DNA from: a virus
IMG/VR virus record: IMGVR_UViG_3300047548_000772
Coordinates: 1-64,000 of that record
Strand: one strand, 5' to 3'
DNA: 64,000 bases
This document shows, one piece after another, positions 1 through 64,000 of the stretch (position 1 is its first letter; every line of letters begins with the position of its first letter). The position numbers were made by a program, and so were the translations under genes. Under the pieces are notes generated by a model that saw only the letters and a list, made by a program, of their open reading frames with translations, searched no databases and was not told where the DNA came from.

Positions 1-42
1 GGGTGTGGTGTTGCTCTCAAAGAGCATTTTAATATCAAGTAA

Positions 43-585
43 ATGAGCAGAAAATACGACATATTTGATGACGTCCCATTGCCAGCAAAATTGCTGCTTA
101 TGGTTCTTTGCGGCATTATATGTTGTTGGGGATTTGTTACCAATGCAATCTTATTAGTGTTTGGTAGCAAAATTGGGTTTCCAATTCCTGTGGCATTATG
201 TGCAATTTCCAATAACAAAAAACAAATATTCTATGTAACTGCTTATACCATTGGACTGGTCCTGGTAGGCTTTGTATATTTTTCTGTGCAAGGCGGCGTA
301 ATCGATCCAGGCACAATTGCCCGTTACGGCCCAAGCATAACTGATTTTATTATTGCCCTGGGCATAGGCTTAACTCTAAGTTATTTTTGGAATCATTTGC
401 TTAGAACCAATTCTATTGTTATGTGCGCTGGTGTTGCTAGTTTGTTACCTGCTTGTATAATGACAGGATATCATTTGCACACAGGTAATGTGCTTGGTGC
501 CATTGACAGCATTATGTTGTACTTTGAGTATGTCGTTGGTATTTCCTTGGGTGTTGTTATACTAGAAAAACTTGGAATTAAATAA
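43..585 (+). CDS. membrane protein, possibly DUF389-like
   Basis: several hydrophobic helices; DFIIALGIG and VASLLP segments resemble DUF389. Confidence 0.45.
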   Translation: MSRKYDIFDDVPLPAKLLLMVLCGIICCWGFVTNAILLVFGSKIGFPIPVALCAISNNKKQIFYVTAYTIGLVLVGFVYFSVQGGVIDPGTIARYGPSITDFIIALGIGLTLSYFWNHLLRTNSIVMCAGVASLLPACIMTGYHLHTGNVLGAIDSIMLYFEYVVGISLGVVILEKLGIK

Positions 586-821
586 TGAGGCATGATTACT
601 GGTACTACGAGCCCGACGAAGGTTACTTTATGCGTCGAGCAAATATGCAACTTTTATGGTCGATTTGGCCACGGCGTTGTTATGCATCCAAAAAATGGTT
701 ATGCTTTTGTTTGGCATACCGCGCTAGACGCATAATTACTGGACCCGGGGAGCCTGTAATCGAAGATCGCTGGTTCGGCCAAGTCGAAGGGTTAATGCAG
801 TTAATTAAGGTAAATTCATAA
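585..821 (+). CDS. hypothetical protein
   Basis: TAATG coupling to upstream ORF. Confidence 0.6.
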   Translation: MRHDYWYYEPDEGYFMRRANMQLLWSIWPRRCYASKKWLCFCLAYRARRIITGPGEPVIEDRWFGQVEGLMQLIKVNS

Positions 822-1175
822 ATGACGTTTGAACAAATACTATTCGCTAGTGCTGCATGGGCAACACTTATTGCAATCGCATATAATCACTCAGGATTGA
901 AAAAGATCCGGGATTGTTATAAAATGTGGTTTACACGTGCGTATTGGACCGACTACAACATTGTAGAATTTGCATCCTGGGGTGCCAAGGCTGTTATTAT
1001 TGTGCCCGGTCTGATTTTTGGCATACAGTTGTGGTGGTTGTACTTTTTTACACTATGCACTAGCTTGTCGTTAATATGGGCTAGTAATAAAAAACTACTA
1101 CCAACTCTTGTGGGTTTTAACACGCTTTGGGTTTGGATTAGTTGTATGGTATTATCACAGCACCTTATTAAGTAG
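822..1175 (+). CDS. hypothetical membrane protein
   Basis: Trp-rich hydrophobic ORF in operon. Confidence 0.7.
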   Translation: MTFEQILFASAAWATLIAIAYNHSGLKKIRDCYKMWFTRAYWTDYNIVEFASWGAKAVIIVPGLIFGIQLWWLYFFTLCTSLSLIWASNKKLLPTLVGFNTLWVWISCMVLSQHLIK

Positions 1176-1183
1176 GAACTATT

Positions 1184-2290
1184 ATGAGTTATTTGTTTAC
1201 ATCAGAAAGCGTGTCAGAAGGACACCCAGATAAAGTAGCCGACGCTATTTCGGACGCAGTATTAGACTTGGTAATGGCGCACCAAGATCCTGCTATGCGC
1301 TGCGCATGCGAAACCATGGTTACCACAGACAACGTAATTGTTGCCGGCGAATACAAGGGCTTAGTGCTGCACCCAGAAGAAATTGAGTCGGCTGTGCGCA
1401 AAACAGTCAAACACATCGGCTACGAGCAAGATGGGTTTAACTGGCATACGCTTAGAGTTACTAACTTGTTGCACAGTCAATCCGCAGATATTGCGCTAGG
1501 TACAGACAACTTTGGTGCAGGTGATCAAGGACTTATGTTTGGTTATGCTACCAACGAAACAGAACACTACATGCCCGCAGCATTATACTGGAGCCATAGA
1601 ATACTACAAAAACTCGCAGAACTACGCCACACAGTAGATTTTGCTTGGTTAGGCCCAGATGCCAAAGCACAAGTAACATTTGAATATGATGAAGCAAATC
1701 GCCCAGTGAGTATTCGCAAAATTGTATGTTCAACACAACATCGCGACCATGTGCCCATTAATATTGTACGTGCAGTAGTAGAAGATATTATCACAGAATT
1801 ACTGCCCGCAGAATATATTATTCCGGGATTGACTGAGTTTTACATTAACCCAACTGGACGCTTTGTCATTGGCGGACCAGACGGTGACTGCGGACTTACA
1901 GGACGCAAAATCATTGTTGATACATATGGTGGATATGCTCCACACGGTGGTGGTGCGTTCTCTGGCAAGGATCCCACAAAGGTTGATCGTTCCGCAGCAT
2001 ACATGATGCGTTATATTGCTAAAAACATTGTGGCGTCAGGTCGGGCGCCATGGGCTACTTGCCAGGTCAGTTATGCCATTGGCGTCGCAGATCCTATGAG
2101 TTTTTACGTTGAAACCGAAGATAGTGATTTATCGCGTGAGTTAACCAATTGGGTTGCACAGCATGTAGATCTGACACCCAAGGGCATCATTGATCGTTTT
2201 AATCTTTTCCGCCCAATTTATTCATTAACTACTAATTACGGACACTTTGGTAAACCCGATTTACCATGGGAAAAGGTAGATTTATTCTAA
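1184..2290 (+). CDS. metK: S-adenosylmethionine synthetase
   Basis: FTSESVSEGHPDK, GAGDQGLMFGYA, GGGAFSGKDPTKVDRSAAY motifs. Confidence 0.98.
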   Translation: MSYLFTSESVSEGHPDKVADAISDAVLDLVMAHQDPAMRCACETMVTTDNVIVAGEYKGLVLHPEEIESAVRKTVKHIGYEQDGFNWHTLRVTNLLHSQSADIALGTDNFGAGDQGLMFGYATNETEHYMPAALYWSHRILQKLAELRHTVDFAWLGPDAKAQVTFEYDEANRPVSIRKIVCSTQHRDHVPINIVRAVVEDIITELLPAEYIIPGLTEFYINPTGRFVIGGPDGDCGLTGRKIIVDTYGGYAPHGGGAFSGKDPTKVDRSAAYMMRYIAKNIVASGRAPWATCQVSYAIGVADPMSFYVETEDSDLSRELTNWVAQHVDLTPKGIIDRFNLFRPIYSLTTNYGHFGKPDLPWEKVDLF

Positions 2291-2299
2291 GGAAGAATT

Positions 2300-2695
2300 A
2301 TGTTTGATTGGTTTAAAAAGAAACAGCCCGAGCCTGTAAAAGTAGAGCAGCCTAAAGAAGAACGCCGGCCAAAAAAGACTGCCAAAGAAATTGCCACCGA
2401 AAAGGGCGAACCCTACGTGGCTATACTAAGTTTGGATGTTGACCCTGATAATTTAAATGCTGGTGCATTTGAATTAGATTGGAACGATAAATTCGTAATG
2501 AATTTAATTCGTGCAGGTTATCAAGGCAGTCCCGATGATAAAGATTCTGACATTGTAGATCGTTGGTTTCAAAACGTGTGCCGTAATGTAGTCTTAGAAA
2601 CTTGGGAACAAGAGCAAGCAATAAATCCTGACCCAAATAGCCCACGTTATACACAATCACGTGATCTAGGCAACGGACGCAGAGAAGTAAGTTAA
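2300..2695 (+). CDS. hypothetical phage protein
   Basis: AAGGAAG RBS, operon context. Confidence 0.8.
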   Translation: MFDWFKKKQPEPVKVEQPKEERRPKKTAKEIATEKGEPYVAILSLDVDPDNLNAGAFELDWNDKFVMNLIRAGYQGSPDDKDSDIVDRWFQNVCRNVVLETWEQEQAINPDPNSPRYTQSRDLGNGRREVS

Positions 2696-3291
2696 TGCGC
2701 ATATTGGTTGCTGGCGACAGTTTTGCTGCTCAGTGGCCCGGTGAATATCTTGGGTGGAGCACGTTACTCAGTAATGACTATCAAGTAACAAATCGTGCAC
2801 AAGCAGGAGTAGGTGAATACAAGGTTTGGTTGCAATTAGCACAAGAAAACTTAAACAACTACGATTTAACCATTGTGTGTCACACTAGTGCATATCGTGT
2901 ATATGTACCCGAGCATCCTTTTCACAAACAAGGGCTACATAAAAACGCTGATTTAATCTACAGTGATGTTATGGCACGCCAGGATCACCCGGATCATCGG
3001 CATTTAGAATATTATTTCGAATCGATATTTGATTTAGACTATGCAGTAGACGTGCATAATCTAATCAAAGAGCGCATAATGTACTATACCATTGACAACC
3101 TAGTAATTCATTTAAGTTTTTTTCCTATACTTGACAATGAATTTGTTATTCGAAATGAATTAAATTTTCACGATATTTGGAAGCAACATCCCGGCGTAGT
3201 TAACCATTTAAGTGCAACGGGCAACGAATTAGTGTATAATAAACTCAAGGATCTAATCAATGAAACCCGAATTTCCACCCAAAACAATTAA
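2695..3291 (+). CDS. SGNH/GDSL-like hypothetical protein
   Basis: N-terminal ILVAGDSF, C-terminal NHLSATGN. Confidence 0.55.
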   Translation: MRILVAGDSFAAQWPGEYLGWSTLLSNDYQVTNRAQAGVGEYKVWLQLAQENLNNYDLTIVCHTSAYRVYVPEHPFHKQGLHKNADLIYSDVMARQDHPDHRHLEYYFESIFDLDYAVDVHNLIKERIMYYTIDNLVIHLSFFPILDNEFVIRNELNFHDIWKQHPGVVNHLSATGNELVYNKLKDLINETRISTQNN

Positions 3292-3496
3292 AATATACCA
3301 GTTAATCAGACGTAATGCTGATCAACTGTACTTTACAGCCGCAGGAACAATGCCCGTAAACAACAGCATCGGCGGGGGCTTTTATCTCACACGTGAAGAA
3401 GCCGAGCACCAGCGCACCTTAGAAGTTTTAAAGTCAAAAACAGCCGACGAGTATTACTTGTTTGAATTAGAAATTCCCAATCCAATTTTAAAATGA
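3260..3496 (+). CDS. hypothetical protein
   Basis: ORF overlapping upstream gene end. Confidence 0.65.
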   Translation: MKPEFPPKTIKIYQLIRRNADQLYFTAAGTMPVNNSIGGGFYLTREEAEHQRTLEVLKSKTADEYYLFELEIPNPILK

Positions 3497-3548
3497 TTCG
3501 AGCCCAACATAAATTATGTCAAACGTTGAGAATGTAATAAATACTTGT

Positions 3549-4223
3549 ATGAGTATAATTTACAAAACAACAAACACCAGTAATGGCAAAATTTATGTTG
3601 GCAAGGCAAAAATAAACGATCCAATGTACTTAGGATCTGGCATTATTCTTGCTCAAGCAATAAAAAAATATGGTCAGCAATCTTTTAAAAAAGAAGTACT
3701 AGAAGAATGTAACGATCATAATGTCGATGAGAGAGAAATATACTGGATTTCGAGACTCGACTCGACCAATCGCAAAATTGGATACAACATTGCATCTGGT
3801 GGCACCGGCGGAGACACTACTACACACCACCCCGATAAAAGTAGCATTATTAGTAAACGTGCACATGGCATAACATATTGGCATCAGACTCTGAGCGACG
3901 ACGAAAAAGAAAGAAGAAGTAAAAAAATTAGCAGTAGCAAAAAAGGAAAAAGCAACGGGCATGTTGGTTTTAAACACTCGGACCGAACTAAAGAGTTAAT
4001 AAGAAAAAATCAACCTAAAAAAACAGAAGTATGGCGGCAATCTCATGCTAGAGCAATGGCTAAACGAAGAGGGAAGCCATTTACACAGAAGTATAAACCT
4101 GTTATAATAAACGAAATCGAATATCCGTCAGTTAAACATGCTATGGAAGCATTAGGAATTCTGCACAGGGCAACTTTTTACAATCGTGTAAAAAAAGGAA
4201 TTATAACACTGGAATACAAATGA
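3549..4223 (+). CDS. GIY-YIG homing endonuclease (Seg-like, NUMOD3-type repeats)
   Basis: IIYKTTN...KIYVGK, catalytic E in DEREIYWI, GYNIASGG, KHSDRTKELI; ATAAATA at 3537. Confidence 0.9.
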   Translation: MSIIYKTTNTSNGKIYVGKAKINDPMYLGSGIILAQAIKKYGQQSFKKEVLEECNDHNVDEREIYWISRLDSTNRKIGYNIASGGTGGDTTTHHPDKSSIISKRAHGITYWHQTLSDDEKERRSKKISSSKKGKSNGHVGFKHSDRTKELIRKNQPKKTEVWRQSHARAMAKRRGKPFTQKYKPVIINEIEYPSVKHAMEALGILHRATFYNRVKKGIITLEYK

Positions 4224-4696
4224 ATATTTTTAGTAAAGTTAAAGATCTTAAAGTCGAAGGCAAGAAAATTGGCATCGTATTTTCGGCGTTTGATATGTTT
4301 CACGCTGGACATATTGCCATGCTCAGCGAAGCAAAGAACCACTGCGATTATCTTATCTGTGGCTTACAAACAGATCCCACAATTGATCGTCCAGAAACTA
4401 AAAACAAACCTGTTCAAAGTATTGTAGAACGTCAAATACAACTAGCAGCATGTCGCTATGTTGACGAAATTGTGGTATATCAAACCGAACAAGATCTACG
4501 CGACTTGCTGTTAATATTACCTGTGGATGTGCGCATCTTGGGTGTAGAATATGCCGACAAGCATTTTTCAGGGCTCGACGAGTGTTATCAACGTAACATC
4601 GAGTTGATATTTAATAGCCGCGATCACAGTTTTAGTTCTAGTAGCCTACGTAAACGTGTGGCCGAAGCAGAAACCCTAAAAGCACTAAAACAATGA
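4220..4696 (+). CDS. cytidylyltransferase (TagD-like)
   Basis: FDMFHAGH HIGH-type motif, RDHSFSSSSLR. Confidence 0.9.
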   Translation: MNIFSKVKDLKVEGKKIGIVFSAFDMFHAGHIAMLSEAKNHCDYLICGLQTDPTIDRPETKNKPVQSIVERQIQLAACRYVDEIVVYQTEQDLRDLLLILPVDVRILGVEYADKHFSGLDECYQRNIELIFNSRDHSFSSSSLRKRVAEAETLKALKQ

Positions 4697-5388
4697 TTGT
4701 ATATGTAAATGGTGACAGCCATGCTGCGGCTGCAGAATGTGTAAACCCACATGCATTTGCCGAAGATGATGAATTTTTATGGGGGCTAGGTCGTCGACCG
4801 CATCCTGATAATTTACGTGCGAGCTTTGGCTGCGAATTAGCCAATCACTTATATGCGCTGCTAGACTGTGATGCAGAGAGTGCCAGTTCAAATGCTCGTA
4901 TTATGCGTACCACACGCGAGTACTTGGCCCGTGGTAACCAGCCTGATTTAATTGTCGTACAATGGTCCACATGGGAACGTGAAGAATGGGATATTGATGG
5001 CACAATGTATCAAATAAATGCATCAGGTGTAGATGATATACCCGATAGTCATAATGAACAATATAAAGAATTTGTTGTAAATGTCAATTGGGCTGCTAAA
5101 ACTCAACAAGCACATCAAGACATTTGGGAATTCCATAATGAAATTAAGGATATTCCACATGTGTTTTTTAATGGCAATAATCATTTTGAGAGTATTTTAG
5201 ACCGTAAAGATTGGGGTGCAAGTTATATTGGACCGTACGATAGTACATTAACATTTGATTTTATCCTTAAAAATCAAGGGTTTAAAACAGTAAACCCAAA
5301 TTCCTGGCATTTTGGTCCAGATGCCCATTGCTTTTGGGGCGAATATCTGTTACAATACTGTATTGATAACGAACTAGTAAAACAATGA
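4693..5388 (+). CDS. SGNH-like hypothetical protein
   Basis: YVNGDSH, C-terminal WHFGPDAH. Confidence 0.55.
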   Translation: MIVYVNGDSHAAAAECVNPHAFAEDDEFLWGLGRRPHPDNLRASFGCELANHLYALLDCDAESASSNARIMRTTREYLARGNQPDLIVVQWSTWEREEWDIDGTMYQINASGVDDIPDSHNEQYKEFVVNVNWAAKTQQAHQDIWEFHNEIKDIPHVFFNGNNHFESILDRKDWGASYIGPYDSTLTFDFILKNQGFKTVNPNSWHFGPDAHCFWGEYLLQYCIDNELVKQ

Positions 5389-6389
5389 AATATCTACTAA
5401 TCGATACTGCTAACATGTTTTTCCGCGCACGTCACGTGGCTTATCGTGCAACCGACCCTTGGGAAAAGGTCGGCTATGCACTACACATCACACTGAGTTC
5501 AATTAACAAAGTGCATCGTGACTTTAAAGCAGATCACGTGGTATTTTGCTTAGAAGGGCGTTCGTGGCGCAAAGATGTTTACAAACCTTACAAAGCTAAT
5601 CGCGCCGAGGCTCGTGCTGCACTTACAGAAGCACAGCAAGAAGAAGACAAGATGTTTTGGGAAACCTACGATGCGCTGGTAACATACCTTGCTGACAAGA
5701 CTAACTGTAGTGTTATTCGCGAACCCAATGCCGAAGCTGATGACATTATTGCACGTTGGATTCATTTACATCCCAATGATCATCATATTATTGTTAGCTC
5801 AGACACAGACTTTGATCAATTAATTGCTGAAAATGTCGAACGCTATAATGGTATTTCGGGCGAATTAATTAATTTAAAAGGATATTTCGATGATAAAGGT
5901 CGAGCCATTACAGATAAAAAGACCAATGAGTTTAAGAAACTTCCGGACCCGAAGTGGATTCTTTTTGAAAAATGTATGCGCGGCGATGCGTCGGATAATG
6001 TATTTTCGGCTTATCCTGGTGTCAGAGTTAAAGGCACTAAGAATAAAACTGGACTCACTGAGGCATTTGCTGATCGAGAACATAAGGGTTATGCGTGGAA
6101 TAACTTAATGCTACAACGCTGGACTGATCACAACGGTGAAGAACATCGTGTGTTAGATGACTACAATCGCAACGTAAGCATTATTGACCTAACTGCGCAG
6201 CCCGAAGAAGTAAAGAATCGTGTGGATGCAGCAATAAAAGCACAAGTTAGTCACAAAGACTGTGGTCAAGTTGGTGCATACTTCATGAAATTTTGTGGTA
6301 AATATGAGTTGAACCGCGCTAGTGAAAACGCTAGTCAATACTCACAGTGGTTAAATGAAACATACAAAGGCGTGTTAAATGATAGTTGA
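5385..6389 (+). CDS. 5'-3' exonuclease / T4 RNase H-like flap nuclease
   Basis: LLIDTAN, EADDII, SSDTDFDQL, RGDASDNV. Confidence 0.92.
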   Translation: MKYLLIDTANMFFRARHVAYRATDPWEKVGYALHITLSSINKVHRDFKADHVVFCLEGRSWRKDVYKPYKANRAEARAALTEAQQEEDKMFWETYDALVTYLADKTNCSVIREPNAEADDIIARWIHLHPNDHHIIVSSDTDFDQLIAENVERYNGISGELINLKGYFDDKGRAITDKKTNEFKKLPDPKWILFEKCMRGDASDNVFSAYPGVRVKGTKNKTGLTEAFADREHKGYAWNNLMLQRWTDHNGEEHRVLDDYNRNVSIIDLTAQPEEVKNRVDAAIKAQVSHKDCGQVGAYFMKFCGKYELNRASENASQYSQWLNETYKGVLNDS

Positions 6390-7377
6390 TCGTGCTAAAT
6401 TTCTAAATTTAGTTTGCCAAGAAAAAATTTCTTGCTCAACAAAGTCATACTCTGACACCCTTTTATTCTATTACCTAGGTTATCTAGCTGCACAGCAAGC
6501 AGGAGATCTATTGGAAATAGGTGTTGGCGGCAGCACTTATGCACTAACAGAACTGTCCGAGCTAACACAAAAAACATTTTATATAGTAGATCAATCAATT
6601 GAGCGTTCTGCCATTTACACAGCCAACGAACATTGGCCCAATTCTAAATTAACAACAATCCTTGACGACAGTAGAAATTTGCACCAACGCACTAATATCA
6701 GTGCACTAGCATATTGTCATATTGATGGGGGCAAAGACTACGAAATTACAAAGTCCGATTTGGAGTTTTGCTTAAATCATTTAGCAGTCAATGGCATTAT
6801 ATGTCAAGACGACTATGGCAACAACAAATGGCCCACAGTAACCGACGCAGTAAAAGAACTTGAATACAACGACAAAATAAAGTTTGTTTTAGTTGGAGAT
6901 TCTAGTATTTGGATTACTTGCCCTGAGTACTACGATTATTGGATGAATTTACTAAAAAACGATTATGAATTTTTACTGCTCAGTGCACTATGTAATGTTG
7001 CTAGCTCAACACATCTAAACAAATATCCCGAGTATTTGCTGTTGCAATCTGCATATAACAAAAGCATAATCACTGATTACAACATAGACGAGCAAGATTA
7101 TTTTGATAAGCTTCTAAGCTGGTCAAATAGCAATTATTTAAAACTGCCGTATCCAAAACAAAGTACCCCCGGTACTATGATGCAGTATAATATTCACAGT
7201 GGTTATAGACTAACTACAATATACAACGACATACGAGGACAAGCATGGCCCGAGCAAGTCCCAGTATCCAAAGAAGATATTGAGTTGTTGCCCGATTGGG
7301 TCAAAGATGAACTTAAAAATATACATAATATTGATATATTTGATCGCATGGTAACTGTACCAGAAGGAGTAAGATAA
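6379..7377 (+). CDS. class I SAM-dependent methyltransferase
   Basis: LLEIGVGGST, HIDGGKDY, ICQDDY. Confidence 0.75.
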   Translation: MIVDRAKFLNLVCQEKISCSTKSYSDTLLFYYLGYLAAQQAGDLLEIGVGGSTYALTELSELTQKTFYIVDQSIERSAIYTANEHWPNSKLTTILDDSRNLHQRTNISALAYCHIDGGKDYEITKSDLEFCLNHLAVNGIICQDDYGNNKWPTVTDAVKELEYNDKIKFVLVGDSSIWITCPEYYDYWMNLLKNDYEFLLLSALCNVASSTHLNKYPEYLLLQSAYNKSIITDYNIDEQDYFDKLLSWSNSNYLKLPYPKQSTPGTMMQYNIHSGYRLTTIYNDIRGQAWPEQVPVSKEDIELLPDWVKDELKNIHNIDIFDRMVTVPEGVR

Positions 7378-7824
7378 ATGACAATTCTAGCAAAACCAGT
7401 GGTAGCAAACAAGTATTGGATTCTCAAAGACGGCGACCAAAAGGTTGGTACAGTAGAGTCCAGTGCCAATGGATTTCGCGTAACAATTAAAAACGATAGT
7501 GCTGAATTTAAAACAATTAAAACACTGGCTAATAAGACCAATATTCGTTTTGAAGAAGCACCAGAGAAAAAGAAAGTCGACGCTACTTGGCAAGTCAATG
7601 GTTTTGCCACGGATTCGCAGCCATTTAATGCAGTTTACGATGTACAACGTAGACTACCAATGTACACTACCAAGCGCAAGTCTAAGTCATGGTACTGCGC
7701 TGGTTGGTATCAAATTTGCCTAGACGGGCAATGGGTTACCATGAACTGCCCTAAGTTAATTTTACTACAACGTTATGAATATCGCGGCCCTGCACACTCT
7801 GCAGAAGGCTTTAAGTATGAGTAA
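7378..7824 (+). CDS. hypothetical phage protein
   Basis: ORF track, operon context. Confidence 0.8.
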   Translation: MTILAKPVVANKYWILKDGDQKVGTVESSANGFRVTIKNDSAEFKTIKTLANKTNIRFEEAPEKKKVDATWQVNGFATDSQPFNAVYDVQRRLPMYTTKRKSKSWYCAGWYQICLDGQWVTMNCPKLILLQRYEYRGPAHSAEGFKYE

Positions 7825-8020
7825 TTTATACATTCGTAAGTTCATCGAGCGTCTTGAACACTTAGAAGCACGTGGTCAAAAAGACTTTAATTGTTCTATT
7901 CAAGACGCTCGCCGACTGCGCTCAGAATTAACCACGTTGTTGTTAGATCTCGAAGAACTGCGTCGTACAGCACCGCTCAACGAGATTATTCATGTCGATA
8001 TCGCTGGCAGCTCATTTTAA
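7817..8020 (+). CDS. hypothetical protein
   Basis: ATG overlaps upstream stop. Confidence 0.7.
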   Translation: MSNLYIRKFIERLEHLEARGQKDFNCSIQDARRLRSELTTLLLDLEELRRTAPLNEIIHVDIAGSSF

Positions 8021-8060
8021 TCTAGGTATATTATGGCATAAATAATCTTGAGAGATTATT

Positions 8061-8357
8061 ATGAGCCGACCTAAACCACAAGTGTTAGTTGAACTAACTA
8101 ACAAGACTACTTACAAAACTGAGCAAGTGCTACAGTCCGAAGGCATTTGGGCTGTGTACTTTGATGACCAACCTATTAACCTAAAGACCAGTAATTATCT
8201 AGTGCAGTATCCTGGTCCTAAGTATAAAAAAGTATCGTTTAGCAACAAGGGTCACGCAATTAACCTATGTAGAAAACTTAACGTCCAATTTAAAACCGAC
8301 AAATTCTCGGTTGTACTATTAAAAGCCGGGGAAAAGATATACCCCGATGCGAAATAA
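8061..8357 (+). CDS. hypothetical phage protein
   Basis: ATAAATA at 8038, GAGAG RBS. Confidence 0.8.
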   Translation: MSRPKPQVLVELTNKTTYKTEQVLQSEGIWAVYFDDQPINLKTSNYLVQYPGPKYKKVSFSNKGHAINLCRKLNVQFKTDKFSVVLLKAGEKIYPDAK

Positions 8358-8721
8358 AACAGAAATTACCGAAGCCATACTCGAGCAACTGCCCGAGGAA
8401 ATTCGTCTAGGATTTAAAGATCTCGACGATGCTATAATGTATTTCTGGATGAATATACGCAACGACGGCGGCCTGCGTTTAACTCTAAACGGTTATAATA
8501 TATTAACTAAAATATTAAAAATGACCGGGTACGAAGTTGATATTAATCCCGCACACATAACCAAACGAACTATATTACAATTGGATCGTCAATTGTCGGC
8601 ACCTTACTACATTTCTGTTAAAAAGGCTGGCGCACCCAAAGTGGTGTTCTTTTCGAGTCGCGAAGCAATGATGGCTAGTTTATATGGCGATATTCGCAGT
8701 TGGTTAGAGCGTGGCCAATAG
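8347..8721 (+). CDS. hypothetical protein
   Basis: overlaps upstream gene end. Confidence 0.75.
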   Translation: MRNKTEITEAILEQLPEEIRLGFKDLDDAIMYFWMNIRNDGGLRLTLNGYNILTKILKMTGYEVDINPAHITKRTILQLDRQLSAPYYISVKKAGAPKVVFFSSREAMMASLYGDIRSWLERGQ

Positions 8722-9678
8722 TTGTTGCTGCGCACGTTCACGTAGGCTGTCTGCATAGCCAGTCATTAACCAATCAAAGTTATGTTGAGTTTGCTCATGT
8801 ACAGCATCAACGTCAATGTTACCGGTTAACACACTTAAATTACGTTCAATGGCCGAATTCAATCGTGTGCCATTGGATTCCGAGTCGTAGCTCAAGTCAA
8901 ATAAGTTTTCAAACGTGCGAAATCCACGGTCACGAATTTGTTGATGGATTCCGCGGTGCCCTATACACATAAACGGATGTTGTGCTGCAATGGCAAATAG
9001 TGTTTTTTCTGTGATAATCCCGCCGACATCTTGATATAAACTTTCAGTTACTACGCTTACACGACAATTTTGATAAGCAGGCAGCAATCTAACAAAGTTA
9101 TCTATGTTATCGAAGTTATAATTATCGTAGGGATGCCAAGGTAAAGGACTGTGTATGTTATGCGTAAGTAATCCTTTGGGTGTGTCTTTTAATAAATCGT
9201 AGACTTGATTGCGATGCTCGCGAGGTCGTCCATTTAAACATAGCCAATTATAAAAATAATTCTTATTAATAACATGCTGCCAATTGCTGTATTGTTCTTT
9301 TAATCCGTGTGCTATTTCAAAACTATGACTGGCAAATTCTACACATTTAATTGGTCCCGAATATATTGAATTTAAATCATGGTCCCAATGTACGAATATA
9401 ACCTTAGGCAAATATTCTGGTTTTAAATTTTCTTCTAACCAATATAATTCAACACATAAATCACCGTGAAAATGAACAAAATCTTGTGCATGAACAACCA
9501 ATCTAAAATTAGGTTTATTCCAGGGCAATTGATCGATATTATCCGGTAATGTTATTGTCCAACGACTTTCTATTATAGGACGCTGTAATGCACAGGGCAT
9601 AATAAAGCAATCTAAACCTGCGCCTTTTAACATATAGTGCAGGGTTTTGTTAAAGTTAGTAACTACATGGGTTGACAT
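8704..9678 (-). CDS. hypothetical protein, possibly polysaccharide/glycosyl-related
   Basis: WLCLNGRPREHR and ITEKTLFAIAAQHPF; similar motifs in 39523..40848. Confidence 0.65.
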   Translation of the reverse strand: MSTHVVTNFNKTLHYMLKGAGLDCFIMPCALQRPIIESRWTITLPDNIDQLPWNKPNFRLVVHAQDFVHFHGDLCVELYWLEENLKPEYLPKVIFVHWDHDLNSIYSGPIKCVEFASHSFEIAHGLKEQYSNWQHVINKNYFYNWLCLNGRPREHRNQVYDLLKDTPKGLLTHNIHSPLPWHPYDNYNFDNIDNFVRLLPAYQNCRVSVVTESLYQDVGGIITEKTLFAIAAQHPFMCIGHRGIHQQIRDRGFRTFENLFDLSYDSESNGTRLNSAIERNLSVLTGNIDVDAVHEQTQHNFDWLMTGYADSLRERAQQQLLATL

Positions 9679-9682
9679 TAGG

Positions 9683-9711
9683 TTGACTAGAAATTGTGTT
9701 TTTTGTATAAT
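9683..9711 (+). promoter_or_regulatory. sigma70-type promoter
   Basis: TTGACT-N17-TATAAT. Confidence 0.85.
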
Positions 9712-9763
9712 GTATGTATTCTAAATAGGAATCTAACCTTAAATAATAGTCTAAGAGACCAAA

Positions 9764-10219
9764 ATGGACATGCAATTCTTAAAGCGTTTCCCTAAATCAA
9801 AGCAGGAACAAATCTGCCAACTCATGGGCTATATCAGCCTACTGGGTGTTTCAGGCAAGGATTTGATCAGCATTGGTGGATATATCGAACGCTCAAAGAA
9901 AAAGGAACAAGCAGAACACATGCGTGATATTGCCTTGGGTTACAAACCACAGCATATTCGTGGTGACGCCGAAAGCCGCACTAACTTGTGCCGCCGTTTT
10001 AAAATCGAATATCAAGGTCGTTGGTATGCATTTGAAATGCGATATCATCGCGAATGGCAAATCACCAGCCGCCAAACTGGTAAGCGCATTACCCATCATA
10101 CTGCCTGGCGTGACTGGGGCACCTGGGCGCAACGCCGTGGTTATACTGCTCGCCTAGAGTTAACCATGTATGATGTTTTGCTAGACATCCACGATGGTCG
10201 CTTACAACTTAACTTTTAA
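9764..10219 (+). CDS. hypothetical protein
   Basis: first ORF after promoter. Confidence 0.75.
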   Translation: MDMQFLKRFPKSKQEQICQLMGYISLLGVSGKDLISIGGYIERSKKKEQAEHMRDIALGYKPQHIRGDAESRTNLCRRFKIEYQGRWYAFEMRYHREWQITSRQTGKRITHHTAWRDWGTWAQRRGYTARLELTMYDVLLDIHDGRLQLNF

Positions 10220-10229
10220 GGAAAATAAA

Positions 10230-10400
10230 ATGGCTGATATTAAAGCAGAAGTAGCAACACTAATGACCGAGCAAGGACTTGATCCTAAGAGCATTCCTCT
10301 AGACACAATGACCACCGGTGCGTTAGAAAGTGTAAAAGAGCATTTGGAAACACACGACAACGTTACTAGTATCAAAGTTCAACCTGGCAAGCGTATCTAA
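10230..10400 (+). CDS. small hypothetical protein
   Basis: AAGGA RBS before ATG 10230. Confidence 0.65.
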   Translation: MADIKAEVATLMTEQGLDPKSIPLDTMTTGALESVKEHLETHDNVTSIKVQPGKRI

Positions 10401-10566
10401 GGAATTCAAATGTACAAACTTCTCTTTGATGGCATGGTATTTCCGTTTAAAACATTGGACGAGGCTTTGCTGGCTAGTAAAAACCTTGTGGTTGAATGGA
10501 CTATACTTGATCCTCAAGGAGAAGTTGCATTTGATTGGGTAGATCGCGTAGGCCCCTAAGGAGAGT

Positions 10567-10755
10567 ATGATGCGTGAAGATCTAATGGAAGCAGTATTGC
10601 AAGGCACAGCAAGTCCTAGATTGCTTACTGATGCTGAACTCGACGAACTTGTTCGTCGCTGCGACAAAATTGTATTTGATGCTGCTATAGAAACAGCATA
10701 CCAACATAACCCCGCACAAACATTCAGCGGAACCACTAACCCTACTATACACTAA
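10567..10755 (+). CDS. small hypothetical protein
   Basis: AAGGAG RBS. Confidence 0.65.
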   Translation: MMREDLMEAVLQGTASPRLLTDAELDELVRRCDKIVFDAAIETAYQHNPAQTFSGTTNPTIH

Positions 10756-10762
10756 CAAACCA

Positions 10763-10927
10763 GTGAAAACAGCACACGCTTGGCAATACAACGGTGTAGC
10801 CACTTGGACAGAACTGATTGAATGGTGTGGTGCTAACTTGTCGCCTCGCTGGCATACCAACTGCCGCGACACTTTTTACTTTTGCTGTGATGAGGACTAC
10901 GTTATATTTTTGTTGAGGTGGGCATGA
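10763..10927 (+). CDS. LRW-family short protein (not in ORF track)
   Basis: GTG start; IEWCGAN...FCCDEDYVIFLLRWA*. Confidence 0.75.
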   Translation: MKTAHAWQYNGVATWTELIEWCGANLSPRWHTNCRDTFYFCCDEDYVIFLLRWA

Positions 10928-11202
10928 AATTAATTAAACTAGACCGCAGACATCACGGCCACCGCACTTGGACTCATGCCTTGCAATTTACTCAGCAAGA
11001 ATGCCATGTTCGTCACCGCAAATTTGCTCCGTATGTACAAGCCTTTAGTGAAATATACGGTGACGAACACTGGTACGATCATGCTGCAAATTGGCGTGAG
11101 TCTCTTAAATGGAATGAACACTGGCGTTACGATCGGCATCGCCGCAGAATCTACTTTAAAGATCCCAGCATACTAACCTTTGTGGAGTTGAAAATATCAT
11201 GA
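10924..11202 (+). CDS. LRW-family short protein, divergent
   Basis: IYFKDPSILTFVELKIS*. Confidence 0.65.
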   Translation: MKLIKLDRRHHGHRTWTHALQFTQQECHVRHRKFAPYVQAFSEIYGDEHWYDHAANWRESLKWNEHWRYDRHRRRIYFKDPSILTFVELKIS

Positions 11203-11408
11203 CTATGAAATTACCTTGTGGTGGTGTTGCTTACTTTGATGAGGGTAGCGGAATTGGTTATCGTTGTGAGCATTGCATGGCTGTAGTAGGCAGCGTGGGT
11301 ATGCCCCGGTCATGTAAATCAGAAAAGGACAAGTATGACAAAGTGTTGCCTGCGTTAGGCAGCCGAGTTAAATGGAACTACGAAAAAGGATGTGAGGAAA
11401 CTGCATGA
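11199..11408 (+). CDS. small Cys-containing hypothetical protein
   Basis: CEHC plus two further Cys; ATGA coupled. Confidence 0.65.
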   Translation: MTMKLPCGGVAYFDEGSGIGYRCEHCMAVVGSVGMPRSCKSEKDKYDKVLPALGSRVKWNYEKGCEETA

Positions 11409-11590
11409 GATTCCGCTATAAGCTCGACCCCGAGTCGGATCCGCGAAACAATTTCTACAACATGTTTACATGGTGTCAGCAACGGTTTGGGCAGTCCGGG
11501 TTAAAGAATAGTGCATGGACCTATAAGTACGGAACTTGGCACTTTCGTCGGCGTGAAGATTACGTAATGTTTATCCTGAGGTGGATATGA
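11405..11590 (+). CDS. LRW-family short protein
   Basis: TWCQQRFG...HFRRREDYVMFILRWI*. Confidence 0.8.
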   Translation: MRFRYKLDPESDPRNNFYNMFTWCQQRFGQSGLKNSAWTYKYGTWHFRRREDYVMFILRWI

Positions 11591-11883
11591 AAATCGTAAA
11601 ATTAAATGGTAACTTTAACATTTACAAGACCCACGGGTTCGAAGTAGGTGTAAAGTTCGATCTTTGGGATACCAAAGCACGTAACTTTGAAGCAGTTGTA
11701 GCAGATTGCTTGGGCAAACGAGCCTGGGGCTGGAAATACTATCCTAGTCTGGAGGTCAGAGAAAACTGGGCCGGTGAGTTTGGCAAACGTGCTAGTGGAC
11801 AAACCACACCGTATTGGATTTACTTTCGCCGGGAAAGTATGCTAACATTAGTATTATTATCAATCAATCATCAAAAGGACTAA
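11587..11883 (+). CDS. LRW-family protein, divergent
   Basis: IYFRRESMLTLVLLS. Confidence 0.6.
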   Translation: MKIVKLNGNFNIYKTHGFEVGVKFDLWDTKARNFEAVVADCLGKRAWGWKYYPSLEVRENWAGEFGKRASGQTTPYWIYFRRESMLTLVLLSINHQKD

Positions 11884-11885
11884 AA

Positions 11886-12398
11886 ATGGTTACTATTAAA
11901 GACTTTATGGAATCGGTTAACTATCGCATTACCGAAGGCAGCGAATACTGCTGGTCGTGCTTTGGGCCATATGCTTACAGACTAGATTCTTGGAATGGCG
12001 AAACCGATGGCTATACTATTAGCCTACTATTTGATACACAATCGCAAGAAGTATATCAAGCCGAAGCATGGGATTATGCTCGTGAGCGTTACTATCGTTG
12101 GCAAAATCCTGCATACATTGATGCGCATGTTGCTGAAGCCAAGTCACGTGACATCGACCCCGACGAAGCCTGCGATGGTGCTAAGTTTATTGACTTGGAA
12201 GTCGCTGCTGACTTCTTAGACAAAGCACTTTCAATTGTACAAGGTGTAGACTACGATACTCGCGTACAAATTGAAGTTGAACTCGACGATGACGTTATCA
12301 ATGCTGCTATGCGTATTGCACACGAGCGTGATATTACTTTTAATCAACTTGTAGAACAAATTATTCAGGCTAAAATCAACGAATTAAAAGGTGTGTAG
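11886..12398 (+). CDS. hypothetical protein, possible C-terminal ribbon-helix-helix
   Basis: IEVELDDDVINAAMRIAHERDITFNQLVEQII. Confidence 0.65.
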   Translation: MVTIKDFMESVNYRITEGSEYCWSCFGPYAYRLDSWNGETDGYTISLLFDTQSQEVYQAEAWDYARERYYRWQNPAYIDAHVAEAKSRDIDPDEACDGAKFIDLEVAADFLDKALSIVQGVDYDTRVQIEVELDDDVINAAMRIAHERDITFNQLVEQIIQAKINELKGV

Positions 12399-12622
12399 TG
12401 TCATCTATCACCCAACAAGGTCCATTTTTCACTCCGTGGAAGCAGTGGTTTGCCTGGCGTCCTGTGCGCACACTTGGTGGTGAACTAGCGTGGATGCGTA
12501 AGATTTATCGTCGTGCTTACGAAAAGGACTATGTTACACACGACGACTGGACACGTTATCAATATGGTAGTTTGCTTGATGTAATCGCAAACCCAGATCG
12601 CCCACAGGCTTGGTGGTCATGA
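12398..12622 (+). CDS. hypothetical protein
   Basis: WKQWFAWRPV motif; coupled. Confidence 0.7.
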   Translation: MSSITQQGPFFTPWKQWFAWRPVRTLGGELAWMRKIYRRAYEKDYVTHDDWTRYQYGSLLDVIANPDRPQAWWS

Positions 12623-12936
12623 GCAAAACTGTACAAATACTGCAAGCAGCAAACCAAGCAGGCAAATCTTTTGGGTTCACTGCTGAACAACAGCAATATC
12701 TTAAAGATGCACTTGAACTGGCTACAATCAAAATGAATCAAAAATTCGAACTCATTGATCAGGGTCCTGTAGACGATGCTCCTTGGTACACAGTTAAAAT
12801 TCGCGACAAAGAAATTTGGTTTTGGCTTACACAGCAAGAAGGTCGGTGGCATCACTATATTTGTGAGCAAACCCGCATTCCACTAGTCGACATGGACGAG
12901 CCCACTTATCTAGCCTTGGTAATGCGTTGGTCATGA
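12619..12936 (+). CDS. LRW-family protein
   Basis: VDMDEPTYLALVMRWS*. Confidence 0.75.
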   Translation: MSKTVQILQAANQAGKSFGFTAEQQQYLKDALELATIKMNQKFELIDQGPVDDAPWYTVKIRDKEIWFWLTQQEGRWHHYICEQTRIPLVDMDEPTYLALVMRWS

Positions 12937-13124
12937 TTCAGAAAACTGCCCTAGCCATAGATCGGCCAACATTTTATATCGATCTGAAACCTGCCTACAG
13001 TATTACTGCGGATATGCAAAAATGGCTAGAGGAAGAAGAAGGTGCAGGCTATTCTTTGGGTGGATGGGGCATTTACTTCTACGATAGCAAAGATGCTACA
13101 ATGTTTGCGTTGAAATGGTTATGA
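12933..13124 (+). CDS. LRW-family short protein
   Basis: YFYDSKDATMFALKWL*. Confidence 0.82.
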   Translation: MIQKTALAIDRPTFYIDLKPAYSITADMQKWLEEEEGAGYSLGGWGIYFYDSKDATMFALKWL

Positions 13125-13390
13125 CAATTACTTATAAACGTCCTTTTAGTGATCGCAGTACTCGTGTGCCTATACATAAAGTTTACTACGGCGAGCCCGT
13201 GGTAGAAGCAGATCCATTCCTTGGAATTCCATTTAAACTCTACCCATCGCACGATGCAGCAGCGATCGAATGGTGTCAAGAAAACTGCAGGGCCGCTTGG
13301 TACAGAAGTCCCGGTTATTGTGATCAATGCTTTATTGAATTTGAAGACGATCAAGATGCTATGATGTTTTCTTTAAGGTGGAGCGAATGA
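13121..13390 (+). CDS. LRW-family short protein
   Basis: EWCQENC...EFEDDQDAMMFSLRWSE*. Confidence 0.82.
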   Translation: MTITYKRPFSDRSTRVPIHKVYYGEPVVEADPFLGIPFKLYPSHDAAAIEWCQENCRAAWYRSPGYCDQCFIEFEDDQDAMMFSLRWSE

Positions 13391-13596
13391 CTGGTTATAA
13401 CGAAGCGTTTCCTTATATTGTTGCTGATGACTCATGGCTTAGTTATGTAGATGTACAATGGCAAGATATGTGTAAATGGTGCGATACTAACCTGCCCGGT
13501 GAGTGGGAGTACTTCAATGGCGAGTATAGATTTGCTACAGAACGTGCTAAAATGTTATTTTTGTTGAGATGGAGCAATGGACAACTATCTTATTAA
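13387..13596 (+). CDS. LRW-family short protein
   Basis: KWCDTNL...RFATERAKMLFLLRWS. Confidence 0.8.
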   Translation: MTGYNEAFPYIVADDSWLSYVDVQWQDMCKWCDTNLPGEWEYFNGEYRFATERAKMLFLLRWSNGQLSY

Positions 13597-13819
13597 CTGT
13601 GTAAATGCAGTAGGCTGGACGAAATTCAGCCGGCATTGTGCTGACATTTACTCTAACAGCAAGATTGTATCAATTAATTCTGTTTACGATTATCAACTTG
13701 CACTACAGTTTGGCTTTGAATATCCCAGAGTGCGTGTTAAGAGTCCACGCACATATCCGCACTACCTACGGTTTCGTACAGAACAAGAATATCTAGCGTT
13801 TGCCTTGAGGTGGTCATGA
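13577..13819 (+). CDS. LRW-family short protein
   Basis: RFRTEQEYLAFALRWS*. Confidence 0.8.
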   Translation: MDNYLINCVNAVGWTKFSRHCADIYSNSKIVSINSVYDYQLALQFGFEYPRVRVKSPRTYPHYLRFRTEQEYLAFALRWS

Positions 13820-14031
13820 TCAAAGTTATTCTAAACGATTCAAAGATTCCCTACGCGAATGTCTATGCGCATTTTTCATGGATTGCTGGTTGGGCCAAAG
13901 CCAACTGCCCAAGTTATGTCACATACGAAACCATAGACGTTAGCGACTTTTCTGTGACCAATGATGTGTTAGCAGAATATACATTTGTTGATGAACGTGA
14001 TGCAACCTTGTTTAGGTTGAAATGGTCATGA
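13816..14031 (+). CDS. LRW-family short protein
   Basis: TFVDERDATLFRLKWS*. Confidence 0.82.
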   Translation: MIKVILNDSKIPYANVYAHFSWIAGWAKANCPSYVTYETIDVSDFSVTNDVLAEYTFVDERDATLFRLKWS

Positions 14032-14261
14032 TTACATTTAACGTTAGCGAGAACACAGCCTTTGATCGCATGTACCATCATTACTGGTTTGACTCTAAGT
14101 TCATTGAGCAGACTCCGCATTTGACTACGTCAGTGGTTGAAACCTGGATGGACTATACATTGGAAAACTATGGAATTCGCCCGCTGGGTCCAACGGGCAA
14201 TGGCATTTGGGAAGTTGTTGATGAACAAAAATACGCACTGATGCTACTAAAATGGACATAA
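14028..14261 (+). CDS. LRW-family short protein
   Basis: EVVDEQKYALMLLKWT*. Confidence 0.78.
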   Translation: MITFNVSENTAFDRMYHHYWFDSKFIEQTPHLTTSVVETWMDYTLENYGIRPLGPTGNGIWEVVDEQKYALMLLKWT

Positions 14262-14593
14262 AGATTCTATCACATAGAAAACCCAGCAATCGTTCAATGA
14301 TGATGTTTACCAACATCATTAGGTTCCAACCTCGGACCGACGACGATAAGTCTGATTACCCTTATGAGAATTCATTGAATCGTATTTGTTCGTGGATCTC
14401 ACTTAACTTCAAAGAAAACTTTGTTGTTTTAGAAAAAACCAGTAGTCGCATTGCTGGTGGTTGGGCTGACAATAAAAAAGGGTGGCAAGTTCAAAGGTAC
14501 GAAGTAGATCGACGAGAACACTCAACAACCGCAGTTTATGAACTACGCTGCATGGGGCCAGATGCTACACTATTCATGCTAAAGTGGGGCTAA
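14252..14593 (+). CDS. LRW-family protein
   Basis: GPDATLFMLKWG*; ATG formed by upstream K-W codons. Confidence 0.78.
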   Translation: MDIKILSHRKPSNRSMMMFTNIIRFQPRTDDDKSDYPYENSLNRICSWISLNFKENFVVLEKTSSRIAGGWADNKKGWQVQRYEVDRREHSTTAVYELRCMGPDATLFMLKWG

Positions 14594-15012
14594 TGAGTTT
14601 CAACGGAGCTGCATTTTTAAAGGATAAAGTAAGCATGGCCAAGTGGGAAATACATCGCCGATTCGGGACTGTTAAAGCCTTGTGGTGGAAGTTTATGCCC
14701 GGGGTAAAAATCACTGTTAAATGGCCCGCTGGGCTTGTAGAGATCGACGACTCTATGCCACAATGGGATTGGACTATTGGACCAGCGAAGTACGTAGTTG
14801 CCAGTGCCGACCCGAACGATCACTATAGGCCTTGGTTAGAGCAGAATGTAGGTCGTCAAGGTTGGGATTGGGACTGGCGATTAGGTCCAATCACTGGTGC
14901 ACAGGGTAGCGCAAACGGCCCGACTTATCTAACTGGAGACTATTTGGAGATCAAGTTTCGCAAAGCCAAGGCAGAATATGCTACAATGTTTAAACTAATA
15001 TGGCCCGACTAA
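14593..15012 (+). CDS. LRW-family protein
   Basis: WLEQNVG...EYATMFKLIWPD*. Confidence 0.75.
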   Translation: MSFNGAAFLKDKVSMAKWEIHRRFGTVKALWWKFMPGVKITVKWPAGLVEIDDSMPQWDWTIGPAKYVVASADPNDHYRPWLEQNVGRQGWDWDWRLGPITGAQGSANGPTYLTGDYLEIKFRKAKAEYATMFKLIWPD

Positions 15013-15013
15013 C

Positions 15014-15289
15014 ATGAATATACCTTTAGATGTTTTAGAATCCATGGAACAACAAGCAGCACAAAGTTTGCGTGAAAGCATTGACTTTGAAGTGTTGGCC
15101 GATGTGTTAGTTACTGGATGTGGATGGACCGATGTGGTCATTGATTTGATGTTTGCTGGCACAGATCGAGAAAAAGAAATAACACAATGGGCCGAGGATA
15201 ATTGTGCAGGACTACATAAACATCACTACGGACGTTGGGTATTTGAACTTGCCGCTGACGCTGTGCTGTTTAAACTAAAATGGGCTTAA
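15014..15289 (+). CDS. LRW-family protein
   Basis: VFELAADAVLFKLKWA*. Confidence 0.82.
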   Translation: MNIPLDVLESMEQQAAQSLRESIDFEVLADVLVTGCGWTDVVIDLMFAGTDREKEITQWAEDNCAGLHKHHYGRWVFELAADAVLFKLKWA

Positions 15290-15290
15290 T

Positions 15291-15590
15291 ATGCTGGTAT
15301 ATCGCAACGGACTACTACAATTACCTGATCACGAATATTCAGTATTTGATGGCGAAATTAGATTTAATCATGCCCTACAGTTAGGCGATCGCATACACGT
15401 TCAAGACGGCGTGTATCAACAAACGTTTTCCAGCGATGGACGAACTAATGTTTTTGTCGTTGACACCGAGGTTCAAGAAAACCTTGCTATTACCACGTTG
15501 TTAGAAAACTGTCTCAAGTACAAAGATAATCCTATGGTCATCGATGCACTAGAACGATTACAAGTAGCATTGTCATTGGTGCGAGAATGA
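15291..15590 (+). CDS. hypothetical protein
   Basis: ORF in array lacking the LRW motif. Confidence 0.7.
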   Translation: MLVYRNGLLQLPDHEYSVFDGEIRFNHALQLGDRIHVQDGVYQQTFSSDGRTNVFVVDTEVQENLAITTLLENCLKYKDNPMVIDALERLQVALSLVRE

Positions 15591-15799
15591 TCGAAATTAA
15601 GTTTGGCCGGGAGAGGTTTCACGAAGCCCAAGAAATGAGTCTGTGGCTCATTGATCATTATGGTCGTGGTATGTGGTATCGATATGCAATGGTCGAAAAT
15701 AACGATTGCCGGTGGGCACAGGAAAGCGCCTTTGGTATTACTTGGTTTTACTTTCGCAACCAAGAAGATGCTACAATGTTTGCATTGAAGTGGCAATGA
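15587..15799 (+). CDS. LRW-family short protein
   Basis: YFRNQEDATMFALKWQ*. Confidence 0.82.
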   Translation: MIEIKFGRERFHEAQEMSLWLIDHYGRGMWYRYAMVENNDCRWAQESAFGITWFYFRNQEDATMFALKWQ

Positions 15800-16194
15800 G
15801 CATTTGGGCAAAGATCAAAGATCGTTGGCTTACTTGGCGCACAGGCAAGGATGCTGAACAACGTGCATGGGACGCATGGTGCGATGTTAATGTGTGTCGC
15901 CGCGCCCATACAGTAGAAAATTACTACTACAAGTTTAAGCATATTATCGAAGTAGACCCAGCCAAAGTATTTGATACCACATGTCCATTTGGATGGACCT
16001 ATATCAAAGACTTTCAGCAATTTGCATTTCCAAACCGAGAACTAGGCAACAATACAATGTGCGAATGGTTTCGTTGTGTCAAGGACGACTACGATGGACA
16101 ATGGCATATCAATGAAATCGGCGGCTATGACCACCTTTTTGCTGCTACAAATTCCGACGCAGATGCCATAGTTATAGCGTTAAAATACACTTGA
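15796..16194 (+). CDS. LRW-family-like protein
   Basis: TNSDADAIVIALKYT*. Confidence 0.68.
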   Translation: MSIWAKIKDRWLTWRTGKDAEQRAWDAWCDVNVCRRAHTVENYYYKFKHIIEVDPAKVFDTTCPFGWTYIKDFQQFAFPNRELGNNTMCEWFRCVKDDYDGQWHINEIGGYDHLFAATNSDADAIVIALKYT

Positions 16195-16219
16195 CCAGAA
16201 ATACCTATTTTGCTATAAT
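16191..16219 (+). promoter_or_regulatory. sigma70-type promoter
   Basis: TTGACC-N17-TATAAT with extended -10 TG; -35 overlaps upstream TGA stop. Confidence 0.88.
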
Positions 16220-16225
16220 TATACT

Positions 16226-16453
16226 ATGGCTAAAATAGTACCCGTAAAAGAGTTAGAACCTGCATTTAGTAATGCCATGCGAGCGTTGATCGCCGAATGT
16301 GGTCCAGATATTATGACCATGGCTAATACAATGAACGCTTGGCAGAAACACTACGGGTCGTATATTTTACACGATGAAAATTTTGGTTGGGAAGTTGTAG
16401 CATTTAAATCAGAGCAAGATCAAGTTATGTTTATGTTAAAGTGGGGTAGTTAA
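16226..16453 (+). CDS. LRW-family short protein
   Basis: AFKSEQDQVMFMLKWGS*. Confidence 0.8.
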   Translation: MAKIVPVKELEPAFSNAMRALIAECGPDIMTMANTMNAWQKHYGSYILHDENFGWEVVAFKSEQDQVMFMLKWGS

Positions 16454-16843
16454 GTGAGCAAGGAAAAGAAACTACTGTTTAGCGTCACTGCTAAAGACTG
16501 CGAATGGTCCTATACCAAGGGCACAGGTGCAGGCGGGCAAAAGCGCAACAAAACCAGCTCGGCTGTTCACTGTATGCATCGCCCCAGTGGTGCTCGTGGC
16601 TATAGCGAAGCAAGCCGGAGCCAAGCAGACAACAAGCGTGATGCGTTTGTTAAGATGGCTAATACTGTGGAGTTTCGTCGCTGGAACCAACTCGAAGCTA
16701 TGAAGAAGATGGGGCAACTTGAAGAACTCGAGCGTAAGCTAGAGGAAGATATGAAGCCCTGGAACCTACGTTACGAAACTAAAGTAGATGGTGTTTGGAC
16801 AGAAACAGCACCCGAGGATATGAGCCGTGATGAAAGCAATTAA
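16454..16843 (+). CDS. class I release-factor-domain protein (GGQ peptidyl-tRNA hydrolase)
   Basis: GTGAGGQKRNKTSSAV...RSQADNK. Confidence 0.88.
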   Translation: MSKEKKLLFSVTAKDCEWSYTKGTGAGGQKRNKTSSAVHCMHRPSGARGYSEASRSQADNKRDAFVKMANTVEFRRWNQLEAMKKMGQLEELERKLEEDMKPWNLRYETKVDGVWTETAPEDMSRDESN

Positions 16844-17135
16844 AATTCGACCAAACGATCAACGAGCATTTACTCGCAAGGGTCGACTGACTCCGCAGTA
16901 TAACTTACCTTACCACGCTCGTGGACGGAGCACGTTTTACGATTCGTTGCCGGTTAATCAACGCACCTTGATTAAGATCTTCGGTTACCTACACGGTTAC
17001 GCAGGTCATGGTACTCGGGTTATGCGACAGCGTTGGCGACCAGCAGAACATCGATTCCAAATGCGCCATATGCCAGTTACCTCCCGAAGTACCAGTCAAT
17101 TTGTTAATGAATACACCGCACACAGATGGATGTAA
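16827..17135 (+). CDS. basic hypothetical protein
   Basis: Arg-rich ORF between coupled genes. Confidence 0.55.
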   Translation: MMKAIKIRPNDQRAFTRKGRLTPQYNLPYHARGRSTFYDSLPVNQRTLIKIFGYLHGYAGHGTRVMRQRWRPAEHRFQMRHMPVTSRSTSQFVNEYTAHRWM

Positions 17136-17136
17136 A

Positions 17137-17643
17137 ATGGACGCACTAAAAGATCCTAATTTGTCCGCAGACGAAATCAAACTGCTTAATGGATTACAAG
17201 GCATTCAACGCATTGTAATTAACTCGTGTCACGGCGGATTTGGTTTAAGTGAGGCCGCCGTTCGACGTTATTTAGAACTTCGAGGCATTGAAGTTTGGGT
17301 CGAACCACGCACAGAAACATATATGTCGTTGGGACCATTGTATTGGCTTGTGCCGCCGGGGCCGCACAGAGCAACATATGATCCAAGTCCCGAAGCATGG
17401 TCACGCATGACCATGGCCGAACGTCAAGCCAACAACAAAATACTAGACTCGCAGTTATTTTATGCACGTGATATTGCTCGCGACGATCCTTTGTTGGTGC
17501 GTGTCGTTGAAGAACTTGGTTCACAGTCTTATGGACGCCACGCTGAACTCAAAGTAGTAGATGTTCCGTCTGACGTTGAATGGACTATTGAAGAATACGA
17601 TGGCTCGGAGTGGGTGGCGGAGGTACACAGGACTTGGCAATGA
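17137..17643 (+). CDS. hypothetical phage protein
   Basis: IVINSCHGGFGLS...EYDGSEWV; start uncertain (17107 or 17137). Confidence 0.75.
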   Translation: MDALKDPNLSADEIKLLNGLQGIQRIVINSCHGGFGLSEAAVRRYLELRGIEVWVEPRTETYMSLGPLYWLVPPGPHRATYDPSPEAWSRMTMAERQANNKILDSQLFYARDIARDDPLLVRVVEELGSQSYGRHAELKVVDVPSDVEWTIEEYDGSEWVAEVHRTWQ

Positions 17644-17855
17644 TGGGAGAATTTTTCAAAATGGGCAATTATAGTTTTTGCAGCGACGAACGTGATATAC
17701 GCACTAGCAACAATTGGCTAGAAATTCGCAGTTGGTGCGCTGACAATCTCATTGCCGCAGAACAAATTATGACTGGACCGGGGATGCCTTTTAACGTTTG
17801 GCGGGTCAAAGACGAACATCAACGCACATGGTTTAAACTGCGATGGGAAATTTAG
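17640..17855 (+). CDS. LRW-family short protein
   Basis: SWCADN...RVKDEHQRTWFKLRWEI*. Confidence 0.78.
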   Translation: MMGEFFKMGNYSFCSDERDIRTSNNWLEIRSWCADNLIAAEQIMTGPGMPFNVWRVKDEHQRTWFKLRWEI

Positions 17856-18031
17856 ATTACCTTATTGAAAGTAGATACCGCTGTATCATTCCCACAGGGT
17901 TTGATGCTGCCGAAACACTAGGCAATTGGGCACATGGGTATCCGGAAATGTACACGGTTTACACAACGGGCACAATATCGTATAATAACGAACAAGCACT
18001 CAGTTGGTTTATTCTAAAATGGCCACAATAA
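17843..18031 (+). CDS. LRW-family short protein
   Basis: SYNNEQALSWFILKWPQ*. Confidence 0.75.
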   Translation: MGNLDYLIESRYRCIIPTGFDAAETLGNWAHGYPEMYTVYTTGTISYNNEQALSWFILKWPQ

Positions 18032-18249
18032 GCAATTACTATTCTGAAAATCTCAGTAATCATACTCGAGTAAAATTCCCAGAGTATAATCCAAGAAAGG
18101 TCTTGGAGTTTTTGCGTGAACACTTTGGCGATAACAATATCCATCAATCGGTTGAACAACGTCGTTGGGTTACTGTTGGGTATAGTGAATACATTTACTT
18201 TCGTGACGAGCGTGATGCTATGTGGTTTAAACTACGGTGGGACAAATGA
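18019..18249 (+). CDS. LRW-family short protein
   Basis: YFRDERDAMWFKLRWDK*. Confidence 0.82.
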   Translation: MATISNYYSENLSNHTRVKFPEYNPRKVLEFLREHFGDNNIHQSVEQRRWVTVGYSEYIYFRDERDAMWFKLRWDK

Positions 18250-18470
18250 TTGGCATTACTGTCCCGGAAAACATTGATATGTTTCGGCGTGCTTGGACCA
18301 CTGTGGCTGTGCCAAAGTATTGCCCAAACAGAGATACTAGTGTTGCAGAAAGCCAGCGCATATGGCTTGAGGAATTTGGGTGTAGAATGATCTTTGGCAA
18401 AACTGGCTTTTTAACAGCAGAGTTTGACAACGAAGCAGACTATACTGCATTTATATTGAGGTGGTCCTAG
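18246..18470 (+). CDS. LRW-family short protein
   Basis: EFDNEADYTAFILRWS*. Confidence 0.82.
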   Translation: MIGITVPENIDMFRRAWTTVAVPKYCPNRDTSVAESQRIWLEEFGCRMIFGKTGFLTAEFDNEADYTAFILRWS

Positions 18471-18727
18471 TGAGCGGAAACAGTCGACAACGTAGACGTA
18501 GTGCCCGTCACTGGCGGCATGTCTATCACATAGAAAATACCAGTCCGCTGGGTATCAAGGCTTGGGCCATTCGTCAGTGGTGTGAACAACAGTATGGTCA
18601 AAAGAATTTTGCTCGTACTTGGGCAATTCAAACACAGTCCGAAGAAAACTGGCCTACACAATTTTTTGTAGCATTTAACAAGGACAAAGATGCGGCTTGG
18701 TTCGTATCTAAATGGTTATCACAATGA
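18470..18727 (+). CDS. LRW-family short protein
   Basis: QWCEQQYG...AFNKDKDAAWFVSKWL. Confidence 0.75.
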   Translation: MSGNSRQRRRSARHWRHVYHIENTSPLGIKAWAIRQWCEQQYGQKNFARTWAIQTQSEENWPTQFFVAFNKDKDAAWFVSKWLSQ

Positions 18728-18981
18728 AACATCGCTCGCGCACAGTATTTAAAAGCACTAACTTTATTATCGACAAGCGCACAAATAGTAAGGGCAGAGT
18801 TTATTACGAGCTTAGTCTAAACTCCTACGGTAGCATTGCATGGGATCCCGAGCGGTTTGATCTAGTTCGTAATATCGTTGACCCCACACGCAACAGATCC
18901 GGGCACTTTGGCAGATCTTGGAAATATCCTAACCGTGCTGCTGCTGAACGAGACTTGATGTTATTGGAACTAATGTTATGA
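18724..18981 (+). CDS. hypothetical protein
   Basis: ATGA coupled in array. Confidence 0.65.
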   Translation: MKHRSRTVFKSTNFIIDKRTNSKGRVYYELSLNSYGSIAWDPERFDLVRNIVDPTRNRSGHFGRSWKYPNRAAAERDLMLLELML

Positions 18982-19217
18982 ACAACACGGTTAAGTTTAC
19001 TGCTATCCCTATCGATAAATGGTCATTGCAGGATCGTAAGGGGGCCATCACGTGGTTATTGGGATTATATGGGTTTGGTAACATCAAAACTTGGTACCTG
19101 GATACTCAACCAGCAGGGTGCGAAGATTTAATCATGCGCGACGATATCTATTTTATGTTTGCAGCAGCATTTGGAGAAGGTTATGGCACATCCAGAAAAT
19201 ACAATGAGAGCACTTAA
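18978..19217 (+). CDS. hypothetical protein, possibly a very divergent LRW-family member
   Basis: WLLGLYG...IMRDDIYFMFAAAF. Confidence 0.55.
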   Translation: MNNTVKFTAIPIDKWSLQDRKGAITWLLGLYGFGNIKTWYLDTQPAGCEDLIMRDDIYFMFAAAFGEGYGTSRKYNEST

Positions 19218-19392
19218 AGATCAGCCACTGTTTGTTGATCGCTGGCAATGTCGCTGGGGACTACACCGTTGGACTCGCTGGTCAGATGGTAAAAAGGATG
19301 CTAGTTCACTGCACTTTACACAGCACCGCACTTGTGTAGACTGTGGCCGTCAAGAAATAAAAAAACTACTAGGTGATTCGAGGCCATTTTAA
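19204..19392 (+). CDS. small Cys/His-containing protein
   Basis: CRWGLHRW...CVDCG. Confidence 0.6.
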   Translation: MRALKDQPLFVDRWQCRWGLHRWTRWSDGKKDASSLHFTQHRTCVDCGRQEIKKLLGDSRPF

Positions 19393-19393
19393 C

Positions 19394-19660
19394 ATGGGCT
19401 TACAAATTCCCCGTTATCCCGAGCCTATAGAGATGCGCACAGGCGAAGACTTTTTAAAGTCTTTTAGTTATTGGGCGCAACTTATTGGCGGACGTTTTAG
19501 CGATCGCACTGAACGCAATGAACTGGCCGGGCAGTGGTGTATGGAATACTTTGGCGTGCCCGATACCACTTGGGAAGGCGGCGTTTGGAACTTTAGCAAC
19601 GGTAAGTTTTATTTTAAAAACGAGTCAGACCGTAGCATGTTTGTGTTGAGGTGGTCGTGA
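19394..19660 (+). CDS. LRW-family short protein
   Basis: QWCMEYFG...YFKNESDRSMFVLRWS*. Confidence 0.82.
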   Translation: MGLQIPRYPEPIEMRTGEDFLKSFSYWAQLIGGRFSDRTERNELAGQWCMEYFGVPDTTWEGGVWNFSNGKFYFKNESDRSMFVLRWS

Positions 19661-19926
19661 TAATCGAAACAGATTCCGATCTATACTTTAACATACGCGG
19701 AAAATGGTTACGCGGAAACCCGCTACGTTGGCGCACTGAACTAACAGAGCAACGTGCCGCAGCATTTACCCAGTTTGTCAAAGATAACGGCGGTCAAATT
19801 AACGAGGACCGCATTGATAAAAATAAAATGTACGGCAGCGATTCTCTAGGAATAATCCCAGGCATTAGCACCATCGTGTTTAATGACGAAAAATTATACA
19901 CTATGTTTGTGTTGAGGTATGCATGA
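19657..19926 (+). CDS. LRW-family short protein
   Basis: VFNDEKLYTMFVLRYA*. Confidence 0.8.
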   Translation: MIIETDSDLYFNIRGKWLRGNPLRWRTELTEQRAAAFTQFVKDNGGQINEDRIDKNKMYGSDSLGIIPGISTIVFNDEKLYTMFVLRYA

Positions 19927-20132
19927 TAGACTTAGAATATAAGCGATTAGAAAAAGGTGGGGCCAACGGTGTTGACCTACAAGCACTAGGACTGTGGCTT
20001 GATGAAAATATGCCTAATCCTCCGTTGCCCGAAGAACAGCGTTGGACTATTGGTCGTAGTGCTGATGGACGTATTGGTATTAGGTTTGCCAATGATCACG
20101 ATGCAACGTTATTTTCATTGAGGTGGGGATGA
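19923..20132 (+). CDS. LRW-family short protein
   Basis: RFANDHDATLFSLRWG*. Confidence 0.82.
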   Translation: MIDLEYKRLEKGGANGVDLQALGLWLDENMPNPPLPEEQRWTIGRSADGRIGIRFANDHDATLFSLRWG

Positions 20133-20329
20133 TAGTTGATTTAAACAACTTACCTTATCGACAAGCCAGAGAACTAATCTTATGGTGCGTGGCCAACGAC
20201 ATTGACAAAGAACGTGCCGATAAACTATACTTTGCTTGGTACGAGCCTGCAGGTTCAAAGAAAGAATATACTTGGGAACTAGACATTCCCGAAGAATATC
20301 TAACTTACTTTATGTTGAAGTGGCAATGA
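20129..20329 (+). CDS. LRW-family short protein
   Basis: DIPEEYLTYFMLKWQ*. Confidence 0.78.
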   Translation: MIVDLNNLPYRQARELILWCVANDIDKERADKLYFAWYEPAGSKKEYTWELDIPEEYLTYFMLKWQ

Positions 20330-20580
20330 AACCTCCGTTTACAGCCGTTCGCAAAGTTTATCACGTTCCTACCAACGACTTCAACGACCTTGTCTGGGGG
20401 TTGTGGCACGAGGTTAAACGCATTTCTCATGGTAAAGTTGAAATATTAGGTGGCCCGGGCATGGACGAACTTGATTGGTTGTTCGAAAGTCAAGACGATG
20501 CCATATGGTTTATGTTAAAGTATGGTGGTAAGGATGTTACTAACGAATTTAGGGCATGGCAAAACAATGGGCTGGACTAA
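20326..20580 (+). CDS. LRW-family short protein
   Basis: LFESQDDAIWFMLKYG. Confidence 0.78.
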   Translation: MKPPFTAVRKVYHVPTNDFNDLVWGLWHEVKRISHGKVEILGGPGMDELDWLFESQDDAIWFMLKYGGKDVTNEFRAWQNNGLD

Positions 20581-20851
20581 CATACAATACGAAACAATTA
20601 ACTACGATCCAAACTTAAAGCCGACTCACAAAAGCATTTGGGACGGTGAGCAGTTTGTTACTCGCACAATTTATCACGTGCCTATTGTAATAGGCGATGC
20701 AAGCGAAAAAGCAAAGTGGCTAAACGAAACATTTGGACACGGACGTACCGGGCGTAACAGTTACGATGAAAATGGTTATTGGGCAGTTGGTCCTACCAGG
20801 ATCAGCATGGAAGAAAAAGTCTACATGATGTATCGACTGCGATGGGGCTAA
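20567..20851 (+). CDS. LRW-family short protein
   Basis: WLNETFG...SMEEKVYMMYRLRWG*. Confidence 0.78.
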   Translation: MGWTNIQYETINYDPNLKPTHKSIWDGEQFVTRTIYHVPIVIGDASEKAKWLNETFGHGRTGRNSYDENGYWAVGPTRISMEEKVYMMYRLRWG

Positions 20852-21117
20852 TTGAACTTCGTGAATGGCAATGGGAAATGATCCTTGCCCGGCTCAAAGA
20901 AGAATATGCTAGTACACCTAGTATGTTTTTAATGCGCGGCAAAATGCGCGACTGTTTGGGTTTTGTTCATCGCCATCATACACAATGGGTCAGCAAAGAA
21001 ACTCGAGGCTACTATCGCGAGTGTGTATGTATTGACTTTTATAACGCTGCTGCTGAATCAATGTTTCGACTAAAATATGCAGACATTCTTAACATGGAGA
21101 ACAAACACGGCTTATAG
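20842..21117 (+). CDS. LRW-family short protein
   Basis: DFYNAAAESMFRLKYA. Confidence 0.72.
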   Translation: MGLIELREWQWEMILARLKEEYASTPSMFLMRGKMRDCLGFVHRHHTQWVSKETRGYYRECVCIDFYNAAAESMFRLKYADILNMENKHGL

Positions 21118-21241
21118 TGTTGTAAGTTTACAACATAATACTAAAAATTTCACCGTTTTCGTCGCTAAACCACGACATTTCTTGTATCATGCAATGCAAT
21201 ACTAACTAAGTATTAACCTATAAACAACTAAGGAGAAGCAC

Positions 21242-22459
21242 ATGAAGAAGAGTCTAGTCGCTCTATCAATCGCAGCAATGTCAACTGCTGCTCTCGCTCA
21301 AAGCAACGTTACCATTTATGGTGTTGCAGACGTGTCAGCACAAGGCACCAACGTAACACAAGGTGTTGGCGCACCAGGCGGTACAGAAGGTGGCGCATTT
21401 AATCTAAAGTCAAACGACTCATTGCTTGGCTTCAAGGGCACCGAAGCTCTTGGCAACGGTAACAAGGCATTGTTCCAATTGGAATCGTATGTTAACGTTA
21501 CTGGCAACAACCAAGGTCCATCATATGGCAACGGCAACAACCTATTTGGTGGTATGCGTGATTCATTTGTTGGCTTCGGCAGCAAGTACGGTACAATCCA
21601 AGGTGGTTACTTCTCAACTCCATACCGTGCTAGCCTACTAACATTTGATGTATTCCCAGGCGACCGTAGTGACTCGGTACTAATCAACACTATGGGCAAG
21701 CAACGCATCGGTTATCGTGGTCTTACTGATCAAGCCAGCACTGGCTACGTCCAAGCCGACAACGCAGTTCGTGCAACTGGTCTACAATATGCTATGCCAA
21801 CTCTTTATGGCATCAATGGTTCGATCGCTTACACCGGTTCAAATAACAACGGCACAAGCAACCAAACCAATAACACAGTTGGTCTGAACACACAAACAAG
21901 CCTAGCAGGTCAAAACGCACTATCAATGAACTTGGGCTGGACTGGCTACGGTGTTAACATTGCTGGTGCTTTTCAACAAACCAAGCTAAACTCAACTGTC
22001 AATGCTGACAACGGCTTCACATCAACAACCCCATTTAGCGGTTACACCAGCTACATGGTCGGTGCACAGTACACAGGCCTACCGGGTCTAAAGGCAGCAG
22101 TTGCCTACAACCGCAACAGCCTTGGTACTAACAACTCATCAGACCTAGGCGCAAGCAAGGGCAGCAACAACCAAATCTACGTTGGTGCAAGCTATCGCTT
22201 TGGTAACAACGAGCCACGTGCTTCTTACATCAGCACCAGCGACACATCAGGCTTTAACGTTGGCCAAGATGGTGGTACACAGTGGAACCTAGGTTGGGCT
22301 TACTATCTAAGCAAGCGCACCAACGTTTACGGCATGGTCACCCAGTACAAGAACAACGCTAACGGCGTATGGGCACCATATCAAACTGGTACTAACCTAA
22401 TGCCAACTGGTGGTCAAATGCTAACCACATACGGTGTTGGTCTACGTACAAACTTCTAA
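21242..22459 (+). CDS. Gram-negative general porin (Betaproteobacteria-type)
   Basis: signal peptide, AQSNVTIYGVADV, GFKGTEALG, YYLSKRTNVY, C-terminal VGLRTNF. Confidence 0.93.
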   Translation: MKKSLVALSIAAMSTAALAQSNVTIYGVADVSAQGTNVTQGVGAPGGTEGGAFNLKSNDSLLGFKGTEALGNGNKALFQLESYVNVTGNNQGPSYGNGNNLFGGMRDSFVGFGSKYGTIQGGYFSTPYRASLLTFDVFPGDRSDSVLINTMGKQRIGYRGLTDQASTGYVQADNAVRATGLQYAMPTLYGINGSIAYTGSNNNGTSNQTNNTVGLNTQTSLAGQNALSMNLGWTGYGVNIAGAFQQTKLNSTVNADNGFTSTTPFSGYTSYMVGAQYTGLPGLKAAVAYNRNSLGTNNSSDLGASKGSNNQIYVGASYRFGNNEPRASYISTSDTSGFNVGQDGGTQWNLGWAYYLSKRTNVYGMVTQYKNNANGVWAPYQTGTNLMPTGGQMLTTYGVGLRTNF

Positions 22460-22469
22460 GGAGAACTAG

Positions 22470-23042
22470 ATGAAGCGATATCTACTAACGCTTCTTCTAG
22501 CAGTGACCACTGCGGCTTTTGCCCAACAAGGGCCGCAGGGTTATCTAACTGACACTAATGGTCAGGTCGTTAGAAGTGGCACAGGACTATGCTGGCACAC
22601 AGGTTATTGGACTCCGGCTAATGCAACTGTTGAAGGTTGCGACGGCTATGCCAAAGCTGCGCCAGCGGGTGCCAAAGTTACACTTCAGGCAGACACCTTG
22701 TTTGATTTTAACAAGGCAACACTAAAGCCCGAAGGTAAGACAGCACTTAATAATGTTATTAAGTCAGCACAAGGTACGAAGGTTGAAATCTTTGCAGTTG
22801 TTGGTTACACCGACCGCATCGGTTCAGACAAGTATAACCTTGCACTAAGTGAAAAGCGGGCTGCGGCTGTTAAGGCTTACTTTGTGAGTCAAGGCGTTCC
22901 AGCAGATGCTATTATCACCCAAGGTCGTGGCAAGGCTAACCCAGTTACAGGCGATTCCTGTAAGGGTCAAGTCAGTAGCAAACTAATTAGTTGCTTACAG
23001 CCAGACCGTCGTGCTGTTGTGGAAATCATCGGCACAAAGTAA
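22470..23042 (+). CDS. OmpA-family peptidoglycan-binding protein
   Basis: signal peptide, ADTLFDFNKA, GYTDRIGSDKYNLALSEKRA, DRRAVVEI. Confidence 0.93.
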   Translation: MKRYLLTLLLAVTTAAFAQQGPQGYLTDTNGQVVRSGTGLCWHTGYWTPANATVEGCDGYAKAAPAGAKVTLQADTLFDFNKATLKPEGKTALNNVIKSAQGTKVEIFAVVGYTDRIGSDKYNLALSEKRAAAVKAYFVSQGVPADAIITQGRGKANPVTGDSCKGQVSSKLISCLQPDRRAVVEIIGTK

Positions 23043-23060
23043 TTTAAACAATTACTAACA

Positions 23061-23087
23061 AAAAGGCACCTTTAAGGTGCCTTTTTT
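23061..23087 (+). terminator. intrinsic terminator
   Basis: AGGCACCT/AGGTGCCT stem plus U tract. Confidence 0.85.
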
Positions 23088-23098
23088 ATTGCAACGCA

Positions 23099-23174
23099 AT
23101 AGCATTGACTAATAGACCTTATTAAAAAATACAATGGAAAATACCTTGTTTTTAGGAATTTTCTATGCTAAATT
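23099..23174 (+). promoter_or_regulatory. putative OxyR box and promoter of the ahpC operon
   Basis: ATAG-N7-TAAT-N7-ATTA-N7-CAAT, then TTGTTT-N17-TAAATT with extended -10. Confidence 0.65.
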
Positions 23175-23233
23175 ATAGCATGTAGAACAAAACAAGTTCT
23201 ACGTCATTTTCGTTCATAACATAGGAGATTTAA

Positions 23234-23779
23234 ATGAAAACAGTAGGACAAAATCTAGATCCATTTGTAGTAACCGGAGTTAAGCCAGGCCAACCAGATG
23301 ATGCTTTCTTTGACATTACCGAAAAGTCATTTGAAGGCAAATGGAAAGTAATCGTTTACTATCCAAAAGACTTTACATTCGTATGCCCAACAGAAATTGT
23401 TGCCTACGATAAACTAACACAAGATTTTGAAGATCGCGATGCTGTACTTCTAACTGGTTCAACAGACAACGAGTTTTGTAAGGTCAGTTGGCAAACAGCC
23501 CATCCAGATCTAAAGAACATCAAGCACGTTCAGTTTGCTGACACCCAACGCGGCGAACTAAGCCTAATCAATCAACTAGGCGTGTTCTATGCGCCAGCAG
23601 GTGCTGCTCTACGTGCTACATTTATTGTTGATCCCGACAATGAAATTCAGCACGTTACTATTAACAACCTAAACGTTGGTCGTAGCCCCGACGAAACACT
23701 TCGTGTGCTTGATGCTCTACAAACTGGCGAACTATGTGCTTGCAACCGCAAGGTTGGCGGCGATACTTTAAAGGTGTAA
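23234..23779 (+). CDS. ahpC: peroxiredoxin (alkyl hydroperoxide reductase C)
   Basis: YPKDFTFVCPTEI, GELCACN. Confidence 0.96.
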   Translation: MKTVGQNLDPFVVTGVKPGQPDDAFFDITEKSFEGKWKVIVYYPKDFTFVCPTEIVAYDKLTQDFEDRDAVLLTGSTDNEFCKVSWQTAHPDLKNIKHVQFADTQRGELSLINQLGVFYAPAGAALRATFIVDPDNEIQHVTINNLNVGRSPDETLRVLDALQTGELCACNRKVGGDTLKV

Positions 23780-23781
23780 TC

Positions 23782-23937
23782 ATGAGTTGTGGATGCGGAC
23801 GTAGCCCAACTGGCGAATGTATTGGGTGGCATGGATTAACTGAAGAAATGTATCAGGAAGCCCTTGCTGAATACCAAGCCTCAGAGCGTATGCAACAGGT
23901 TAACGACTTGTTTTACGATCAAGGAGAAGACAAGTGA
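23782..23937 (+). CDS. small CDGSH-like Fe-S/Zn protein
   Basis: CGCGRSPTGECIGWH. Confidence 0.6.
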   Translation: MSCGCGRSPTGECIGWHGLTEEMYQEALAEYQASERMQQVNDLFYDQGEDK

Positions 23938-24443
23938 GTTGGGTACAAACACTCAAAGAAGCGTTACCAGATTACGCTAAAGATACTCGTTTAAATCTAG
24001 ACGGTGTTGTTAATCGAAGCACCTTAGACGCAGACGAAGCACAAGGTTGTGCTCTTGCTGCTGCTGTTGCTACAGGCAATGGTAAGATTGTTAGCATCAT
24101 TCTTGGCGGCATGGAAAATGCTGTCGAGCGCGATGCAGCAATGACTGCTGCTGCAACCATGGCCCAAAACAATACTTGGTATCCATATGTTGAAATGGTA
24201 GGCGGAGGCTTAGATGGTATTCCTCCGCAACTCAGAATGAACGCCATTGCCAGTCACGGTGGCACTACGAAGGCTCGATTCGAAGCATATAGTTTGGCGG
24301 CTTCGATCGTTGGTAAGTGCCACTTCTGTGTAAAGGCTCATTTTGATACATTGAAGGCAGAAGGATATACAACTGATCAACTACGCGACATTGGACGTAT
24401 TGCCGCAGTAATGACATCGGTGTGTAGAGTATTAGTGGGTTAA
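23934..24443 (+). CDS. ahpD: alkylhydroperoxidase AhpD
   Basis: LPDYAKDTRLNL, MAQNNTWY, GKCHFCVKAH. Confidence 0.92.
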   Translation: MSWVQTLKEALPDYAKDTRLNLDGVVNRSTLDADEAQGCALAAAVATGNGKIVSIILGGMENAVERDAAMTAAATMAQNNTWYPYVEMVGGGLDGIPPQLRMNAIASHGGTTKARFEAYSLAASIVGKCHFCVKAHFDTLKAEGYTTDQLRDIGRIAAVMTSVCRVLVG

Positions 24444-24445
24444 TC

Positions 24446-24469
24446 AAAAGCCCGCCGAAGCGGGCTTTT
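24446..24469. terminator. intrinsic terminator (bidirectional-type)
   Basis: AAAAGCCCGC-CGAA-GCGGGCTTTT. Confidence 0.85.
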
Positions 24470-24506
24470 GTACGACCATTTTTGCTGCTATGCAATAAAT
24501 ATTTTC

Positions 24507-24707
24507 ATGTTCGCAAAAGTGCACGAGTCTTATTACGGCCCTGTTCGCAACCACTGGGGCTATGTTATTGAGTTGGCTATCATTGACGATACAATGATAA
24601 CCCGTACTCGTACACCTTATTCAAAGCGTTTAGACATACGTTACTTCTTTGACGAAGCAGATTTGTACGAATACATCCAAATGATCAATCAAGATCGCCG
24701 TTTTTAA
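24507..24707 (+). CDS. small hypothetical protein
   Basis: ATAAATA just upstream. Confidence 0.5.
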   Translation: MFAKVHESYYGPVRNHWGYVIELAIIDDTMITRTRTPYSKRLDIRYFFDEADLYEYIQMINQDRRF

Positions 24708-24750
24708 CCGAAATACTTGCAGATAAGTTTTTTTCTGCTATACTTAAATT

Positions 24751-25278
24751 ATGGAATATAGCGGATACGTTTATCTAATTGGGTCTCCAGTATTTGGATG
24801 GTACAAGATCGGAAAATCAATTACACCCGAGGTACGAATTAAAGATCTGGGAATTCTATTACCATTTAAGATCCACGTAATCGGTGTTTGGGGTGCTAAA
24901 AACCATCATCAGTTAGAACGAGCACTACACGAGATTCATAAATCTCGGCGCATAAATGGTGAATGGTTTGAATTCTCTAAAAAGGAAGTATATGAAGAAG
25001 TATTTGGAAAAATACCAGAAGAAGTTAGAGTGTATCCGATTGAGAATGACGAACATTTTTTAGACAAATTTTCAAACATTGATGAAGATACTAAAGGTGT
25101 CCGAAAAGTCATTGGTGTTCGTACACAAAAACTTCGAGGTAATTTTACACCAGAAGAACGTGAGGCAAAACGTCTAGCAGCAATAGAAAAACAAAAAGAA
25201 AAGAAAAGACAACGTGATAACTTAAAAGAAATTAAGTCTAATATGGGTTTTAGTCGTATAGGGAGAAACAATATATAA
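24751..25278 (+). CDS. T5orf172/GIY-YIG-like nuclease domain protein
   Basis: GYVYLI...YKIGKS...RIKDL...ERALH...GEWF. Confidence 0.85.
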   Translation: MEYSGYVYLIGSPVFGWYKIGKSITPEVRIKDLGILLPFKIHVIGVWGAKNHHQLERALHEIHKSRRINGEWFEFSKKEVYEEVFGKIPEEVRVYPIENDEHFLDKFSNIDEDTKGVRKVIGVRTQKLRGNFTPEEREAKRLAAIEKQKEKKRQRDNLKEIKSNMGFSRIGRNNI

Positions 25279-25358
25279 ATACATTGTGTCAGGTGACACA
25301 CCAAACGGAGTTTAAATTTGGGCTCTTACTCTGTGAGCCGTTACAATTGGAGAAAAAT

Positions 25359-26198
25359 ATGATGTATCATTCGAAGTTCGCTGCGGCGATTAAAGTTAAT
25401 GGCAAGGTCTTACGTGAATTCAAGGACCAAGTATATGTTCCGTTTGCCTCGGAATACTCAGTACTATTAAAAAATCTAAACACTAAACGAGCCATTGTAA
25501 ATGTTTACATTGATGGTGAAAATCAGACGCCTGGCGGTTTAGTTATTGATGCAGGCCGTGAGTGCAATCTAGAGCGTAGCATTAAAAACAACAACCTCAA
25601 CGAAGGCAATAAGTTCAAGTTTATTGAACGTACCAGCAACATTGAAAACCATCGTGGCATTGGTGTAGAAGATGGTATTGTTCGCATCGAGTTTGAGTTT
25701 GAACGTGAACAACCACAGTGGTATATTAACAACTCTGTGACCAATGGGCTCGACCCAGGCCGTTATCCTTGGGATCAAACTAACACGCCATACTATGGAC
25801 CATACTATGGAGTAGCCCAGGGCGGGCTTGCTACAAATTCGGTGCTACGTGGCCGTGGCACTAGTGCTAGTTTAAACAATGTATCAATTGGTGCTCAAGG
25901 TGCGCCCATTGTTGATGTTACTAACGCTGTGGCACAGAATGTATCTTACAACGATGCTGGTATTACTGTAGCAGGCAGCAAGTCTGATCAAAAGTTTAGT
26001 ACTGTGTCAGGCGTTTATGGCGATGGCACCAAGCACAACATTGTGCTGAAGTTGCTAGGCGAAACGCCAAACAACAAACCTGTTATAAAGGAGGTTACAG
26101 TCAAAGCAAAGCAGAGATGTGATACTTGCGGGCGTCAGAACAAGCATACCGCCAAATTCTGCACCGAGTGCGGTACATCTTTGGAAATATTTGCTTGA
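25359..26198 (+). CDS. hypothetical phage protein with C-terminal zinc ribbon
   Basis: GGAG RBS; CDTCG...CTECG; TATAAATA at 25274. Confidence 0.8.
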   Translation: MMYHSKFAAAIKVNGKVLREFKDQVYVPFASEYSVLLKNLNTKRAIVNVYIDGENQTPGGLVIDAGRECNLERSIKNNNLNEGNKFKFIERTSNIENHRGIGVEDGIVRIEFEFEREQPQWYINNSVTNGLDPGRYPWDQTNTPYYGPYYGVAQGGLATNSVLRGRGTSASLNNVSIGAQGAPIVDVTNAVAQNVSYNDAGITVAGSKSDQKFSTVSGVYGDGTKHNIVLKLLGETPNNKPVIKEVTVKAKQRCDTCGRQNKHTAKFCTECGTSLEIFA

Positions 26199-26200
26199 TC

Positions 26201-26238
26201 CAAAGGGCCTTGACAGGCCCTTTGTTTTTGTGTATAAT
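26201..26238 (+). promoter_or_regulatory. terminator hairpin overlapping a sigma70 promoter
   Basis: CAAAGGGCCT-TGAC-AGGCCCTTTG; TTGACA(26210)-N17-TATAAT. Confidence 0.8.
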
Positions 26239-26250
26239 GTGTACTTGTTT

Positions 26251-26326
26251 AGGGTTGTAGCTTAAACAGTAAAGCAATCGACTCATAATCGATGGAGTGC
26301 GGGTGCAAGTCCTGCCAGCCCTACCA
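26251..26326 (+). tRNA. tRNA with CAU anticodon (Met or Ile2)
   Basis: cloverleaf, ATCGA-CT-CAT-AA-TCGAT, CCA; atypical T-loop TGCAAGT. Confidence 0.85.
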
Positions 26327-26344
26327 TTTAATTTAGGAACAACC

Positions 26345-26581
26345 ATGTCCGAAAAACCTTTGAAAGTTGTGTTTGAACCCGGATGTTTTGATAGTTTCGA
26401 AGGCACTCAGGAAGAACTTGACGAACTTATCAAACTAATCGAAACCCAAGTAGCATCGGGCGAATTCTTTGCTAACAGCACAGAAGTCACTGATGAAATG
26501 TTTGAAGAACTTGATCCTGCAGAGCAAGCAGCAATTTTACAGGCCTTAGAAAACAGTGAGCCAAAACGAAAACTCCAATAA
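26345..26581 (+). CDS. acidic hypothetical protein
   Basis: AGGA RBS, VVFEPGCFDSFEG. Confidence 0.75.
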   Translation: MSEKPLKVVFEPGCFDSFEGTQEELDELIKLIETQVASGEFFANSTEVTDEMFEELDPAEQAAILQALENSEPKRKLQ

Positions 26582-27101
26582 ACTAAGTTCTAGTCCGGAA
26601 CGGCATAGTTTCCAACGCCAAAGTAGGTTGGATCAACGCGAAGCCGTGGCTAAACAAGCACCCGAGGATCTTGATGTATGGGACCAAATTCGCATGGATG
26701 AGGAACTGCGAGAGCAAGATCCCGAATGGCAAAAGGACAACTTAGAGTACGATCTACGGTCAACTAATTGGATTTTACAAAAAGCACGTTTGAGCAGAAC
26801 TTACTCGCAAAACTTGTACGCTGCACTATGTAACAATGATTTTCAAAAGATCGACGTTATACCTATACTCAAGGATCAACGTTGGTCATGTTCTTGGCGT
26901 TATGCCGGCGGCATTGTTGCACACATGCGTCAAGAAGGCGATTACATTGATTGGTACTGTTCGGGTATCAACGGATCGTACGAAGACGAACCAGACACAC
27001 GCACACGAGGCGAAGTTGCCGAAGGTTATGTAACTGATGAGATACGCCAAGACCTCAAGGCACTAGGATGGATTGTCATAGATTATGACGCTAATAAATA
27101 G
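26556..27101 (+). CDS. hypothetical phage protein
   Basis: WSCSWRYAGGIVA...YIDWYCSG. Confidence 0.75.
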   Translation: MSQNENSNKLSSSPERHSFQRQSRLDQREAVAKQAPEDLDVWDQIRMDEELREQDPEWQKDNLEYDLRSTNWILQKARLSRTYSQNLYAALCNNDFQKIDVIPILKDQRWSCSWRYAGGIVAHMRQEGDYIDWYCSGINGSYEDEPDTRTRGEVAEGYVTDEIRQDLKALGWIVIDYDANK

Positions 27102-28173
27102 ATCTATGATATCAAGCACCAAAGTTATTATTCCTCAAGTTGATTTTAACATTACCAATCAGTGCAATTTAAACTGCAACGGCTGTTATTCTCTTTCGAA
27201 TTATGATTTAACCGGGCACCAATTGTGGAATGACTACAAGGATTCTTGCCAAGAATTAAGTACAAAAGTACACATCAACGAATGGACATTATACGGCGGA
27301 GAACCCACTCTTAACCCAACCTACTTGGATTGGTTAAAAGGTTTGTCGGAACTATGGCCCAACAGCAATGGATATCTACTGACCAATGGATTCACGCTCA
27401 ATGATCGAAGTACTAAAAGCAAAAAGTTGTACGAGTTTTTAGCAGAGCACGCCGATAAAGTAAGTGTTAGAATAAGTTTGCACGATGTTCGTAAACTCAA
27501 TGATATGATTGCAAATGTCAAATCTTGGCTAAAGGATATTGTTGACACTAGCAGATATCCAGATATCGAAAAGGTTTTTAACAGCAAACAAAACTGGGCA
27601 GAGTCTTATGCTCGCATCAAAGATGCTAGTTGGCCCGATTGTAAATCGTGGGACGATTTTAAGAATTTACCGCAATGGATTCAAGATGAATGTGATTCGC
27701 AATTTAACTTCTCGGATGTTAAATTCAAAGATAATTTGCAAGGATACAAGTTTATCGACGTAAACGGAGTAACTGTGCAGCTCGACAAGATCCATTGGCA
27801 TGTTAGCGGACCTTTGCTGCCGCAAGCCGATTTGAAAACGTTTAAACTACATTCTAGTGACCCAGTGAAAGCCCACGATGTTTGTAACATTAAAAACTGT
27901 ACAGAATTTTATCAAGGTAAGCTGCACAAGTGTAATGCTGCTTCTCATTTTGGCGAGTTTAACCGTCAATACTATATAGAACTAACCGAAGAAGAAGAAC
28001 GAATCCTAAATGCTTACACACCGTGTGATGCCAGTTCTAGCATTGAAGAGATCCGGGATTTCTTAGAAATGATCAAACACCCGATACCTCAATGCAGATT
28101 TTGCAACGATTCCCCTATCCCGATCGAAACACAAGCTACTGTAAAACCGATTAAGTTCCAAAAGCGTATTTGA
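27085..28173 (+). CDS. radical SAM protein
   Basis: CNLNCNGC, GGEPTL, C-terminal Cys cluster. Confidence 0.9.
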   Translation: MTLINRSMISSTKVIIPQVDFNITNQCNLNCNGCYSLSNYDLTGHQLWNDYKDSCQELSTKVHINEWTLYGGEPTLNPTYLDWLKGLSELWPNSNGYLLTNGFTLNDRSTKSKKLYEFLAEHADKVSVRISLHDVRKLNDMIANVKSWLKDIVDTSRYPDIEKVFNSKQNWAESYARIKDASWPDCKSWDDFKNLPQWIQDECDSQFNFSDVKFKDNLQGYKFIDVNGVTVQLDKIHWHVSGPLLPQADLKTFKLHSSDPVKAHDVCNIKNCTEFYQGKLHKCNAASHFGEFNRQYYIELTEEEERILNAYTPCDASSSIEEIRDFLEMIKHPIPQCRFCNDSPIPIETQATVKPIKFQKRI

Positions 28174-28203
28174 CAATATTTCGCCGATTTTAGTAGCTCT
28201 CGG

Positions 28204-28314
28204 TTGACAAGGTATAAATAAAATCGTACACTACATGTTGTAGTATAAGTAACAAGGTGTTAACGCAAGATGGATTCCGTCGAGGTTGACAACAAATAAA
28301 TAATTTCGTACAAT
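28204..28314 (+). promoter_or_regulatory. tandem promoters of the RNA region
   Basis: TTGACA(28204)-N17-TACACT with TATAAATA in its spacer; TTGACA(28286)-N17-TACAAT. Confidence 0.8.
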
Positions 28315-28351
28315 GCTTACATTGTATAATTTTAAGGAAGCAACAAAACAA

Positions 28352-28498
28352 ATGCAACTCTGTTCGTTACATACATCGTTTAGAAACATAGCCAAACAGG
28401 CTGGCACAATGCCGACCTATTGGTCAGTGTCTGGAAACGATCAAAGTAATGATCGCGGTCTAGAGATTAGCCTGGGTTCCACGGAGGAACAGAAGTAG
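28352..28498 (+). CDS. putative attenuator leader peptide (48 aa, all 20 amino acids)
   Basis: AAGGAAG RBS; stop 26 nt before terminator; contains antiterminator strand. Confidence 0.7.
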   Translation: MQLCSLHTSFRNIAKQAGTMPTYWSVSGNDQSNDRGLEISLGSTEEQK

Positions 28499-28523
28499 AG
28501 TAATACTTCTAACTTATCCAAGG

Positions 28524-28560
28524 AACCCTAGAATCGAAAGAGACTAGGGTTTTTTGTTTT
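28524..28560 (+). terminator. intrinsic terminator / attenuator
   Basis: AACCCTAG/CTAGGGTT stem followed by U-rich tract. Confidence 0.85.
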
Positions 28561-28833
28561 GTACTGTAGTAAAGTGTAATAGGCAACGCGAGCCTGCTGG
28601 CACTATAAACATCGGCTATAATGAGGGCGGCCTACCGGATGAGAAGGTTACGGCGGTAACGTAACTGGTAAAAAGGTAGCGTAGTAAAGCAGATTGTAGT
28701 CGGTTCAACTCCGGCAGCATCTAGGACGCTAGATGCATAGTCAGCAGTCTGTTTTACTACACACATTCTGGAACCAAATGGGAGTGAAAAGTCCGTGGCG
28801 GAGTGTGTTATAAATCAAGCAGTTACAACGTGG

Positions 28834-28895
28834 TTGACCAGAAATCACCATTTTGCTATAATGTAGTCATAGTAAGTAATAAACGTTCATTAACA
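28834..28895 (+). promoter_or_regulatory. sigma70 promoter plus boxA-like element
   Basis: TTGACC-N17-TATAAT; CGTTCATTAACA at 28884. Confidence 0.75.
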
Positions 28896-29636
28896 ATTTG
28901 GAGAGTGCTAGTTAGTTGTTTACAACCTAGCTGGCACCATAGTAAAGACTATTATAGATGGAGGGCGACCCGTCACTGGATAATCGACAGGAAGTCTATA
29001 GTGGTCTTCACTATGGTAACCTGAAACTTGATACAGAGTAAGTGGGGGAGTAAAGACCCCCGGGCTGATCTGAGTCAAGCGGATAAGAGTTTAAGGTATG
29101 TTGGGCGTCTTGCTCCGATATACTACTCAGGAAATCTGAAGTCATTGTATAGTGTCATGGTTGCATATACCTTGGCTGAACGGTGGAACTACTCGAATGT
29201 GTGCGCACACAAGCTGAGACTATCACTAAGTAGGTTAGGACAAGGTGGTCTAGGTTCGATTCCTAGTACAATGGCTATACTCAACATGAACGCAGACGTC
29301 TAATAGACTATCTGTAATTAGTGCAAACTAGTTTAGAGTTGGTCTAGCCAAAACCAACTCACCATATTAAAGCACATTGGTCCGGAACTTGGTGGTTGGT
29401 TGAAGTCCAACGACGAGGCATCATTGGCAGCATGGTAAGATCCTAGTGTGTTCTAATATGGTTTACGAGTAGACCCAGGACGGGGTGTGGTGATTACCAT
29501 CATTCTAGATTCCTTGAGGTTCGAGTCCTCTGCTACTCTCTGGGGCAAACAGCAGGGCCTGAGATGGCCAGCTCAACGGTTGTTAGTGACGATGGGTGGT
29601 ATCGGAACTATCAAGAACAATAAAGCCTAACCGGGC

Positions 29637-29702
29637 TTGACAACAAATAGCATTATTGCTATACTGTTGAAACTGTAGTAAAGCAATAACTGATCTTTAA
29701 CA
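29637..29702 (+). promoter_or_regulatory. sigma70 promoter plus boxA-like element
   Basis: TTGACA-N17-TATACT; TGATCTTTAACA at 29691. Confidence 0.75.
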
Positions 29703-29986
29703 ATTTAGTAGATATACACATGCACACAAATGCGTAGGCCACGCAGATATGGCGGGTACATAGCAAAGTTCCCTGTAACAGGGCTTTGTTGGCAGGTTCG
29801 AGTCCTGTGAGTGTGCAGTTGTATATCTATTAAACCATATTGAAGCATACTTTTGCCTAAATAGGGTGCCAACTTCACCCGAAGCACAAGGAAGTCTAGG
29901 AGTAGCTACCTAGCAGGATTGTGCGAAGTCACAGACGACATTGGCAATCGTTTGGGAGTGTGCTACAATATGGTTTAAAAGGATTT

Positions 29987-30845
29987 GGGGGCATAGCCTC
30001 GTTAGAATAACTGTCGCGAGACAGCCAAAGCAGAGTCGTCCTACACGCCTGCGCCAGCAATGGTTCATCTATGCAAGCCTGCTCACTATGGCGACATAGC
30101 GTTCACTGATAAGACCGGTGGATGTAACAGTGAAGCAAGTGTATGGGGAAGAACGTTTGCTCAAGCGCCAGCAATGGTAACGCAAGTAGACGAAAAGTAA
30201 CAGGTGGTGCTGACTTCCATACAAACCAACTTGTCAACTGGTATGAGAAAGGGTAGTGTTCGTGTCCGAGGTGTCGCAGCCAAGGGCTAGAACGCAATGT
30301 TAGTGGTTAGTGGCAACTGCTGTGAAGCGTTGACATCGATCGCAAAACATGACTGAGTAGACCGCGAGTCAAAAGGTACTTGGTGTGTTGTATTGGGTAT
30401 TCCAAAAGAGTATTCAGCAACTGAGGCAGCACATCATCGTAGGTTGCAACTAGCTCATTGGTAGAGCATCTCAATGTTAATGAGACGGCAGTTGGTTCAA
30501 ATCCAACGTTGTTTACAAAAATGCAAAGTCTGCCTCTCGTGGTAACGAAAATGGCCTAATACTTGACACGTAAGTGAATCAAGTTACCTAAATGCCGCAA
30601 GCAAATAGGTATCGGTTAGAATAATTTCGTAAGGGTTTAGCGACCTTGAACTGCTCGCAAGGCAGACGGAATTTGAATAGTCGAGTAGTTATCACGGTAA
30701 CGAGAAAAGCAACTCGTAAAAATGCGGCCATGGTATTGGACTTATCTACCGCAAGGGGGTAAGTGGATGAGAAAGGAAAGTTTCCCGCAAGGAGATCATA
30801 ATCTTTCGAGGCAATACTAGGATTCCGTATAATCTCAGCGGCTTC
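29987..30845 (+). ncRNA. probable GOLLD RNA
   Basis: ~860 nt, many GNRA hairpins, segments matching recalled GOLLD consensus (CAAACCAAC, AAAACATG..GAGTAG, GCAACTGAG..AGCACATC, GAATAGTCGAGTA, TAATCTCAGCG); beside tRNAs; ends approximate. Confidence 0.72.
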
Positions 30846-30897
30846 ACTTTAAAACAGCAGACTTTGCGTTTTGATAAATAAGTAGGCAGGAGAAATT

Positions 30898-31452
30898 ATG
30901 TTCTACTTATATCAGATCACAAACACTAAAAACGGTAAGATATACGTCGGAGTTCACAAGACAAGTAATCCAAACGATGATTATATGGGGTCAGGGCATT
31001 TAATAAAACGTGCAATTAACAAGTACGGTAAGGAAAACTTTACTAAGACTATACTTGCATCGTTTAAAAATAGAGAAGACGCATATAAAGCAGAGTCCGA
31101 AATAGTTACACCCGAATTCTTGTTACGCGAAGATGTGTATAACATTAATAAAGGCGGCGACGGTGGTTACTACCATGTAAACCAATCTAAAACCCCAGAA
31201 CAAAGAACAACTCATTCTCGTCTTGGTGCTGTAGCAATACACTCAAGAACTGAGGAAGAAAAACAAGCAACGTTTAGTAAAATCAGTGCAGCACTAACTG
31301 GTAAGAAATATAGAAAAGGTGTTATAACAACACCAGAAGAAACAAGTAGAAAACGTAAGGAAAAAATGGTAGGGAAGAAATTACACCCTATCACAAGAAA
31401 ATGGGTTAGTAGAGAAGAATATGATGCCTACATCAATTCAACAGCCTGCTAA
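30898..31452 (+). CDS. GIY-YIG homing endonuclease (Seg-like)
   Basis: YLYQITNTKNGKIYVGVH, YMGSG, VYNINKGG; ATAAATA at 30874. Confidence 0.9.
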   Translation: MFYLYQITNTKNGKIYVGVHKTSNPNDDYMGSGHLIKRAINKYGKENFTKTILASFKNREDAYKAESEIVTPEFLLREDVYNINKGGDGGYYHVNQSKTPEQRTTHSRLGAVAIHSRTEEEKQATFSKISAALTGKKYRKGVITTPEETSRKRKEKMVGKKLHPITRKWVSREEYDAYINSTAC

Positions 31453-31979
31453 CTTATGGTTCCGTAGCAATACGGGCCATATTGAAACACACTAAAGATA
31501 AGCCGGTACTGGTTCGAAACAGGACGCCTCGTTTAGTGTGTTTCGATATGGTAAAGAGGTGTACAACTCTTCCTTCCGGTGGTGGAAATTTACCTGTACA
31601 GGGAAAAACCGGTGCCATATTGAAACATACTGCATAAGTGACGGCGGGCAAACAGTTGAGTACGCAACTGTCGGCAAAGTGTGTTTCCATATGGTGAATA
31701 AACGGGGGATACGCTGACGATGTTTTGCGTATCTTAAACGACGGTAACATAACATCCGCGCCCCTTACGAGTTTTGCAAGTGTTAGCAAGAGAACGGCAC
31801 GTTAGCAAGGTGTTCGAAAACCGAGCTAATGTAAAGCAGTGGAGGGCGCGAATCCCTAGCAAAAAATAAGGGACACTGGCTTAGTACCCCAAGTAACGGA
31901 TCACCACCTGGCCCGGGCTTAATGCAATCAGGTGAATGGTAGAGATAAAGGTGACTCTACTACTTGCAAAATCTTTAAT

Positions 31980-32064
31980 GGGTAGGTGGGTGAGTGGTTA
32001 AAACCATCAGACTGTAAATCTGACGCCTCCGGCTACGCTGGTTCGAATCCAGCCCTGCCCACCA
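31980..32064 (+). tRNA. tRNA-Tyr(GUA)
   Basis: cloverleaf, variable arm, CCA. Confidence 0.96.
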
Positions 32065-32086
32065 CTTTGTAGCACAGCAAATTTTT

Positions 32087-32162
32087 GCTCCTATCGTCTA
32101 GAGGCCTAGGACACCACCCTTTCACGGTGGATACAGGGGTTCGAATCCCCTTGGGAGTGCCA
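32087..32162 (+). tRNA. tRNA-Glu(UUC)
   Basis: cloverleaf, CCA. Confidence 0.96.
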
Positions 32163-32282
32163 GTTCCGGTCTGAGGTCGCTCCTCAGCGCAAACGTCAGC
32201 GTAGGCGTGACAGCCGAGGGAGAGTCCACGGACATATTCAAAAATATCTCAGTGCGCAATAACTCCTATTAAATAGAAAGTT

Positions 32283-33248
32283 ATGAAAAAAATATTAATT
32301 CTAGGCGCAGGCGGATTTATTGGAACACACTTAACCAATGATCTAAAAAACAAAGGTCACTATGTTATTGGAGCAGACTTAAAGTATCCTAAGTTTTCCA
32401 AAACAACTGCAGATGAGTTTTATATTGCCGACCTGCGCGACACAATCGCAGTAGAAAAATTAATTACGTCTGACATTGACATGATTTATCAACTAGCAGC
32501 CGACATGGGCGGCGCTGGATATATCTTTGTTGGCAACAATGACGCCGATATAATGCATAATTCAGCAAAGATTAATATCAATGTTGTAGAAGCAATGGTC
32601 AAGTCAGGTGTAAAAAATGTATTATTCACGTCCAGTGCATGTGTTTACCCACAGGGCAACCAAGAAAATTTAGATACACTTTGTATTACAGAATCATCAG
32701 CATACCCGGCCGATCCAGACAGTGATTATGGCTGGGAAAAATTGTTTAGTGAAAGATTGTATCTAGCATTTGCTCGTAACTACAATCTTAATGTTCGTGT
32801 TGTTAGATTACATAACGTGTTTGGTCCACTTTGTAGTTGGAACGACGGGCGTGAAAAGTCCCCAGCAGCATTGTGCCGTAAAGTTGCAATGGCCAAAAAC
32901 AACGACACCATTGACGTATGGGGTGATGGCACTCAAGTTAGAAGCTTTTTGTTCATTGATCAATGTTTAGAAGGAATTCAACGCATAGTCGATGGCAATT
33001 ATTGTCAACCTCTGAACTTAGGCAGCGATAGAATGATTTCTATCAATGACCTTGCTAAACTAATATCAACTATAGCCGAGAAGCAAATAACTATTAACAA
33101 TATTCCTGGTCCAAAAGGCGTTAACTTTAGAACCAGCGACAATACATTAATTAATGAACAATTGGGTTGGTGCCCAAAAGACAATCTAGAATACGGATTA
33201 CAAAAAACGTATTTCTGGATATTAGATCAAATTAAGGATTCTCAATGA
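32283..33248 (+). CDS. NAD-dependent epimerase (GDP-mannose 3,5-epimerase-like)
   Basis: GAGGFIG, LAADMGGAGYI, YGWEK. Confidence 0.92.
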   Translation: MKKILILGAGGFIGTHLTNDLKNKGHYVIGADLKYPKFSKTTADEFYIADLRDTIAVEKLITSDIDMIYQLAADMGGAGYIFVGNNDADIMHNSAKININVVEAMVKSGVKNVLFTSSACVYPQGNQENLDTLCITESSAYPADPDSDYGWEKLFSERLYLAFARNYNLNVRVVRLHNVFGPLCSWNDGREKSPAALCRKVAMAKNNDTIDVWGDGTQVRSFLFIDQCLEGIQRIVDGNYCQPLNLGSDRMISINDLAKLISTIAEKQITINNIPGPKGVNFRTSDNTLINEQLGWCPKDNLEYGLQKTYFWILDQIKDSQ

Positions 33249-34387
33249 ACGTAGGTATTATTGGTGTAGGTAAGTTAGGTCTTGCTTATGCATTGGTTTT
33301 TGAACAACTAGGTCACAATGTTGTGGCTAGTAGCTATAAACAAGATTATGTTGATCAGTTATTAAAAAAACAAATCGACAGTCCTGAGCCCGGCATCGAA
33401 GAGTCTCTAAAAAAATCAAACATCGATTTTACCATTGACAACCATCATGTTATCAACTTGTGTGATATAATTTATGTTATGGTTGCTACTCCGAGTACAC
33501 CTGAAGGTGACTACGATGTTTCTGCTGTTGATTTAGTAGTGCAAGATTTTATTAACCACCAAGGTCCAGTCGCTGGTAAGATTCTAATTGTAGGTAGTAC
33601 TGTTAACCCAGGAAACTGCCAAAAGATTCAAGAATTACTAAATCCATTTGGTGTTAATGTCGTATATTGTCCTACATTTGCAGCACAAGGAACTGTAATG
33701 CGTAACATTCGAGATCCAAAAAGTTTACTTTTAGGCACAAACAATGTCGAAGTTGCAGAACAATGTAGGAAACTATTTATCGAAGTGTGTGGCGAAGATA
33801 CACCTGTGCACATTGTTGAACCAACAACTGCTGAGATTTTAAAACTAGCAGGAAATTGCAAAGCCACACTCGAAATTAGTTTCTTTAACATGATTTCACA
33901 AATCGTAATTAATGCTGGATTAAAACACAATTTAGATCAAGTTGATAGATACTTAAATCTTGTCAAAACCAAACAACAATGGGGCCACGGATTTGGATTC
34001 GGCGGACCTTGTTTTCCCCGAGACAATCGCTCAATGGTGCATTACGCAAACAAGTTAGGCATCGACTTTCGATTAGGCAATACCATTGATGAATTCAATC
34101 AACAACACGTTAAATTCTTGACTAATTATTTCCTACAAGACAACATCAATGACTTGCCTTACTACTTTGAGTATATTACCTACAAACCAGGTGTTAACAT
34201 TCTCGAAGAAAGTCATCAACTAAAAGTCTGTAAGAAGTTACTCGAGGCTGGCAAACAAGTCTATGTCGAAAATACAAAGTTCTTGTTACCGTTTATCATT
34301 GACGAATTATCGGCGCAATATCCAAACATCGAGTTCGTTACCCTAGCAGAAAAAAACATTCCTGTATATAACGTAACCGCATACTAA
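33245..34387 (+). CDS. UDP-glucose/GDP-mannose dehydrogenase family protein
   Basis: GVGKLG, VATPS, STVNPG, GFGGPCFPRD. Confidence 0.92.
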   Translation: MNVGIIGVGKLGLAYALVFEQLGHNVVASSYKQDYVDQLLKKQIDSPEPGIEESLKKSNIDFTIDNHHVINLCDIIYVMVATPSTPEGDYDVSAVDLVVQDFINHQGPVAGKILIVGSTVNPGNCQKIQELLNPFGVNVVYCPTFAAQGTVMRNIRDPKSLLLGTNNVEVAEQCRKLFIEVCGEDTPVHIVEPTTAEILKLAGNCKATLEISFFNMISQIVINAGLKHNLDQVDRYLNLVKTKQQWGHGFGFGGPCFPRDNRSMVHYANKLGIDFRLGNTIDEFNQQHVKFLTNYFLQDNINDLPYYFEYITYKPGVNILEESHQLKVCKKLLEAGKQVYVENTKFLLPFIIDELSAQYPNIEFVTLAEKNIPVYNVTAY

Positions 34388-34533
34388 AATGTTTAGCTGG
34401 CCAGACTGGTTATACAAACTGTGGGCACTATTTCTAAGATGTATCTTAGTGCCCCTTAGTTTACCCGTTCGTGCAGTCGAGCGGTTGACAGGAAATACGT
34501 TTCCGCGCAATAATATTGAAAAATACAGAACAA

Positions 34534-34610
34534 GCACCGTTAGATCAGTTGGTTAGATCGTCTGCCTGTCACGCAGAAGGCCAGGGGTTCGAGTCCCCTA
34601 CGGTGCGCCA
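34534..34610 (+). tRNA. tRNA-Asp(GUC)
   Basis: cloverleaf, CCA. Confidence 0.96.
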
Positions 34611-34798
34611 TAATTTAGTATAGACGCTGAGATCAGAAGGCAAACGAGTACCCAGGGCTCCGCAGTAATGGATCATGGTTTTAAGCCCGTAACGGTAGAA
34701 AACTCTCTCAAGCGAGACAATCCTGCAAGGGCTACCCAGGTAGCATAGCAGGGCGACTAAATCGCATTGGGGGGTGTGCGAAATCACCTCCCACCAAT

Positions 34799-34883
34799 TA
34801 CCGGTTCGCATAGCGGCGATTGCAGCGGTCTCCAAAACCGCCGACGGAAGTCCACGGGGGTTCGAGTCCCTCACCGGTAGCCA
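34799..34883 (+). tRNA. tRNA with CCA (Trp) anticodon and long variable arm
   Basis: GCGGT-CT-CCA-AA-ACCGC, GAC-GGAA-GTC variable stem, G73-CCA. Confidence 0.85.
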
Positions 34884-34919
34884 AACAACTGTAATTGTCA
34901 GATGTGAGAGAAAGGAAAA

Positions 34920-35123
34920 TTGACAATGTATCGAATAGTATATGATGATCAAGAAGAAGTTTTTGCTAGCCTTGGGTTAGCAATGGAACGGGCACAAGCC
35001 ATTCCACACTTTGTAACCATTTCAGGTAATGGTTATGATATAGTAGGGCGTTTTGGTGTAGATGCTGTTGTAGCAGGAGTACTGCCTAATGGCACAGACT
35101 ACACTTGGCGTAAACGTAGATAA
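34920..35123 (+). CDS. small hypothetical protein
   Basis: AAGGA RBS. Confidence 0.6.
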   Translation: MTMYRIVYDDQEEVFASLGLAMERAQAIPHFVTISGNGYDIVGRFGVDAVVAGVLPNGTDYTWRKRR

Positions 35124-35469
35124 AGGAGAGTATTGTGGCACACAAGCAACAAGGTATCCGTACTCCGAGCCCTCAATGGTGGAAACACTTGCGAGATTGG
35201 AAGCGTGTGTTTTGGAAGGCAGAACGCCAAGCGCACAAAAAGGAAATGAATAAACAAAAAGGAGAGTAGCATGAAGGCATGGTATCGCAAGTACAATGAT
35301 CGACAGTTAAACTCTAGTACATATCACAAAAAGGATGGCACAAATATTCGTGCTAAACTTAAACAATTTTATAAAAAGGAAATGACATGAAACGTGCGAA
35401 ACGTTAGTGTCGACTCTGGAACCCGTATGGTCCTTAGTCGGCACGTAAAATAAATTTACATACGACTAT

Positions 35470-35545
35470 CCCTTTCAGGTGTTGTTGGTAGCATACATGA
35501 CTCTTAATCATCGAGGGCAGAGTTCAAATCTCTGGGGAGGGACCA
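35470..35545 (+). tRNA. tRNA-Lys(CUU)
   Basis: cloverleaf with G-U pairs, CCA. Confidence 0.85.
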
Positions 35546-35548
35546 TAT

Positions 35549-35624
35549 GGGAGTATGGTGAAATGGTTATCACAGCAGACTTTTAATCTGCCAGTTCAGG
35601 GTTCGAGTCCCTGTGCTCCTACCA
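35549..35624 (+). tRNA. tRNA-Lys(UUU)
   Basis: cloverleaf, CCA. Confidence 0.95.
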
Positions 35625-35729
35625 TATAGAAACACATTAGTCCGGGTCATGTTGGTTGGTTGAAGTCCAACGAAAAGGCAGCATTGGCGACATGGTAAGA
35701 TCCTAGTGTGCTTCTATATGGTAAACAAT

Positions 35730-35804
35730 TCTCGTGTAGCTCAGTGGTAGAGCAGCGGCTTGATAAGCCGTTGGTCACAAGTTCAAATCTTGTCGCGAGA
35801 ACCA
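35730..35804 (+). tRNA. tRNA-Ile(GAU)
   Basis: cloverleaf, CCA. Confidence 0.95.
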
Positions 35805-35814
35805 TACAATTTGT

Positions 35815-35891
35815 TGGGGATTAGCCAAGTCTGGTAAGGCAGCGGATTTTGATTCCGCCATGCAGAGGTTCGAATCCTTTATCCCCAGCCA
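35815..35891 (+). tRNA. tRNA-Gln(UUG)
   Basis: cloverleaf, U1-A72, CCA. Confidence 0.95.
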
Positions 35892-36023
35892 AACAGTTAA
35901 GCCTGGCGGGGGTATATCACTTGCTCGTAGTACCGTAGTTATATGGTGAGCAACATCGGTAGGGTGCGAGGCCCTATGGGTTTGCCGTTAATCCCAACAC
36001 GCCCCGGAGGTAACGGCACTAAT

Positions 36024-36098
36024 GGTGTTGTTAGTGTAGTGGTAACACGACGGATTGTGATTCCGTTATCACGAGTTCGAACCTCGTACGACACCCCA
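36024..36098 (+). tRNA. tRNA-His(GUG)
   Basis: G-1/C73, cloverleaf. Confidence 0.95.
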
Positions 36099-36201
36099 AA
36101 ATTCGGATAAATGTATCCAAAACTTGTCAACGAAACATAGCTCTCCTGCGTTAATAGTAGTGTAAGCACAACGCTTACAGTTCATTCTAAAGGAGACTAA
36201 C

Positions 36202-36417
36202 ATGAACAAGTTTGCCGTTATTGTAGCATCACTATTTGCTGTAACCGCTTTTGCTGCCGAGCCAGCTAAAACCGAAACCAAGGTCGAAGCCAAACCCGCT
36301 GTAACTGCTCCTGCTAAGGAAGTTAAAAAGGACGCAACGCCTGCAAAAAGCGAAAAGCCTGCTGTCAAGAACGAAAAAGCGGCAACTAAGCCTGCTGCTG
36401 ATAAGCCAGCAAAGTAA
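36202..36417 (+). CDS. secreted low-complexity Ala/Lys/Pro-rich protein
   Basis: AAGGAG RBS, signal peptide ending AFA, KPA repeats. Confidence 0.75.
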   Translation: MNKFAVIVASLFAVTAFAAEPAKTETKVEAKPAVTAPAKEVKKDATPAKSEKPAVKNEKAATKPAADKPAK

Positions 36418-36633
36418 TCACGAGTTTGAACCTAGCAACGATGTTATACCTGATTCAGATGACTTAGATATACATCGTAGTTATAGTAGACCCAAACTTA
36501 TCACTGTTGATCCGGACGACAGTGATATTTCAGATCGCGTAAAACTCAGATTATTTCTTGCTCGACAAAAGGCTGTCGAAAAACACAGAGAGGTTTGGGG
36601 CACAACCGCCCTTTAACCTCTCTTCTATTTTAT

Positions 36634-36711
36634 GGTGCAGTGGCCGAGTGGACCAAGGCAACTGTCTGCAAAACAGTAAAACCACAAGTTCGAATCTTGT
36701 CTGCACCTCCA
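36634..36711 (+). tRNA. tRNA-Cys(GCA)
   Basis: cloverleaf, U73-CCA. Confidence 0.95.
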
Positions 36712-36714
36712 ACG

Positions 36715-36894
36715 CTAACGGTTGTGTCCTCGTATAAACCAGGATTCTTGATACAACTGTTTTCTAACTTCATCTTCGCTGTAATCAAACGTCTGGCTAC
36801 ACAGTGAAATAAATTTTTCGTGATCTTGCTCTATTTCGTGTAGACTTTGCCCTTGGCACCAACCGTGGTACAATGCTCTTGCATATTCTATCAT
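36715..36894 (-). CDS. small hypothetical protein
   Basis: minus-strand ORF MIEYARALY... Confidence 0.5.
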   Translation of the reverse strand: MIEYARALYHGWCQGQSLHEIEQDHEKFISLCSQTFDYSEDEVRKQLYQESWFIRGHNR

Positions 36895-37101
36895 AGTATA
36901 AATATTTATAGTGCAACGCAGCATTTAAAAGCCCAGTTAAAGGAACTAGTATGACTGATAAACAAAAGTTGTTAGCAGAAGTACTAAAACTCAAAATGTA
37001 CCTACTAGGTATATCAAATAAGCATCAACTCACTGTTTACACAGAAGATATGCTAGAGCGTGTCAACGACATAATTACAGCAGTAGAAGAATGTCGAGAC
37101 A

Positions 37102-39213
37102 ATGATTGATATACTATTTTGTGCAATACCTTACAGTAATTTAGACCACATCTATAGCGCACCGGCAATCCTTAAAGGGGTTGTAACTGAAAACGGATAT
37201 ACTGCTAAAACTGTGGAATTTGGGCATGAGCTTTTTAAACTATGCAACAATGACGTTGACTTGTTTACCAGCGTCCAGCAGTACTTTATTTCGAACAAAA
37301 ACGAAGATAAAGTAGTCCTAGATATCGTTGAAAACTTTTACAACAACACTATATCTTATTTTAAAAATAACCCATCTCTCTATATTGGCATCAGCGTATT
37401 TTCAGTATGGACTCACAAGACCACGTGGGAGTTGCTAACACGTATCAAACAAGAAAATATTTCTAGCAAAATAATTATCGGTGGTACCGGTGCAAACGTT
37501 GGCCCTTATAGAATGTTTAACGATTTGTTTCAATTGCGTGGACTAGAAAAAACATTAAAGTATGGTAAGTTGTTAGAAAAAAGAAACTTAGCCGACTATG
37601 TAGTTCTTGGCGACGGCGAAGATGCAATTCTTAACATACTACAAAACAACAATGGCTTTGATACCAACGTTATCGACACTCAACATCGTAGTGAGTTTTT
37701 TAGGTCACCGATTCCAGATTATAGCGACTACGACTTTAGCTTTTATCGCTTTGCCGATGGAGAAATACGTTGGCCAATTACCGGCAGCAAGGGCTGTGTA
37801 AGAGATTGCGATTTTTGCGACATTGCTAAACAATTTGGAAAGTATCGTTATCGCGGTGGAAAAGACATAGCCAATGAAATGATTGAGATCGCTAACACCA
37901 AAGGTGCGAGAAAATTTAACTTTTCAGACAGTTTGGTCAATGGCGGGCTTAAACCGTTTAAAGAATTTTTAGAAATTGTTGGTGACTACAACGATTCAAA
38001 TCCATCTAAGGCTATCACTTGGTCTGGACAATATATATGTAGACCCGACGTTCCTGATGAAATGTATGATCTAATAAAACGCAGCGGTGGTGAAGGCCTA
38101 ACCATCGGCGCTGAAAGCGGAAGCAACGCTGTACTTGCAGCAATGAACAAAAAGACCACAGTAGAGGCACTATATGCCGAGCTTGAAAAATTTAGTAAAC
38201 GCAAGATCACTTGTGTCTTACTGCTCATGGTTGGACACTGGTCGGAAACATGGGACGACTTTGTTGACCATTGCCGAATGATTGTAAACATTGCGCCTTA
38301 TGTGCGTTCAGGTTGTGTGTCAGGTGTTCGTGCAGGATTGCCAATGATCATGCACGATCAAACACCGGCGTGGGAAAACAAAGAACAAAATCAAATTATT
38401 ATCAGTGATTTCGATCCGAATAATATTTGGTACTGCGGTATCAATCCTTCTAACACGTACAAAGAACGTATTTTTAGAAAATTATTGGTAGTAGATCTTT
38501 GCAAGAAGATGCGCATACCTTTGTTGGGCGAAACTGAAGATTACCTACAATGCTCAGCAGTTATGGGATCAAACAAAGAAAAAATTGTCGAGTTTTATCA
38601 ACAGTTTGGCATAGACTTTGATGAACCAACAGAAGCAGAAAAACATTTAGCTAACTTTGATCAATTTGTCAATGAACTAACTCATAAGAATTCGCTGGAA
38701 TTAGACTTAACTGTCGTTGCCAGCGAGTGCAATGGCATGCCTAATTTACAAATTCTCAAGGATGGCAATTTGATTTATAACAAGTTGCTGAACAATGGAA
38801 CTCATATTATTAAATTACAGTTACCACAATGCGATACTAATAACCTTAGTTTCAAAATGAGCAACAAAGATGCAGCAGCCGATACCAAGGTAATCAACGG
38901 CAACGTAGTAGAAGATAAATTTATAGAAATAAAATCTTTAAAAATTGACAACTACGACTTATGCGCAGACCCAGATTTTTTCCGCGGTCAGATTGAATAC
39001 GTTGACGATCTTGCTGGTAAAGTTGATGTCAAATTTGGATTTTGGAATAACGGCACAATGTCCTTAAGCTATCCTAAAGAGTTTCAGCTTTGGTACCAGC
39101 ATCAAAGTAGTAAATATGCATCTCCAGAATCCGAGTCGGCGTATCGAGAATTCTTAAACACCGCATCAACTTCAACCAGAGAAAAGTTAGTAAAATTAGT
39201 AACATCAAAATAA
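37102..39213 (+). CDS. B12-binding-type (class B-like) radical SAM protein
   Basis: KGCVRDCDFC, FSDSLVNG, IGAESGS. Confidence 0.88.
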   Translation: MIDILFCAIPYSNLDHIYSAPAILKGVVTENGYTAKTVEFGHELFKLCNNDVDLFTSVQQYFISNKNEDKVVLDIVENFYNNTISYFKNNPSLYIGISVFSVWTHKTTWELLTRIKQENISSKIIIGGTGANVGPYRMFNDLFQLRGLEKTLKYGKLLEKRNLADYVVLGDGEDAILNILQNNNGFDTNVIDTQHRSEFFRSPIPDYSDYDFSFYRFADGEIRWPITGSKGCVRDCDFCDIAKQFGKYRYRGGKDIANEMIEIANTKGARKFNFSDSLVNGGLKPFKEFLEIVGDYNDSNPSKAITWSGQYICRPDVPDEMYDLIKRSGGEGLTIGAESGSNAVLAAMNKKTTVEALYAELEKFSKRKITCVLLLMVGHWSETWDDFVDHCRMIVNIAPYVRSGCVSGVRAGLPMIMHDQTPAWENKEQNQIIISDFDPNNIWYCGINPSNTYKERIFRKLLVVDLCKKMRIPLLGETEDYLQCSAVMGSNKEKIVEFYQQFGIDFDEPTEAEKHLANFDQFVNELTHKNSLELDLTVVASECNGMPNLQILKDGNLIYNKLLNNGTHIIKLQLPQCDTNNLSFKMSNKDAAADTKVINGNVVEDKFIEIKSLKIDNYDLCADPDFFRGQIEYVDDLAGKVDVKFGFWNNGTMSLSYPKEFQLWYQHQSSKYASPESESAYREFLNTASTSTREKLVKLVTSK

Positions 39214-39220
39214 GATTATA

Positions 39221-39310
39221 GGAAGTGTGGCAGAGTCCGGTTTATTGCAACAGTCTTGAAAACTGTCGATCAGAAATGGTCCGTGAGTTCGAATCTCACC
39301 GCTTCCGCCA
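39221..39310 (+). tRNA. tRNA-Ser(UGA)
   Basis: long variable arm, G73-CCA. Confidence 0.96.
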
Positions 39311-39522
39311 ATAAATAAGTTTATGACACAAGTTATTAACTTTCACCAAGCAAAATCACAGCGCCAACGTGAAGCTGTTGTTCGTAGTTTTTACGACATG
39401 TTTAACTACGCAATTGACTTTTTTATTCACTACTGGTTTTACCCATTGGTTGCTGCTGTAGAAACAGTACGCCGTAGACAACTAGTAGTGCTTTAACACT
39501 ATTTCGTCCCATCGACGTTGGT

Positions 39523-40848
39523 GTGATCAATAAATATCACACCATGAGTAGCTACGCACATATTGTACTAGACCGAAGTTGTTTAAACTTCCAAAGTATT
39601 AGTGCGAATCAAGTTGTAACCGATATTTGTGCAAAATATTGCAATCAAGATAATTTGGTGTTGATACTAAACATAATCTATGAGTGTGCGATTCATGAAA
39701 ACTTCTTAGACAAAGTCGCTGAGACAATCGAAAAATTAAAAAAAGCACAGCCGACATGGAAAGTTTTGTTGTTGTGTAATACTTGGCATCAATCACAGAA
39801 AAAAACTTTTCTTGCCGATGGTGTGTTGTACATAGATTTTTTTCTATACAGAATCTATAGAGAATCTATTGTTTTTCGACGCAATAGTCAACCAAGTCCT
39901 TGGAACCACAATGCATCAAAGTTTTTGTTTTTAACTGGCGTACCAACGTCGGAAAACAGAGTTAAGTTGTTGTACAAATTACAACAAGCAAATTTATTAA
40001 AAGATTGCAAATGGTCTTTGTTTGGTTTTGGACAGCACAGAGAAGAAAATATTGCTCATGTGTGCAATCAAATTCCAGAACTTAGCAGAGACGAGATTAT
40101 AAAATTTGTCGACGAGCATGAGCAAACACTCGATGATATAACAATACCTGCTATTGATGATTTAGCAGAACCCACGTACAATGGCATTATGTACGATGTG
40201 AACTTTTATGCTCAAACAAAGTTTTCAATAGTGCCAGAAACACTTTACTCAAATCCATGGAACAGTCAAACTATCGCTGATAATCCATGGCTTACTGAAA
40301 AAACGTGGAGAACAATCCTTAACAATCATCCTTTTATAATGGCGTCGACTCCAAACACATTAAAAAAGCTCAACTCAATGTCTTTTCAAACATACGAGCA
40401 CACGTTGCCGTTTCCTGATTACGACAGCACACAAGACAAAGAAGATCGACTTGCTAAGATTGTTGCAAATGCTGAATACTGGACACATAACATTGTATCT
40501 CATACTAACGATATCAACAACATGGTCAAATACAATGCTGACTTGGTTCGTACAATGTATTTTCAAAATTTAGATAAAATTAACAATTTTATCAAGCAAC
40601 ATAACTTATCAATGTCATGTGACGATCTTGTTAACACTGGGTCGGATCACCAACGTTTTTATACCGGCGATCAAATACGCCAATTTGAAGCTGACAATCA
40701 TTTTAAAAACTTTTATAATGACATACGCGATCCATCGTGGCCCGAGTGTGCCAAGGAATCGGATTTCTTTTTATTGCCAAAGCACGTTCAGCAAGAGTGC
40801 ACCGACACATTTGGTTATAAACCAAACACAAATGTAATTATGCCCTAG
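39523..40848 (+). CDS. hypothetical protein, possibly polysaccharide-related
   Basis: FSIVPET...LTEKTWRTILNNHPF; stop lies inside next tRNA. Confidence 0.7.
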   Translation: MINKYHTMSSYAHIVLDRSCLNFQSISANQVVTDICAKYCNQDNLVLILNIIYECAIHENFLDKVAETIEKLKKAQPTWKVLLLCNTWHQSQKKTFLADGVLYIDFFLYRIYRESIVFRRNSQPSPWNHNASKFLFLTGVPTSENRVKLLYKLQQANLLKDCKWSLFGFGQHREENIAHVCNQIPELSRDEIIKFVDEHEQTLDDITIPAIDDLAEPTYNGIMYDVNFYAQTKFSIVPETLYSNPWNSQTIADNPWLTEKTWRTILNNHPFIMASTPNTLKKLNSMSFQTYEHTLPFPDYDSTQDKEDRLAKIVANAEYWTHNIVSHTNDINNMVKYNADLVRTMYFQNLDKINNFIKQHNLSMSCDDLVNTGSDHQRFYTGDQIRQFEADNHFKNFYNDIRDPSWPECAKESDFFLLPKHVQQECTDTFGYKPNTNVIMP

Positions 40849-40921
40849 TGGCGGAACTGTGGAAGACGCATCTGCTTAAGAGGCAGACACATTGCGGGTT
40901 CGAATCCCGCCTAGGGTACCA
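40842..40921 (+). tRNA. tRNA-Leu(AAG), short variable loop
   Basis: TCTGC-TT-AAG-AG-GCAGA, A73-CCA. Confidence 0.75.
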
Positions 40922-40922
40922 T

Positions 40923-40996
40923 GCTCCTATAGTATAATGGCATTACACTACATTGGTAATGTAGCAACCCTGGATCGTAACCAGGTGGGAGCACCA
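40923..40996 (+). tRNA. tRNA-Thr(GGU)
   Basis: cloverleaf; atypical T-loop ATCGTAA. Confidence 0.85.
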
Positions 40997-40997
40997 A

Positions 40998-41236
40998 TTA
41001 CTTTTTGCTAAATTGTCGGCTAATAGTGTTACGACGATGTTTTAAGTAACTGTCAGTTGAGTTAACTCGACCGTCGTTATTGATATCCGAGTCTTCATGT
41101 CCAACTGGGTCTAAGTTTTCACCAACTTTGCCCCAACCAGATTTAGCACGAATAGCAAACGCAAGTTCACGCATACGCCTGACATCATGTGGTTTTCAAG
41201 CAAGATATTTTTAAATTTTCTAATTGGATCGTTCAT
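40998..41236 (-). pseudogene. frameshifted small protein with EF-hand-like DxNNDG repeat
   Basis: AAGGAG+ATG frame differs by 1 nt from the frame encoding [28 protein letters not shown]. Confidence 0.5.
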
Positions 41237-41302
41237 CTGTTACTCCTTTAAAAGTACTTAACGGTTGACAAGAAATACAGTACTGTACTAAAGTTATATG
41301 AT

Positions 41303-41380
41303 GCGCCCGTAGCTCAGTCGGATTAGAGTATCACGCTACGAACGTGAGGGTCGGAGGTTCAAGTCCTTCCGGGTGCGCCA
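41303..41380 (+). tRNA. tRNA-Arg(ACG)
   Basis: cloverleaf, CCA. Confidence 0.96.
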
Positions 41381-41389
41381 AAATAGAGG

Positions 41390-41450
41390 TTGACCACTAA
41401 TTAAATTGTTGCTATAATAGTGGCTTAATAAGTAGTACTGTTCATTAACA
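41390..41450 (+). promoter_or_regulatory. sigma70 promoter plus boxA-like element
   Basis: TTGACC-N17-TATAAT; TGTTCATTAACA at 41439. Confidence 0.78.
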
Positions 41451-41462
41451 ATTTAGAACAAT

Positions 41463-41547
41463 GCCCCGGTGGCGAAATTGGTAGACGCACCAGATTTAGG
41501 TTCTGGCGCAGAAATGTGTGTCGGTTCGAGTCCGACCTGGGGCACCA
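41463..41547 (+). tRNA. tRNA-Leu(UAG)
   Basis: cloverleaf, variable arm. Confidence 0.96.
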
Positions 41548-41805
41548 TATTGAAATACGTTTCGAGTCCATGTCTCCTCCGCCTAGGTAAGGAGGGTTAG
41601 CGTATTTCAATATGGTTGTAAACGCAGTTGGTACTAACCAAAGTTGCCTGTTGGCGCAAGCAGGTGGGATTCCTGCAACTGCTAGAACTTTATAACCATA
41701 TGACGTTGGAAAGACAACTATGGCTCATGATTAAATCTGTGAACGATATTGGGGTTGGGCCGTTCCCAATATGCCGGATGTTTACACGTAACCGGCACGA
41801 ATTAT

Positions 41806-41890
41806 GCGAGTGTGGTGAAATAGGTAAACACAGCAGACTTAAAATCTGCCGGCGAAGGCCTTGGCGGTTCGATTCCGCCCACTCGCACCA
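41806..41890 (+). tRNA. tRNA-Leu(UAA)
   Basis: cloverleaf, variable arm. Confidence 0.96.
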
Positions 41891-41910
41891 AATTTTGTAT
41901 TGGATTTAAA

Positions 41911-42594
41911 ATGTCTACAACCGTACAGACTAAAATATTGCACAATGTCTACAGCGAAGATACGCTAAACTATCTCAGATCAGAAGTGGATAAGCGTGGC
42001 GTCGAAACAAAAAGTTTTCACGAATGGGAAGGACCAAAGTTAGGTCAACTACTAAGTGTTCGTTATAGACTTGCTTTAGATGAGCATCAAGATCTAAGAA
42101 ACATGGTGCTGTCACCATTGCCCGGCGATATCTCAACTGATCTTATTACGCATAGCTTTTCTCATTTGCGTTCATTTTCGCCATATGAAATTCATTCTGA
42201 TTGTGGATGGATTGAATGCAACGATGACGAAAGCCCATTTTACGCATTTGTTATTCCTTTGGAAACATGTGTGGCAAAAACAATTCTACTAAACCAAATG
42301 CACGAAGGTTTACACTTTGTAGATTATAAAAAGTCATACGGTCCATTACCAAAAGATCAACAAATCTCAGACGAGGACTTTCAAAAGTATTTTAGTCATT
42401 GTTGGCCGCACGAACAAGAGTATATTTCTATTCAAAATGTGTTTGACTGGACTGCTGGTTCAGTCCTTATGTTTGATACTAGATTTTTACACGCTAGCGA
42501 CAATTACATTTTAAATGGACTGCAAGAAAAAAACGCTTTTATTTTGTTCAGCAAAGTAAAAACTAAAAATTTATCAAAGTACTACCAATATTAG
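41911..42594 (+). CDS. hypothetical protein, possible 2OG-Fe(II) dioxygenase fold
   Basis: IHSD ... FLHAS. Confidence 0.55.
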   Translation: MSTTVQTKILHNVYSEDTLNYLRSEVDKRGVETKSFHEWEGPKLGQLLSVRYRLALDEHQDLRNMVLSPLPGDISTDLITHSFSHLRSFSPYEIHSDCGWIECNDDESPFYAFVIPLETCVAKTILLNQMHEGLHFVDYKKSYGPLPKDQQISDEDFQKYFSHCWPHEQEYISIQNVFDWTAGSVLMFDTRFLHASDNYILNGLQEKNAFILFSKVKTKNLSKYYQY

Positions 42595-42603
42595 GAGATC
42601 ACC

Positions 42604-42801
42604 ATGGCATTAAAAATTCCTGTTCGAACAGACAGACTCGACGTTGAAAAGTGCGCAGTTAACGCCGGCGGACGATTTAATTTGGTATTACTTGCTGCGC
42701 ATCGCGCAAGACAAATTGCTCGTAACAATCGCGGCAGCGACAAGTTTGAACACATACATCCAGCGGTAACTGCATTGCTGGAGATCCAAGAAGGTAAGTA
42801 A
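42604..42801 (+). CDS. rpoZ: RNA polymerase omega subunit-like
   Basis: RFNLVLLAAHRARQI...VTALLEIQEGK. Confidence 0.85.
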   Translation: MALKIPVRTDRLDVEKCAVNAGGRFNLVLLAAHRARQIARNNRGSDKFEHIHPAVTALLEIQEGK

Positions 42802-42808
42802 GTTTTAA

Positions 42809-42847
42809 CGGAGTATAGCACAGTCTGGTAGTGCACCTGGTTTGGGA
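42809..42847 (+). pseudogene. 5' half of disrupted tRNA-Pro(UGG)
   Basis: CGGAGTA acceptor strand, D arm, ends at TT-TGG-GA. Confidence 0.85.
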
Positions 42848-42883
42848 AATTCTCGTTTTTAACACGCTAGCATAAATAATAGT

Positions 42884-43369
42884 ATGAAAAACAGAGTTAC
42901 ACGACCCGGACTTGTTGCAATGAATCGCAAGATTGCTTGCCAGTATTGCAGTAAGGAAACTACCTTAGGAAACATTAAAAAACATGAAGATTCGTGTTAC
43001 CTGAATCCTAAGAATATAGTAAGTTGTAAAAATTGTGGTAGCCCAATTAAAAACTATAAGTCATCAAAAGGCACTTGTAGTCGCAGTTGTGCTAACACCC
43101 ATTTTAAAAGCGGCGAGAATAATGGAAATTGGAAAGGCACACAATACCAAACACTTTGCTTCTCGCAGCACAAGAAAGAGTGCATAATTTGCGGCGAGGA
43201 TAAAATAGTTGCGGTCCATCATTTAAATGAAGACCACAACGATAACAGAATTGAAAATTTAGTTCCGTTATGTCCTACGCATCATCAATATATGCACAGC
43301 AGATATAAATCAGAAATTCAACACAAAGTTGATGAGTATGTTAAGCAGTTTATTCTCAGTGTCGCTTAG
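42884..43369 (+). CDS. HNH homing endonuclease
   Basis: CIICG...VHHLNEDHNDNRIENLVPLCPTHH; ATAAATA at 42872. Confidence 0.92.
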   Translation: MKNRVTRPGLVAMNRKIACQYCSKETTLGNIKKHEDSCYLNPKNIVSCKNCGSPIKNYKSSKGTCSRSCANTHFKSGENNGNWKGTQYQTLCFSQHKKECIICGEDKIVAVHHLNEDHNDNRIENLVPLCPTHHQYMHSRYKSEIQHKVDEYVKQFILSVA

Positions 43370-43435
43370 CCTGGCCGATAGCACCTGCTTTGGGAGCAGG
43401 AATCACCGTAGGTTCGAATCCTACCACTGAGACCA
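43355..43435 (+). tRNA. tRNA-Pro(UGG)
   Basis: CTCAGTG/CACTGAG, CCTGC-TT-TGG-GA-GCAGG, CCA. Confidence 0.92.
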
Positions 43436-43448
43436 ATTTGGAGCATAA

Positions 43449-43473
43449 GGTTCGAATCCTACTACTCCGACCA
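43449..43473 (+). pseudogene. 3' remnant of disrupted tRNA-Pro
   Basis: T-loop plus TACTCCG-A-CCA complementary to 42809-42815. Confidence 0.85.
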
Positions 43474-43485
43474 AGTTTAATTGTT

Positions 43486-44187
43486 ATGAACTATCATTAT
43501 AATCATGTTGTTATATTTTTTCTCCCCGGAGCAGCAGGGAACTTCATAGGTCGTTGTTTAAATTTACTAAACAACGTAAACTGTTTCGTCGACAGTAAGT
43601 TGTTAACTTTTCCAAAAACCATAGAAGAAAAGTTAGAACTTCTGTCCTATCGAGAAGTTGTAAATAGAACTTCCACAGAATCAAATTGGATCGATTTTGA
43701 ACGTAAGATTGGTTTATTTTATAATGTTAGCCAATGGCACGAGCAAATTAGTCATGGCCAATATGTAGTGCAACTTCGTCATCCTGACAGCAACAATCAC
43801 CATAACAACGTTCGTTCCAAAAATGACAGAAATTTTCTAGTTTACATTGATCCTACTGAGGTTTATGAGTGGCACTTTTTAAACTGTTTATATAAAAATA
43901 GTTTTCCAAATGTAAACTATTTTATCGGATCCAAAGAAATTATTCAGGACCCGGATGTGTTTCAACTTAAACTCAAAGGTATAATCACTAACATCGAAAC
44001 ATTTTGGTACGAATTTATTAGACTTTGCAATCACATTGAGTGCAAAGTTAGCCCAGAAGAAGAACAAGCAATTAGAACTTTATACAATCAATGGATCACA
44101 ACAACACTACCCGAAAATAAGTTCGAAGAATTTAAGAATCAAATCGGGTTAAATATACAATTCCCCAGTAGCTCAGCGGTAGAGTAG
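43486..44187 (+). CDS. hypothetical protein
   Basis: FFLPGAAGNFIGRCL; stop inside tRNA-Asn. Confidence 0.7.
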   Translation: MNYHYNHVVIFFLPGAAGNFIGRCLNLLNNVNCFVDSKLLTFPKTIEEKLELLSYREVVNRTSTESNWIDFERKIGLFYNVSQWHEQISHGQYVVQLRHPDSNNHHNNVRSKNDRNFLVYIDPTEVYEWHFLNCLYKNSFPNVNYFIGSKEIIQDPDVFQLKLKGIITNIETFWYEFIRLCNHIECKVSPEEEQAIRTLYNQWITTTLPENKFEEFKNQIGLNIQFPSSSAVE

Positions 44188-44236
44188 ATGACTGTTAATC
44201 ATTTGGTCCGTGGTTCGATCCCACGCTGGGGAGCCA
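44162..44236 (+). tRNA. tRNA-Asn(GUU)
   Basis: cloverleaf, G73-CCA. Confidence 0.96.
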
Positions 44237-44256
44237 AACATAAATAGTAGTTCAAT

Positions 44257-44332
44257 GGGGGTATAGCTCAGCTGGGAGAGCAGTAGCTTTGCAAGCTAAA
44301 GGTCATCGGTTCGATCCCGTTTACCTCCACCA
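44257..44332 (+). tRNA. tRNA-Ala(UGC)
   Basis: G3-U70, CCA. Confidence 0.96.
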
Positions 44333-44340
44333 AGTTTTTC

Positions 44341-44416
44341 GCTGCCTTAGCTCAGTTGGTAGAGCAACTGATTTGTAATCAGTAGGTCGTCAGTTCGAAT
44401 CCGACAGGCAGCGCCA
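44341..44416 (+). tRNA. tRNA-Thr(UGU) copy 1
   Basis: cloverleaf, CCA. Confidence 0.93.
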
Positions 44417-44422
44417 CAATTA

Positions 44423-44498
44423 GGGTCTTTAGCTCAGTTGGTAGAGCATCTGCCTTACAAGCAGAATGTCATCAGTTCGAACCTGGTAGGACCCACCA
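44423..44498 (+). tRNA. tRNA-Val(UAC)
   Basis: cloverleaf, CCA. Confidence 0.96.
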
Positions 44499-44572
44499 AG
44501 GTACTCCTTATTCGCGTCTTGCACAATAGCGGGTAAGGGAAAGGCGATGTGCAAGTCGCCTGAGAGTTTTAT

Positions 44573-44648
44573 GCGGCAGTAGCTCAGTTGGTAGAGCGAT
44601 ACCTTGCCAAGGTATAGGTCGAGAGTTCGAGACTCTTCTGCCGCTCCA
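44573..44648 (+). tRNA. tRNA-Gly(GCC)
   Basis: cloverleaf, U73-CCA. Confidence 0.96.
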
Positions 44649-44719
44649 GTAATATGTCCCAGTCCTCTGTAGTTTAAACCTCTTTGAATGTTTAGACGCA
44701 CGGCTGGGATCTCTTTTAA

Positions 44720-44795
44720 GGTTAGGTAGCTCAGTAGGTAGAGCAGCGGATTGAAAATCCGCGTGTCGACAGTTCGATTCTGTCCCTGACCACCA
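44720..44795 (+). tRNA. tRNA-Phe(GAA)
   Basis: cloverleaf, CCA. Confidence 0.96.
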
Positions 44796-44796
44796 A

Positions 44797-45585
44797 TTAA
44801 ACATAATTGTGTTTTTTTAAAAATTCATATAGTTTATAATGAGATAATTTGTTAGGATGGTTGCCGTCAGGCCAAAAATATATACCGCTAGCATGCACAA
44901 AGTCGTTTCTTTCGAAACCGCGCTCTATATTTTTTAATAATTGTTCCATTCCACTGATCGGCAATGTCTGCTTTAATTTTTCAATTAATCCTTCGATCTG
45001 AGACGTGTACCAACTATAAAGTGGGCGTTCGATATTAGGATTACCAGTGGTAACAAGCTGCAATAAACTTTGACAAGCAATGTTTACGCCCGGGTATTTA
45101 AAGTTTGTTGGATCTACAGTATCCGACACTCCCCCAATGATGTACACAGGAGAACGTATTTGTAATGCTATACGAGACAGCTCTCTATAAAAATGATCCA
45201 GCCAGCGGTTAATTAACTCATCTTCTGAATCAAGGTTGTAAAAATCTTCGTTGGTGCTATGTTTGTAATCTCGATTATATTCAGTCTGAAAAACAAATAT
45301 TTTGCTAGGCCTAATACCGGGATTGTGCGCTATCCAGCAGTTGATCTTAGCAATAATATCTTTGTTTGATGAGCCAAGAATTGATATATTGGCTGTTTCG
45401 TAACCGTCTTCATTTAAAAACTGAGCTAGGCCACCGTGAATTAGCACACCTCGGTCAAGTTCTTCTTTTACATAAGAAAATGAATCGAGTTTATCTCGAG
45501 AAGCAGAGTAAGGAAAAGGACGTTTTTCATGTTCTTCCCAAACACCGCAACCCCAACTACATCCTGCTATTAAAATCATAAACAT
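44797..45585 (-). CDS. SGNH-like hypothetical protein
   Basis: ILIAGCSWG, C-terminal NHPNKLSH. Confidence 0.65.
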   Translation of the reverse strand: MFMILIAGCSWGCGVWEEHEKRPFPYSASRDKLDSFSYVKEELDRGVLIHGGLAQFLNEDGYETANISILGSSNKDIIAKINCWIAHNPGIRPSKIFVFQTEYNRDYKHSTNEDFYNLDSEDELINRWLDHFYRELSRIALQIRSPVYIIGGVSDTVDPTNFKYPGVNIACQSLLQLVTTGNPNIERPLYSWYTSQIEGLIEKLKQTLPISGMEQLLKNIERGFERNDFVHASGIYFWPDGNHPNKLSHYKLYEFLKKHNYV

Positions 45586-45785
45586 ATTTATAGTTAAAGG
45601 TGTGAGCGAAAGACTGACTCTCGCCAAGTTAAATCCCAACTGCTAGGGAAGAACACCACCCACAGCCTCTGCCGCCGTTTGAGCGGGTCGTTGGCTACGA
45701 CTTTACACGTTGAATTGGGGAGTCGCGCAATGTGCAAGCATTGTACAGGACTCTTAAACATACAGCAGTACCTTTAACTATAATT

Positions 45786-45861
45786 CTGCTCGTAGCTCAA
45801 TGGATAGAGCAAGTGGCTTCTACCCACTAGGTTGGGAGTTCGACCCTCTCCGAGCAGGCCA
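45786..45861 (+). tRNA. tRNA-Arg(UCU)
   Basis: cloverleaf, CCA. Confidence 0.95.
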
Positions 45862-45865
45862 ATTC

Positions 45866-45940
45866 GGTAATGTAGGACAATGGTAGTCTACCACCCTCAT
45901 AAGGTGTCTGTTGCTGGTTCGAGTCCAGCCATTACCACCA
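45866..45940 (+). tRNA. tRNA-Met(CAU), elongator-type (Ile2 not excluded)
   Basis: cloverleaf, CCA. Confidence 0.88.
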
Positions 45941-45943
45941 ATT

Positions 45944-46020
45944 CGGCTCTTACGTCAACTGGATAGACTATCACGCTTCGAACGTGAAGGTTGTGGGTTC
46001 GAGTCCTGCAGAGCCGGCCA
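45944..46020 (+). tRNA. tRNA-Arg(UCG)
   Basis: TCACG-CT-TCG-AA-CGTGA, CCA. Confidence 0.93.
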
Positions 46021-46160
46021 GATAAATACCCAATTATCGGAGATTAACATGATGTATGGGGTATTTTTTCTAGTGCTAGCGGGCATAATATTGTACGCAC
46101 AAATAGCAGCGGAACGTGAGTTCCAAGAGCGTAACAAAAAGAAGTAAAGAATTGTTGTAA

Positions 46161-46446
46161 TTCCTTCGTAGTGAAGGCGTCGTGGACGGCGGTTCGATTC
46201 CGCCCTGCTCCACCAAAAGCATGATCGACCATACACTAGTAATGGTGACATATAACAGATTGTGCTTCTGATGGGGCAGACCTGGTTTCGACAGGGCGAG
46301 ATAGCGAAAGAGGCAACACGAGAGTTGACTGACGTAATCAGCAAACAAAAAGTAAACGCAAACGATGAAGTTTACGCACTAGCTGCCTAAGATTAGGTAA
46401 GCAGGAGTTTTCTGCCGCTTTTCTTGACAACAGAATAAAGCGGCAA
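46161..46446 (+). ncRNA. ssrA: circularly permuted (two-piece) tmRNA
   Basis: acceptor piece ending CTGCTCC-A-CCA (46215), 57-nt spacer, GGGGCAG 5' end (46273), tag ANDEVYALAA* at 46358-46390; outer ends approximate. Confidence 0.93.
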
Positions 46447-46448
46447 TT

Positions 46449-47282
46449 TTATCCGTAGACTCGATCTAAAATTTCTTGTGTTATTCCGTATTTTAATAAC
46501 ATAGATTTGGTAACATCTAAGCATCGGGGATCTTCGAGTTTACGACTGTGCTTCCAAACAATACGGTCTTCCCATTGATCAAATTCTTTAACCTGTTGAA
46601 GTATCCCTTCGTAGGTCTGGTGTGTCCATCCACCAGCAAACATCAATGGTGTTTCTTCCGGTCCTAAAAACTCAACCGACTGCATAGGGTCTTTAAGGGC
46701 GAAAAGATAATAAGAATAAATTTCACATAACCCTGGATATATTTTCCAAGTAGAACAATCACCAAATTTTGTATTCAAGTGTGTCCACAAACGGCTAAGA
46801 AGAGCAACGTTCCACAACCAAGGTCTAATGTTTGAAATAGCAGGGTAATGATCAATAGGGCCGTCGACTATCTCGTCGAGATCATAGCCCATCTTAGATA
46901 TTTTTTGATCTAACAACACATAGGTATGTCGATATTTGTTACCTTTTTTAAACGCAGATATATCGCAAGGACGCAGTAAAAAATCCTTGCAATCCCACAC
47001 AAGTATATCGTCGGCACCCGAGTTAACACTATAATGCAAGGTATTAACCTGTTGTTCAGTAGGACCGCACCCATAAGCATGTAGTGTAGGTTTAATTTCA
47101 ATTTTCCACGACGAGTCAAACACCTCATCGGTAATTTTCTTGAACGCCGATTCGTCGTCGTTTTTACCTAAGCATACAATTAAATCTTTGTTACCTTGCC
47201 AATTTTTTGCCAAGCAATAACAAAACATATGAAACTGTTTAATATCATCTTTAAAAGTGGTTACTAACATTCGATAGTTCAT
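46449..47282 (-). CDS. hypothetical protein, possibly glycosyltransferase-like
   Basis: ILVWDCKDFLLRP. Confidence 0.6.
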   Translation of the reverse strand: MNYRMLVTTFKDDIKQFHMFCYCLAKNWQGNKDLIVCLGKNDDESAFKKITDEVFDSSWKIEIKPTLHAYGCGPTEQQVNTLHYSVNSGADDILVWDCKDFLLRPCDISAFKKGNKYRHTYVLLDQKISKMGYDLDEIVDGPIDHYPAISNIRPWLWNVALLSRLWTHLNTKFGDCSTWKIYPGLCEIYSYYLFALKDPMQSVEFLGPEETPLMFAGGWTHQTYEGILQQVKEFDQWEDRIVWKHSRKLEDPRCLDVTKSMLLKYGITQEILDRVYG

Positions 47283-47299
47283 AACTACTACTTATAAGG

Positions 47300-47328
47300 T
47301 TGACAAAAAACTAAAAATAAACTATAAT
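47300..47328 (+). promoter_or_regulatory. sigma70-type promoter
   Basis: TTGACA-N17-TATAAT. Confidence 0.88.
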
Positions 47329-47340
47329 TACATTTTTAAT

Positions 47341-47416
47341 CGCGGGGTAGAGAAGTTGGTATCTCGTCAGGCTCATAACCTGAAGATCGGCGGTTCGAGT
47401 CCGTCCCCCGCAACCA
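47341..47416 (+). tRNA. initiator tRNA-fMet(CAU)
   Basis: C1:A72 mismatch, CGCGGGG start. Confidence 0.93.
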
Positions 47417-47421
47417 AACAC

Positions 47422-47495
47422 GCGGAGTTGGCATATTGGTTGTGTCCCAGCCTTCCAAGCTGGTCAAAGGAGTTCGATTCTCCTACTCCGCTCCA
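47422..47495 (+). tRNA. tRNA-Gly(UCC)
   Basis: cloverleaf, U73-CCA. Confidence 0.95.
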
Positions 47496-47561
47496 TTAAC
47501 CCTCCTGTAGTTTTCTAATGTTGAACCCACAACCATAAATAATTGTATATGGGGGTTCGAT

Positions 47562-48074
47562 ATGGGTAGAAAACATCAAACAAAGACATGTCCAAAATGT
47601 AAAAATAGTCATAACAAGTCTGGGGTATATTGCTCTAGGACATGTGCGAATAGTAGAATTTTTACAGAAGAATCGAGAAAAAAGAAAAGCAACGCCAATA
47701 AAACTTTTTGGAGTTCACTTAGCAACGACGAAAAGGAACACAAAAAACAACTTCTTAAAGAGATTTCTCCCAATTCTGTTAAAAATTATTTAGAATCGTT
47801 ATTGACCCAAGATTGGGATGTATTAGGAATTGCAGCAAAACGGTTGAGAGTTATCATAGAACAAAAAGGAAAATGTAACAAGTGCGGAATTTCTCACTGG
47901 AACGAGGAACGAATTACATTAGAATACGAACACATTGATGGCAACAACGGAAATAATTTAAGAGAGAATGTCGAAGTGCTTTGTCCAAATTGTCACAGCC
48001 AAACTAAAACTTGGCGCGGCAGAAAAAACAAGTCTCGACAAAAGAGGGTCGAAAACTTATTAGAGACACTCTAA
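47562..48074 (+). CDS. HNH homing endonuclease
   Basis: CNKCG...EHIDGNNGNNLRENVEVLCPNCH; ATAAATA at 47535. Confidence 0.92.
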   Translation: MGRKHQTKTCPKCKNSHNKSGVYCSRTCANSRIFTEESRKKKSNANKTFWSSLSNDEKEHKKQLLKEISPNSVKNYLESLLTQDWDVLGIAAKRLRVIIEQKGKCNKCGISHWNEERITLEYEHIDGNNGNNLRENVEVLCPNCHSQTKTWRGRKNKSRQKRVENLLETL

Positions 48075-48083
48075 CATATTTGC

Positions 48084-48178
48084 GGTAGATGGCGCTGGTG
48101 CGCGGCTGAGACTTATAAACTCGGGAGACTGGCTAGATGGGCTGGAACGGGAGGGATCGTAACCCTCGTCTACTACCA
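48084..48178 (+). tRNA. atypical 95-nt tRNA-like gene, UAU anticodon
   Basis: GGTAGAT/GTCTACT-A-CCA, GAGGG-ATCGTAA-CCCTC T arm, long variable arm. Confidence 0.65.
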
Positions 48179-48179
48179 T

Positions 48180-48208
48180 TTGACCAATAAATCACTATTT
48201 GTTATAAT
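48180..48208 (+). promoter_or_regulatory. sigma70-type promoter
   Basis: TTGACC-N17-TATAAT. Confidence 0.85.
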
Positions 48209-48230
48209 AGTACTTTACTAGGAGATTAGT

Positions 48231-48713
48231 ATGTGGATCCAAAACGTACCGTTAGCAGATATTCCAAAAGGCCATCACATCGATGTTGGCGCTAACGCCA
48301 TGCTGATCCAGATAGTTGATCCTGCAACAGAGTTTCCTGTGCCCAAGCACGAGTTTAAGGAAATTCATCAGTTTGAATTTCTAGATCTGGAAAACGAAGA
48401 CGACATGCCAGATGCAGTTGAGTTTATGGTCACTGACAAGCAAGCTGCGCAACTTGTGGCTCTGCTACAACGTGCTTTGGATAAACACATGAACGTCATT
48501 GTTCATTGCCACGCTGGCATTTGCCGTAGTGGTGCAGTAGCAGAAGTTGGTGTTATGATGGGGTTTGAAGATGCCAAGGCATTTCGTGCGCCTAACTTGC
48601 GTGTCAAACACAAGATGATGCAAGTCTTAGGGTGGACTTATGACGCCGATGAAAAACCACAAGACAACTGGATGGCCTATTATGACTATCTAGAATCCAA
48701 GGGCGATATTTAA
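48231..48713 (+). CDS. protein-tyrosine/dual-specificity phosphatase family protein
   Basis: VHCHAGICRSG P-loop. Confidence 0.88.
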   Translation: MWIQNVPLADIPKGHHIDVGANAMLIQIVDPATEFPVPKHEFKEIHQFEFLDLENEDDMPDAVEFMVTDKQAAQLVALLQRALDKHMNVIVHCHAGICRSGAVAEVGVMMGFEDAKAFRAPNLRVKHKMMQVLGWTYDADEKPQDNWMAYYDYLESKGDI

Positions 48714-48950
48714 ATGATGTTCAACATCCGAGGTGACTATACTTCCGATGAGTTAGTTAACTGGTTAGAAAAACATATTGGTTATCGAACATTTGAGAAG
48801 CACTCATTAATACAAGGTCCCGGATGGTCAATATCACCAGCAAGTCTTCCAATGGAAGGGTTTGTTAGTGGTATCCGTATTCAGCACGAGTGGGTGGTCA
48901 GGATCGACGACGAAAAAACTGCTGTAATGTTTAAACTAAAATGGATGTAA
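48714..48950 (+). CDS. LRW-family short protein
   Basis: WLEKHIG...RIDDEKTAVMFKLKWM*. Confidence 0.8.
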   Translation: MMFNIRGDYTSDELVNWLEKHIGYRTFEKHSLIQGPGWSISPASLPMEGFVSGIRIQHEWVVRIDDEKTAVMFKLKWM

Positions 48951-48969
48951 TTTAAAAAGGAGAACCGCA

Positions 48970-49149
48970 ATGAGCGAACGTGACGAAGTAAACAACTACT
49001 TCGACGGCGTCATTGAGGGCATGGCAAGATTTGCATGGTGGGCAGAAGGCACACAGTATGTTGGAACTTGCGGAAAGACCTTAAAGGACGCGATTCTAGA
49101 AGTAGAAAACGAGCGTAGCAAAGTGCTGCGCGATATAGCATTTAATTAA
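48970..49149 (+). CDS. small hypothetical protein
   Basis: AAGGAG RBS; not in ORF track. Confidence 0.55.
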   Translation: MSERDEVNNYFDGVIEGMARFAWWAEGTQYVGTCGKTLKDAILEVENERSKVLRDIAFN

Positions 49150-49163
49150 GAAAGGAGGCGACT

Positions 49164-49766
49164 ATGCCAGCAACTTGGTTAGTAAGTGACACACATTTTG
49201 GTCATGCCGGCGTGTGTCGCTTTATGGGTCCAGATGGTTTTACTAAGTTAAGACCCTGGGATGATCCCGACGAAATGGACGAATTTATGATTAAGGCGTG
49301 GAACGAACGTGTTCGTCCACAAGACAAGGTTTACCACTTAGGTGATGTTGTTATTAATCGTAGATGTCTAAAGACACTAGACCGTCTAAACGGCGATAAG
49401 GTGTTAATTCGTGGCAATCACGATATCTTTAGAGACGACGAATACCGTCGTTACTTTAGAGAACTACGTGCATACCACGTACTGAATGGAATGATTCTAA
49501 GTCATATTCCCATTCACGCAGATAGCCTAGGACGTTTTGGTGTTAACATTCACGGACACTTACATGCTCACCGTGTAAAGCGGGCACGTGGTGTTGATGC
49601 TAAAACAGGTACAATCTTATACAGTGATGAGATTGACTCGCGTTACCACTGTGTTTGCGTAGAGCACACAGACTTCGCTCCAATACTTCTTGAAGATGTT
49701 TACAAGCGTATCGAAGCAGAGGGCGGCAAGATGGGTTTCCGCAACGGTAACGGTCCTGCTATGTAA
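49164..49766 (+). CDS. calcineurin-like metallophosphoesterase
   Basis: SDTHFGH, LGD, GNHD, HGHLH. Confidence 0.92.
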   Translation: MPATWLVSDTHFGHAGVCRFMGPDGFTKLRPWDDPDEMDEFMIKAWNERVRPQDKVYHLGDVVINRRCLKTLDRLNGDKVLIRGNHDIFRDDEYRRYFRELRAYHVLNGMILSHIPIHADSLGRFGVNIHGHLHAHRVKRARGVDAKTGTILYSDEIDSRYHCVCVEHTDFAPILLEDVYKRIEAEGGKMGFRNGNGPAM

Positions 49767-49963
49767 TATAGGTGACCTACAGCCTAGACCGCTAAACCAT
49801 GTAGTTTAAGTAATTAGATAATTTATCGGTTTATGTCAACATGTCGGGGTGATTGGCAATATTATACTGTATTGTGGAGCCGTTGGAACCAAAGGTCAAC
49901 GCCAGATCCGGTAACTGGCACAATTTTTTAGCACAGGCAATAGTCAGTGCTATATAGATGTAC

Positions 49964-50039
49964 GCTGCTTTAGCTCAGTTGGTAGAGCAACTGATTTGTA
50001 ATCAGTAGGTCGTCAGTTCGAATCCGACAAGCAGCACCA
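49964..50039 (+). tRNA. tRNA-Thr(UGU) copy 2
   Basis: near-identical to 44341. Confidence 0.94.
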
Positions 50040-50226
50040 AATTCAAGAGGAAATATGGCTAGCCTTAAAGACTTAGTAAAAAAAGCACTAGACAAAAAGC
50101 AAGGAGTTAAGACCGACGACGGTCACGATGCAGTAGCACATGCCCAACAAACAGTTGGTTCAAATGCTCGTAGTGTTAAGGGAGGGGCAAAGCCTACTAC
50201 ACGAACCACTGGTCGTGGACGATAAT

Positions 50227-50805
50227 ATGATTTACTTCCGATACGCATTAATGGCAGTATTTTCATTGATTATTACTGCGATTGCATTTATTATTGCTCC
50301 TATGCTTCCTTTTTTTGCCGGTGTGCAAGATGGTCCTTTAAACAATGCAACAGCATACGGTGCCGGGCGAAGGCTGCCTAGTTGGTTAAACTGGTTTATG
50401 ACTCCAGACAATAGTCTCGAAGGCGATGGCGGATGGCAAACCGAACACTGGCAATGGCGTTTTAAATTTCCGTTACTGGTGGCTACCTATGTTGGTGAAG
50501 TTGGTTGGCTGTGGCGCAATCCAGCATATTCGTTTGGAATGGAGTACATTGATGGCAATGTTGAACCAACATACAGCGGCGACCCGGGTATCAAGGACAA
50601 TGCCAATGCCAAAGAAGGATATCTGCTAGTACACGAAGATCGCTTGTTTCAGTTTGTATATGTTAAACGTATATTCAACTCTCAAAAATGTTTATATGTT
50701 AACCTCGGATGGAACATACGTGCACTAATCGATGCAGGCAATCGACGAACCCCATACCGAGCAACATTTGTTTTTTCACCCAGAATTTCTGGTTTTAACA
50801 ACTAA
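50227..50805 (+). CDS. hypothetical phage protein
   Basis: WLNWFMTPDNSLEG...WLWRNPAYSF. Confidence 0.75.
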   Translation: MIYFRYALMAVFSLIITAIAFIIAPMLPFFAGVQDGPLNNATAYGAGRRLPSWLNWFMTPDNSLEGDGGWQTEHWQWRFKFPLLVATYVGEVGWLWRNPAYSFGMEYIDGNVEPTYSGDPGIKDNANAKEGYLLVHEDRLFQFVYVKRIFNSQKCLYVNLGWNIRALIDAGNRRTPYRATFVFSPRISGFNN

Positions 50806-50814
50806 GGACACACA

Positions 50815-51009
50815 ATGATAAGAGTAACTCGTAAAAAGACAGGACACTTGATTGAGATTACCCGCGACGACGGCACTAAAGATGTTAGTTGGGACTGGGA
50901 TCAATTGTTAGCAGATGTTCGAGCTGCCACCGACGGAAAGGTTGCTGTAGTAACTGAAAAAGCAGAAAAGAAACCTGCTGCTAAAAAGGCACCTGCTAAG
51001 AAAAAGTAA
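50815..51009 (+). CDS. small protein with Lys/Ala-rich tail
   Basis: AAGGA RBS, KKPAAKKAPAKKK. Confidence 0.65.
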   Translation: MIRVTRKKTGHLIEITRDDGTKDVSWDWDQLLADVRAATDGKVAVVTEKAEKKPAAKKAPAKKK

Positions 51010-51015
51010 CACAAC

Positions 51016-51106
51016 GGATAGTTGGCCGAGTGGTCGAAGGCACTCCCCTGCTAAGGGAGCATACCCCAAAAGGGTATCATTGGTTCGAATCCAATACTGT
51101 CCGCCA
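51016..51106 (+). tRNA. tRNA-Ser(GCU)
   Basis: long variable arm, G73-CCA. Confidence 0.96.
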
Positions 51107-51124
51107 AACATTTTAAGGAACATT

Positions 51125-51295
51125 ATGAAAACCCCAGCATCATTTAAACTATCAAAATCAACCAAACGTTTTTTAGCCTGCATCGACAATAAAGCAAGCC
51201 GCGCCGAAGTTCGTAAATTATTCATTGACGCAGAATACACCAAAGCAATCATGGCCAATCGTCGTGTTCGTGAAAAAACAGTTAATAACGATTAA
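51125..51295 (+). CDS. small basic hypothetical protein
   Basis: AAGGA RBS. Confidence 0.6.
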   Translation: MKTPASFKLSKSTKRFLACIDNKASRAEVRKLFIDAEYTKAIMANRRVREKTVNND

Positions 51296-51469
51296 TTAAT
51301 AAATATCAATGCAACGCCAGCAAGTGCTGACGTCGGATTAACAGTGACGCCTAGGGTGTTTGCCCTTTTACTGACACGTTATGCTCAGAACGCCGCTCCG
51401 TATGTAGACAATCTACTAGCTCTTAAAGTAAAATTGCAGTAACAACGATTAAATCTTTAGGAGAAAAAA

Positions 51470-51919
51470 TTGAAACTAATCGAAAAACATCCACGTACCT
51501 TGGTCAAGGTAGTTTCGTGGCGAGTATTATTGACCATTAGCCATTTTATCAATGGATTAATTGTAACAGGTAGCATTGCTATCGGTTTACAAATTGCCGG
51601 TTGGAGCGCATTAATTAACAGCGTTCTTTACTGGCTTCACGAACGTGCCTGGAACTGGCTACAATGGAATAAAAAACCCAAAGACGGATGGCTATTCCTA
51701 GACGGGCATCCAAGAACTACAACAAAAATGCTTACATGGCGAGCAATTGTAAATGGCAGCAACTTCCTCATTCCTTATTTCATGACAGGTTCATGGGGCC
51801 AAGCAACTGCATTCTTTACTATCGCAGTCTTTGTTAACATGTCACTATTTTATATCCACGAACGCTTGTGGAATCGCGTTAAATGGGGCAAGCAAGTTAA
51901 GGATGCGGTGCCTGCATAA
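51470..51919 (+). CDS. DUF2061-like membrane protein (tandem domain)
   Basis: RTLVKVVSWR...LYWLHERAW repeated twice. Confidence 0.8.
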   Translation: MKLIEKHPRTLVKVVSWRVLLTISHFINGLIVTGSIAIGLQIAGWSALINSVLYWLHERAWNWLQWNKKPKDGWLFLDGHPRTTTKMLTWRAIVNGSNFLIPYFMTGSWGQATAFFTIAVFVNMSLFYIHERLWNRVKWGKQVKDAVPA

Positions 51920-53055
51920 TGACACAATACATGTACCACAACAAGGGTGTCTATACCTGCAACGGTAAGCCATTCTTTAACAAACTCGAAGCGATCTTCG
52001 AAGCTAATCAAAGTGGAAAACATGTCGAATGGGATTACCACGATGCTGTGTTTAAGCAGCATCGTTGGGACCTCGAACCTTTAGTTGGGTTGGACGAACT
52101 GTACAAACAACGTGCATTACAACTACGCGAAGCCTATGATCACCTTGTGTTATTCTTTAGTGGCGGTGTTGATAGTTGGAATATCCTACATGCTTTTGTT
52201 AAAAACAACATTCGACTCGACGAAATTTATATGTTCGGCGCTTTTGAAGCTGAAGAAAACGCAGATCAAACCCTAGGACTCGATAGAGACCCAGGTTACT
52301 ATACTCGAGAACTCAAACAAGCACTACCTGTAGTTAAAAAACTTGTTCAAGACAAAAATGTCAAGGTTAATGTGTTTGACTGGACAAGACATATTATTAG
52401 TGCAGCAGATGACCGCGATTGGTTTTATACTGCTGGTGTTCGATTCGATCCTACTTGCATGGTTAGATCAAAGTTTCACAAGATTTTCAGAGAACACAAT
52501 GACTTATTACACAAAGGCAAGAAAGTAGGATTTGTTTACGGGGTAGATAAACCTAGACTGCTTCGCGACGACGATAACATTTACTTTGCATTCTTAGATG
52601 TTATTATGACCACAGGTACATTACCTAGCAACGACATATTAGGCGAGTACTGGGAAAACGACGAATACTTCTATTGGACTCCTAATATGCCCGAATTAGC
52701 AATTAAACAAAGTCATGTTGTGGTTAATTGGTTACGATCTAATAACAAACTTGATCTAATCAAACACATGTCTAATTTAAGTTCGTTCCACGATGAATTG
52801 TATTACAAAGAAGTAAACTTTAGTGTATATCCGGAGTGGGATCACACAACATGGCAAGTTAAAAAGCCAACTGGTGCAATTTACAACGAGTTAAGCAAAT
52901 GGTTTTTTGAAGGGCAGTTAGAAGCACGTATGAAGTGGGAATCTAGTCTCTGGGAACTAGAACGATTGTGTGGTAAGCAATGGTTCAATGAGAATACGGT
53001 TACCAAAGGTTTACGAGGACATTTGAGCCCGCTATATAAAGTAGCTTCGTACTAA
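51919..53055 (+). CDS. adenine nucleotide alpha-hydrolase (PP-loop)-like protein
   Basis: LFFSGGVDSWN. Confidence 0.65.
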   Translation: MTQYMYHNKGVYTCNGKPFFNKLEAIFEANQSGKHVEWDYHDAVFKQHRWDLEPLVGLDELYKQRALQLREAYDHLVLFFSGGVDSWNILHAFVKNNIRLDEIYMFGAFEAEENADQTLGLDRDPGYYTRELKQALPVVKKLVQDKNVKVNVFDWTRHIISAADDRDWFYTAGVRFDPTCMVRSKFHKIFREHNDLLHKGKKVGFVYGVDKPRLLRDDDNIYFAFLDVIMTTGTLPSNDILGEYWENDEYFYWTPNMPELAIKQSHVVVNWLRSNNKLDLIKHMSNLSSFHDELYYKEVNFSVYPEWDHTTWQVKKPTGAIYNELSKWFFEGQLEARMKWESSLWELERLCGKQWFNENTVTKGLRGHLSPLYKVASY

Positions 53056-53067
53056 CAAGGAAACAAT

Positions 53068-53832
53068 ATGCCAACAATTACCAAATCTGGAACTTATAGA
53101 TTAGAAGTTCACGACAACGAAATCGACACAGAGTTGCAAAAAGATGTGCTAAACTTTTTATTAGACAGCGAGTATTGTGTAAACTTCTACGATCAACCTT
53201 ATAGTTTATATAAGCCTAGGTTAGATACGTATATCACTCCTCGAGATTTTCCAGCACAGCCAAAATTACCAATAGCATGGGATGAGGAAAGTCTTGCAGA
53301 ACGTTCACCAGTTGTTTACAAACTATGGTCGGCTATTAACAATCAATTAGGTAATACTTTGGCAATCGACGGTGTTCCAGAAAGCATGAACTATATGCTT
53401 GGAATTAGTCCAGTCCAAGGAATTACTAAAAGCGATGGGTCTCCTGGTCGACCAAATAGTGGGTGGCGTGTATATGGTAACGGCAACGAACGAGAACCCG
53501 GTGCCCGCACTAAAGCAATTCATCGCGACAATCCGTTTATTGATGACGACACTTGTGTCAATATTGTTTATTTTGCTAACGATGAATGGCATCCTAGTTG
53601 GTATGGTGAAACCCTATTTCACGGTAACAACAATACCACCGGTGACGTAACTGGCAGGTTTCACCCCGATCAACCACGTAGTCAACCAATTGGTGATATT
53701 GAAAATGTTGTAGAAGTTCGCCCTGGGCGTTTTATGGTATTTGATGCAAGATACTTGCATCAATACAAACCAGTTTACGAACATTTAAATGTTCCTTTGT
53801 TAGGAATAGTTTTTAGATGTAGGCTAAAATAA
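53068..53832 (+). CDS. 2OG-Fe(II) oxygenase family protein
   Basis: IHRD, WHPSWYGETLF, PGRFMVFDARYLH. Confidence 0.8.
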   Translation: MPTITKSGTYRLEVHDNEIDTELQKDVLNFLLDSEYCVNFYDQPYSLYKPRLDTYITPRDFPAQPKLPIAWDEESLAERSPVVYKLWSAINNQLGNTLAIDGVPESMNYMLGISPVQGITKSDGSPGRPNSGWRVYGNGNEREPGARTKAIHRDNPFIDDDTCVNIVYFANDEWHPSWYGETLFHGNNNTTGDVTGRFHPDQPRSQPIGDIENVVEVRPGRFMVFDARYLHQYKPVYEHLNVPLLGIVFRCRLK

Positions 53833-53842
53833 CTACGCAAAG

Positions 53843-53898
53843 CCCGCTATATGCGGGATTTTTTTATGGTTGACCGGAAATTACCATTTTGCTATAAT
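53843..53898 (+). promoter_or_regulatory. terminator followed by sigma70 promoter
   Basis: CCCGC/GCGGG plus U tract; TTGACC(53870)-N17-TATAAT. Confidence 0.82.
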
Positions 53899-53928
53899 AT
53901 GGGTATAGTAAGTAAACAGGAGCAGCAA

Positions 53929-54315
53929 ATGGCATACGTTAGTCAAGAACTTAAAGCAAAGTTAGCCCCTAAAATCAAAGCAATTTGTAAGAAGTATGGC
54001 GTCAAGGCTAGCCTTGCAGTTCGTAACCACAGCGTTCTGTGCCTGAACATCAAGTCAGGCAAGATCGACTTTCTAGACAACTTTGCTCGCAACTTTAAAG
54101 AAGCCAATCCTCAGCGCACCTACCTTGACGTTAACCCTTACTGGTACCAGGACCACTTTGATGGTGTTGCACGTGACTTCTTGAGCGAAGTTATTCCTGC
54201 TATGAATGCAGGCAACCATGACCGCAGCGACATCCAAGCTGACTACGTTGACGTAGGCTGGTATATTGACGTCAATGTTGGACATTGGAACAAGCCTTAC
54301 ACGGTTGACCAGTAA
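53929..54315 (+). CDS. hypothetical phage protein
   Basis: CAGGAG RBS. Confidence 0.8.
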   Translation: MAYVSQELKAKLAPKIKAICKKYGVKASLAVRNHSVLCLNIKSGKIDFLDNFARNFKEANPQRTYLDVNPYWYQDHFDGVARDFLSEVIPAMNAGNHDRSDIQADYVDVGWYIDVNVGHWNKPYTVDQ

Positions 54316-54333
54316 TTCATTAATTCGTATAAT
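54305..54333 (+). promoter_or_regulatory. sigma70-type promoter
   Basis: TTGACC-N17-TATAAT. Confidence 0.85.
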
Positions 54334-54376
54334 ACAGTTTTAGTAGTAAACTTTAATCACATCTAAAGGAAGCCCT

Positions 54377-55471
54377 ATGTCAGTTGAACATCGTACAGTT
54401 ACCGCACCAGAAGCCAAGAAGGCAATTCTTAAATGCTTTAATAAGAAGCGTCCTCTGTTCTTGTGGGGTCCTCCAGGTATCGGCAAGTCAGAAGTCGTTG
54501 CTGGTATCACAGAAGAAATGCAAGGTCTAATGATCGACCTTCGTTTGGGCCAAATGGACCCAACCGATATCCGTGGTATCCCGTTTTATAACAAAGAAAA
54601 AGGCGTTATGGATTGGGCTCCCCCAATCGATCTACCAGACGCCGAAACTGCTAGCCAGTACCCAGTTGTTGTTTTGTTCATGGACGAAATGAACTCGGCT
54701 GCACCTGCTGTTCAAGCTGCTGCATATCAACTAGTTCTTAACCGTCGAATCGGTAAGTACATCCTGCCAGACAATGTTGTTATGATCGCTGCTGGTAACC
54801 GCGAGTCAGACAAGGGTGTTACATATCGTATGCCAACTCCGCTGGCAAACCGTTTTGTTCACTTGGAAATGCGTGTTGATTTCCCAGCATGGCAAGAGTG
54901 GGCAGTTGGCAGCGGCATTCACAAGGACGTTGTTGGTTATCTAACCTTTGCCAAGCAGGACCTGTATGACTTTGATGCTAAGTCTGCATCGCGTTCGTTT
55001 GCTACACCGCGTTCGTGGACCTTTGTTAGCGAACTGCTAGAAGATGAAGACATTGACGATCGTACAGCCACTGACTTGATTTCAGGTGCTATCGGCGAAG
55101 GTCTTGCTGTCAAGTTCATGCAACACCGCAAGGTTGCCGGTAAGATGCCTAAGCCCGAAGACATCTTGTCAGGTAAGGTCAAGGATCTTAACATCAAAGA
55201 AGTTTCAGCAATGTACTCGCTGGTTATTTCCATGTGCTACGAACTGCGTGAAGCAGTCGAAAAGAAGATTCCCGAAAAGGACTTCCATGCAATGGCAGAT
55301 AACTTCTTCCGTTACATGATGGATAACTTTGAAACCGAACTGGTTGTTATGGGTGCTCGTATTGCCCTTACCACATACAACCTGCCCTTCCAACCAACGA
55401 AGTTGAAGAACTTCGACGAGTTCCACCAACGTTACGCCAAGTACATTCTACAGGCTACGCAAAACTCGTAA
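54377..55471 (+). CDS. MoxR-like AAA+ ATPase
   Basis: GPPGIGKS, LFMDEMN, IAAGN, LANRF. Confidence 0.93.
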   Translation: MSVEHRTVTAPEAKKAILKCFNKKRPLFLWGPPGIGKSEVVAGITEEMQGLMIDLRLGQMDPTDIRGIPFYNKEKGVMDWAPPIDLPDAETASQYPVVVLFMDEMNSAAPAVQAAAYQLVLNRRIGKYILPDNVVMIAAGNRESDKGVTYRMPTPLANRFVHLEMRVDFPAWQEWAVGSGIHKDVVGYLTFAKQDLYDFDAKSASRSFATPRSWTFVSELLEDEDIDDRTATDLISGAIGEGLAVKFMQHRKVAGKMPKPEDILSGKVKDLNIKEVSAMYSLVISMCYELREAVEKKIPEKDFHAMADNFFRYMMDNFETELVVMGARIALTTYNLPFQPTKLKNFDEFHQRYAKYILQATQNS

Positions 55472-55500
55472 CAGGTTAGGGGCTGTGTTCCGTTAAGGAC

Positions 55501-55535
55501 ATAGGGCTATGTTTGGTGCATAGCCCCTATTTTTT
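55501..55535 (+). terminator. probable intrinsic terminator
   Basis: GGGCTATG/CATAGCCC stem plus U tract. Confidence 0.65.
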
Positions 55536-55766
55536 ATGTCAACTACAGTTACAAAAACATACGATCCATATGTTTGGAAGAATGTTGCTAAAATACACAG
55601 CGACATGACTAGGGACTTTGGAAAGATTGGTGTCAAATGGTCTTTAAAGATCTTAACTCCAACAAGTTTTACATCGTCAGATCTACCTAGAACTTATGAA
55701 TATACGTTTAATGACCCGCACGATGCTATGATCTACGCTATTAAATACGCAGAACGCCAAGGTTGA
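55536..55766 (+). CDS. LRW-family short protein
   Basis: YTFNDPHDAMIYAIKYA. Confidence 0.7.
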   Translation: MSTTVTKTYDPYVWKNVAKIHSDMTRDFGKIGVKWSLKILTPTSFTSSDLPRTYEYTFNDPHDAMIYAIKYAERQG

Positions 55767-55791
55767 CCGGTAATTCGATATTTGCTATAAT
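55763..55791 (+). promoter_or_regulatory. sigma70-type promoter
   Basis: TTGACC-N17-TATAAT, extended -10. Confidence 0.88.
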
Positions 55792-55820
55792 ATTACATAA
55801 AGTTAAGAAATGGAGCATTT

Positions 55821-57101
55821 ATGACTGCTGCAAATTCCGCTGTTGAGAACAAAGATGATGCCAAGCGTTTTGCTAATCTCCTTGGCCCAACAGACCCTAA
55901 ACTAGATCGCGAAGTTCGCGAAATTCTAATCACAGCCCGTGTTGGTCTGTTGCTTCGTGCAAGTTTCTTTGGTAACCTGGCAACTCGTCTTAAACTAATC
56001 AACGCCGACGAATGGTGTTCAACTGCTGCTACAGACGGTCGCAATTTTTACTATAACACTCGCTTTATCAAGATGCTCAAGCCCAAAGAGGTTGAGTTCT
56101 TGTTTGGCCACGAAGTTCTTCACTGTGTTTACGACCATATGGGTCGCCGCGGTGATCGCCATCCACAGATTTGGAACATTGCCAACGATTACTGCGTCAA
56201 CGCTGACCTTAAAAAGCATCGCGTTGGTGAGTTTATTACAAGTGTTCCGTGTTTATACGATCCCAAGTATGAAGGCAAGTCGTCAGAAGAAGTCTACGAA
56301 GATCTAATGGCTAATGCCCAAAAGATTAGCCTAGACGATCTTATCAACCAAGTTCTCGACGAACACTTGGATGGTAAAGGCGGTGACGGCGAAGACGGTC
56401 AAAACAACAAAGATGGCAAAGGCAGTGGTCGTCCACAGTTGACCGAAGAAGAAAAGCAACAAATCCGCGACGAAATCAAAGAAGCCATGATGGCTGCTGC
56501 ACAAGCATCGGACCCGGGTTCGGTTCCAGCAGGTGTTAAGCGTCTAATCCAAGATCTAACTGATCCTAAGATGAACTGGCGCGAACTGTTGCGTATGCAA
56601 TTGGAATCGACTATCAAGAGCGATTACACTTGGGCTCGTCCTAGCCGTCGTGCTTGGCACATGGATGCTGTTTTGCCTGGTATGAAGAACACCGATGCCA
56701 TTGACATTGCTGTCGCAATTGATATGTCAGGTTCTATCAGCGTCGAGCAAGGCAAGGACTTCTTAAGCGAAATCAAAGGCATTATGGAAACGTTTGATTC
56801 GTATCGTATCCATGTTTTCTGCTTTGATACAGACTACTACAATCCGCAGATCTATACCAGCGATAACCTAGAAACTATCGAGGACTATGAACTAGCAGGT
56901 GGTGGCGGTACTGATTTTGATGCTATCTTCCGTCATCTCAAAGACGAAGAAGTTGAGCCCAAGCGGTTAGTTGTTTTCACTGACGGTTATCCGTTTGGTT
57001 CGTGGGGTGATCCTAACTACTGCGATACTGTTTGGATTATCCATGGTGATCGTAATCCAAACCCACCGTTTGGTCAGTGGGCACTATACGAAGCAGAGTA
57101 A
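55821..57101 (+). CDS. metallopeptidase-VWA domain protein (DUF2201-like)
   Basis: TAATDG, HEVLH, IDMSGS, FTDG. Confidence 0.9.
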   Translation: MTAANSAVENKDDAKRFANLLGPTDPKLDREVREILITARVGLLLRASFFGNLATRLKLINADEWCSTAATDGRNFYYNTRFIKMLKPKEVEFLFGHEVLHCVYDHMGRRGDRHPQIWNIANDYCVNADLKKHRVGEFITSVPCLYDPKYEGKSSEEVYEDLMANAQKISLDDLINQVLDEHLDGKGGDGEDGQNNKDGKGSGRPQLTEEEKQQIRDEIKEAMMAAAQASDPGSVPAGVKRLIQDLTDPKMNWRELLRMQLESTIKSDYTWARPSRRAWHMDAVLPGMKNTDAIDIAVAIDMSGSISVEQGKDFLSEIKGIMETFDSYRIHVFCFDTDYYNPQIYTSDNLETIEDYELAGGGGTDFDAIFRHLKDEEVEPKRLVVFTDGYPFGSWGDPNYCDTVWIIHGDRNPNPPFGQWALYEAE

Positions 57102-57104
57102 TCG

Positions 57105-57263
57105 ATGTTGTACCGAGCAAAGATGCCCGAGGCTTGGGCACGTATGGAGTGGTGCAAAGCTCATTTTGGGCAGCAGAGTTTCAAACGCTGGTGGCGAGAC
57201 CGTGGGTATCTTTGCTTCGTCAACGAAAAGGATTACTTGTTTTACTTGCTGAGGTGGGCATAG
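57105..57263 (+). CDS. LRW-family short protein (not in ORF track)
   Basis: MEWCKAHFG...CFVNEKDYLFYLLRWA*. Confidence 0.78.
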   Translation: MLYRAKMPEAWARMEWCKAHFGQQSFKRWWRDRGYLCFVNEKDYLFYLLRWA

Positions 57264-57487
57264 TGACAGAACTAGAGATTCCAACATCTAACTGGGCTCA
57301 CGTAGATGCGCCACCAAGTTGGTGGGAAAACTTTTTCTATAGTTGCGGCGACTGGCAAGAAGTTCAACGTGTGTTAAAAGAAGATTGGAATGCTGAGGCA
57401 GTTCCTAGTTCTAGACTGGGAGAAGTTGGAACCATTGTATTCGAAAATGAGCAGGATGCTACTATGTTTATGTTGAGGTGGACATGA
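57263..57487 (+). CDS. LRW-family short protein
   Basis: GTG after GAGGTGG; VFENEQDATMFMLRWT*. Confidence 0.8.
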   Translation: MTELEIPTSNWAHVDAPPSWWENFFYSCGDWQEVQRVLKEDWNAEAVPSSRLGEVGTIVFENEQDATMFMLRWT

Positions 57488-57681
57488 TTACTGTGAACAC
57501 TTATCCAAAAATCCAAACGTCCCACGATATGATTCCAGTAAACGAATGGCTAAGACACAACGCTACCAGTAAGTGGAACTGGCGATCCTCAAAAGAGTGG
57601 TATCCTGGGTGGGGTCATCCTATGTTGTTAGATTTTGAGGACGAAAACGATGCAGTATTGTTTGCATTGAGGTGGTTGTGA
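57484..57681 (+). CDS. LRW-family short protein
   Basis: DFEDENDAVLFALRWL*. Confidence 0.82.
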   Translation: MITVNTYPKIQTSHDMIPVNEWLRHNATSKWNWRSSKEWYPGWGHPMLLDFEDENDAVLFALRWL

Positions 57682-57947
57682 TGATAGAAGCCTGGACATT
57701 TATTGACGGTATGAAGGTTAGTGTTCCGCTAGATCGTTGCGATGCTGTTAGGTATGGCTGGCATCTGGGCACAGAGTTTAGACGCTGGCACCCTTTAGTA
57801 GATGTGGCGGCAGAAATCCTTAGAGAAAATTCAATTCGTGATTGGTGCCGCAACACCGTTGGACAAAATTGCTACAAAACATTTCACGATAGCGTATATT
57901 TTTATCGTGAAGCAGATGCAGTACTTTGCAAGTTGAGGTGGTCATAA
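57681..57947 (+). CDS. LRW-family short protein
   Basis: DWCRNTVG...YFYREADAVLCKLRWS*. Confidence 0.8.
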   Translation: MIEAWTFIDGMKVSVPLDRCDAVRYGWHLGTEFRRWHPLVDVAAEILRENSIRDWCRNTVGQNCYKTFHDSVYFYREADAVLCKLRWS

Positions 57948-58249
57948 TGGAAATCAAACAAGTTTATATCTGTAGTGTATGTGAAACTATTCACGAAGAT
58001 GAATATGCAGCAGAAGAATGTTGCCCGCCAGAAGTATGGCACATGTGGCAATGTCCTGTCTGTGAGGAAACACACGACACAGAGCAAGAAGCCATTGAGT
58101 GTTACAATAAGTGCTGCAACGGCGAAGACGAAATTGATGTCGATGAAGGGTCTTATCGCAAGTATCCAGAGATATTCTGGAACAGAAGTCAACGGATTTA
58201 CATCGATGAATTCTGTCGACTCAATCATTTACATAAAGGTGAAGAATGA
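57947..58249 (+). CDS. acidic Cys-rich (zinc-binding) protein
   Basis: CSVCE and CPVCE repeats. Confidence 0.7.
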   Translation: MEIKQVYICSVCETIHEDEYAAEECCPPEVWHMWQCPVCEETHDTEQEAIECYNKCCNGEDEIDVDEGSYRKYPEIFWNRSQRIYIDEFCRLNHLHKGEE

Positions 58250-58572
58250 ATTGGTTGCGTAAAAAAGTAATTAAGTGGGTGCGTGAGGATTGGGAAAACG
58301 AAGGTTCTAAGAAACGTAGTCGCAGTAATCTAATTGGTTATCCCGACGAGCCTGAACCAGTACTCAGACGCGAGTACCAAACCCCCGAAGTACCCGGTAT
58401 GGATATCCGTGTACAAAATGTCACCGGTGGCATGATTGTTTCTATTACCAGATTCAATAACTATTCCGACAGAGTTGATTATCCACGTGCACAAGTGTAC
58501 CTACTTCGTGAAGAAGAAAATCTCGGCGAAGCATTGGCCAAGATTATCACACAAGAAAGCCTGCGTGGATGA
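58246..58572 (+). CDS. hypothetical protein
   Basis: ATGA coupled. Confidence 0.7.
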   Translation: MNWLRKKVIKWVREDWENEGSKKRSRSNLIGYPDEPEPVLRREYQTPEVPGMDIRVQNVTGGMIVSITRFNNYSDRVDYPRAQVYLLREEENLGEALAKIITQESLRG

Positions 58573-58919
58573 GCATTGTAAATATTACGTCTGGCAGTCC
58601 GTTTATTAGTGTAAATCAATACACAGGATCGTATGTTGGTAATAATGGTGCAAGTGCTGGCATGGTTAGATACAACACTGGTACACAATGCCTCGAAGCA
58701 TACGATGGCAGCACATGGGTCAACATTAGTCAAAACCTAAGCATTGAACTAAACTACGGTGCTATCGATACACTACATTGGGCAATGAAAAAGATGACCG
58801 AAGAAAAGCGCATACAGGAACTTGCTAGAGAACACCCAATGGTTGCTGACGCTGTTGCCTCGCTTAAAGATGCATCAGAAAGACTTGAAGTAGCACTAGC
58901 ATTAACTGAAAAAGGTTAA
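58569..58919 (+). CDS. hypothetical protein
   Basis: ATGA coupled. Confidence 0.7.
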   Translation: MSIVNITSGSPFISVNQYTGSYVGNNGASAGMVRYNTGTQCLEAYDGSTWVNISQNLSIELNYGAIDTLHWAMKKMTEEKRIQELAREHPMVADAVASLKDASERLEVALALTEKG

Positions 58920-58940
58920 ATTGATGCTAAACCTACAATT

Positions 58941-58965
58941 AAACCGCCGCTATGGCGGTTTTTTT
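58941..58965 (+). terminator. intrinsic terminator
   Basis: AAACCGCC/GGCGGTTT plus U tract. Confidence 0.85.
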
Positions 58966-59011
58966 GTGGCTATAAACTACGCCTATATCTTTTTATGCTG
59001 TAAATAACTGC

Positions 59012-59290
59012 ATGGAAAACACTAATCAAAACCCACCATCACTTACGCTCAACGACCTAGCGGTCTTGCGTAACGTTATCGAAGTTGCTATTAGCCGAGG
59101 CACATTCAAGGCCGACGAAATTACTGTTGTAGGACAAACCTATGACAAATTAAAGGCATGGCTGGATTCCGTTGCTGCACAACAAGCAGCAGAACAGCCA
59201 GCAGCAGAAGAAGTACCTGCTGAACAACCAAAGCCTGCTAAGAAAGCAGCAACCAAATCAACTGCTGTCAAGCAGAAAGGAAAGAAGTAA
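59012..59290 (+). CDS. hypothetical phage protein
   Basis: LTLNDL...RGTFKADE. Confidence 0.75.
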   Translation: MENTNQNPPSLTLNDLAVLRNVIEVAISRGTFKADEITVVGQTYDKLKAWLDSVAAQQAAEQPAAEEVPAEQPKPAKKAATKSTAVKQKGKK

Positions 59291-60003
59291 TGGCATTTCT
59301 AAAACACGTAGGCAAGCATGGCGACCGTCGAGTTGCAATCATCTTCCGCGAAATCCCAGGCGACGAGCACATGTGCTTAGTTGTTTACCCAGAGATCATG
59401 CAAACTGCTTGGCACGATGCGCTAATGAAGGCAATCGAATCGCCAGAAGCACAAACATCTGATCACCTTGGTGAAGCACTATCACGTGCGTTATTCCCCG
59501 ATGGTCGTGTAATGCTACAAGCAATGCACACCGAAGGATTACTAAAGAAGGTACAAACAGAAAACGTTATTGTTACTCCAACTCCAACTAGTAGTTGCAA
59601 ACTAGCAGAGATCAATAACATTCTTCGCGAAATGAAACTCGGCGAAGAAGCAATTAAAAAGATGGCCGAAGTCGACAAGAATTCGGGCATGACTGGCAAG
59701 GTTCGTCCACGTGATGACTTTGGTCGTGAAGTTGGTGGTCCACCACCTGCTGCTCGCGGACCACTTGCTGGATCAAACAATCCACCACAAGCAGGCATGA
59801 ACAACGCTCTAGGCGACGATGCTATTGCTAACAATCTTCGCCAACAAGCAGAACGCATGGCTGCAGAAGCCAAAGGTTTGCTTGCTGAAAGCGATCGCAT
59901 GATGAGAGAAGCCGCTTCGTTAATGGGTACAACAATCCCAGACCCTGCTGCTCCTAAGAAGCGTGGTCGTCCAGCCAAGGCGAAGGTGGGTAATGCTGCT
60001 TAA
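59290..60003 (+). CDS. hypothetical phage protein
   Basis: coupled; C-terminal AT-hook-like KKRGRP. Confidence 0.75.
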   Translation: MAFLKHVGKHGDRRVAIIFREIPGDEHMCLVVYPEIMQTAWHDALMKAIESPEAQTSDHLGEALSRALFPDGRVMLQAMHTEGLLKKVQTENVIVTPTPTSSCKLAEINNILREMKLGEEAIKKMAEVDKNSGMTGKVRPRDDFGREVGGPPPAARGPLAGSNNPPQAGMNNALGDDAIANNLRQQAERMAAEAKGLLAESDRMMREAASLMGTTIPDPAAPKKRGRPAKAKVGNAA

Positions 60004-60295
60004 AATTGATCGTATCAGTCAGTGGAATGAGGTACTCGAGTCCATCGAGAAAGATCACATTCCTATCGACTGTGTAAAGAAAGTTTTACTCAAACTAGAA
60101 GGCGGCCGGCAAAAAACAATCAATCTAGAAAACCTTCGCAAGAATGGTTTAGACTTAGAAGAAATTGAAACAGTAGTTAGCCGTCATATGCGCGAACTTG
60201 GTAGACAAATTGCCAACATTGAGTTTATAATTGATGTTAAAGCAGTCGAAAAACACGTTCAACCCATTACAGATAAATTTTTAAGCAACATATGA
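59993..60295 (+). CDS. hypothetical protein
   Basis: overlapping operon ORF. Confidence 0.7.
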   Translation: MLLKIDRISQWNEVLESIEKDHIPIDCVKKVLLKLEGGRQKTINLENLRKNGLDLEEIETVVSRHMRELGRQIANIEFIIDVKAVEKHVQPITDKFLSNI

Positions 60296-60978
60296 AAGTT
60301 AAACTAATCAACTCTTCGGCACCATCTGAAGAACTGCTAGCACAGGGCATTGACAATGCGCAAGAACTAATTGCGTTTTGTGCCCGTGTTAGCAATCCTA
60401 GCAATCAACTTAACACAGAAACCAGTGAAAAGTTAATTCGTTATCTAATCAAGCACAAGCACTGGAGTCCTTTAGAAATGGTTAGTGCTTGTTTAGAAAT
60501 CGAAACTACACGTGATATTGCTCGTCAAATTCTGCGCCATCGTAGTTTTAGTTTCCAAGAGTTTAGTCAGCGTTATGCCGACCCAACCAAGGATCTAAAC
60601 TTTGAAATTCGCGAAACACGACTACAGGATACTAAGAATCGTCAAAACTCAGTAGAGTTAGATGTTAGTGTTCCTGAAAATCGCGAACTTGTTCGTATTT
60701 GGGAAGAAAAGCAACATGCGGTTATCAAAGCCGCTCGCGATGCATATGAGTGGGCAGTAACAAATAGCATTGCCAAGGAACAAGCCCGTGCTGTATTGCC
60801 CGAAGGTTTAATGGGCAGTCGTTTGTATATGAATGGCACACTACGTTCGTGGATTCACTTTATCGAGTTACGTAGTGCCAACGGTACACAAAAAGAGCAT
60901 CAAGAAGTTGCTATTGCGTGTGCTCGTGCTATTGCTAACATCTTTCCAATGGCGGATGAGTTTGTAACCACAAACTAA
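60292..60978 (+). CDS. thyX: flavin-dependent thymidylate synthase
   Basis: HWSPLE, RHRSFSFQEFSQRY. Confidence 0.96.
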   Translation: MKVKLINSSAPSEELLAQGIDNAQELIAFCARVSNPSNQLNTETSEKLIRYLIKHKHWSPLEMVSACLEIETTRDIARQILRHRSFSFQEFSQRYADPTKDLNFEIRETRLQDTKNRQNSVELDVSVPENRELVRIWEEKQHAVIKAARDAYEWAVTNSIAKEQARAVLPEGLMGSRLYMNGTLRSWIHFIELRSANGTQKEHQEVAIACARAIANIFPMADEFVTTN

Positions 60979-61211
60979 TGCAACGCATCGTATTTGCTAC
61001 ATTTAATTTAGGCGACGTAGAGGATCCAGAAATCTACGCCGCCTTTCCTATTTACAAATTCAAAGAAACACCCAAAGGCCAGTGGATGATGGAAAACTGC
61101 AAGGATCCGGTTTATGATATTCACATGTGTTACGATACATACGGGTATCGTGTTGTTATCCACGGCAAAGTAGAAGATCAACTTGCTACAGAGTTTTACC
61201 TACGATGGTAG
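60978..61211 (+). CDS. LRW-family-like short protein
   Basis: QWMMENC...EDQLATEFYLRW*. Confidence 0.7.
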   Translation: MQRIVFATFNLGDVEDPEIYAAFPIYKFKETPKGQWMMENCKDPVYDIHMCYDTYGYRVVIHGKVEDQLATEFYLRW

Positions 61212-61486
61212 AACCACTTCAAGCCTTGGTTTGGCGACTACCCGGTGGTATGGCTGCTAACTTTTACGCACATAGGCTTAACCAAGAAGTAGGACAATGG
61301 GCCGAAACGCACCATGTTGATCCAAAATTGCTTAAATGGACTAACGTCAATTGGTATCGAGGCCAAAAAGCCCACTTTAGAATGTTGACTATGCCCAAGA
61401 AGTATGCTACAATATTTCTATTATCGTGGACTGGCAAGCCGCCAACTTACATAGACGAATACGTACATCCGGATGAACCAAATTAA
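61205..61486 (+). CDS. LRW-family-like short protein
   Basis: QWAETH...KKYATIFLLSW; ATG formed by upstream R-W codons. Confidence 0.62.
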   Translation: MVEPLQALVWRLPGGMAANFYAHRLNQEVGQWAETHHVDPKLLKWTNVNWYRGQKAHFRMLTMPKKYATIFLLSWTGKPPTYIDEYVHPDEPN

Positions 61487-62471
61487 TCTTTGCAATTTAA
61501 CTTTAGAACAAACATACATGTCGCATTTATCCAATCGACAATGGTATTTTGAACGATCGCTAAATCGAGACTCGCTGGTTATTTCAGTTGGGGATTCATG
61601 GAGTTGGGGAATGGGACTACAATCTGACAACAACAGCGATAACATAGAATATCGCACTAACCATTGTTATGGAAGTATTGTTGCAAAGAGCACAAACAGC
61701 GATTTTATTAATATTGGATTTCCCGGGTACAGCAATATGCTCCACATCAATTATGCATTTGATGTTTTAAACAGACTAGTGAAGCCTTATAAAAAAATTT
61801 TTGTACTTTTAACCCTTAGCGAGTCTGGCAGAGACATATCAGACGATTTTTATAAACGTCCCGAATACTACAACTTATTGCGCGGCGGCTCTTGGCCTAC
61901 ATTCAATGACATTGTAACCGGTAGTGTTAAGTTCAACGAATTAAGATTTGCACTCAAAGAATTAAAGAGCAATAACATATACTTTGAGTACCCTCTTAAA
62001 GCATTTCTAAGAGCTAAGAATTTTTTCAATACCTTCGACATTGTTAAGTCACTAGAAAAAACTAGTTTTAAAATGCTCGTTGACAAAATCAAACAACAAG
62101 GTAAAAATATTCACTACGTTGTTGGTCGAACTTATGTAGACACGTTCAAAGAAAATGTTAGCATACTGGATTCAAATTTTTGCCTTTTATCAAAAAAATG
62201 GGTCGATATATTGGCCGAGCACACCAACAATCTGTATCCAACAAACGTGTATAACGTCACTCAGATCGGCATTGACACTTTGTTTGACTTTGATAATTTT
62301 GTACATTCAACTGCGGACCTAAGATCAAGGACCGAACTAATCGAATCATCTTTATCTGCTATCCATTGGTTAGAATCGTGTTCGTTGACTCGTGGCGAAG
62401 TGCCGTATCCCACAGAGCAAGGGCATCAACTGTGGGCCAATTATATACTTGAGAATATTAAACATGTCTAA
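61473..62471 (+). CDS. SGNH-like hypothetical protein
   Basis: SVGDSWSWG, C-terminal YPTEQGHQLWA. Confidence 0.62.
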   Translation: MNQINLCNLTLEQTYMSHLSNRQWYFERSLNRDSLVISVGDSWSWGMGLQSDNNSDNIEYRTNHCYGSIVAKSTNSDFINIGFPGYSNMLHINYAFDVLNRLVKPYKKIFVLLTLSESGRDISDDFYKRPEYYNLLRGGSWPTFNDIVTGSVKFNELRFALKELKSNNIYFEYPLKAFLRAKNFFNTFDIVKSLEKTSFKMLVDKIKQQGKNIHYVVGRTYVDTFKENVSILDSNFCLLSKKWVDILAEHTNNLYPTNVYNVTQIGIDTLFDFDNFVHSTADLRSRTELIESSLSAIHWLESCSLTRGEVPYPTEQGHQLWANYILENIKHV

Positions 62472-63420
62472 CATACTTGTTACCGGTGGTCTAGGATTTA
62501 TTGGACACAATGTTGTCCAATTGCTCGAACAACAAGGACATAATGTGCTTGTTGTAGACAACGAAACTACCTATGGCGTTATTCCGCAAGACGAGTTATC
62601 CAAACTTATACTAGAACGTAAACAAAAAATAAAAACCAACTCACTCTACTTCTGTGACATTGCTGACCCGCTTGCTGCAAAAATATTTGAACAGTTTAAT
62701 CCAAATACAGTTATACATCTTGCTAGCTTTCCTCGACAAAAAGTAGTTAATAATGATCCTGTATTAGGAAGCGCAACAATGAGTACCGGATTGCTCAATT
62801 TGTTGGAAGCAAGTGTAAGGTATAATGTTAAAAAGTTTGTGTACATTAGTTCAAGCATGGTGTATGGTGAATTCTCAGATGGGGTGCGCGAAGATGCTGT
62901 GTGTAATCCACTGGGACAATATGGAATTTTAAAGTTAGCAGGCGAATGGTTAGTGCGCGACTATACACACCGCACAGGATTAACACATACCATCATTCGC
63001 CCGAGTGCAGTTTATGGTCCGCGTGATGTTGAGGATCGTGTGATTAGCAAGTTTTTTGCTGCGGCAATGCGCAACGAAACTATTCATGTCAAAGGTGCCG
63101 ATGAATGCTTAGACTTTACCTACGTAGAAGATATTGCACGTGGTATCGTCAAGGCTACACTCACAGATTCTACTAACAACAAAACATACAACGTCACACG
63201 TGGACGAGCGCACTCGCTATTAGACGCTGCCAAACTTGTACAAAAGATTGTAGGGCAAGGTACTATCGAAGTTGAAGAACGCGACACAAACTTTCCATCG
63301 CGTGGTGCATTAAATATAGAAGCGGCATGTAGAGATTTTCTTTACACGCCATTGGTTGATATCGAACAAGGTTTTAAATTGTATTATGACTGGCTTGACC
63401 ATACCTTTCACAGGTCTTAA
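62464..63420 (+). CDS. NAD-dependent epimerase/dehydratase
   Basis: TGGLGFIG, SSSMVYG, YGILK. Confidence 0.93.
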   Translation: MSNILVTGGLGFIGHNVVQLLEQQGHNVLVVDNETTYGVIPQDELSKLILERKQKIKTNSLYFCDIADPLAAKIFEQFNPNTVIHLASFPRQKVVNNDPVLGSATMSTGLLNLLEASVRYNVKKFVYISSSMVYGEFSDGVREDAVCNPLGQYGILKLAGEWLVRDYTHRTGLTHTIIRPSAVYGPRDVEDRVISKFFAAAMRNETIHVKGADECLDFTYVEDIARGIVKATLTDSTNNKTYNVTRGRAHSLLDAAKLVQKIVGQGTIEVEERDTNFPSRGALNIEAACRDFLYTPLVDIEQGFKLYYDWLDHTFHRS

Positions 63421-64000
63421 AAAGCAGTACAACAATCTACGTTCAGAAATCCTTGATGTTACAGACGAGGTTCTTCGCAGTGGCCAACTGATGAATGGCA
63501 ATTGGACTGCGGAGTTTGAAAACTGGCTGGCTAAAAAGAATCGCACAGCACATGCAGTTACTTGCCACTCTGGCACACAAGCACTAGAAATACTAGCAGC
63601 ATTTTACAAACATTTGTTGGCCATGGATAGTCCAACTGTTGTTATGCCTACGTTTACCTATGCGGCAACTGCCAATGCATTTATTCGCGCAGGATGGGAT
63701 GTGCACTTTGTTGACACAGATTATTACGGTGTACTAGATCCCAAACACATACCAAACATTGAGTACCAAGCAATTATCTTAGTAGGCTTATATGGTGCTG
63801 CTCTTTCACAACTAGAGCACACACATCACTGGTTGGATTGGTCATTAAACGACAAGTATCTTATTGAAGATGCAGCACAACATTGGTTAGCAGCGGCTAG
63901 TCGACGCATTGGACCTACTGCTATTAGTTTTGACCCAATGAAGAACTTACCTTGCTATGGCAATGGCGGTGCTATTGTCACCGATGCTGCGGATCTCGCA
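63386..64000 (+). CDS. DegT/DnrJ/EryC1/StrS aminotransferase (truncated by window)
   Basis: HSGTQALE, IEDAAQ, SFDPMKNLPCYGNGGAIVT; not in ORF track. Confidence 0.92.
   Translation, partial: MTGLTIPFTGLKKQYNNLRSEILDVTDEVLRSGQLMNGNWTAEFENWLAKKNRTAHAVTCHSGTQALEILAAFYKHLLAMDSPTVVMPTFTYAATANAFIRAGWDVHFVDTDYYGVLDPKHIPNIEYQAIILVGLYGAALSQLEHTHHWLDWSLNDKYLIEDAAQHWLAAASRRIGPTAISFDPMKNLPCYGNGGAIVTDAADLA

Follow-up and report, generated by a model that had tools for sequence, protein, structure and literature searches.

A conserved stem that begins at CCA ends frames a family of RNA cassettes with variable interiors in phage tRNA arrays

Introduction

Several described systems come close to the hairpins reported here, which we call cassettes: a constant stem, often starting on the CCA end of a tRNA, that encloses a variable interior. 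The processing stalks of RNase III (the 16S and 23S rRNA stems and the early sites of phage T7) are likewise long duplexes in a polycistronic stable-RNA transcript, formed by sequences that flank an RNA domain, with a boxA leader upstream and a helix length in the same range, and the sites within one phage, T7, also share a consensus. Cassettes differ from these stalks in that the duplex starts on the upstream CCA and encloses a small variable RNA, not a mature product, in that one stem sequence is common to at least 119 other viral contigs, and in that cleavage is putative. No sequence similarity to the T7 RNase III sites was found: the best arm matches in T7 were 12-13 of 17, at chance positions, and the T7 sites share a consensus of their own.

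The intervening sequences of 23S rRNA (helix 25/45; Salmonella, Leptospira and others) are sporadic, exchangeable stem-loops, conserved in the stem but variable at the top; RNase III excises them with no re-ligation, leaving the rRNA fragmented. They lie inside rRNA with no link to a CCA, and the cassette sequences are unrelated to them. T4 rnaC and rnaD and the tRNA-like stable RNAs of T5 are small RNAs of unknown function that are co-transcribed and co-processed with phage tRNAs, but they have neither a shared constant stem nor the diversity of the cassettes. In the TMERs of murine gammaherpesvirus 68, a viral tRNA-shaped RNA is followed by a hairpin that is separated by tRNA 3'-end processing; these differ in being eukaryotic (RNase Z, then Dicer), in keeping the CCA outside the hairpin and in having no constant stem. 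The intervening sequence of two-piece tmRNA (Rfam RF01850, RF04321) starts, like a cassette, at the acceptor-piece CCA and extends to the RNase P site of the coding piece, and the mature RNA lacks it; in the phages studied here it bears the upper stem of the cassette family. Canonical cassettes differ from it in lying between tRNAs or small RNAs and in a stem that is five base pairs longer at its lower end. Bacterial Y RNA, bound by Ro, joins a long stem to a tRNA-like module; its Ro/TROVE partner (PF05731) was not found in any of five large records, of which three are complete.

In annotations of phage tRNA arrays, what separates the tRNAs usually passes for meaningless spacer. In the arrays examined here, a large share of the spacer is a conserved RNA module with an exact tie to the CCA end, which a tRNA or tmRNA needs to have free in order to work.

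Results

The window, the 64-kb stretch of DNA analysed here, is part of a 192-kb record of an uncultured giant phage, and its hairpins sit between tRNA genes. An initial annotation had described at least seven hairpins closed by a CCATA...ATGG stem, and all seven that it listed were borne out by consensus matches, folds and a covariance model. A 17-mer consensus with up to 3 mismatches matched 12 arms (six hairpins) against 0.38 expected by chance, and in the folds of all seven hairpins the long stem closes the structure (z -2.9 to -6.7). A covariance model of the stem, as the annotation had proposed to build (CM R1; made from 48 elements with unrelated interiors), recovered all seven on the plus strand at 38-60 bits, the minus strand always scoring lower (28-48 bits). 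All features given below are on the plus strand.

The stem of cassette 1 (28937-29016; 49.3 bits), the seventh hairpin beside the six with consensus matches, is diverged but fully compensated. Cassette 2 (29362-29461; 48.1 bits) has an interior paralogous to that of cassette 6 (91% over 54 nt), and a search for homologs of this shared interior with 18-mers matched only an unrelated protein-coding gene. Cassette 3 (29835-29973; 38.1 bits) has a 105-nt interior and lies shortly before the GOLLD RNA region. Cassettes 4 (31477-31551; 60.2 bits; interior homolog at L106:13009-13083) and 5 (31615-31694; 51.9 bits) follow, and then cassette 6 (35622-35721; 54.6 bits), 8 nt beyond which tRNA-Ile begins, and cassette 7 (41545-41615; 53.0 bits). 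The claim that the CCA of two tRNAs opens a hairpin agrees with the tRNA calls of both ARAGORN and Rfam: the stem of cassette 6 opens with the three bases of the encoded CCA of tRNA-Lys(UUU) (35549-35624; CCA 35622-35624), and that of cassette 7 with those of tRNA-Leu(UAG) (41463-41547; CCA 41545-41547). Acceptor-like helices had also been noted before the first two cassettes. Indeed, a hairpin before cassette 1 stops at the CCA, and a minihelix of 8 bp plus an A (29336-29361; fold z -3.7) precedes cassette 2, placed like an acceptor stem with its discriminator base. As read from the sequence, short helices likewise end 1-2 nt upstream of the CCA of cassettes 4 and 5.

CM R1 added an eighth, divergent copy at 28682-28759 (25.7 bits, E 5e-5; fold z -8.5). 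Its stem has 16 bp with wobbles at the usual places of the family and GUAGU, not CCAUA, at the bottom, and its interior carries a T-arm-like hairpin. An inverted repeat with another stem sequence (15 + 7 bp; 29704-29834; fold z -5.6) forms a further long-stem cassette, which encloses a three-way junction with a canonical T-arm and directly adjoins cassette 3. A scan of the whole 192-kb record found no CCATA...TATGG hairpins beyond the known seven. The match to this pattern at 16166-16229 was rejected, since it is a promoter region to which the covariance model gives only 12 bits, and a regular-expression match at 35543-35721 is spurious, its two ends being the CCA of tRNA-Lys(CUU) and the 3' arm of cassette 6.

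The cassettes lie between tRNAs on one strand, downstream of promoter-like sites with boxA-like leaders, and are presumably co-transcribed with the tRNAs. As read from the sequence, TTGACC-N17-TATAAT followed by an rrn boxA-like GTTCATTAACAATTT leader is found at 28834-28899, a layout seen again in related loci; a second site, TTGACA-N17-TATACT with boxA-like TGATCTTTAACAATTT, is at 29637-29706, and a third, TTGACC-N17-TATAAT with boxA-like GTTCATTAACAATTT, at 41390-41454, upstream of tRNA-Leu(UAG). A boxB-like hairpin often lies upstream of these leaders, in the window and in relatives, and with its promoters and boxA leaders the predicted context resembles that of an rRNA operon. The island also contains HNH, GIY-YIG and T5orf172 endonuclease genes and, outside the cassette family, the conserved 3' domain of a GOLLD RNA with an embedded tRNA-Asn (30380-30841; Rfam RF02032, 209 bits). 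A link between cassettes and GOLLD was rejected, as a single one of 14 related loci has GOLLD nearby.

In the set of 252 elements, the stem is a helix of 17 bp with sharp boundaries and compensatory swaps, often reaching 19 bp through one added pair at each side; the base preceding the CCA is mostly A and that following the GG mostly U, and both lengthen the helix. Pairing over the 19-bp helix reaches 97.4% in the 48 elements whose interiors are unrelated, with double changes at 12 of the 19 pairs, a result equalled in 0 of 500 shuffles; slid controls pair at only 29-49%. The earlier impression of varied sequence with kept pairing was correct. Some pairs scarcely ever swap: position 10 is A-U in 249 of 253 elements, position 16 is a conserved, near-fixed U.G wobble (181/253), and positions 3-7 and 9-10 are nearly always A-U or U-A. 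The sequence of the stem is conserved about as well as that of the neighbouring tRNAs. In 210 elements the tRNA strand pairs better, and in 32 the opposite strand does. On the tRNA strand G.U outnumbers A.C by 326:37, and therefore selection acts on the RNA.

The association with tRNA 3' ends extends to other genomes: 127 of 253 elements begin exactly at an encoded tRNA CCA (offset -2). Among the remaining elements, 68 of 123 follow a predicted helix of at least 5 bp that ends 0-2 nt before the CCA, compared to 107 of 600 random sites. The following tRNA begins at most 5 nt away in 48 cases and 6-20 nt away in 45, and at these distances RNase P would set the 3' border. Copies are almost confined to tRNA arrays, with tRNAs present at 115 of 121 loci with cassettes. 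Only 128 of the 1527 CCA-ending tRNAs in the same arrays bear a hairpin, and complete genomes of 214-400 kb have one copy each within the interior-size class searched; thus, the module is no general requirement for tRNA release.

The interiors fall into ~145 unrelated types around one stem (252 elements, among the matches listed), and we found no motif common to all of them. A T-loop motif adjoins the 3' arm in ~10%, and helices within interiors covary (columns 42/72, 43/71 and 50/63 of A1; columns 33-37 with 50-54 of A2). Interiors are exchanged at conserved junctions, with five types in 10 cases at the Leu(UAG)-Ala(UGC) junction, and the same interior is found in differing contexts, after different tRNAs and within a tmRNA spacer. 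Cargo-less copies of 36-45 nt exist and, taken with the 145 interior types on one stem, point to the stem as the centre of function. Some copies lie in tandem with 2 nt between them, and syntenic sites show polymorphism in both presence and cargo. The comparison of empty sites in relatives that had been suggested thus yielded presence and absence but no insertion footprint: the one gain or loss that could be resolved (L106 versus L003) arose by recombination between 5' arms of adjacent cassettes. A self-cleaving ribozyme was rejected because the interiors are unrelated to each other, and circularisation because both ends pair together at the blunt helix end.

None of the seven cassettes of the window lies within a tmRNA gene; only short-stem variants do. 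The intervening segment of the two-piece tmRNA gene in the window (46213-46272) starts at the acceptor-piece CCA, stops one base short of the 5' G of the coding piece and folds into a hairpin. The upper stem of this hairpin, AAGCAU/GUGCUU with U.G, is a degenerate relative of the family stem. CM R1 gives no match to this spacer, and its homology therefore rests on the clearer copies in loci L057 and L102. In all four permuted tmRNA genes sampled (the window, L057, L102 and L113), the spacer hairpin starts at the alanine-accepting CCA, carries the upper stem of the family and is the segment to be removed to free the CCA. The L057 spacer shares its interior with tRNA-spacer cassettes (cluster 6) in L095, L027 and L050.

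The single stem pattern matches at least 120 IMG/VR viral contigs, this one included. Among 185,579 prokaryote species genomes it was found only in one 1.5-kb contig of a Ca. Planktophila MAG, probably phage DNA, and mimicry of a host site was rejected on this ground. Searches of GenBank and cultured phage genomes by blastn returned nothing except tRNA matches, and the radical SAM neighbour genes, used as queries for related loci, found no relatives. No Rfam 15 family scored at or near its gathering score, a permissive scan of the region giving weak miRNA-precursor look-alikes (E 0.5-4); on 14 related loci Rfam reported only tRNAs plus one GOLLD, with no interior matched. Within these searches the module appears to be widespread, strongly conserved and phage-specific. 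Neither stem nor module was found described in the searchable literature, and the module is apparently new to description.

Discussion

We consider it most likely that the module marks a cut site of a long tRNA transcript. In the reading that we favour, with a probability of roughly one in two, the cassette punctuates the transcript, and host RNase III would probably cut this hairpin out and so free the CCA end upstream of it. Strong sigma-70-type promoters with rRNA-operon-like boxA leaders would drive transcription of the island of tRNAs and small RNAs, and the constant sequence would follow the CCA end, whether that of a tRNA or of some other RNA closed by a helix. This sequence would pair with its complement 40-110 nt downstream, giving a duplex of 17-19 bp that includes the CCA and often the discriminator base. 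We infer that a double-strand-specific endonuclease, most probably host RNase III, would then cut the duplex, that RNase P would define the 3' border where a tRNA or tmRNA coding piece closely follows, and that 3' exonucleases would trim the stub to the CCA, leaving an end that is mature and can be charged. What is left, the interior and its stem stub, would be a by-product that may have gained functions of its own.

Cleavage by RNase III requires ~11 bp between the distal box and the cut, natural substrates being up to ~20 bp long, and is inhibited by GC pairs at key positions of the proximal box (PMC3867540). The stem of 17-19 bp lies within the regular helix of ~11-22 bp expected of a substrate (length criteria from PMC3867540) and is nearly always A-U or U-A at positions 3-7 and 9-10, where a putative proximal box might fall. 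Five large records, among them that of the window and three complete ones, yielded no phage RNase III and no dsRBD protein; thus, if RNase III cuts, it is the host's enzyme. The processing scaffold of the initial annotation, with its tie to tRNA 3' ends, fits the strand bias of pairing (210 versus 32 elements; 326:37), the 127 of 253 elements that start at an encoded CCA and the variant in tmRNA spacers; its further proposals, that sequestering the CCA may gate tRNA maturation and that interiors may be released as working small RNAs, are inferences. Should the module prove to be a cut-here signal, it would reveal how long stable-RNA transcripts mature in giant phages, would explain how the spacer of two-piece tmRNA is removed and would offer a compact, portable processing element. 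Covariation of interior helices would be unneeded in a throw-away spacer and counts against this use of the hairpin as punctuation. Other points against it are a stem sequence more conserved than RNase III is known to need, the many tRNAs in these arrays that lack a hairpin, the single copy per complete genome in the size class searched and the lack of similarity to T7 sites.

An alternative that we regard as possible, if rather less than an even bet, is that the hairpins themselves are the products, stable small RNAs in which the interiors work (as decoys, aptamers or tRNA mimics, for example) and are expressed by riding tRNA processing, the stem being a nuclease-resistant clamp or a handle for a sequence-specific phage or host factor. 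Excision is needed under this alternative as well as for punctuation, and what differs is the target of selection. Interiors that retain their helices through double changes would fit it, as would the same interior after different tRNAs and in a tmRNA spacer, the turnover of 145 types at fixed junctions, the T-loop motif beside the 3' arm and a stem as conserved as tRNAs with its near-fixed U.G. Yet cargo-less copies persist, the interiors have neither a common motif nor an Rfam family match, dsRBD and Ro/TROVE proteins were not found in the five large records searched (the window's own and three complete ones among them), and recent exchange could account for part of the interior conservation. 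If the interiors are functional, their ~145 types (among the matches listed) amount to a large reservoir of small structured phage RNAs that is still unexplored.

Terminal inverted repeats around a variable interior, polymorphism of presence and cargo at syntenic sites, tandem copies 2 nt apart and the endonuclease genes of the island would also suit a mobile element at the DNA level, either a MITE-like inverted repeat or a cassette moved by a homing endonuclease, that targets tRNA CCA ends. We regard this as very improbable, and the miniature inverted-repeat element of the initial annotation is disfavoured on several counts: the arms differ consistently by transitions, which leave G.U on the tRNA strand (A.C on the opposite one) and so keep RNA pairing; the flanks, N73 and U, pair and are not direct repeats, with no target-site duplication; nearly all copies lie in tRNA arrays, every copy in the 192-kb record being inside the island; the gain or loss between L106 and L003 was an arm-to-arm recombination; and no transposase is associated. 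It is also hard to credit the hairpins as structural insulators or terminators that prevent tRNA misfolding, shield 3' ends from exonucleases or stop transcription. They are very stable, TTT follows 28 of 253 elements, and six consecutive T and then a ribosome-binding site come after the L118/L031 pair, but the stem is AU-rich at its base, the copies in the window have no U-tract, the CCA would stay paired and the tRNA or tmRNA unchargeable unless the hairpin were removed, and the sequence is conserved well above the needs of an insulator.

Conservation of the stem beyond the known needs of RNase III hints at a sequence-specific reader. More speculatively, and we think this rather unlikely, the stem could be the address label of a phage-specific RNA cassette system, with such a reader and a fast-turning library of interiors swapped by arm-to-arm recombination. 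The reader would recognise the 17-bp duplex with its fixed U.G, making the system an RNA-level counterpart of integron cassettes, and the cargoes might be decoys or regulators directed against host defences or the translation apparatus. In the search for a phage-encoded reader, RNase III, dsRBD and Ro/TROVE proteins were not found, and the gene of one candidate, an uncharacterised YkuK/DUF458 nuclease of RNase H fold, is frequent, not universal: it is missing from one complete cassette-carrying genome and adjoins the tRNA array in 32 of 120 related loci.

Conserved stem of the hairpin family

All seven hairpins claimed in the initial annotation (28937-29016, 29362-29461, 29835-29973, 31477-31551, 31615-31694, 35622-35721 and 41545-41615) were found where it had placed them, and each folds with a long closing helix. 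The consensus 17-mer is matched by 12 arms in the window, compared to 0.38 expected by chance; the stem sequence of the hairpin at 28937-29016 differs, yet is fully compensated. A record-wide scan of all 192 kb found no further CCATA...TATGG hairpins. A covariance model scores the + strand higher than the - strand for all seven window hairpins and exposes one more copy, an eighth and divergent one (28682-28759).

The stem pattern with a gap of 45-75 nt has matches in at least 120 IMG/VR contigs. From the matched loci listed and the window we obtained 278 hairpins of the CCATA...TATGG form that have 14 pairs or more; 253 of these are no longer than 200 nt and, after removal of one artefact, yield 252 elements with 215 unique sequences. 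The edges of the stem (5' arm consensus CCAUAUUGAAGCACAUU, 3' arm consensus AGUGUGUUUCAAUAUGG) are sharp: positions 1-17 are paired in nearly all elements and position 18 in most, with background levels from position 19. The base preceding the CCA (A in 182, G in 52) is usually paired with the base following the GG (U in 212), and this N-U flank pairing adds one base pair beneath the CCA. Compensatory swaps occur at stem positions 6, 7, 12, 14 and 15; position 7, for instance, is U-A in 196 elements and A-U in 44. Wobble pairs are frequent, with U.G at position 16 in 181 of 253 elements and G.U at position 11 in 81 of the same 253.

The proposal that pairing is kept while sequence varies held up in 48 members with unrelated interiors, in which double changes are seen at 12 of 19 pairs and 97.4% of stem cells are paired, compared to 29-49% in slid controls; no shuffle of this set reached the observed stem covariation. 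Moreover, G.U outnumbers A.C on the tRNA strand by 326:37 (186:22 when one element is counted per interior type), and the tRNA strand pairs better in 210 elements, the opposite strand in 32. The G.U excess, the better pairing and the higher + strand model scores therefore indicate that selection acts on the tRNA-strand RNA. Conservation of the stem between contigs is about that of the adjacent isoacceptor tRNA: raw stem identity is 0.80-0.86 and, without the ten positions fixed by the search, roughly 0.72-0.81 versus 0.67-0.77 for the tRNAs. Identity of the interiors between contigs is at background.

Distribution among phages

The hairpins occur among tRNA genes, which are present in 115 of 121 loci of the sample (1564 tRNAs in 1.1 Mb). 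The genes beside the hairpin loci include T4 RNase H/FEN, dCMP deaminase, Hsp20 and HNH, and from these neighbours we infer that many carriers are T4-like; the carrier genomes that are complete measure 214-400 kb. A search of GenBank phages returned tRNA matches and nothing further, and in 185,579 prokaryote species genomes the same stem pattern occurs once, on a contig of 1.5 kb belonging to a freshwater metagenome-assembled genome (MAG). On this evidence, the module is a property of uncultured phages and not of their hosts. The lone prokaryote match (CAZQNP010000058.1, 1478 bp) was assigned to a Ca. Planktophila MAG, probably as mis-binned phage DNA, or else it hints at an actinobacterial host for some carriers.

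Interiors and their exchange

The 252 elements contain about 145 mutually unrelated interior types, and no motif is common to all of them, although about 10% of interiors have a T-loop motif beside the 3' arm. Interior helices covary within types, which argues that the interiors are folded RNAs rather than random filler. One interior type can stand after different tRNAs, and one junction can carry different interiors, as at Leu(UAG)-Ala(UGC), where five types are found in ten cases. A tandem pair of cassettes in locus L106 corresponds to a single chimera in the related locus L003, composed of the first 5' arm and the second interior, a difference that we read as the footprint of arm-to-arm recombination. 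In another pair, a 36-nt element (L118:311-346) is a cargo-less version of an 88-nt cassette (L031:6870-6957). These are the last cassettes of their arrays and are followed by a six-T run, then by a ribosome-binding site and start codon; some copies may thus double as terminators.

Relation to CCA ends

Two window hairpins begin on the encoded CCA of tRNA-Lys(UUU) and tRNA-Leu(UAG), as initially annotated. A helix, initially noted at 28937 and 29362, is present ahead of all the other five and stops 0-2 nt short of the CCA, most clearly so at 29362, where it is an 8-bp minihelix plus A. In the larger set, the start of 127 of 253 elements coincides exactly with the encoded CCA of a tRNA, and 68 of the 123 remaining elements are preceded by a predicted helix of at least 5 bp ending 0-2 nt before the CCA (18% at random sites, 84% in a tRNA-adjacent positive control). 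In non-tRNA contexts, about 8% of copies begin with CUA or UCA, the 3' arm still being UGG. Tandem copies 2 nt apart occur, and the next tRNA lies within 5 nt in 48 cases and at 6-20 nt in 45.

In the related loci, a hairpin follows 25 of 56 Lys(UUU), 24 of 64 Leu(UAG), 24 of 81 Glu(UUC) and 14 of 57 Gln(UUG) tRNAs (25-45% of cases), counts inflated by shared ancestry, which may also cause the tRNA bias. None was found after Met, Asp, Pro, Ser, Ala, Trp, Val, His or Arg(UCU) in the 120 related loci listed. The tRNAs Lys(UUU), Glu(UUC) and Gln(UUG) have a thiolated wobble U and are classic targets of anticodon nucleases.

Spacers of two-piece tmRNA genes

In all four permuted tmRNA genes of the sample, the segment from the acceptor-piece CCA to the 5' G of the coding piece is a hairpin starting at the CCA. 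Two of these spacers (loci L057 and L102) have the upper stem of the hairpin family, and the interior of the L057 spacer is that of tRNA-spacer cassettes in three other loci (L095, L027 and L050). The window's own tmRNA spacer (46213-46272), a degenerate relative of the family stem that went undetected by the covariance model, stacks on the tmRNA acceptor stem in the predicted fold. Since tmRNA charging requires removal of the spacer, these genes provide the strongest indirect evidence for excision of the hairpin family.

Leaders and a candidate nuclease

The window has three promoter-like sites, each followed by a boxA-like GTTCATTAACAATTT or TGATCTTTAACAATTT (28834-28899, 29637-29706 and 41390-41454). 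The layout is a sigma-70-type promoter, TTGACx-N17-TATAAT, with an rRNA-operon-type boxA (GCTCTTTAACAA or GTTCATTAACAATTT) 20-40 nt on; in relatives, a boxB-like hairpin precedes the boxA GCTCTTTAACAA. Such leaders are also found in related loci L020, L008, L109, L015, L102, L113 and others, and for 23 of 80 boxA-like matches on the tRNA strand, a promoter of this type lies no more than 75 nt away. Judged from these motifs, the phages seem to equip their tRNA and small-RNA operons with antitermination leaders in the style of rrn.

The commonest protein neighbour is about 156 aa long and has an RNase H fold (YkuK/DUF458, PF04308); it is encoded at L043:3828-4298 (-) and in 31 other related loci, and in larger records at G003:16954-17388 and G004:157192-157620. 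Its gene shares the strand of the tRNAs in 32 of 32 loci, lies 0-63 nt away from a tRNA gene and is usually the first gene past the tRNA array; one complete carrier genome (G001) lacks it, as does the window's partial record. We consider this protein a candidate nuclease for RNA processing in the tRNA operons of phages.

Proposed excision and alternative readings

We favour the reading that the hairpins are excised punctuation hairpins of tRNA and tmRNA transcripts. The stem would be cut by an endonuclease specific for double strands, most probably the RNase III of the host, RNase P would define the 3' border wherever a tRNA or tmRNA coding piece comes next, and exonucleases would trim the remaining end back to the CCA. 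The helix length of the family stem suits RNase III (PMC3867540), the AU-rich lower stem is in keeping with such punctuation, and the rRNA-operon-like layout (promoters, boxA, boxB) would fit it. Searches of five large records gave no gene for RNase III or a dsRBD protein, and thus RNase III, if it is the cutter, would be that of the host. Three observations sit less easily with excised punctuation: the stem sequence is more conserved than RNase III needs, the interiors covary, and most tRNAs lack the module. In the main rival reading, what is produced is the hairpin itself, with the stem as its handle; this is compatible with excision, and sequence by itself does not separate it from excised punctuation. 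A resemblance of the stem to T7 RNase III sites was rejected, as there is no sequence similarity; T7 shows only that the RNase III sites of one phage can have a common consensus.

The miniature inverted-repeat element that the initial annotation had offered, or a DNA transposon generally, is disfavoured by the strand asymmetry of pairing, the absence of target duplications and the confinement of copies to tRNA arrays. Searches of the literature on the stem sequence, on GOLLD (an Rfam RNA family) with tRNAs or phages, on two-piece tmRNA spacers and on phage tRNA-cluster processing gave no description of the module. Among known elements, we group it with the processing stems of stable RNAs and with their excised spacers; there is a real, if smaller, chance that it goes beyond these and is a system of RNA cassettes with a reader of its own.

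The stable-RNA island of the window

Between 26.2 and 51.1 kb, the phage stable-RNA island of the window comprises 32 tRNA genes and the two-piece tmRNA gene, each of them encoded on the + strand. Directly adjoining the cassette that starts at 29835 is a second kind of long-stem cassette (29704-29834; 15 + 7 bp), whose stem differs in sequence from the family and surrounds a three-way junction that includes a canonical T-arm (CAGG-UUCGAGU-CCUG); it had no match to the Rfam tRNA model and no ARAGORN tRNA call. The inter-cassette stretches 29020-29330 and 29462-29630, around which ORFs were mechanically listed at 28803-29024 and 29028-29303, have no convincing gene and contain extra T-arm-like motifs, such as GAGGTTCGAGTCCTC near 29515; they are probably further tRNA-like small RNAs missed by ARAGORN and the Rfam scan. 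Homing-endonuclease genes are present at 24751-25278 (T5orf172), 30898-31452 (SegE-like GIY-YIG), 42884-43369 and 47562-48074 (both HNH). The GIY-YIG gene lies between the 3' end (30841) of a GOLLD RNA with an embedded tRNA-Asn (30380-30841) and the cassette at 31477, as though inserted between the two RNAs.
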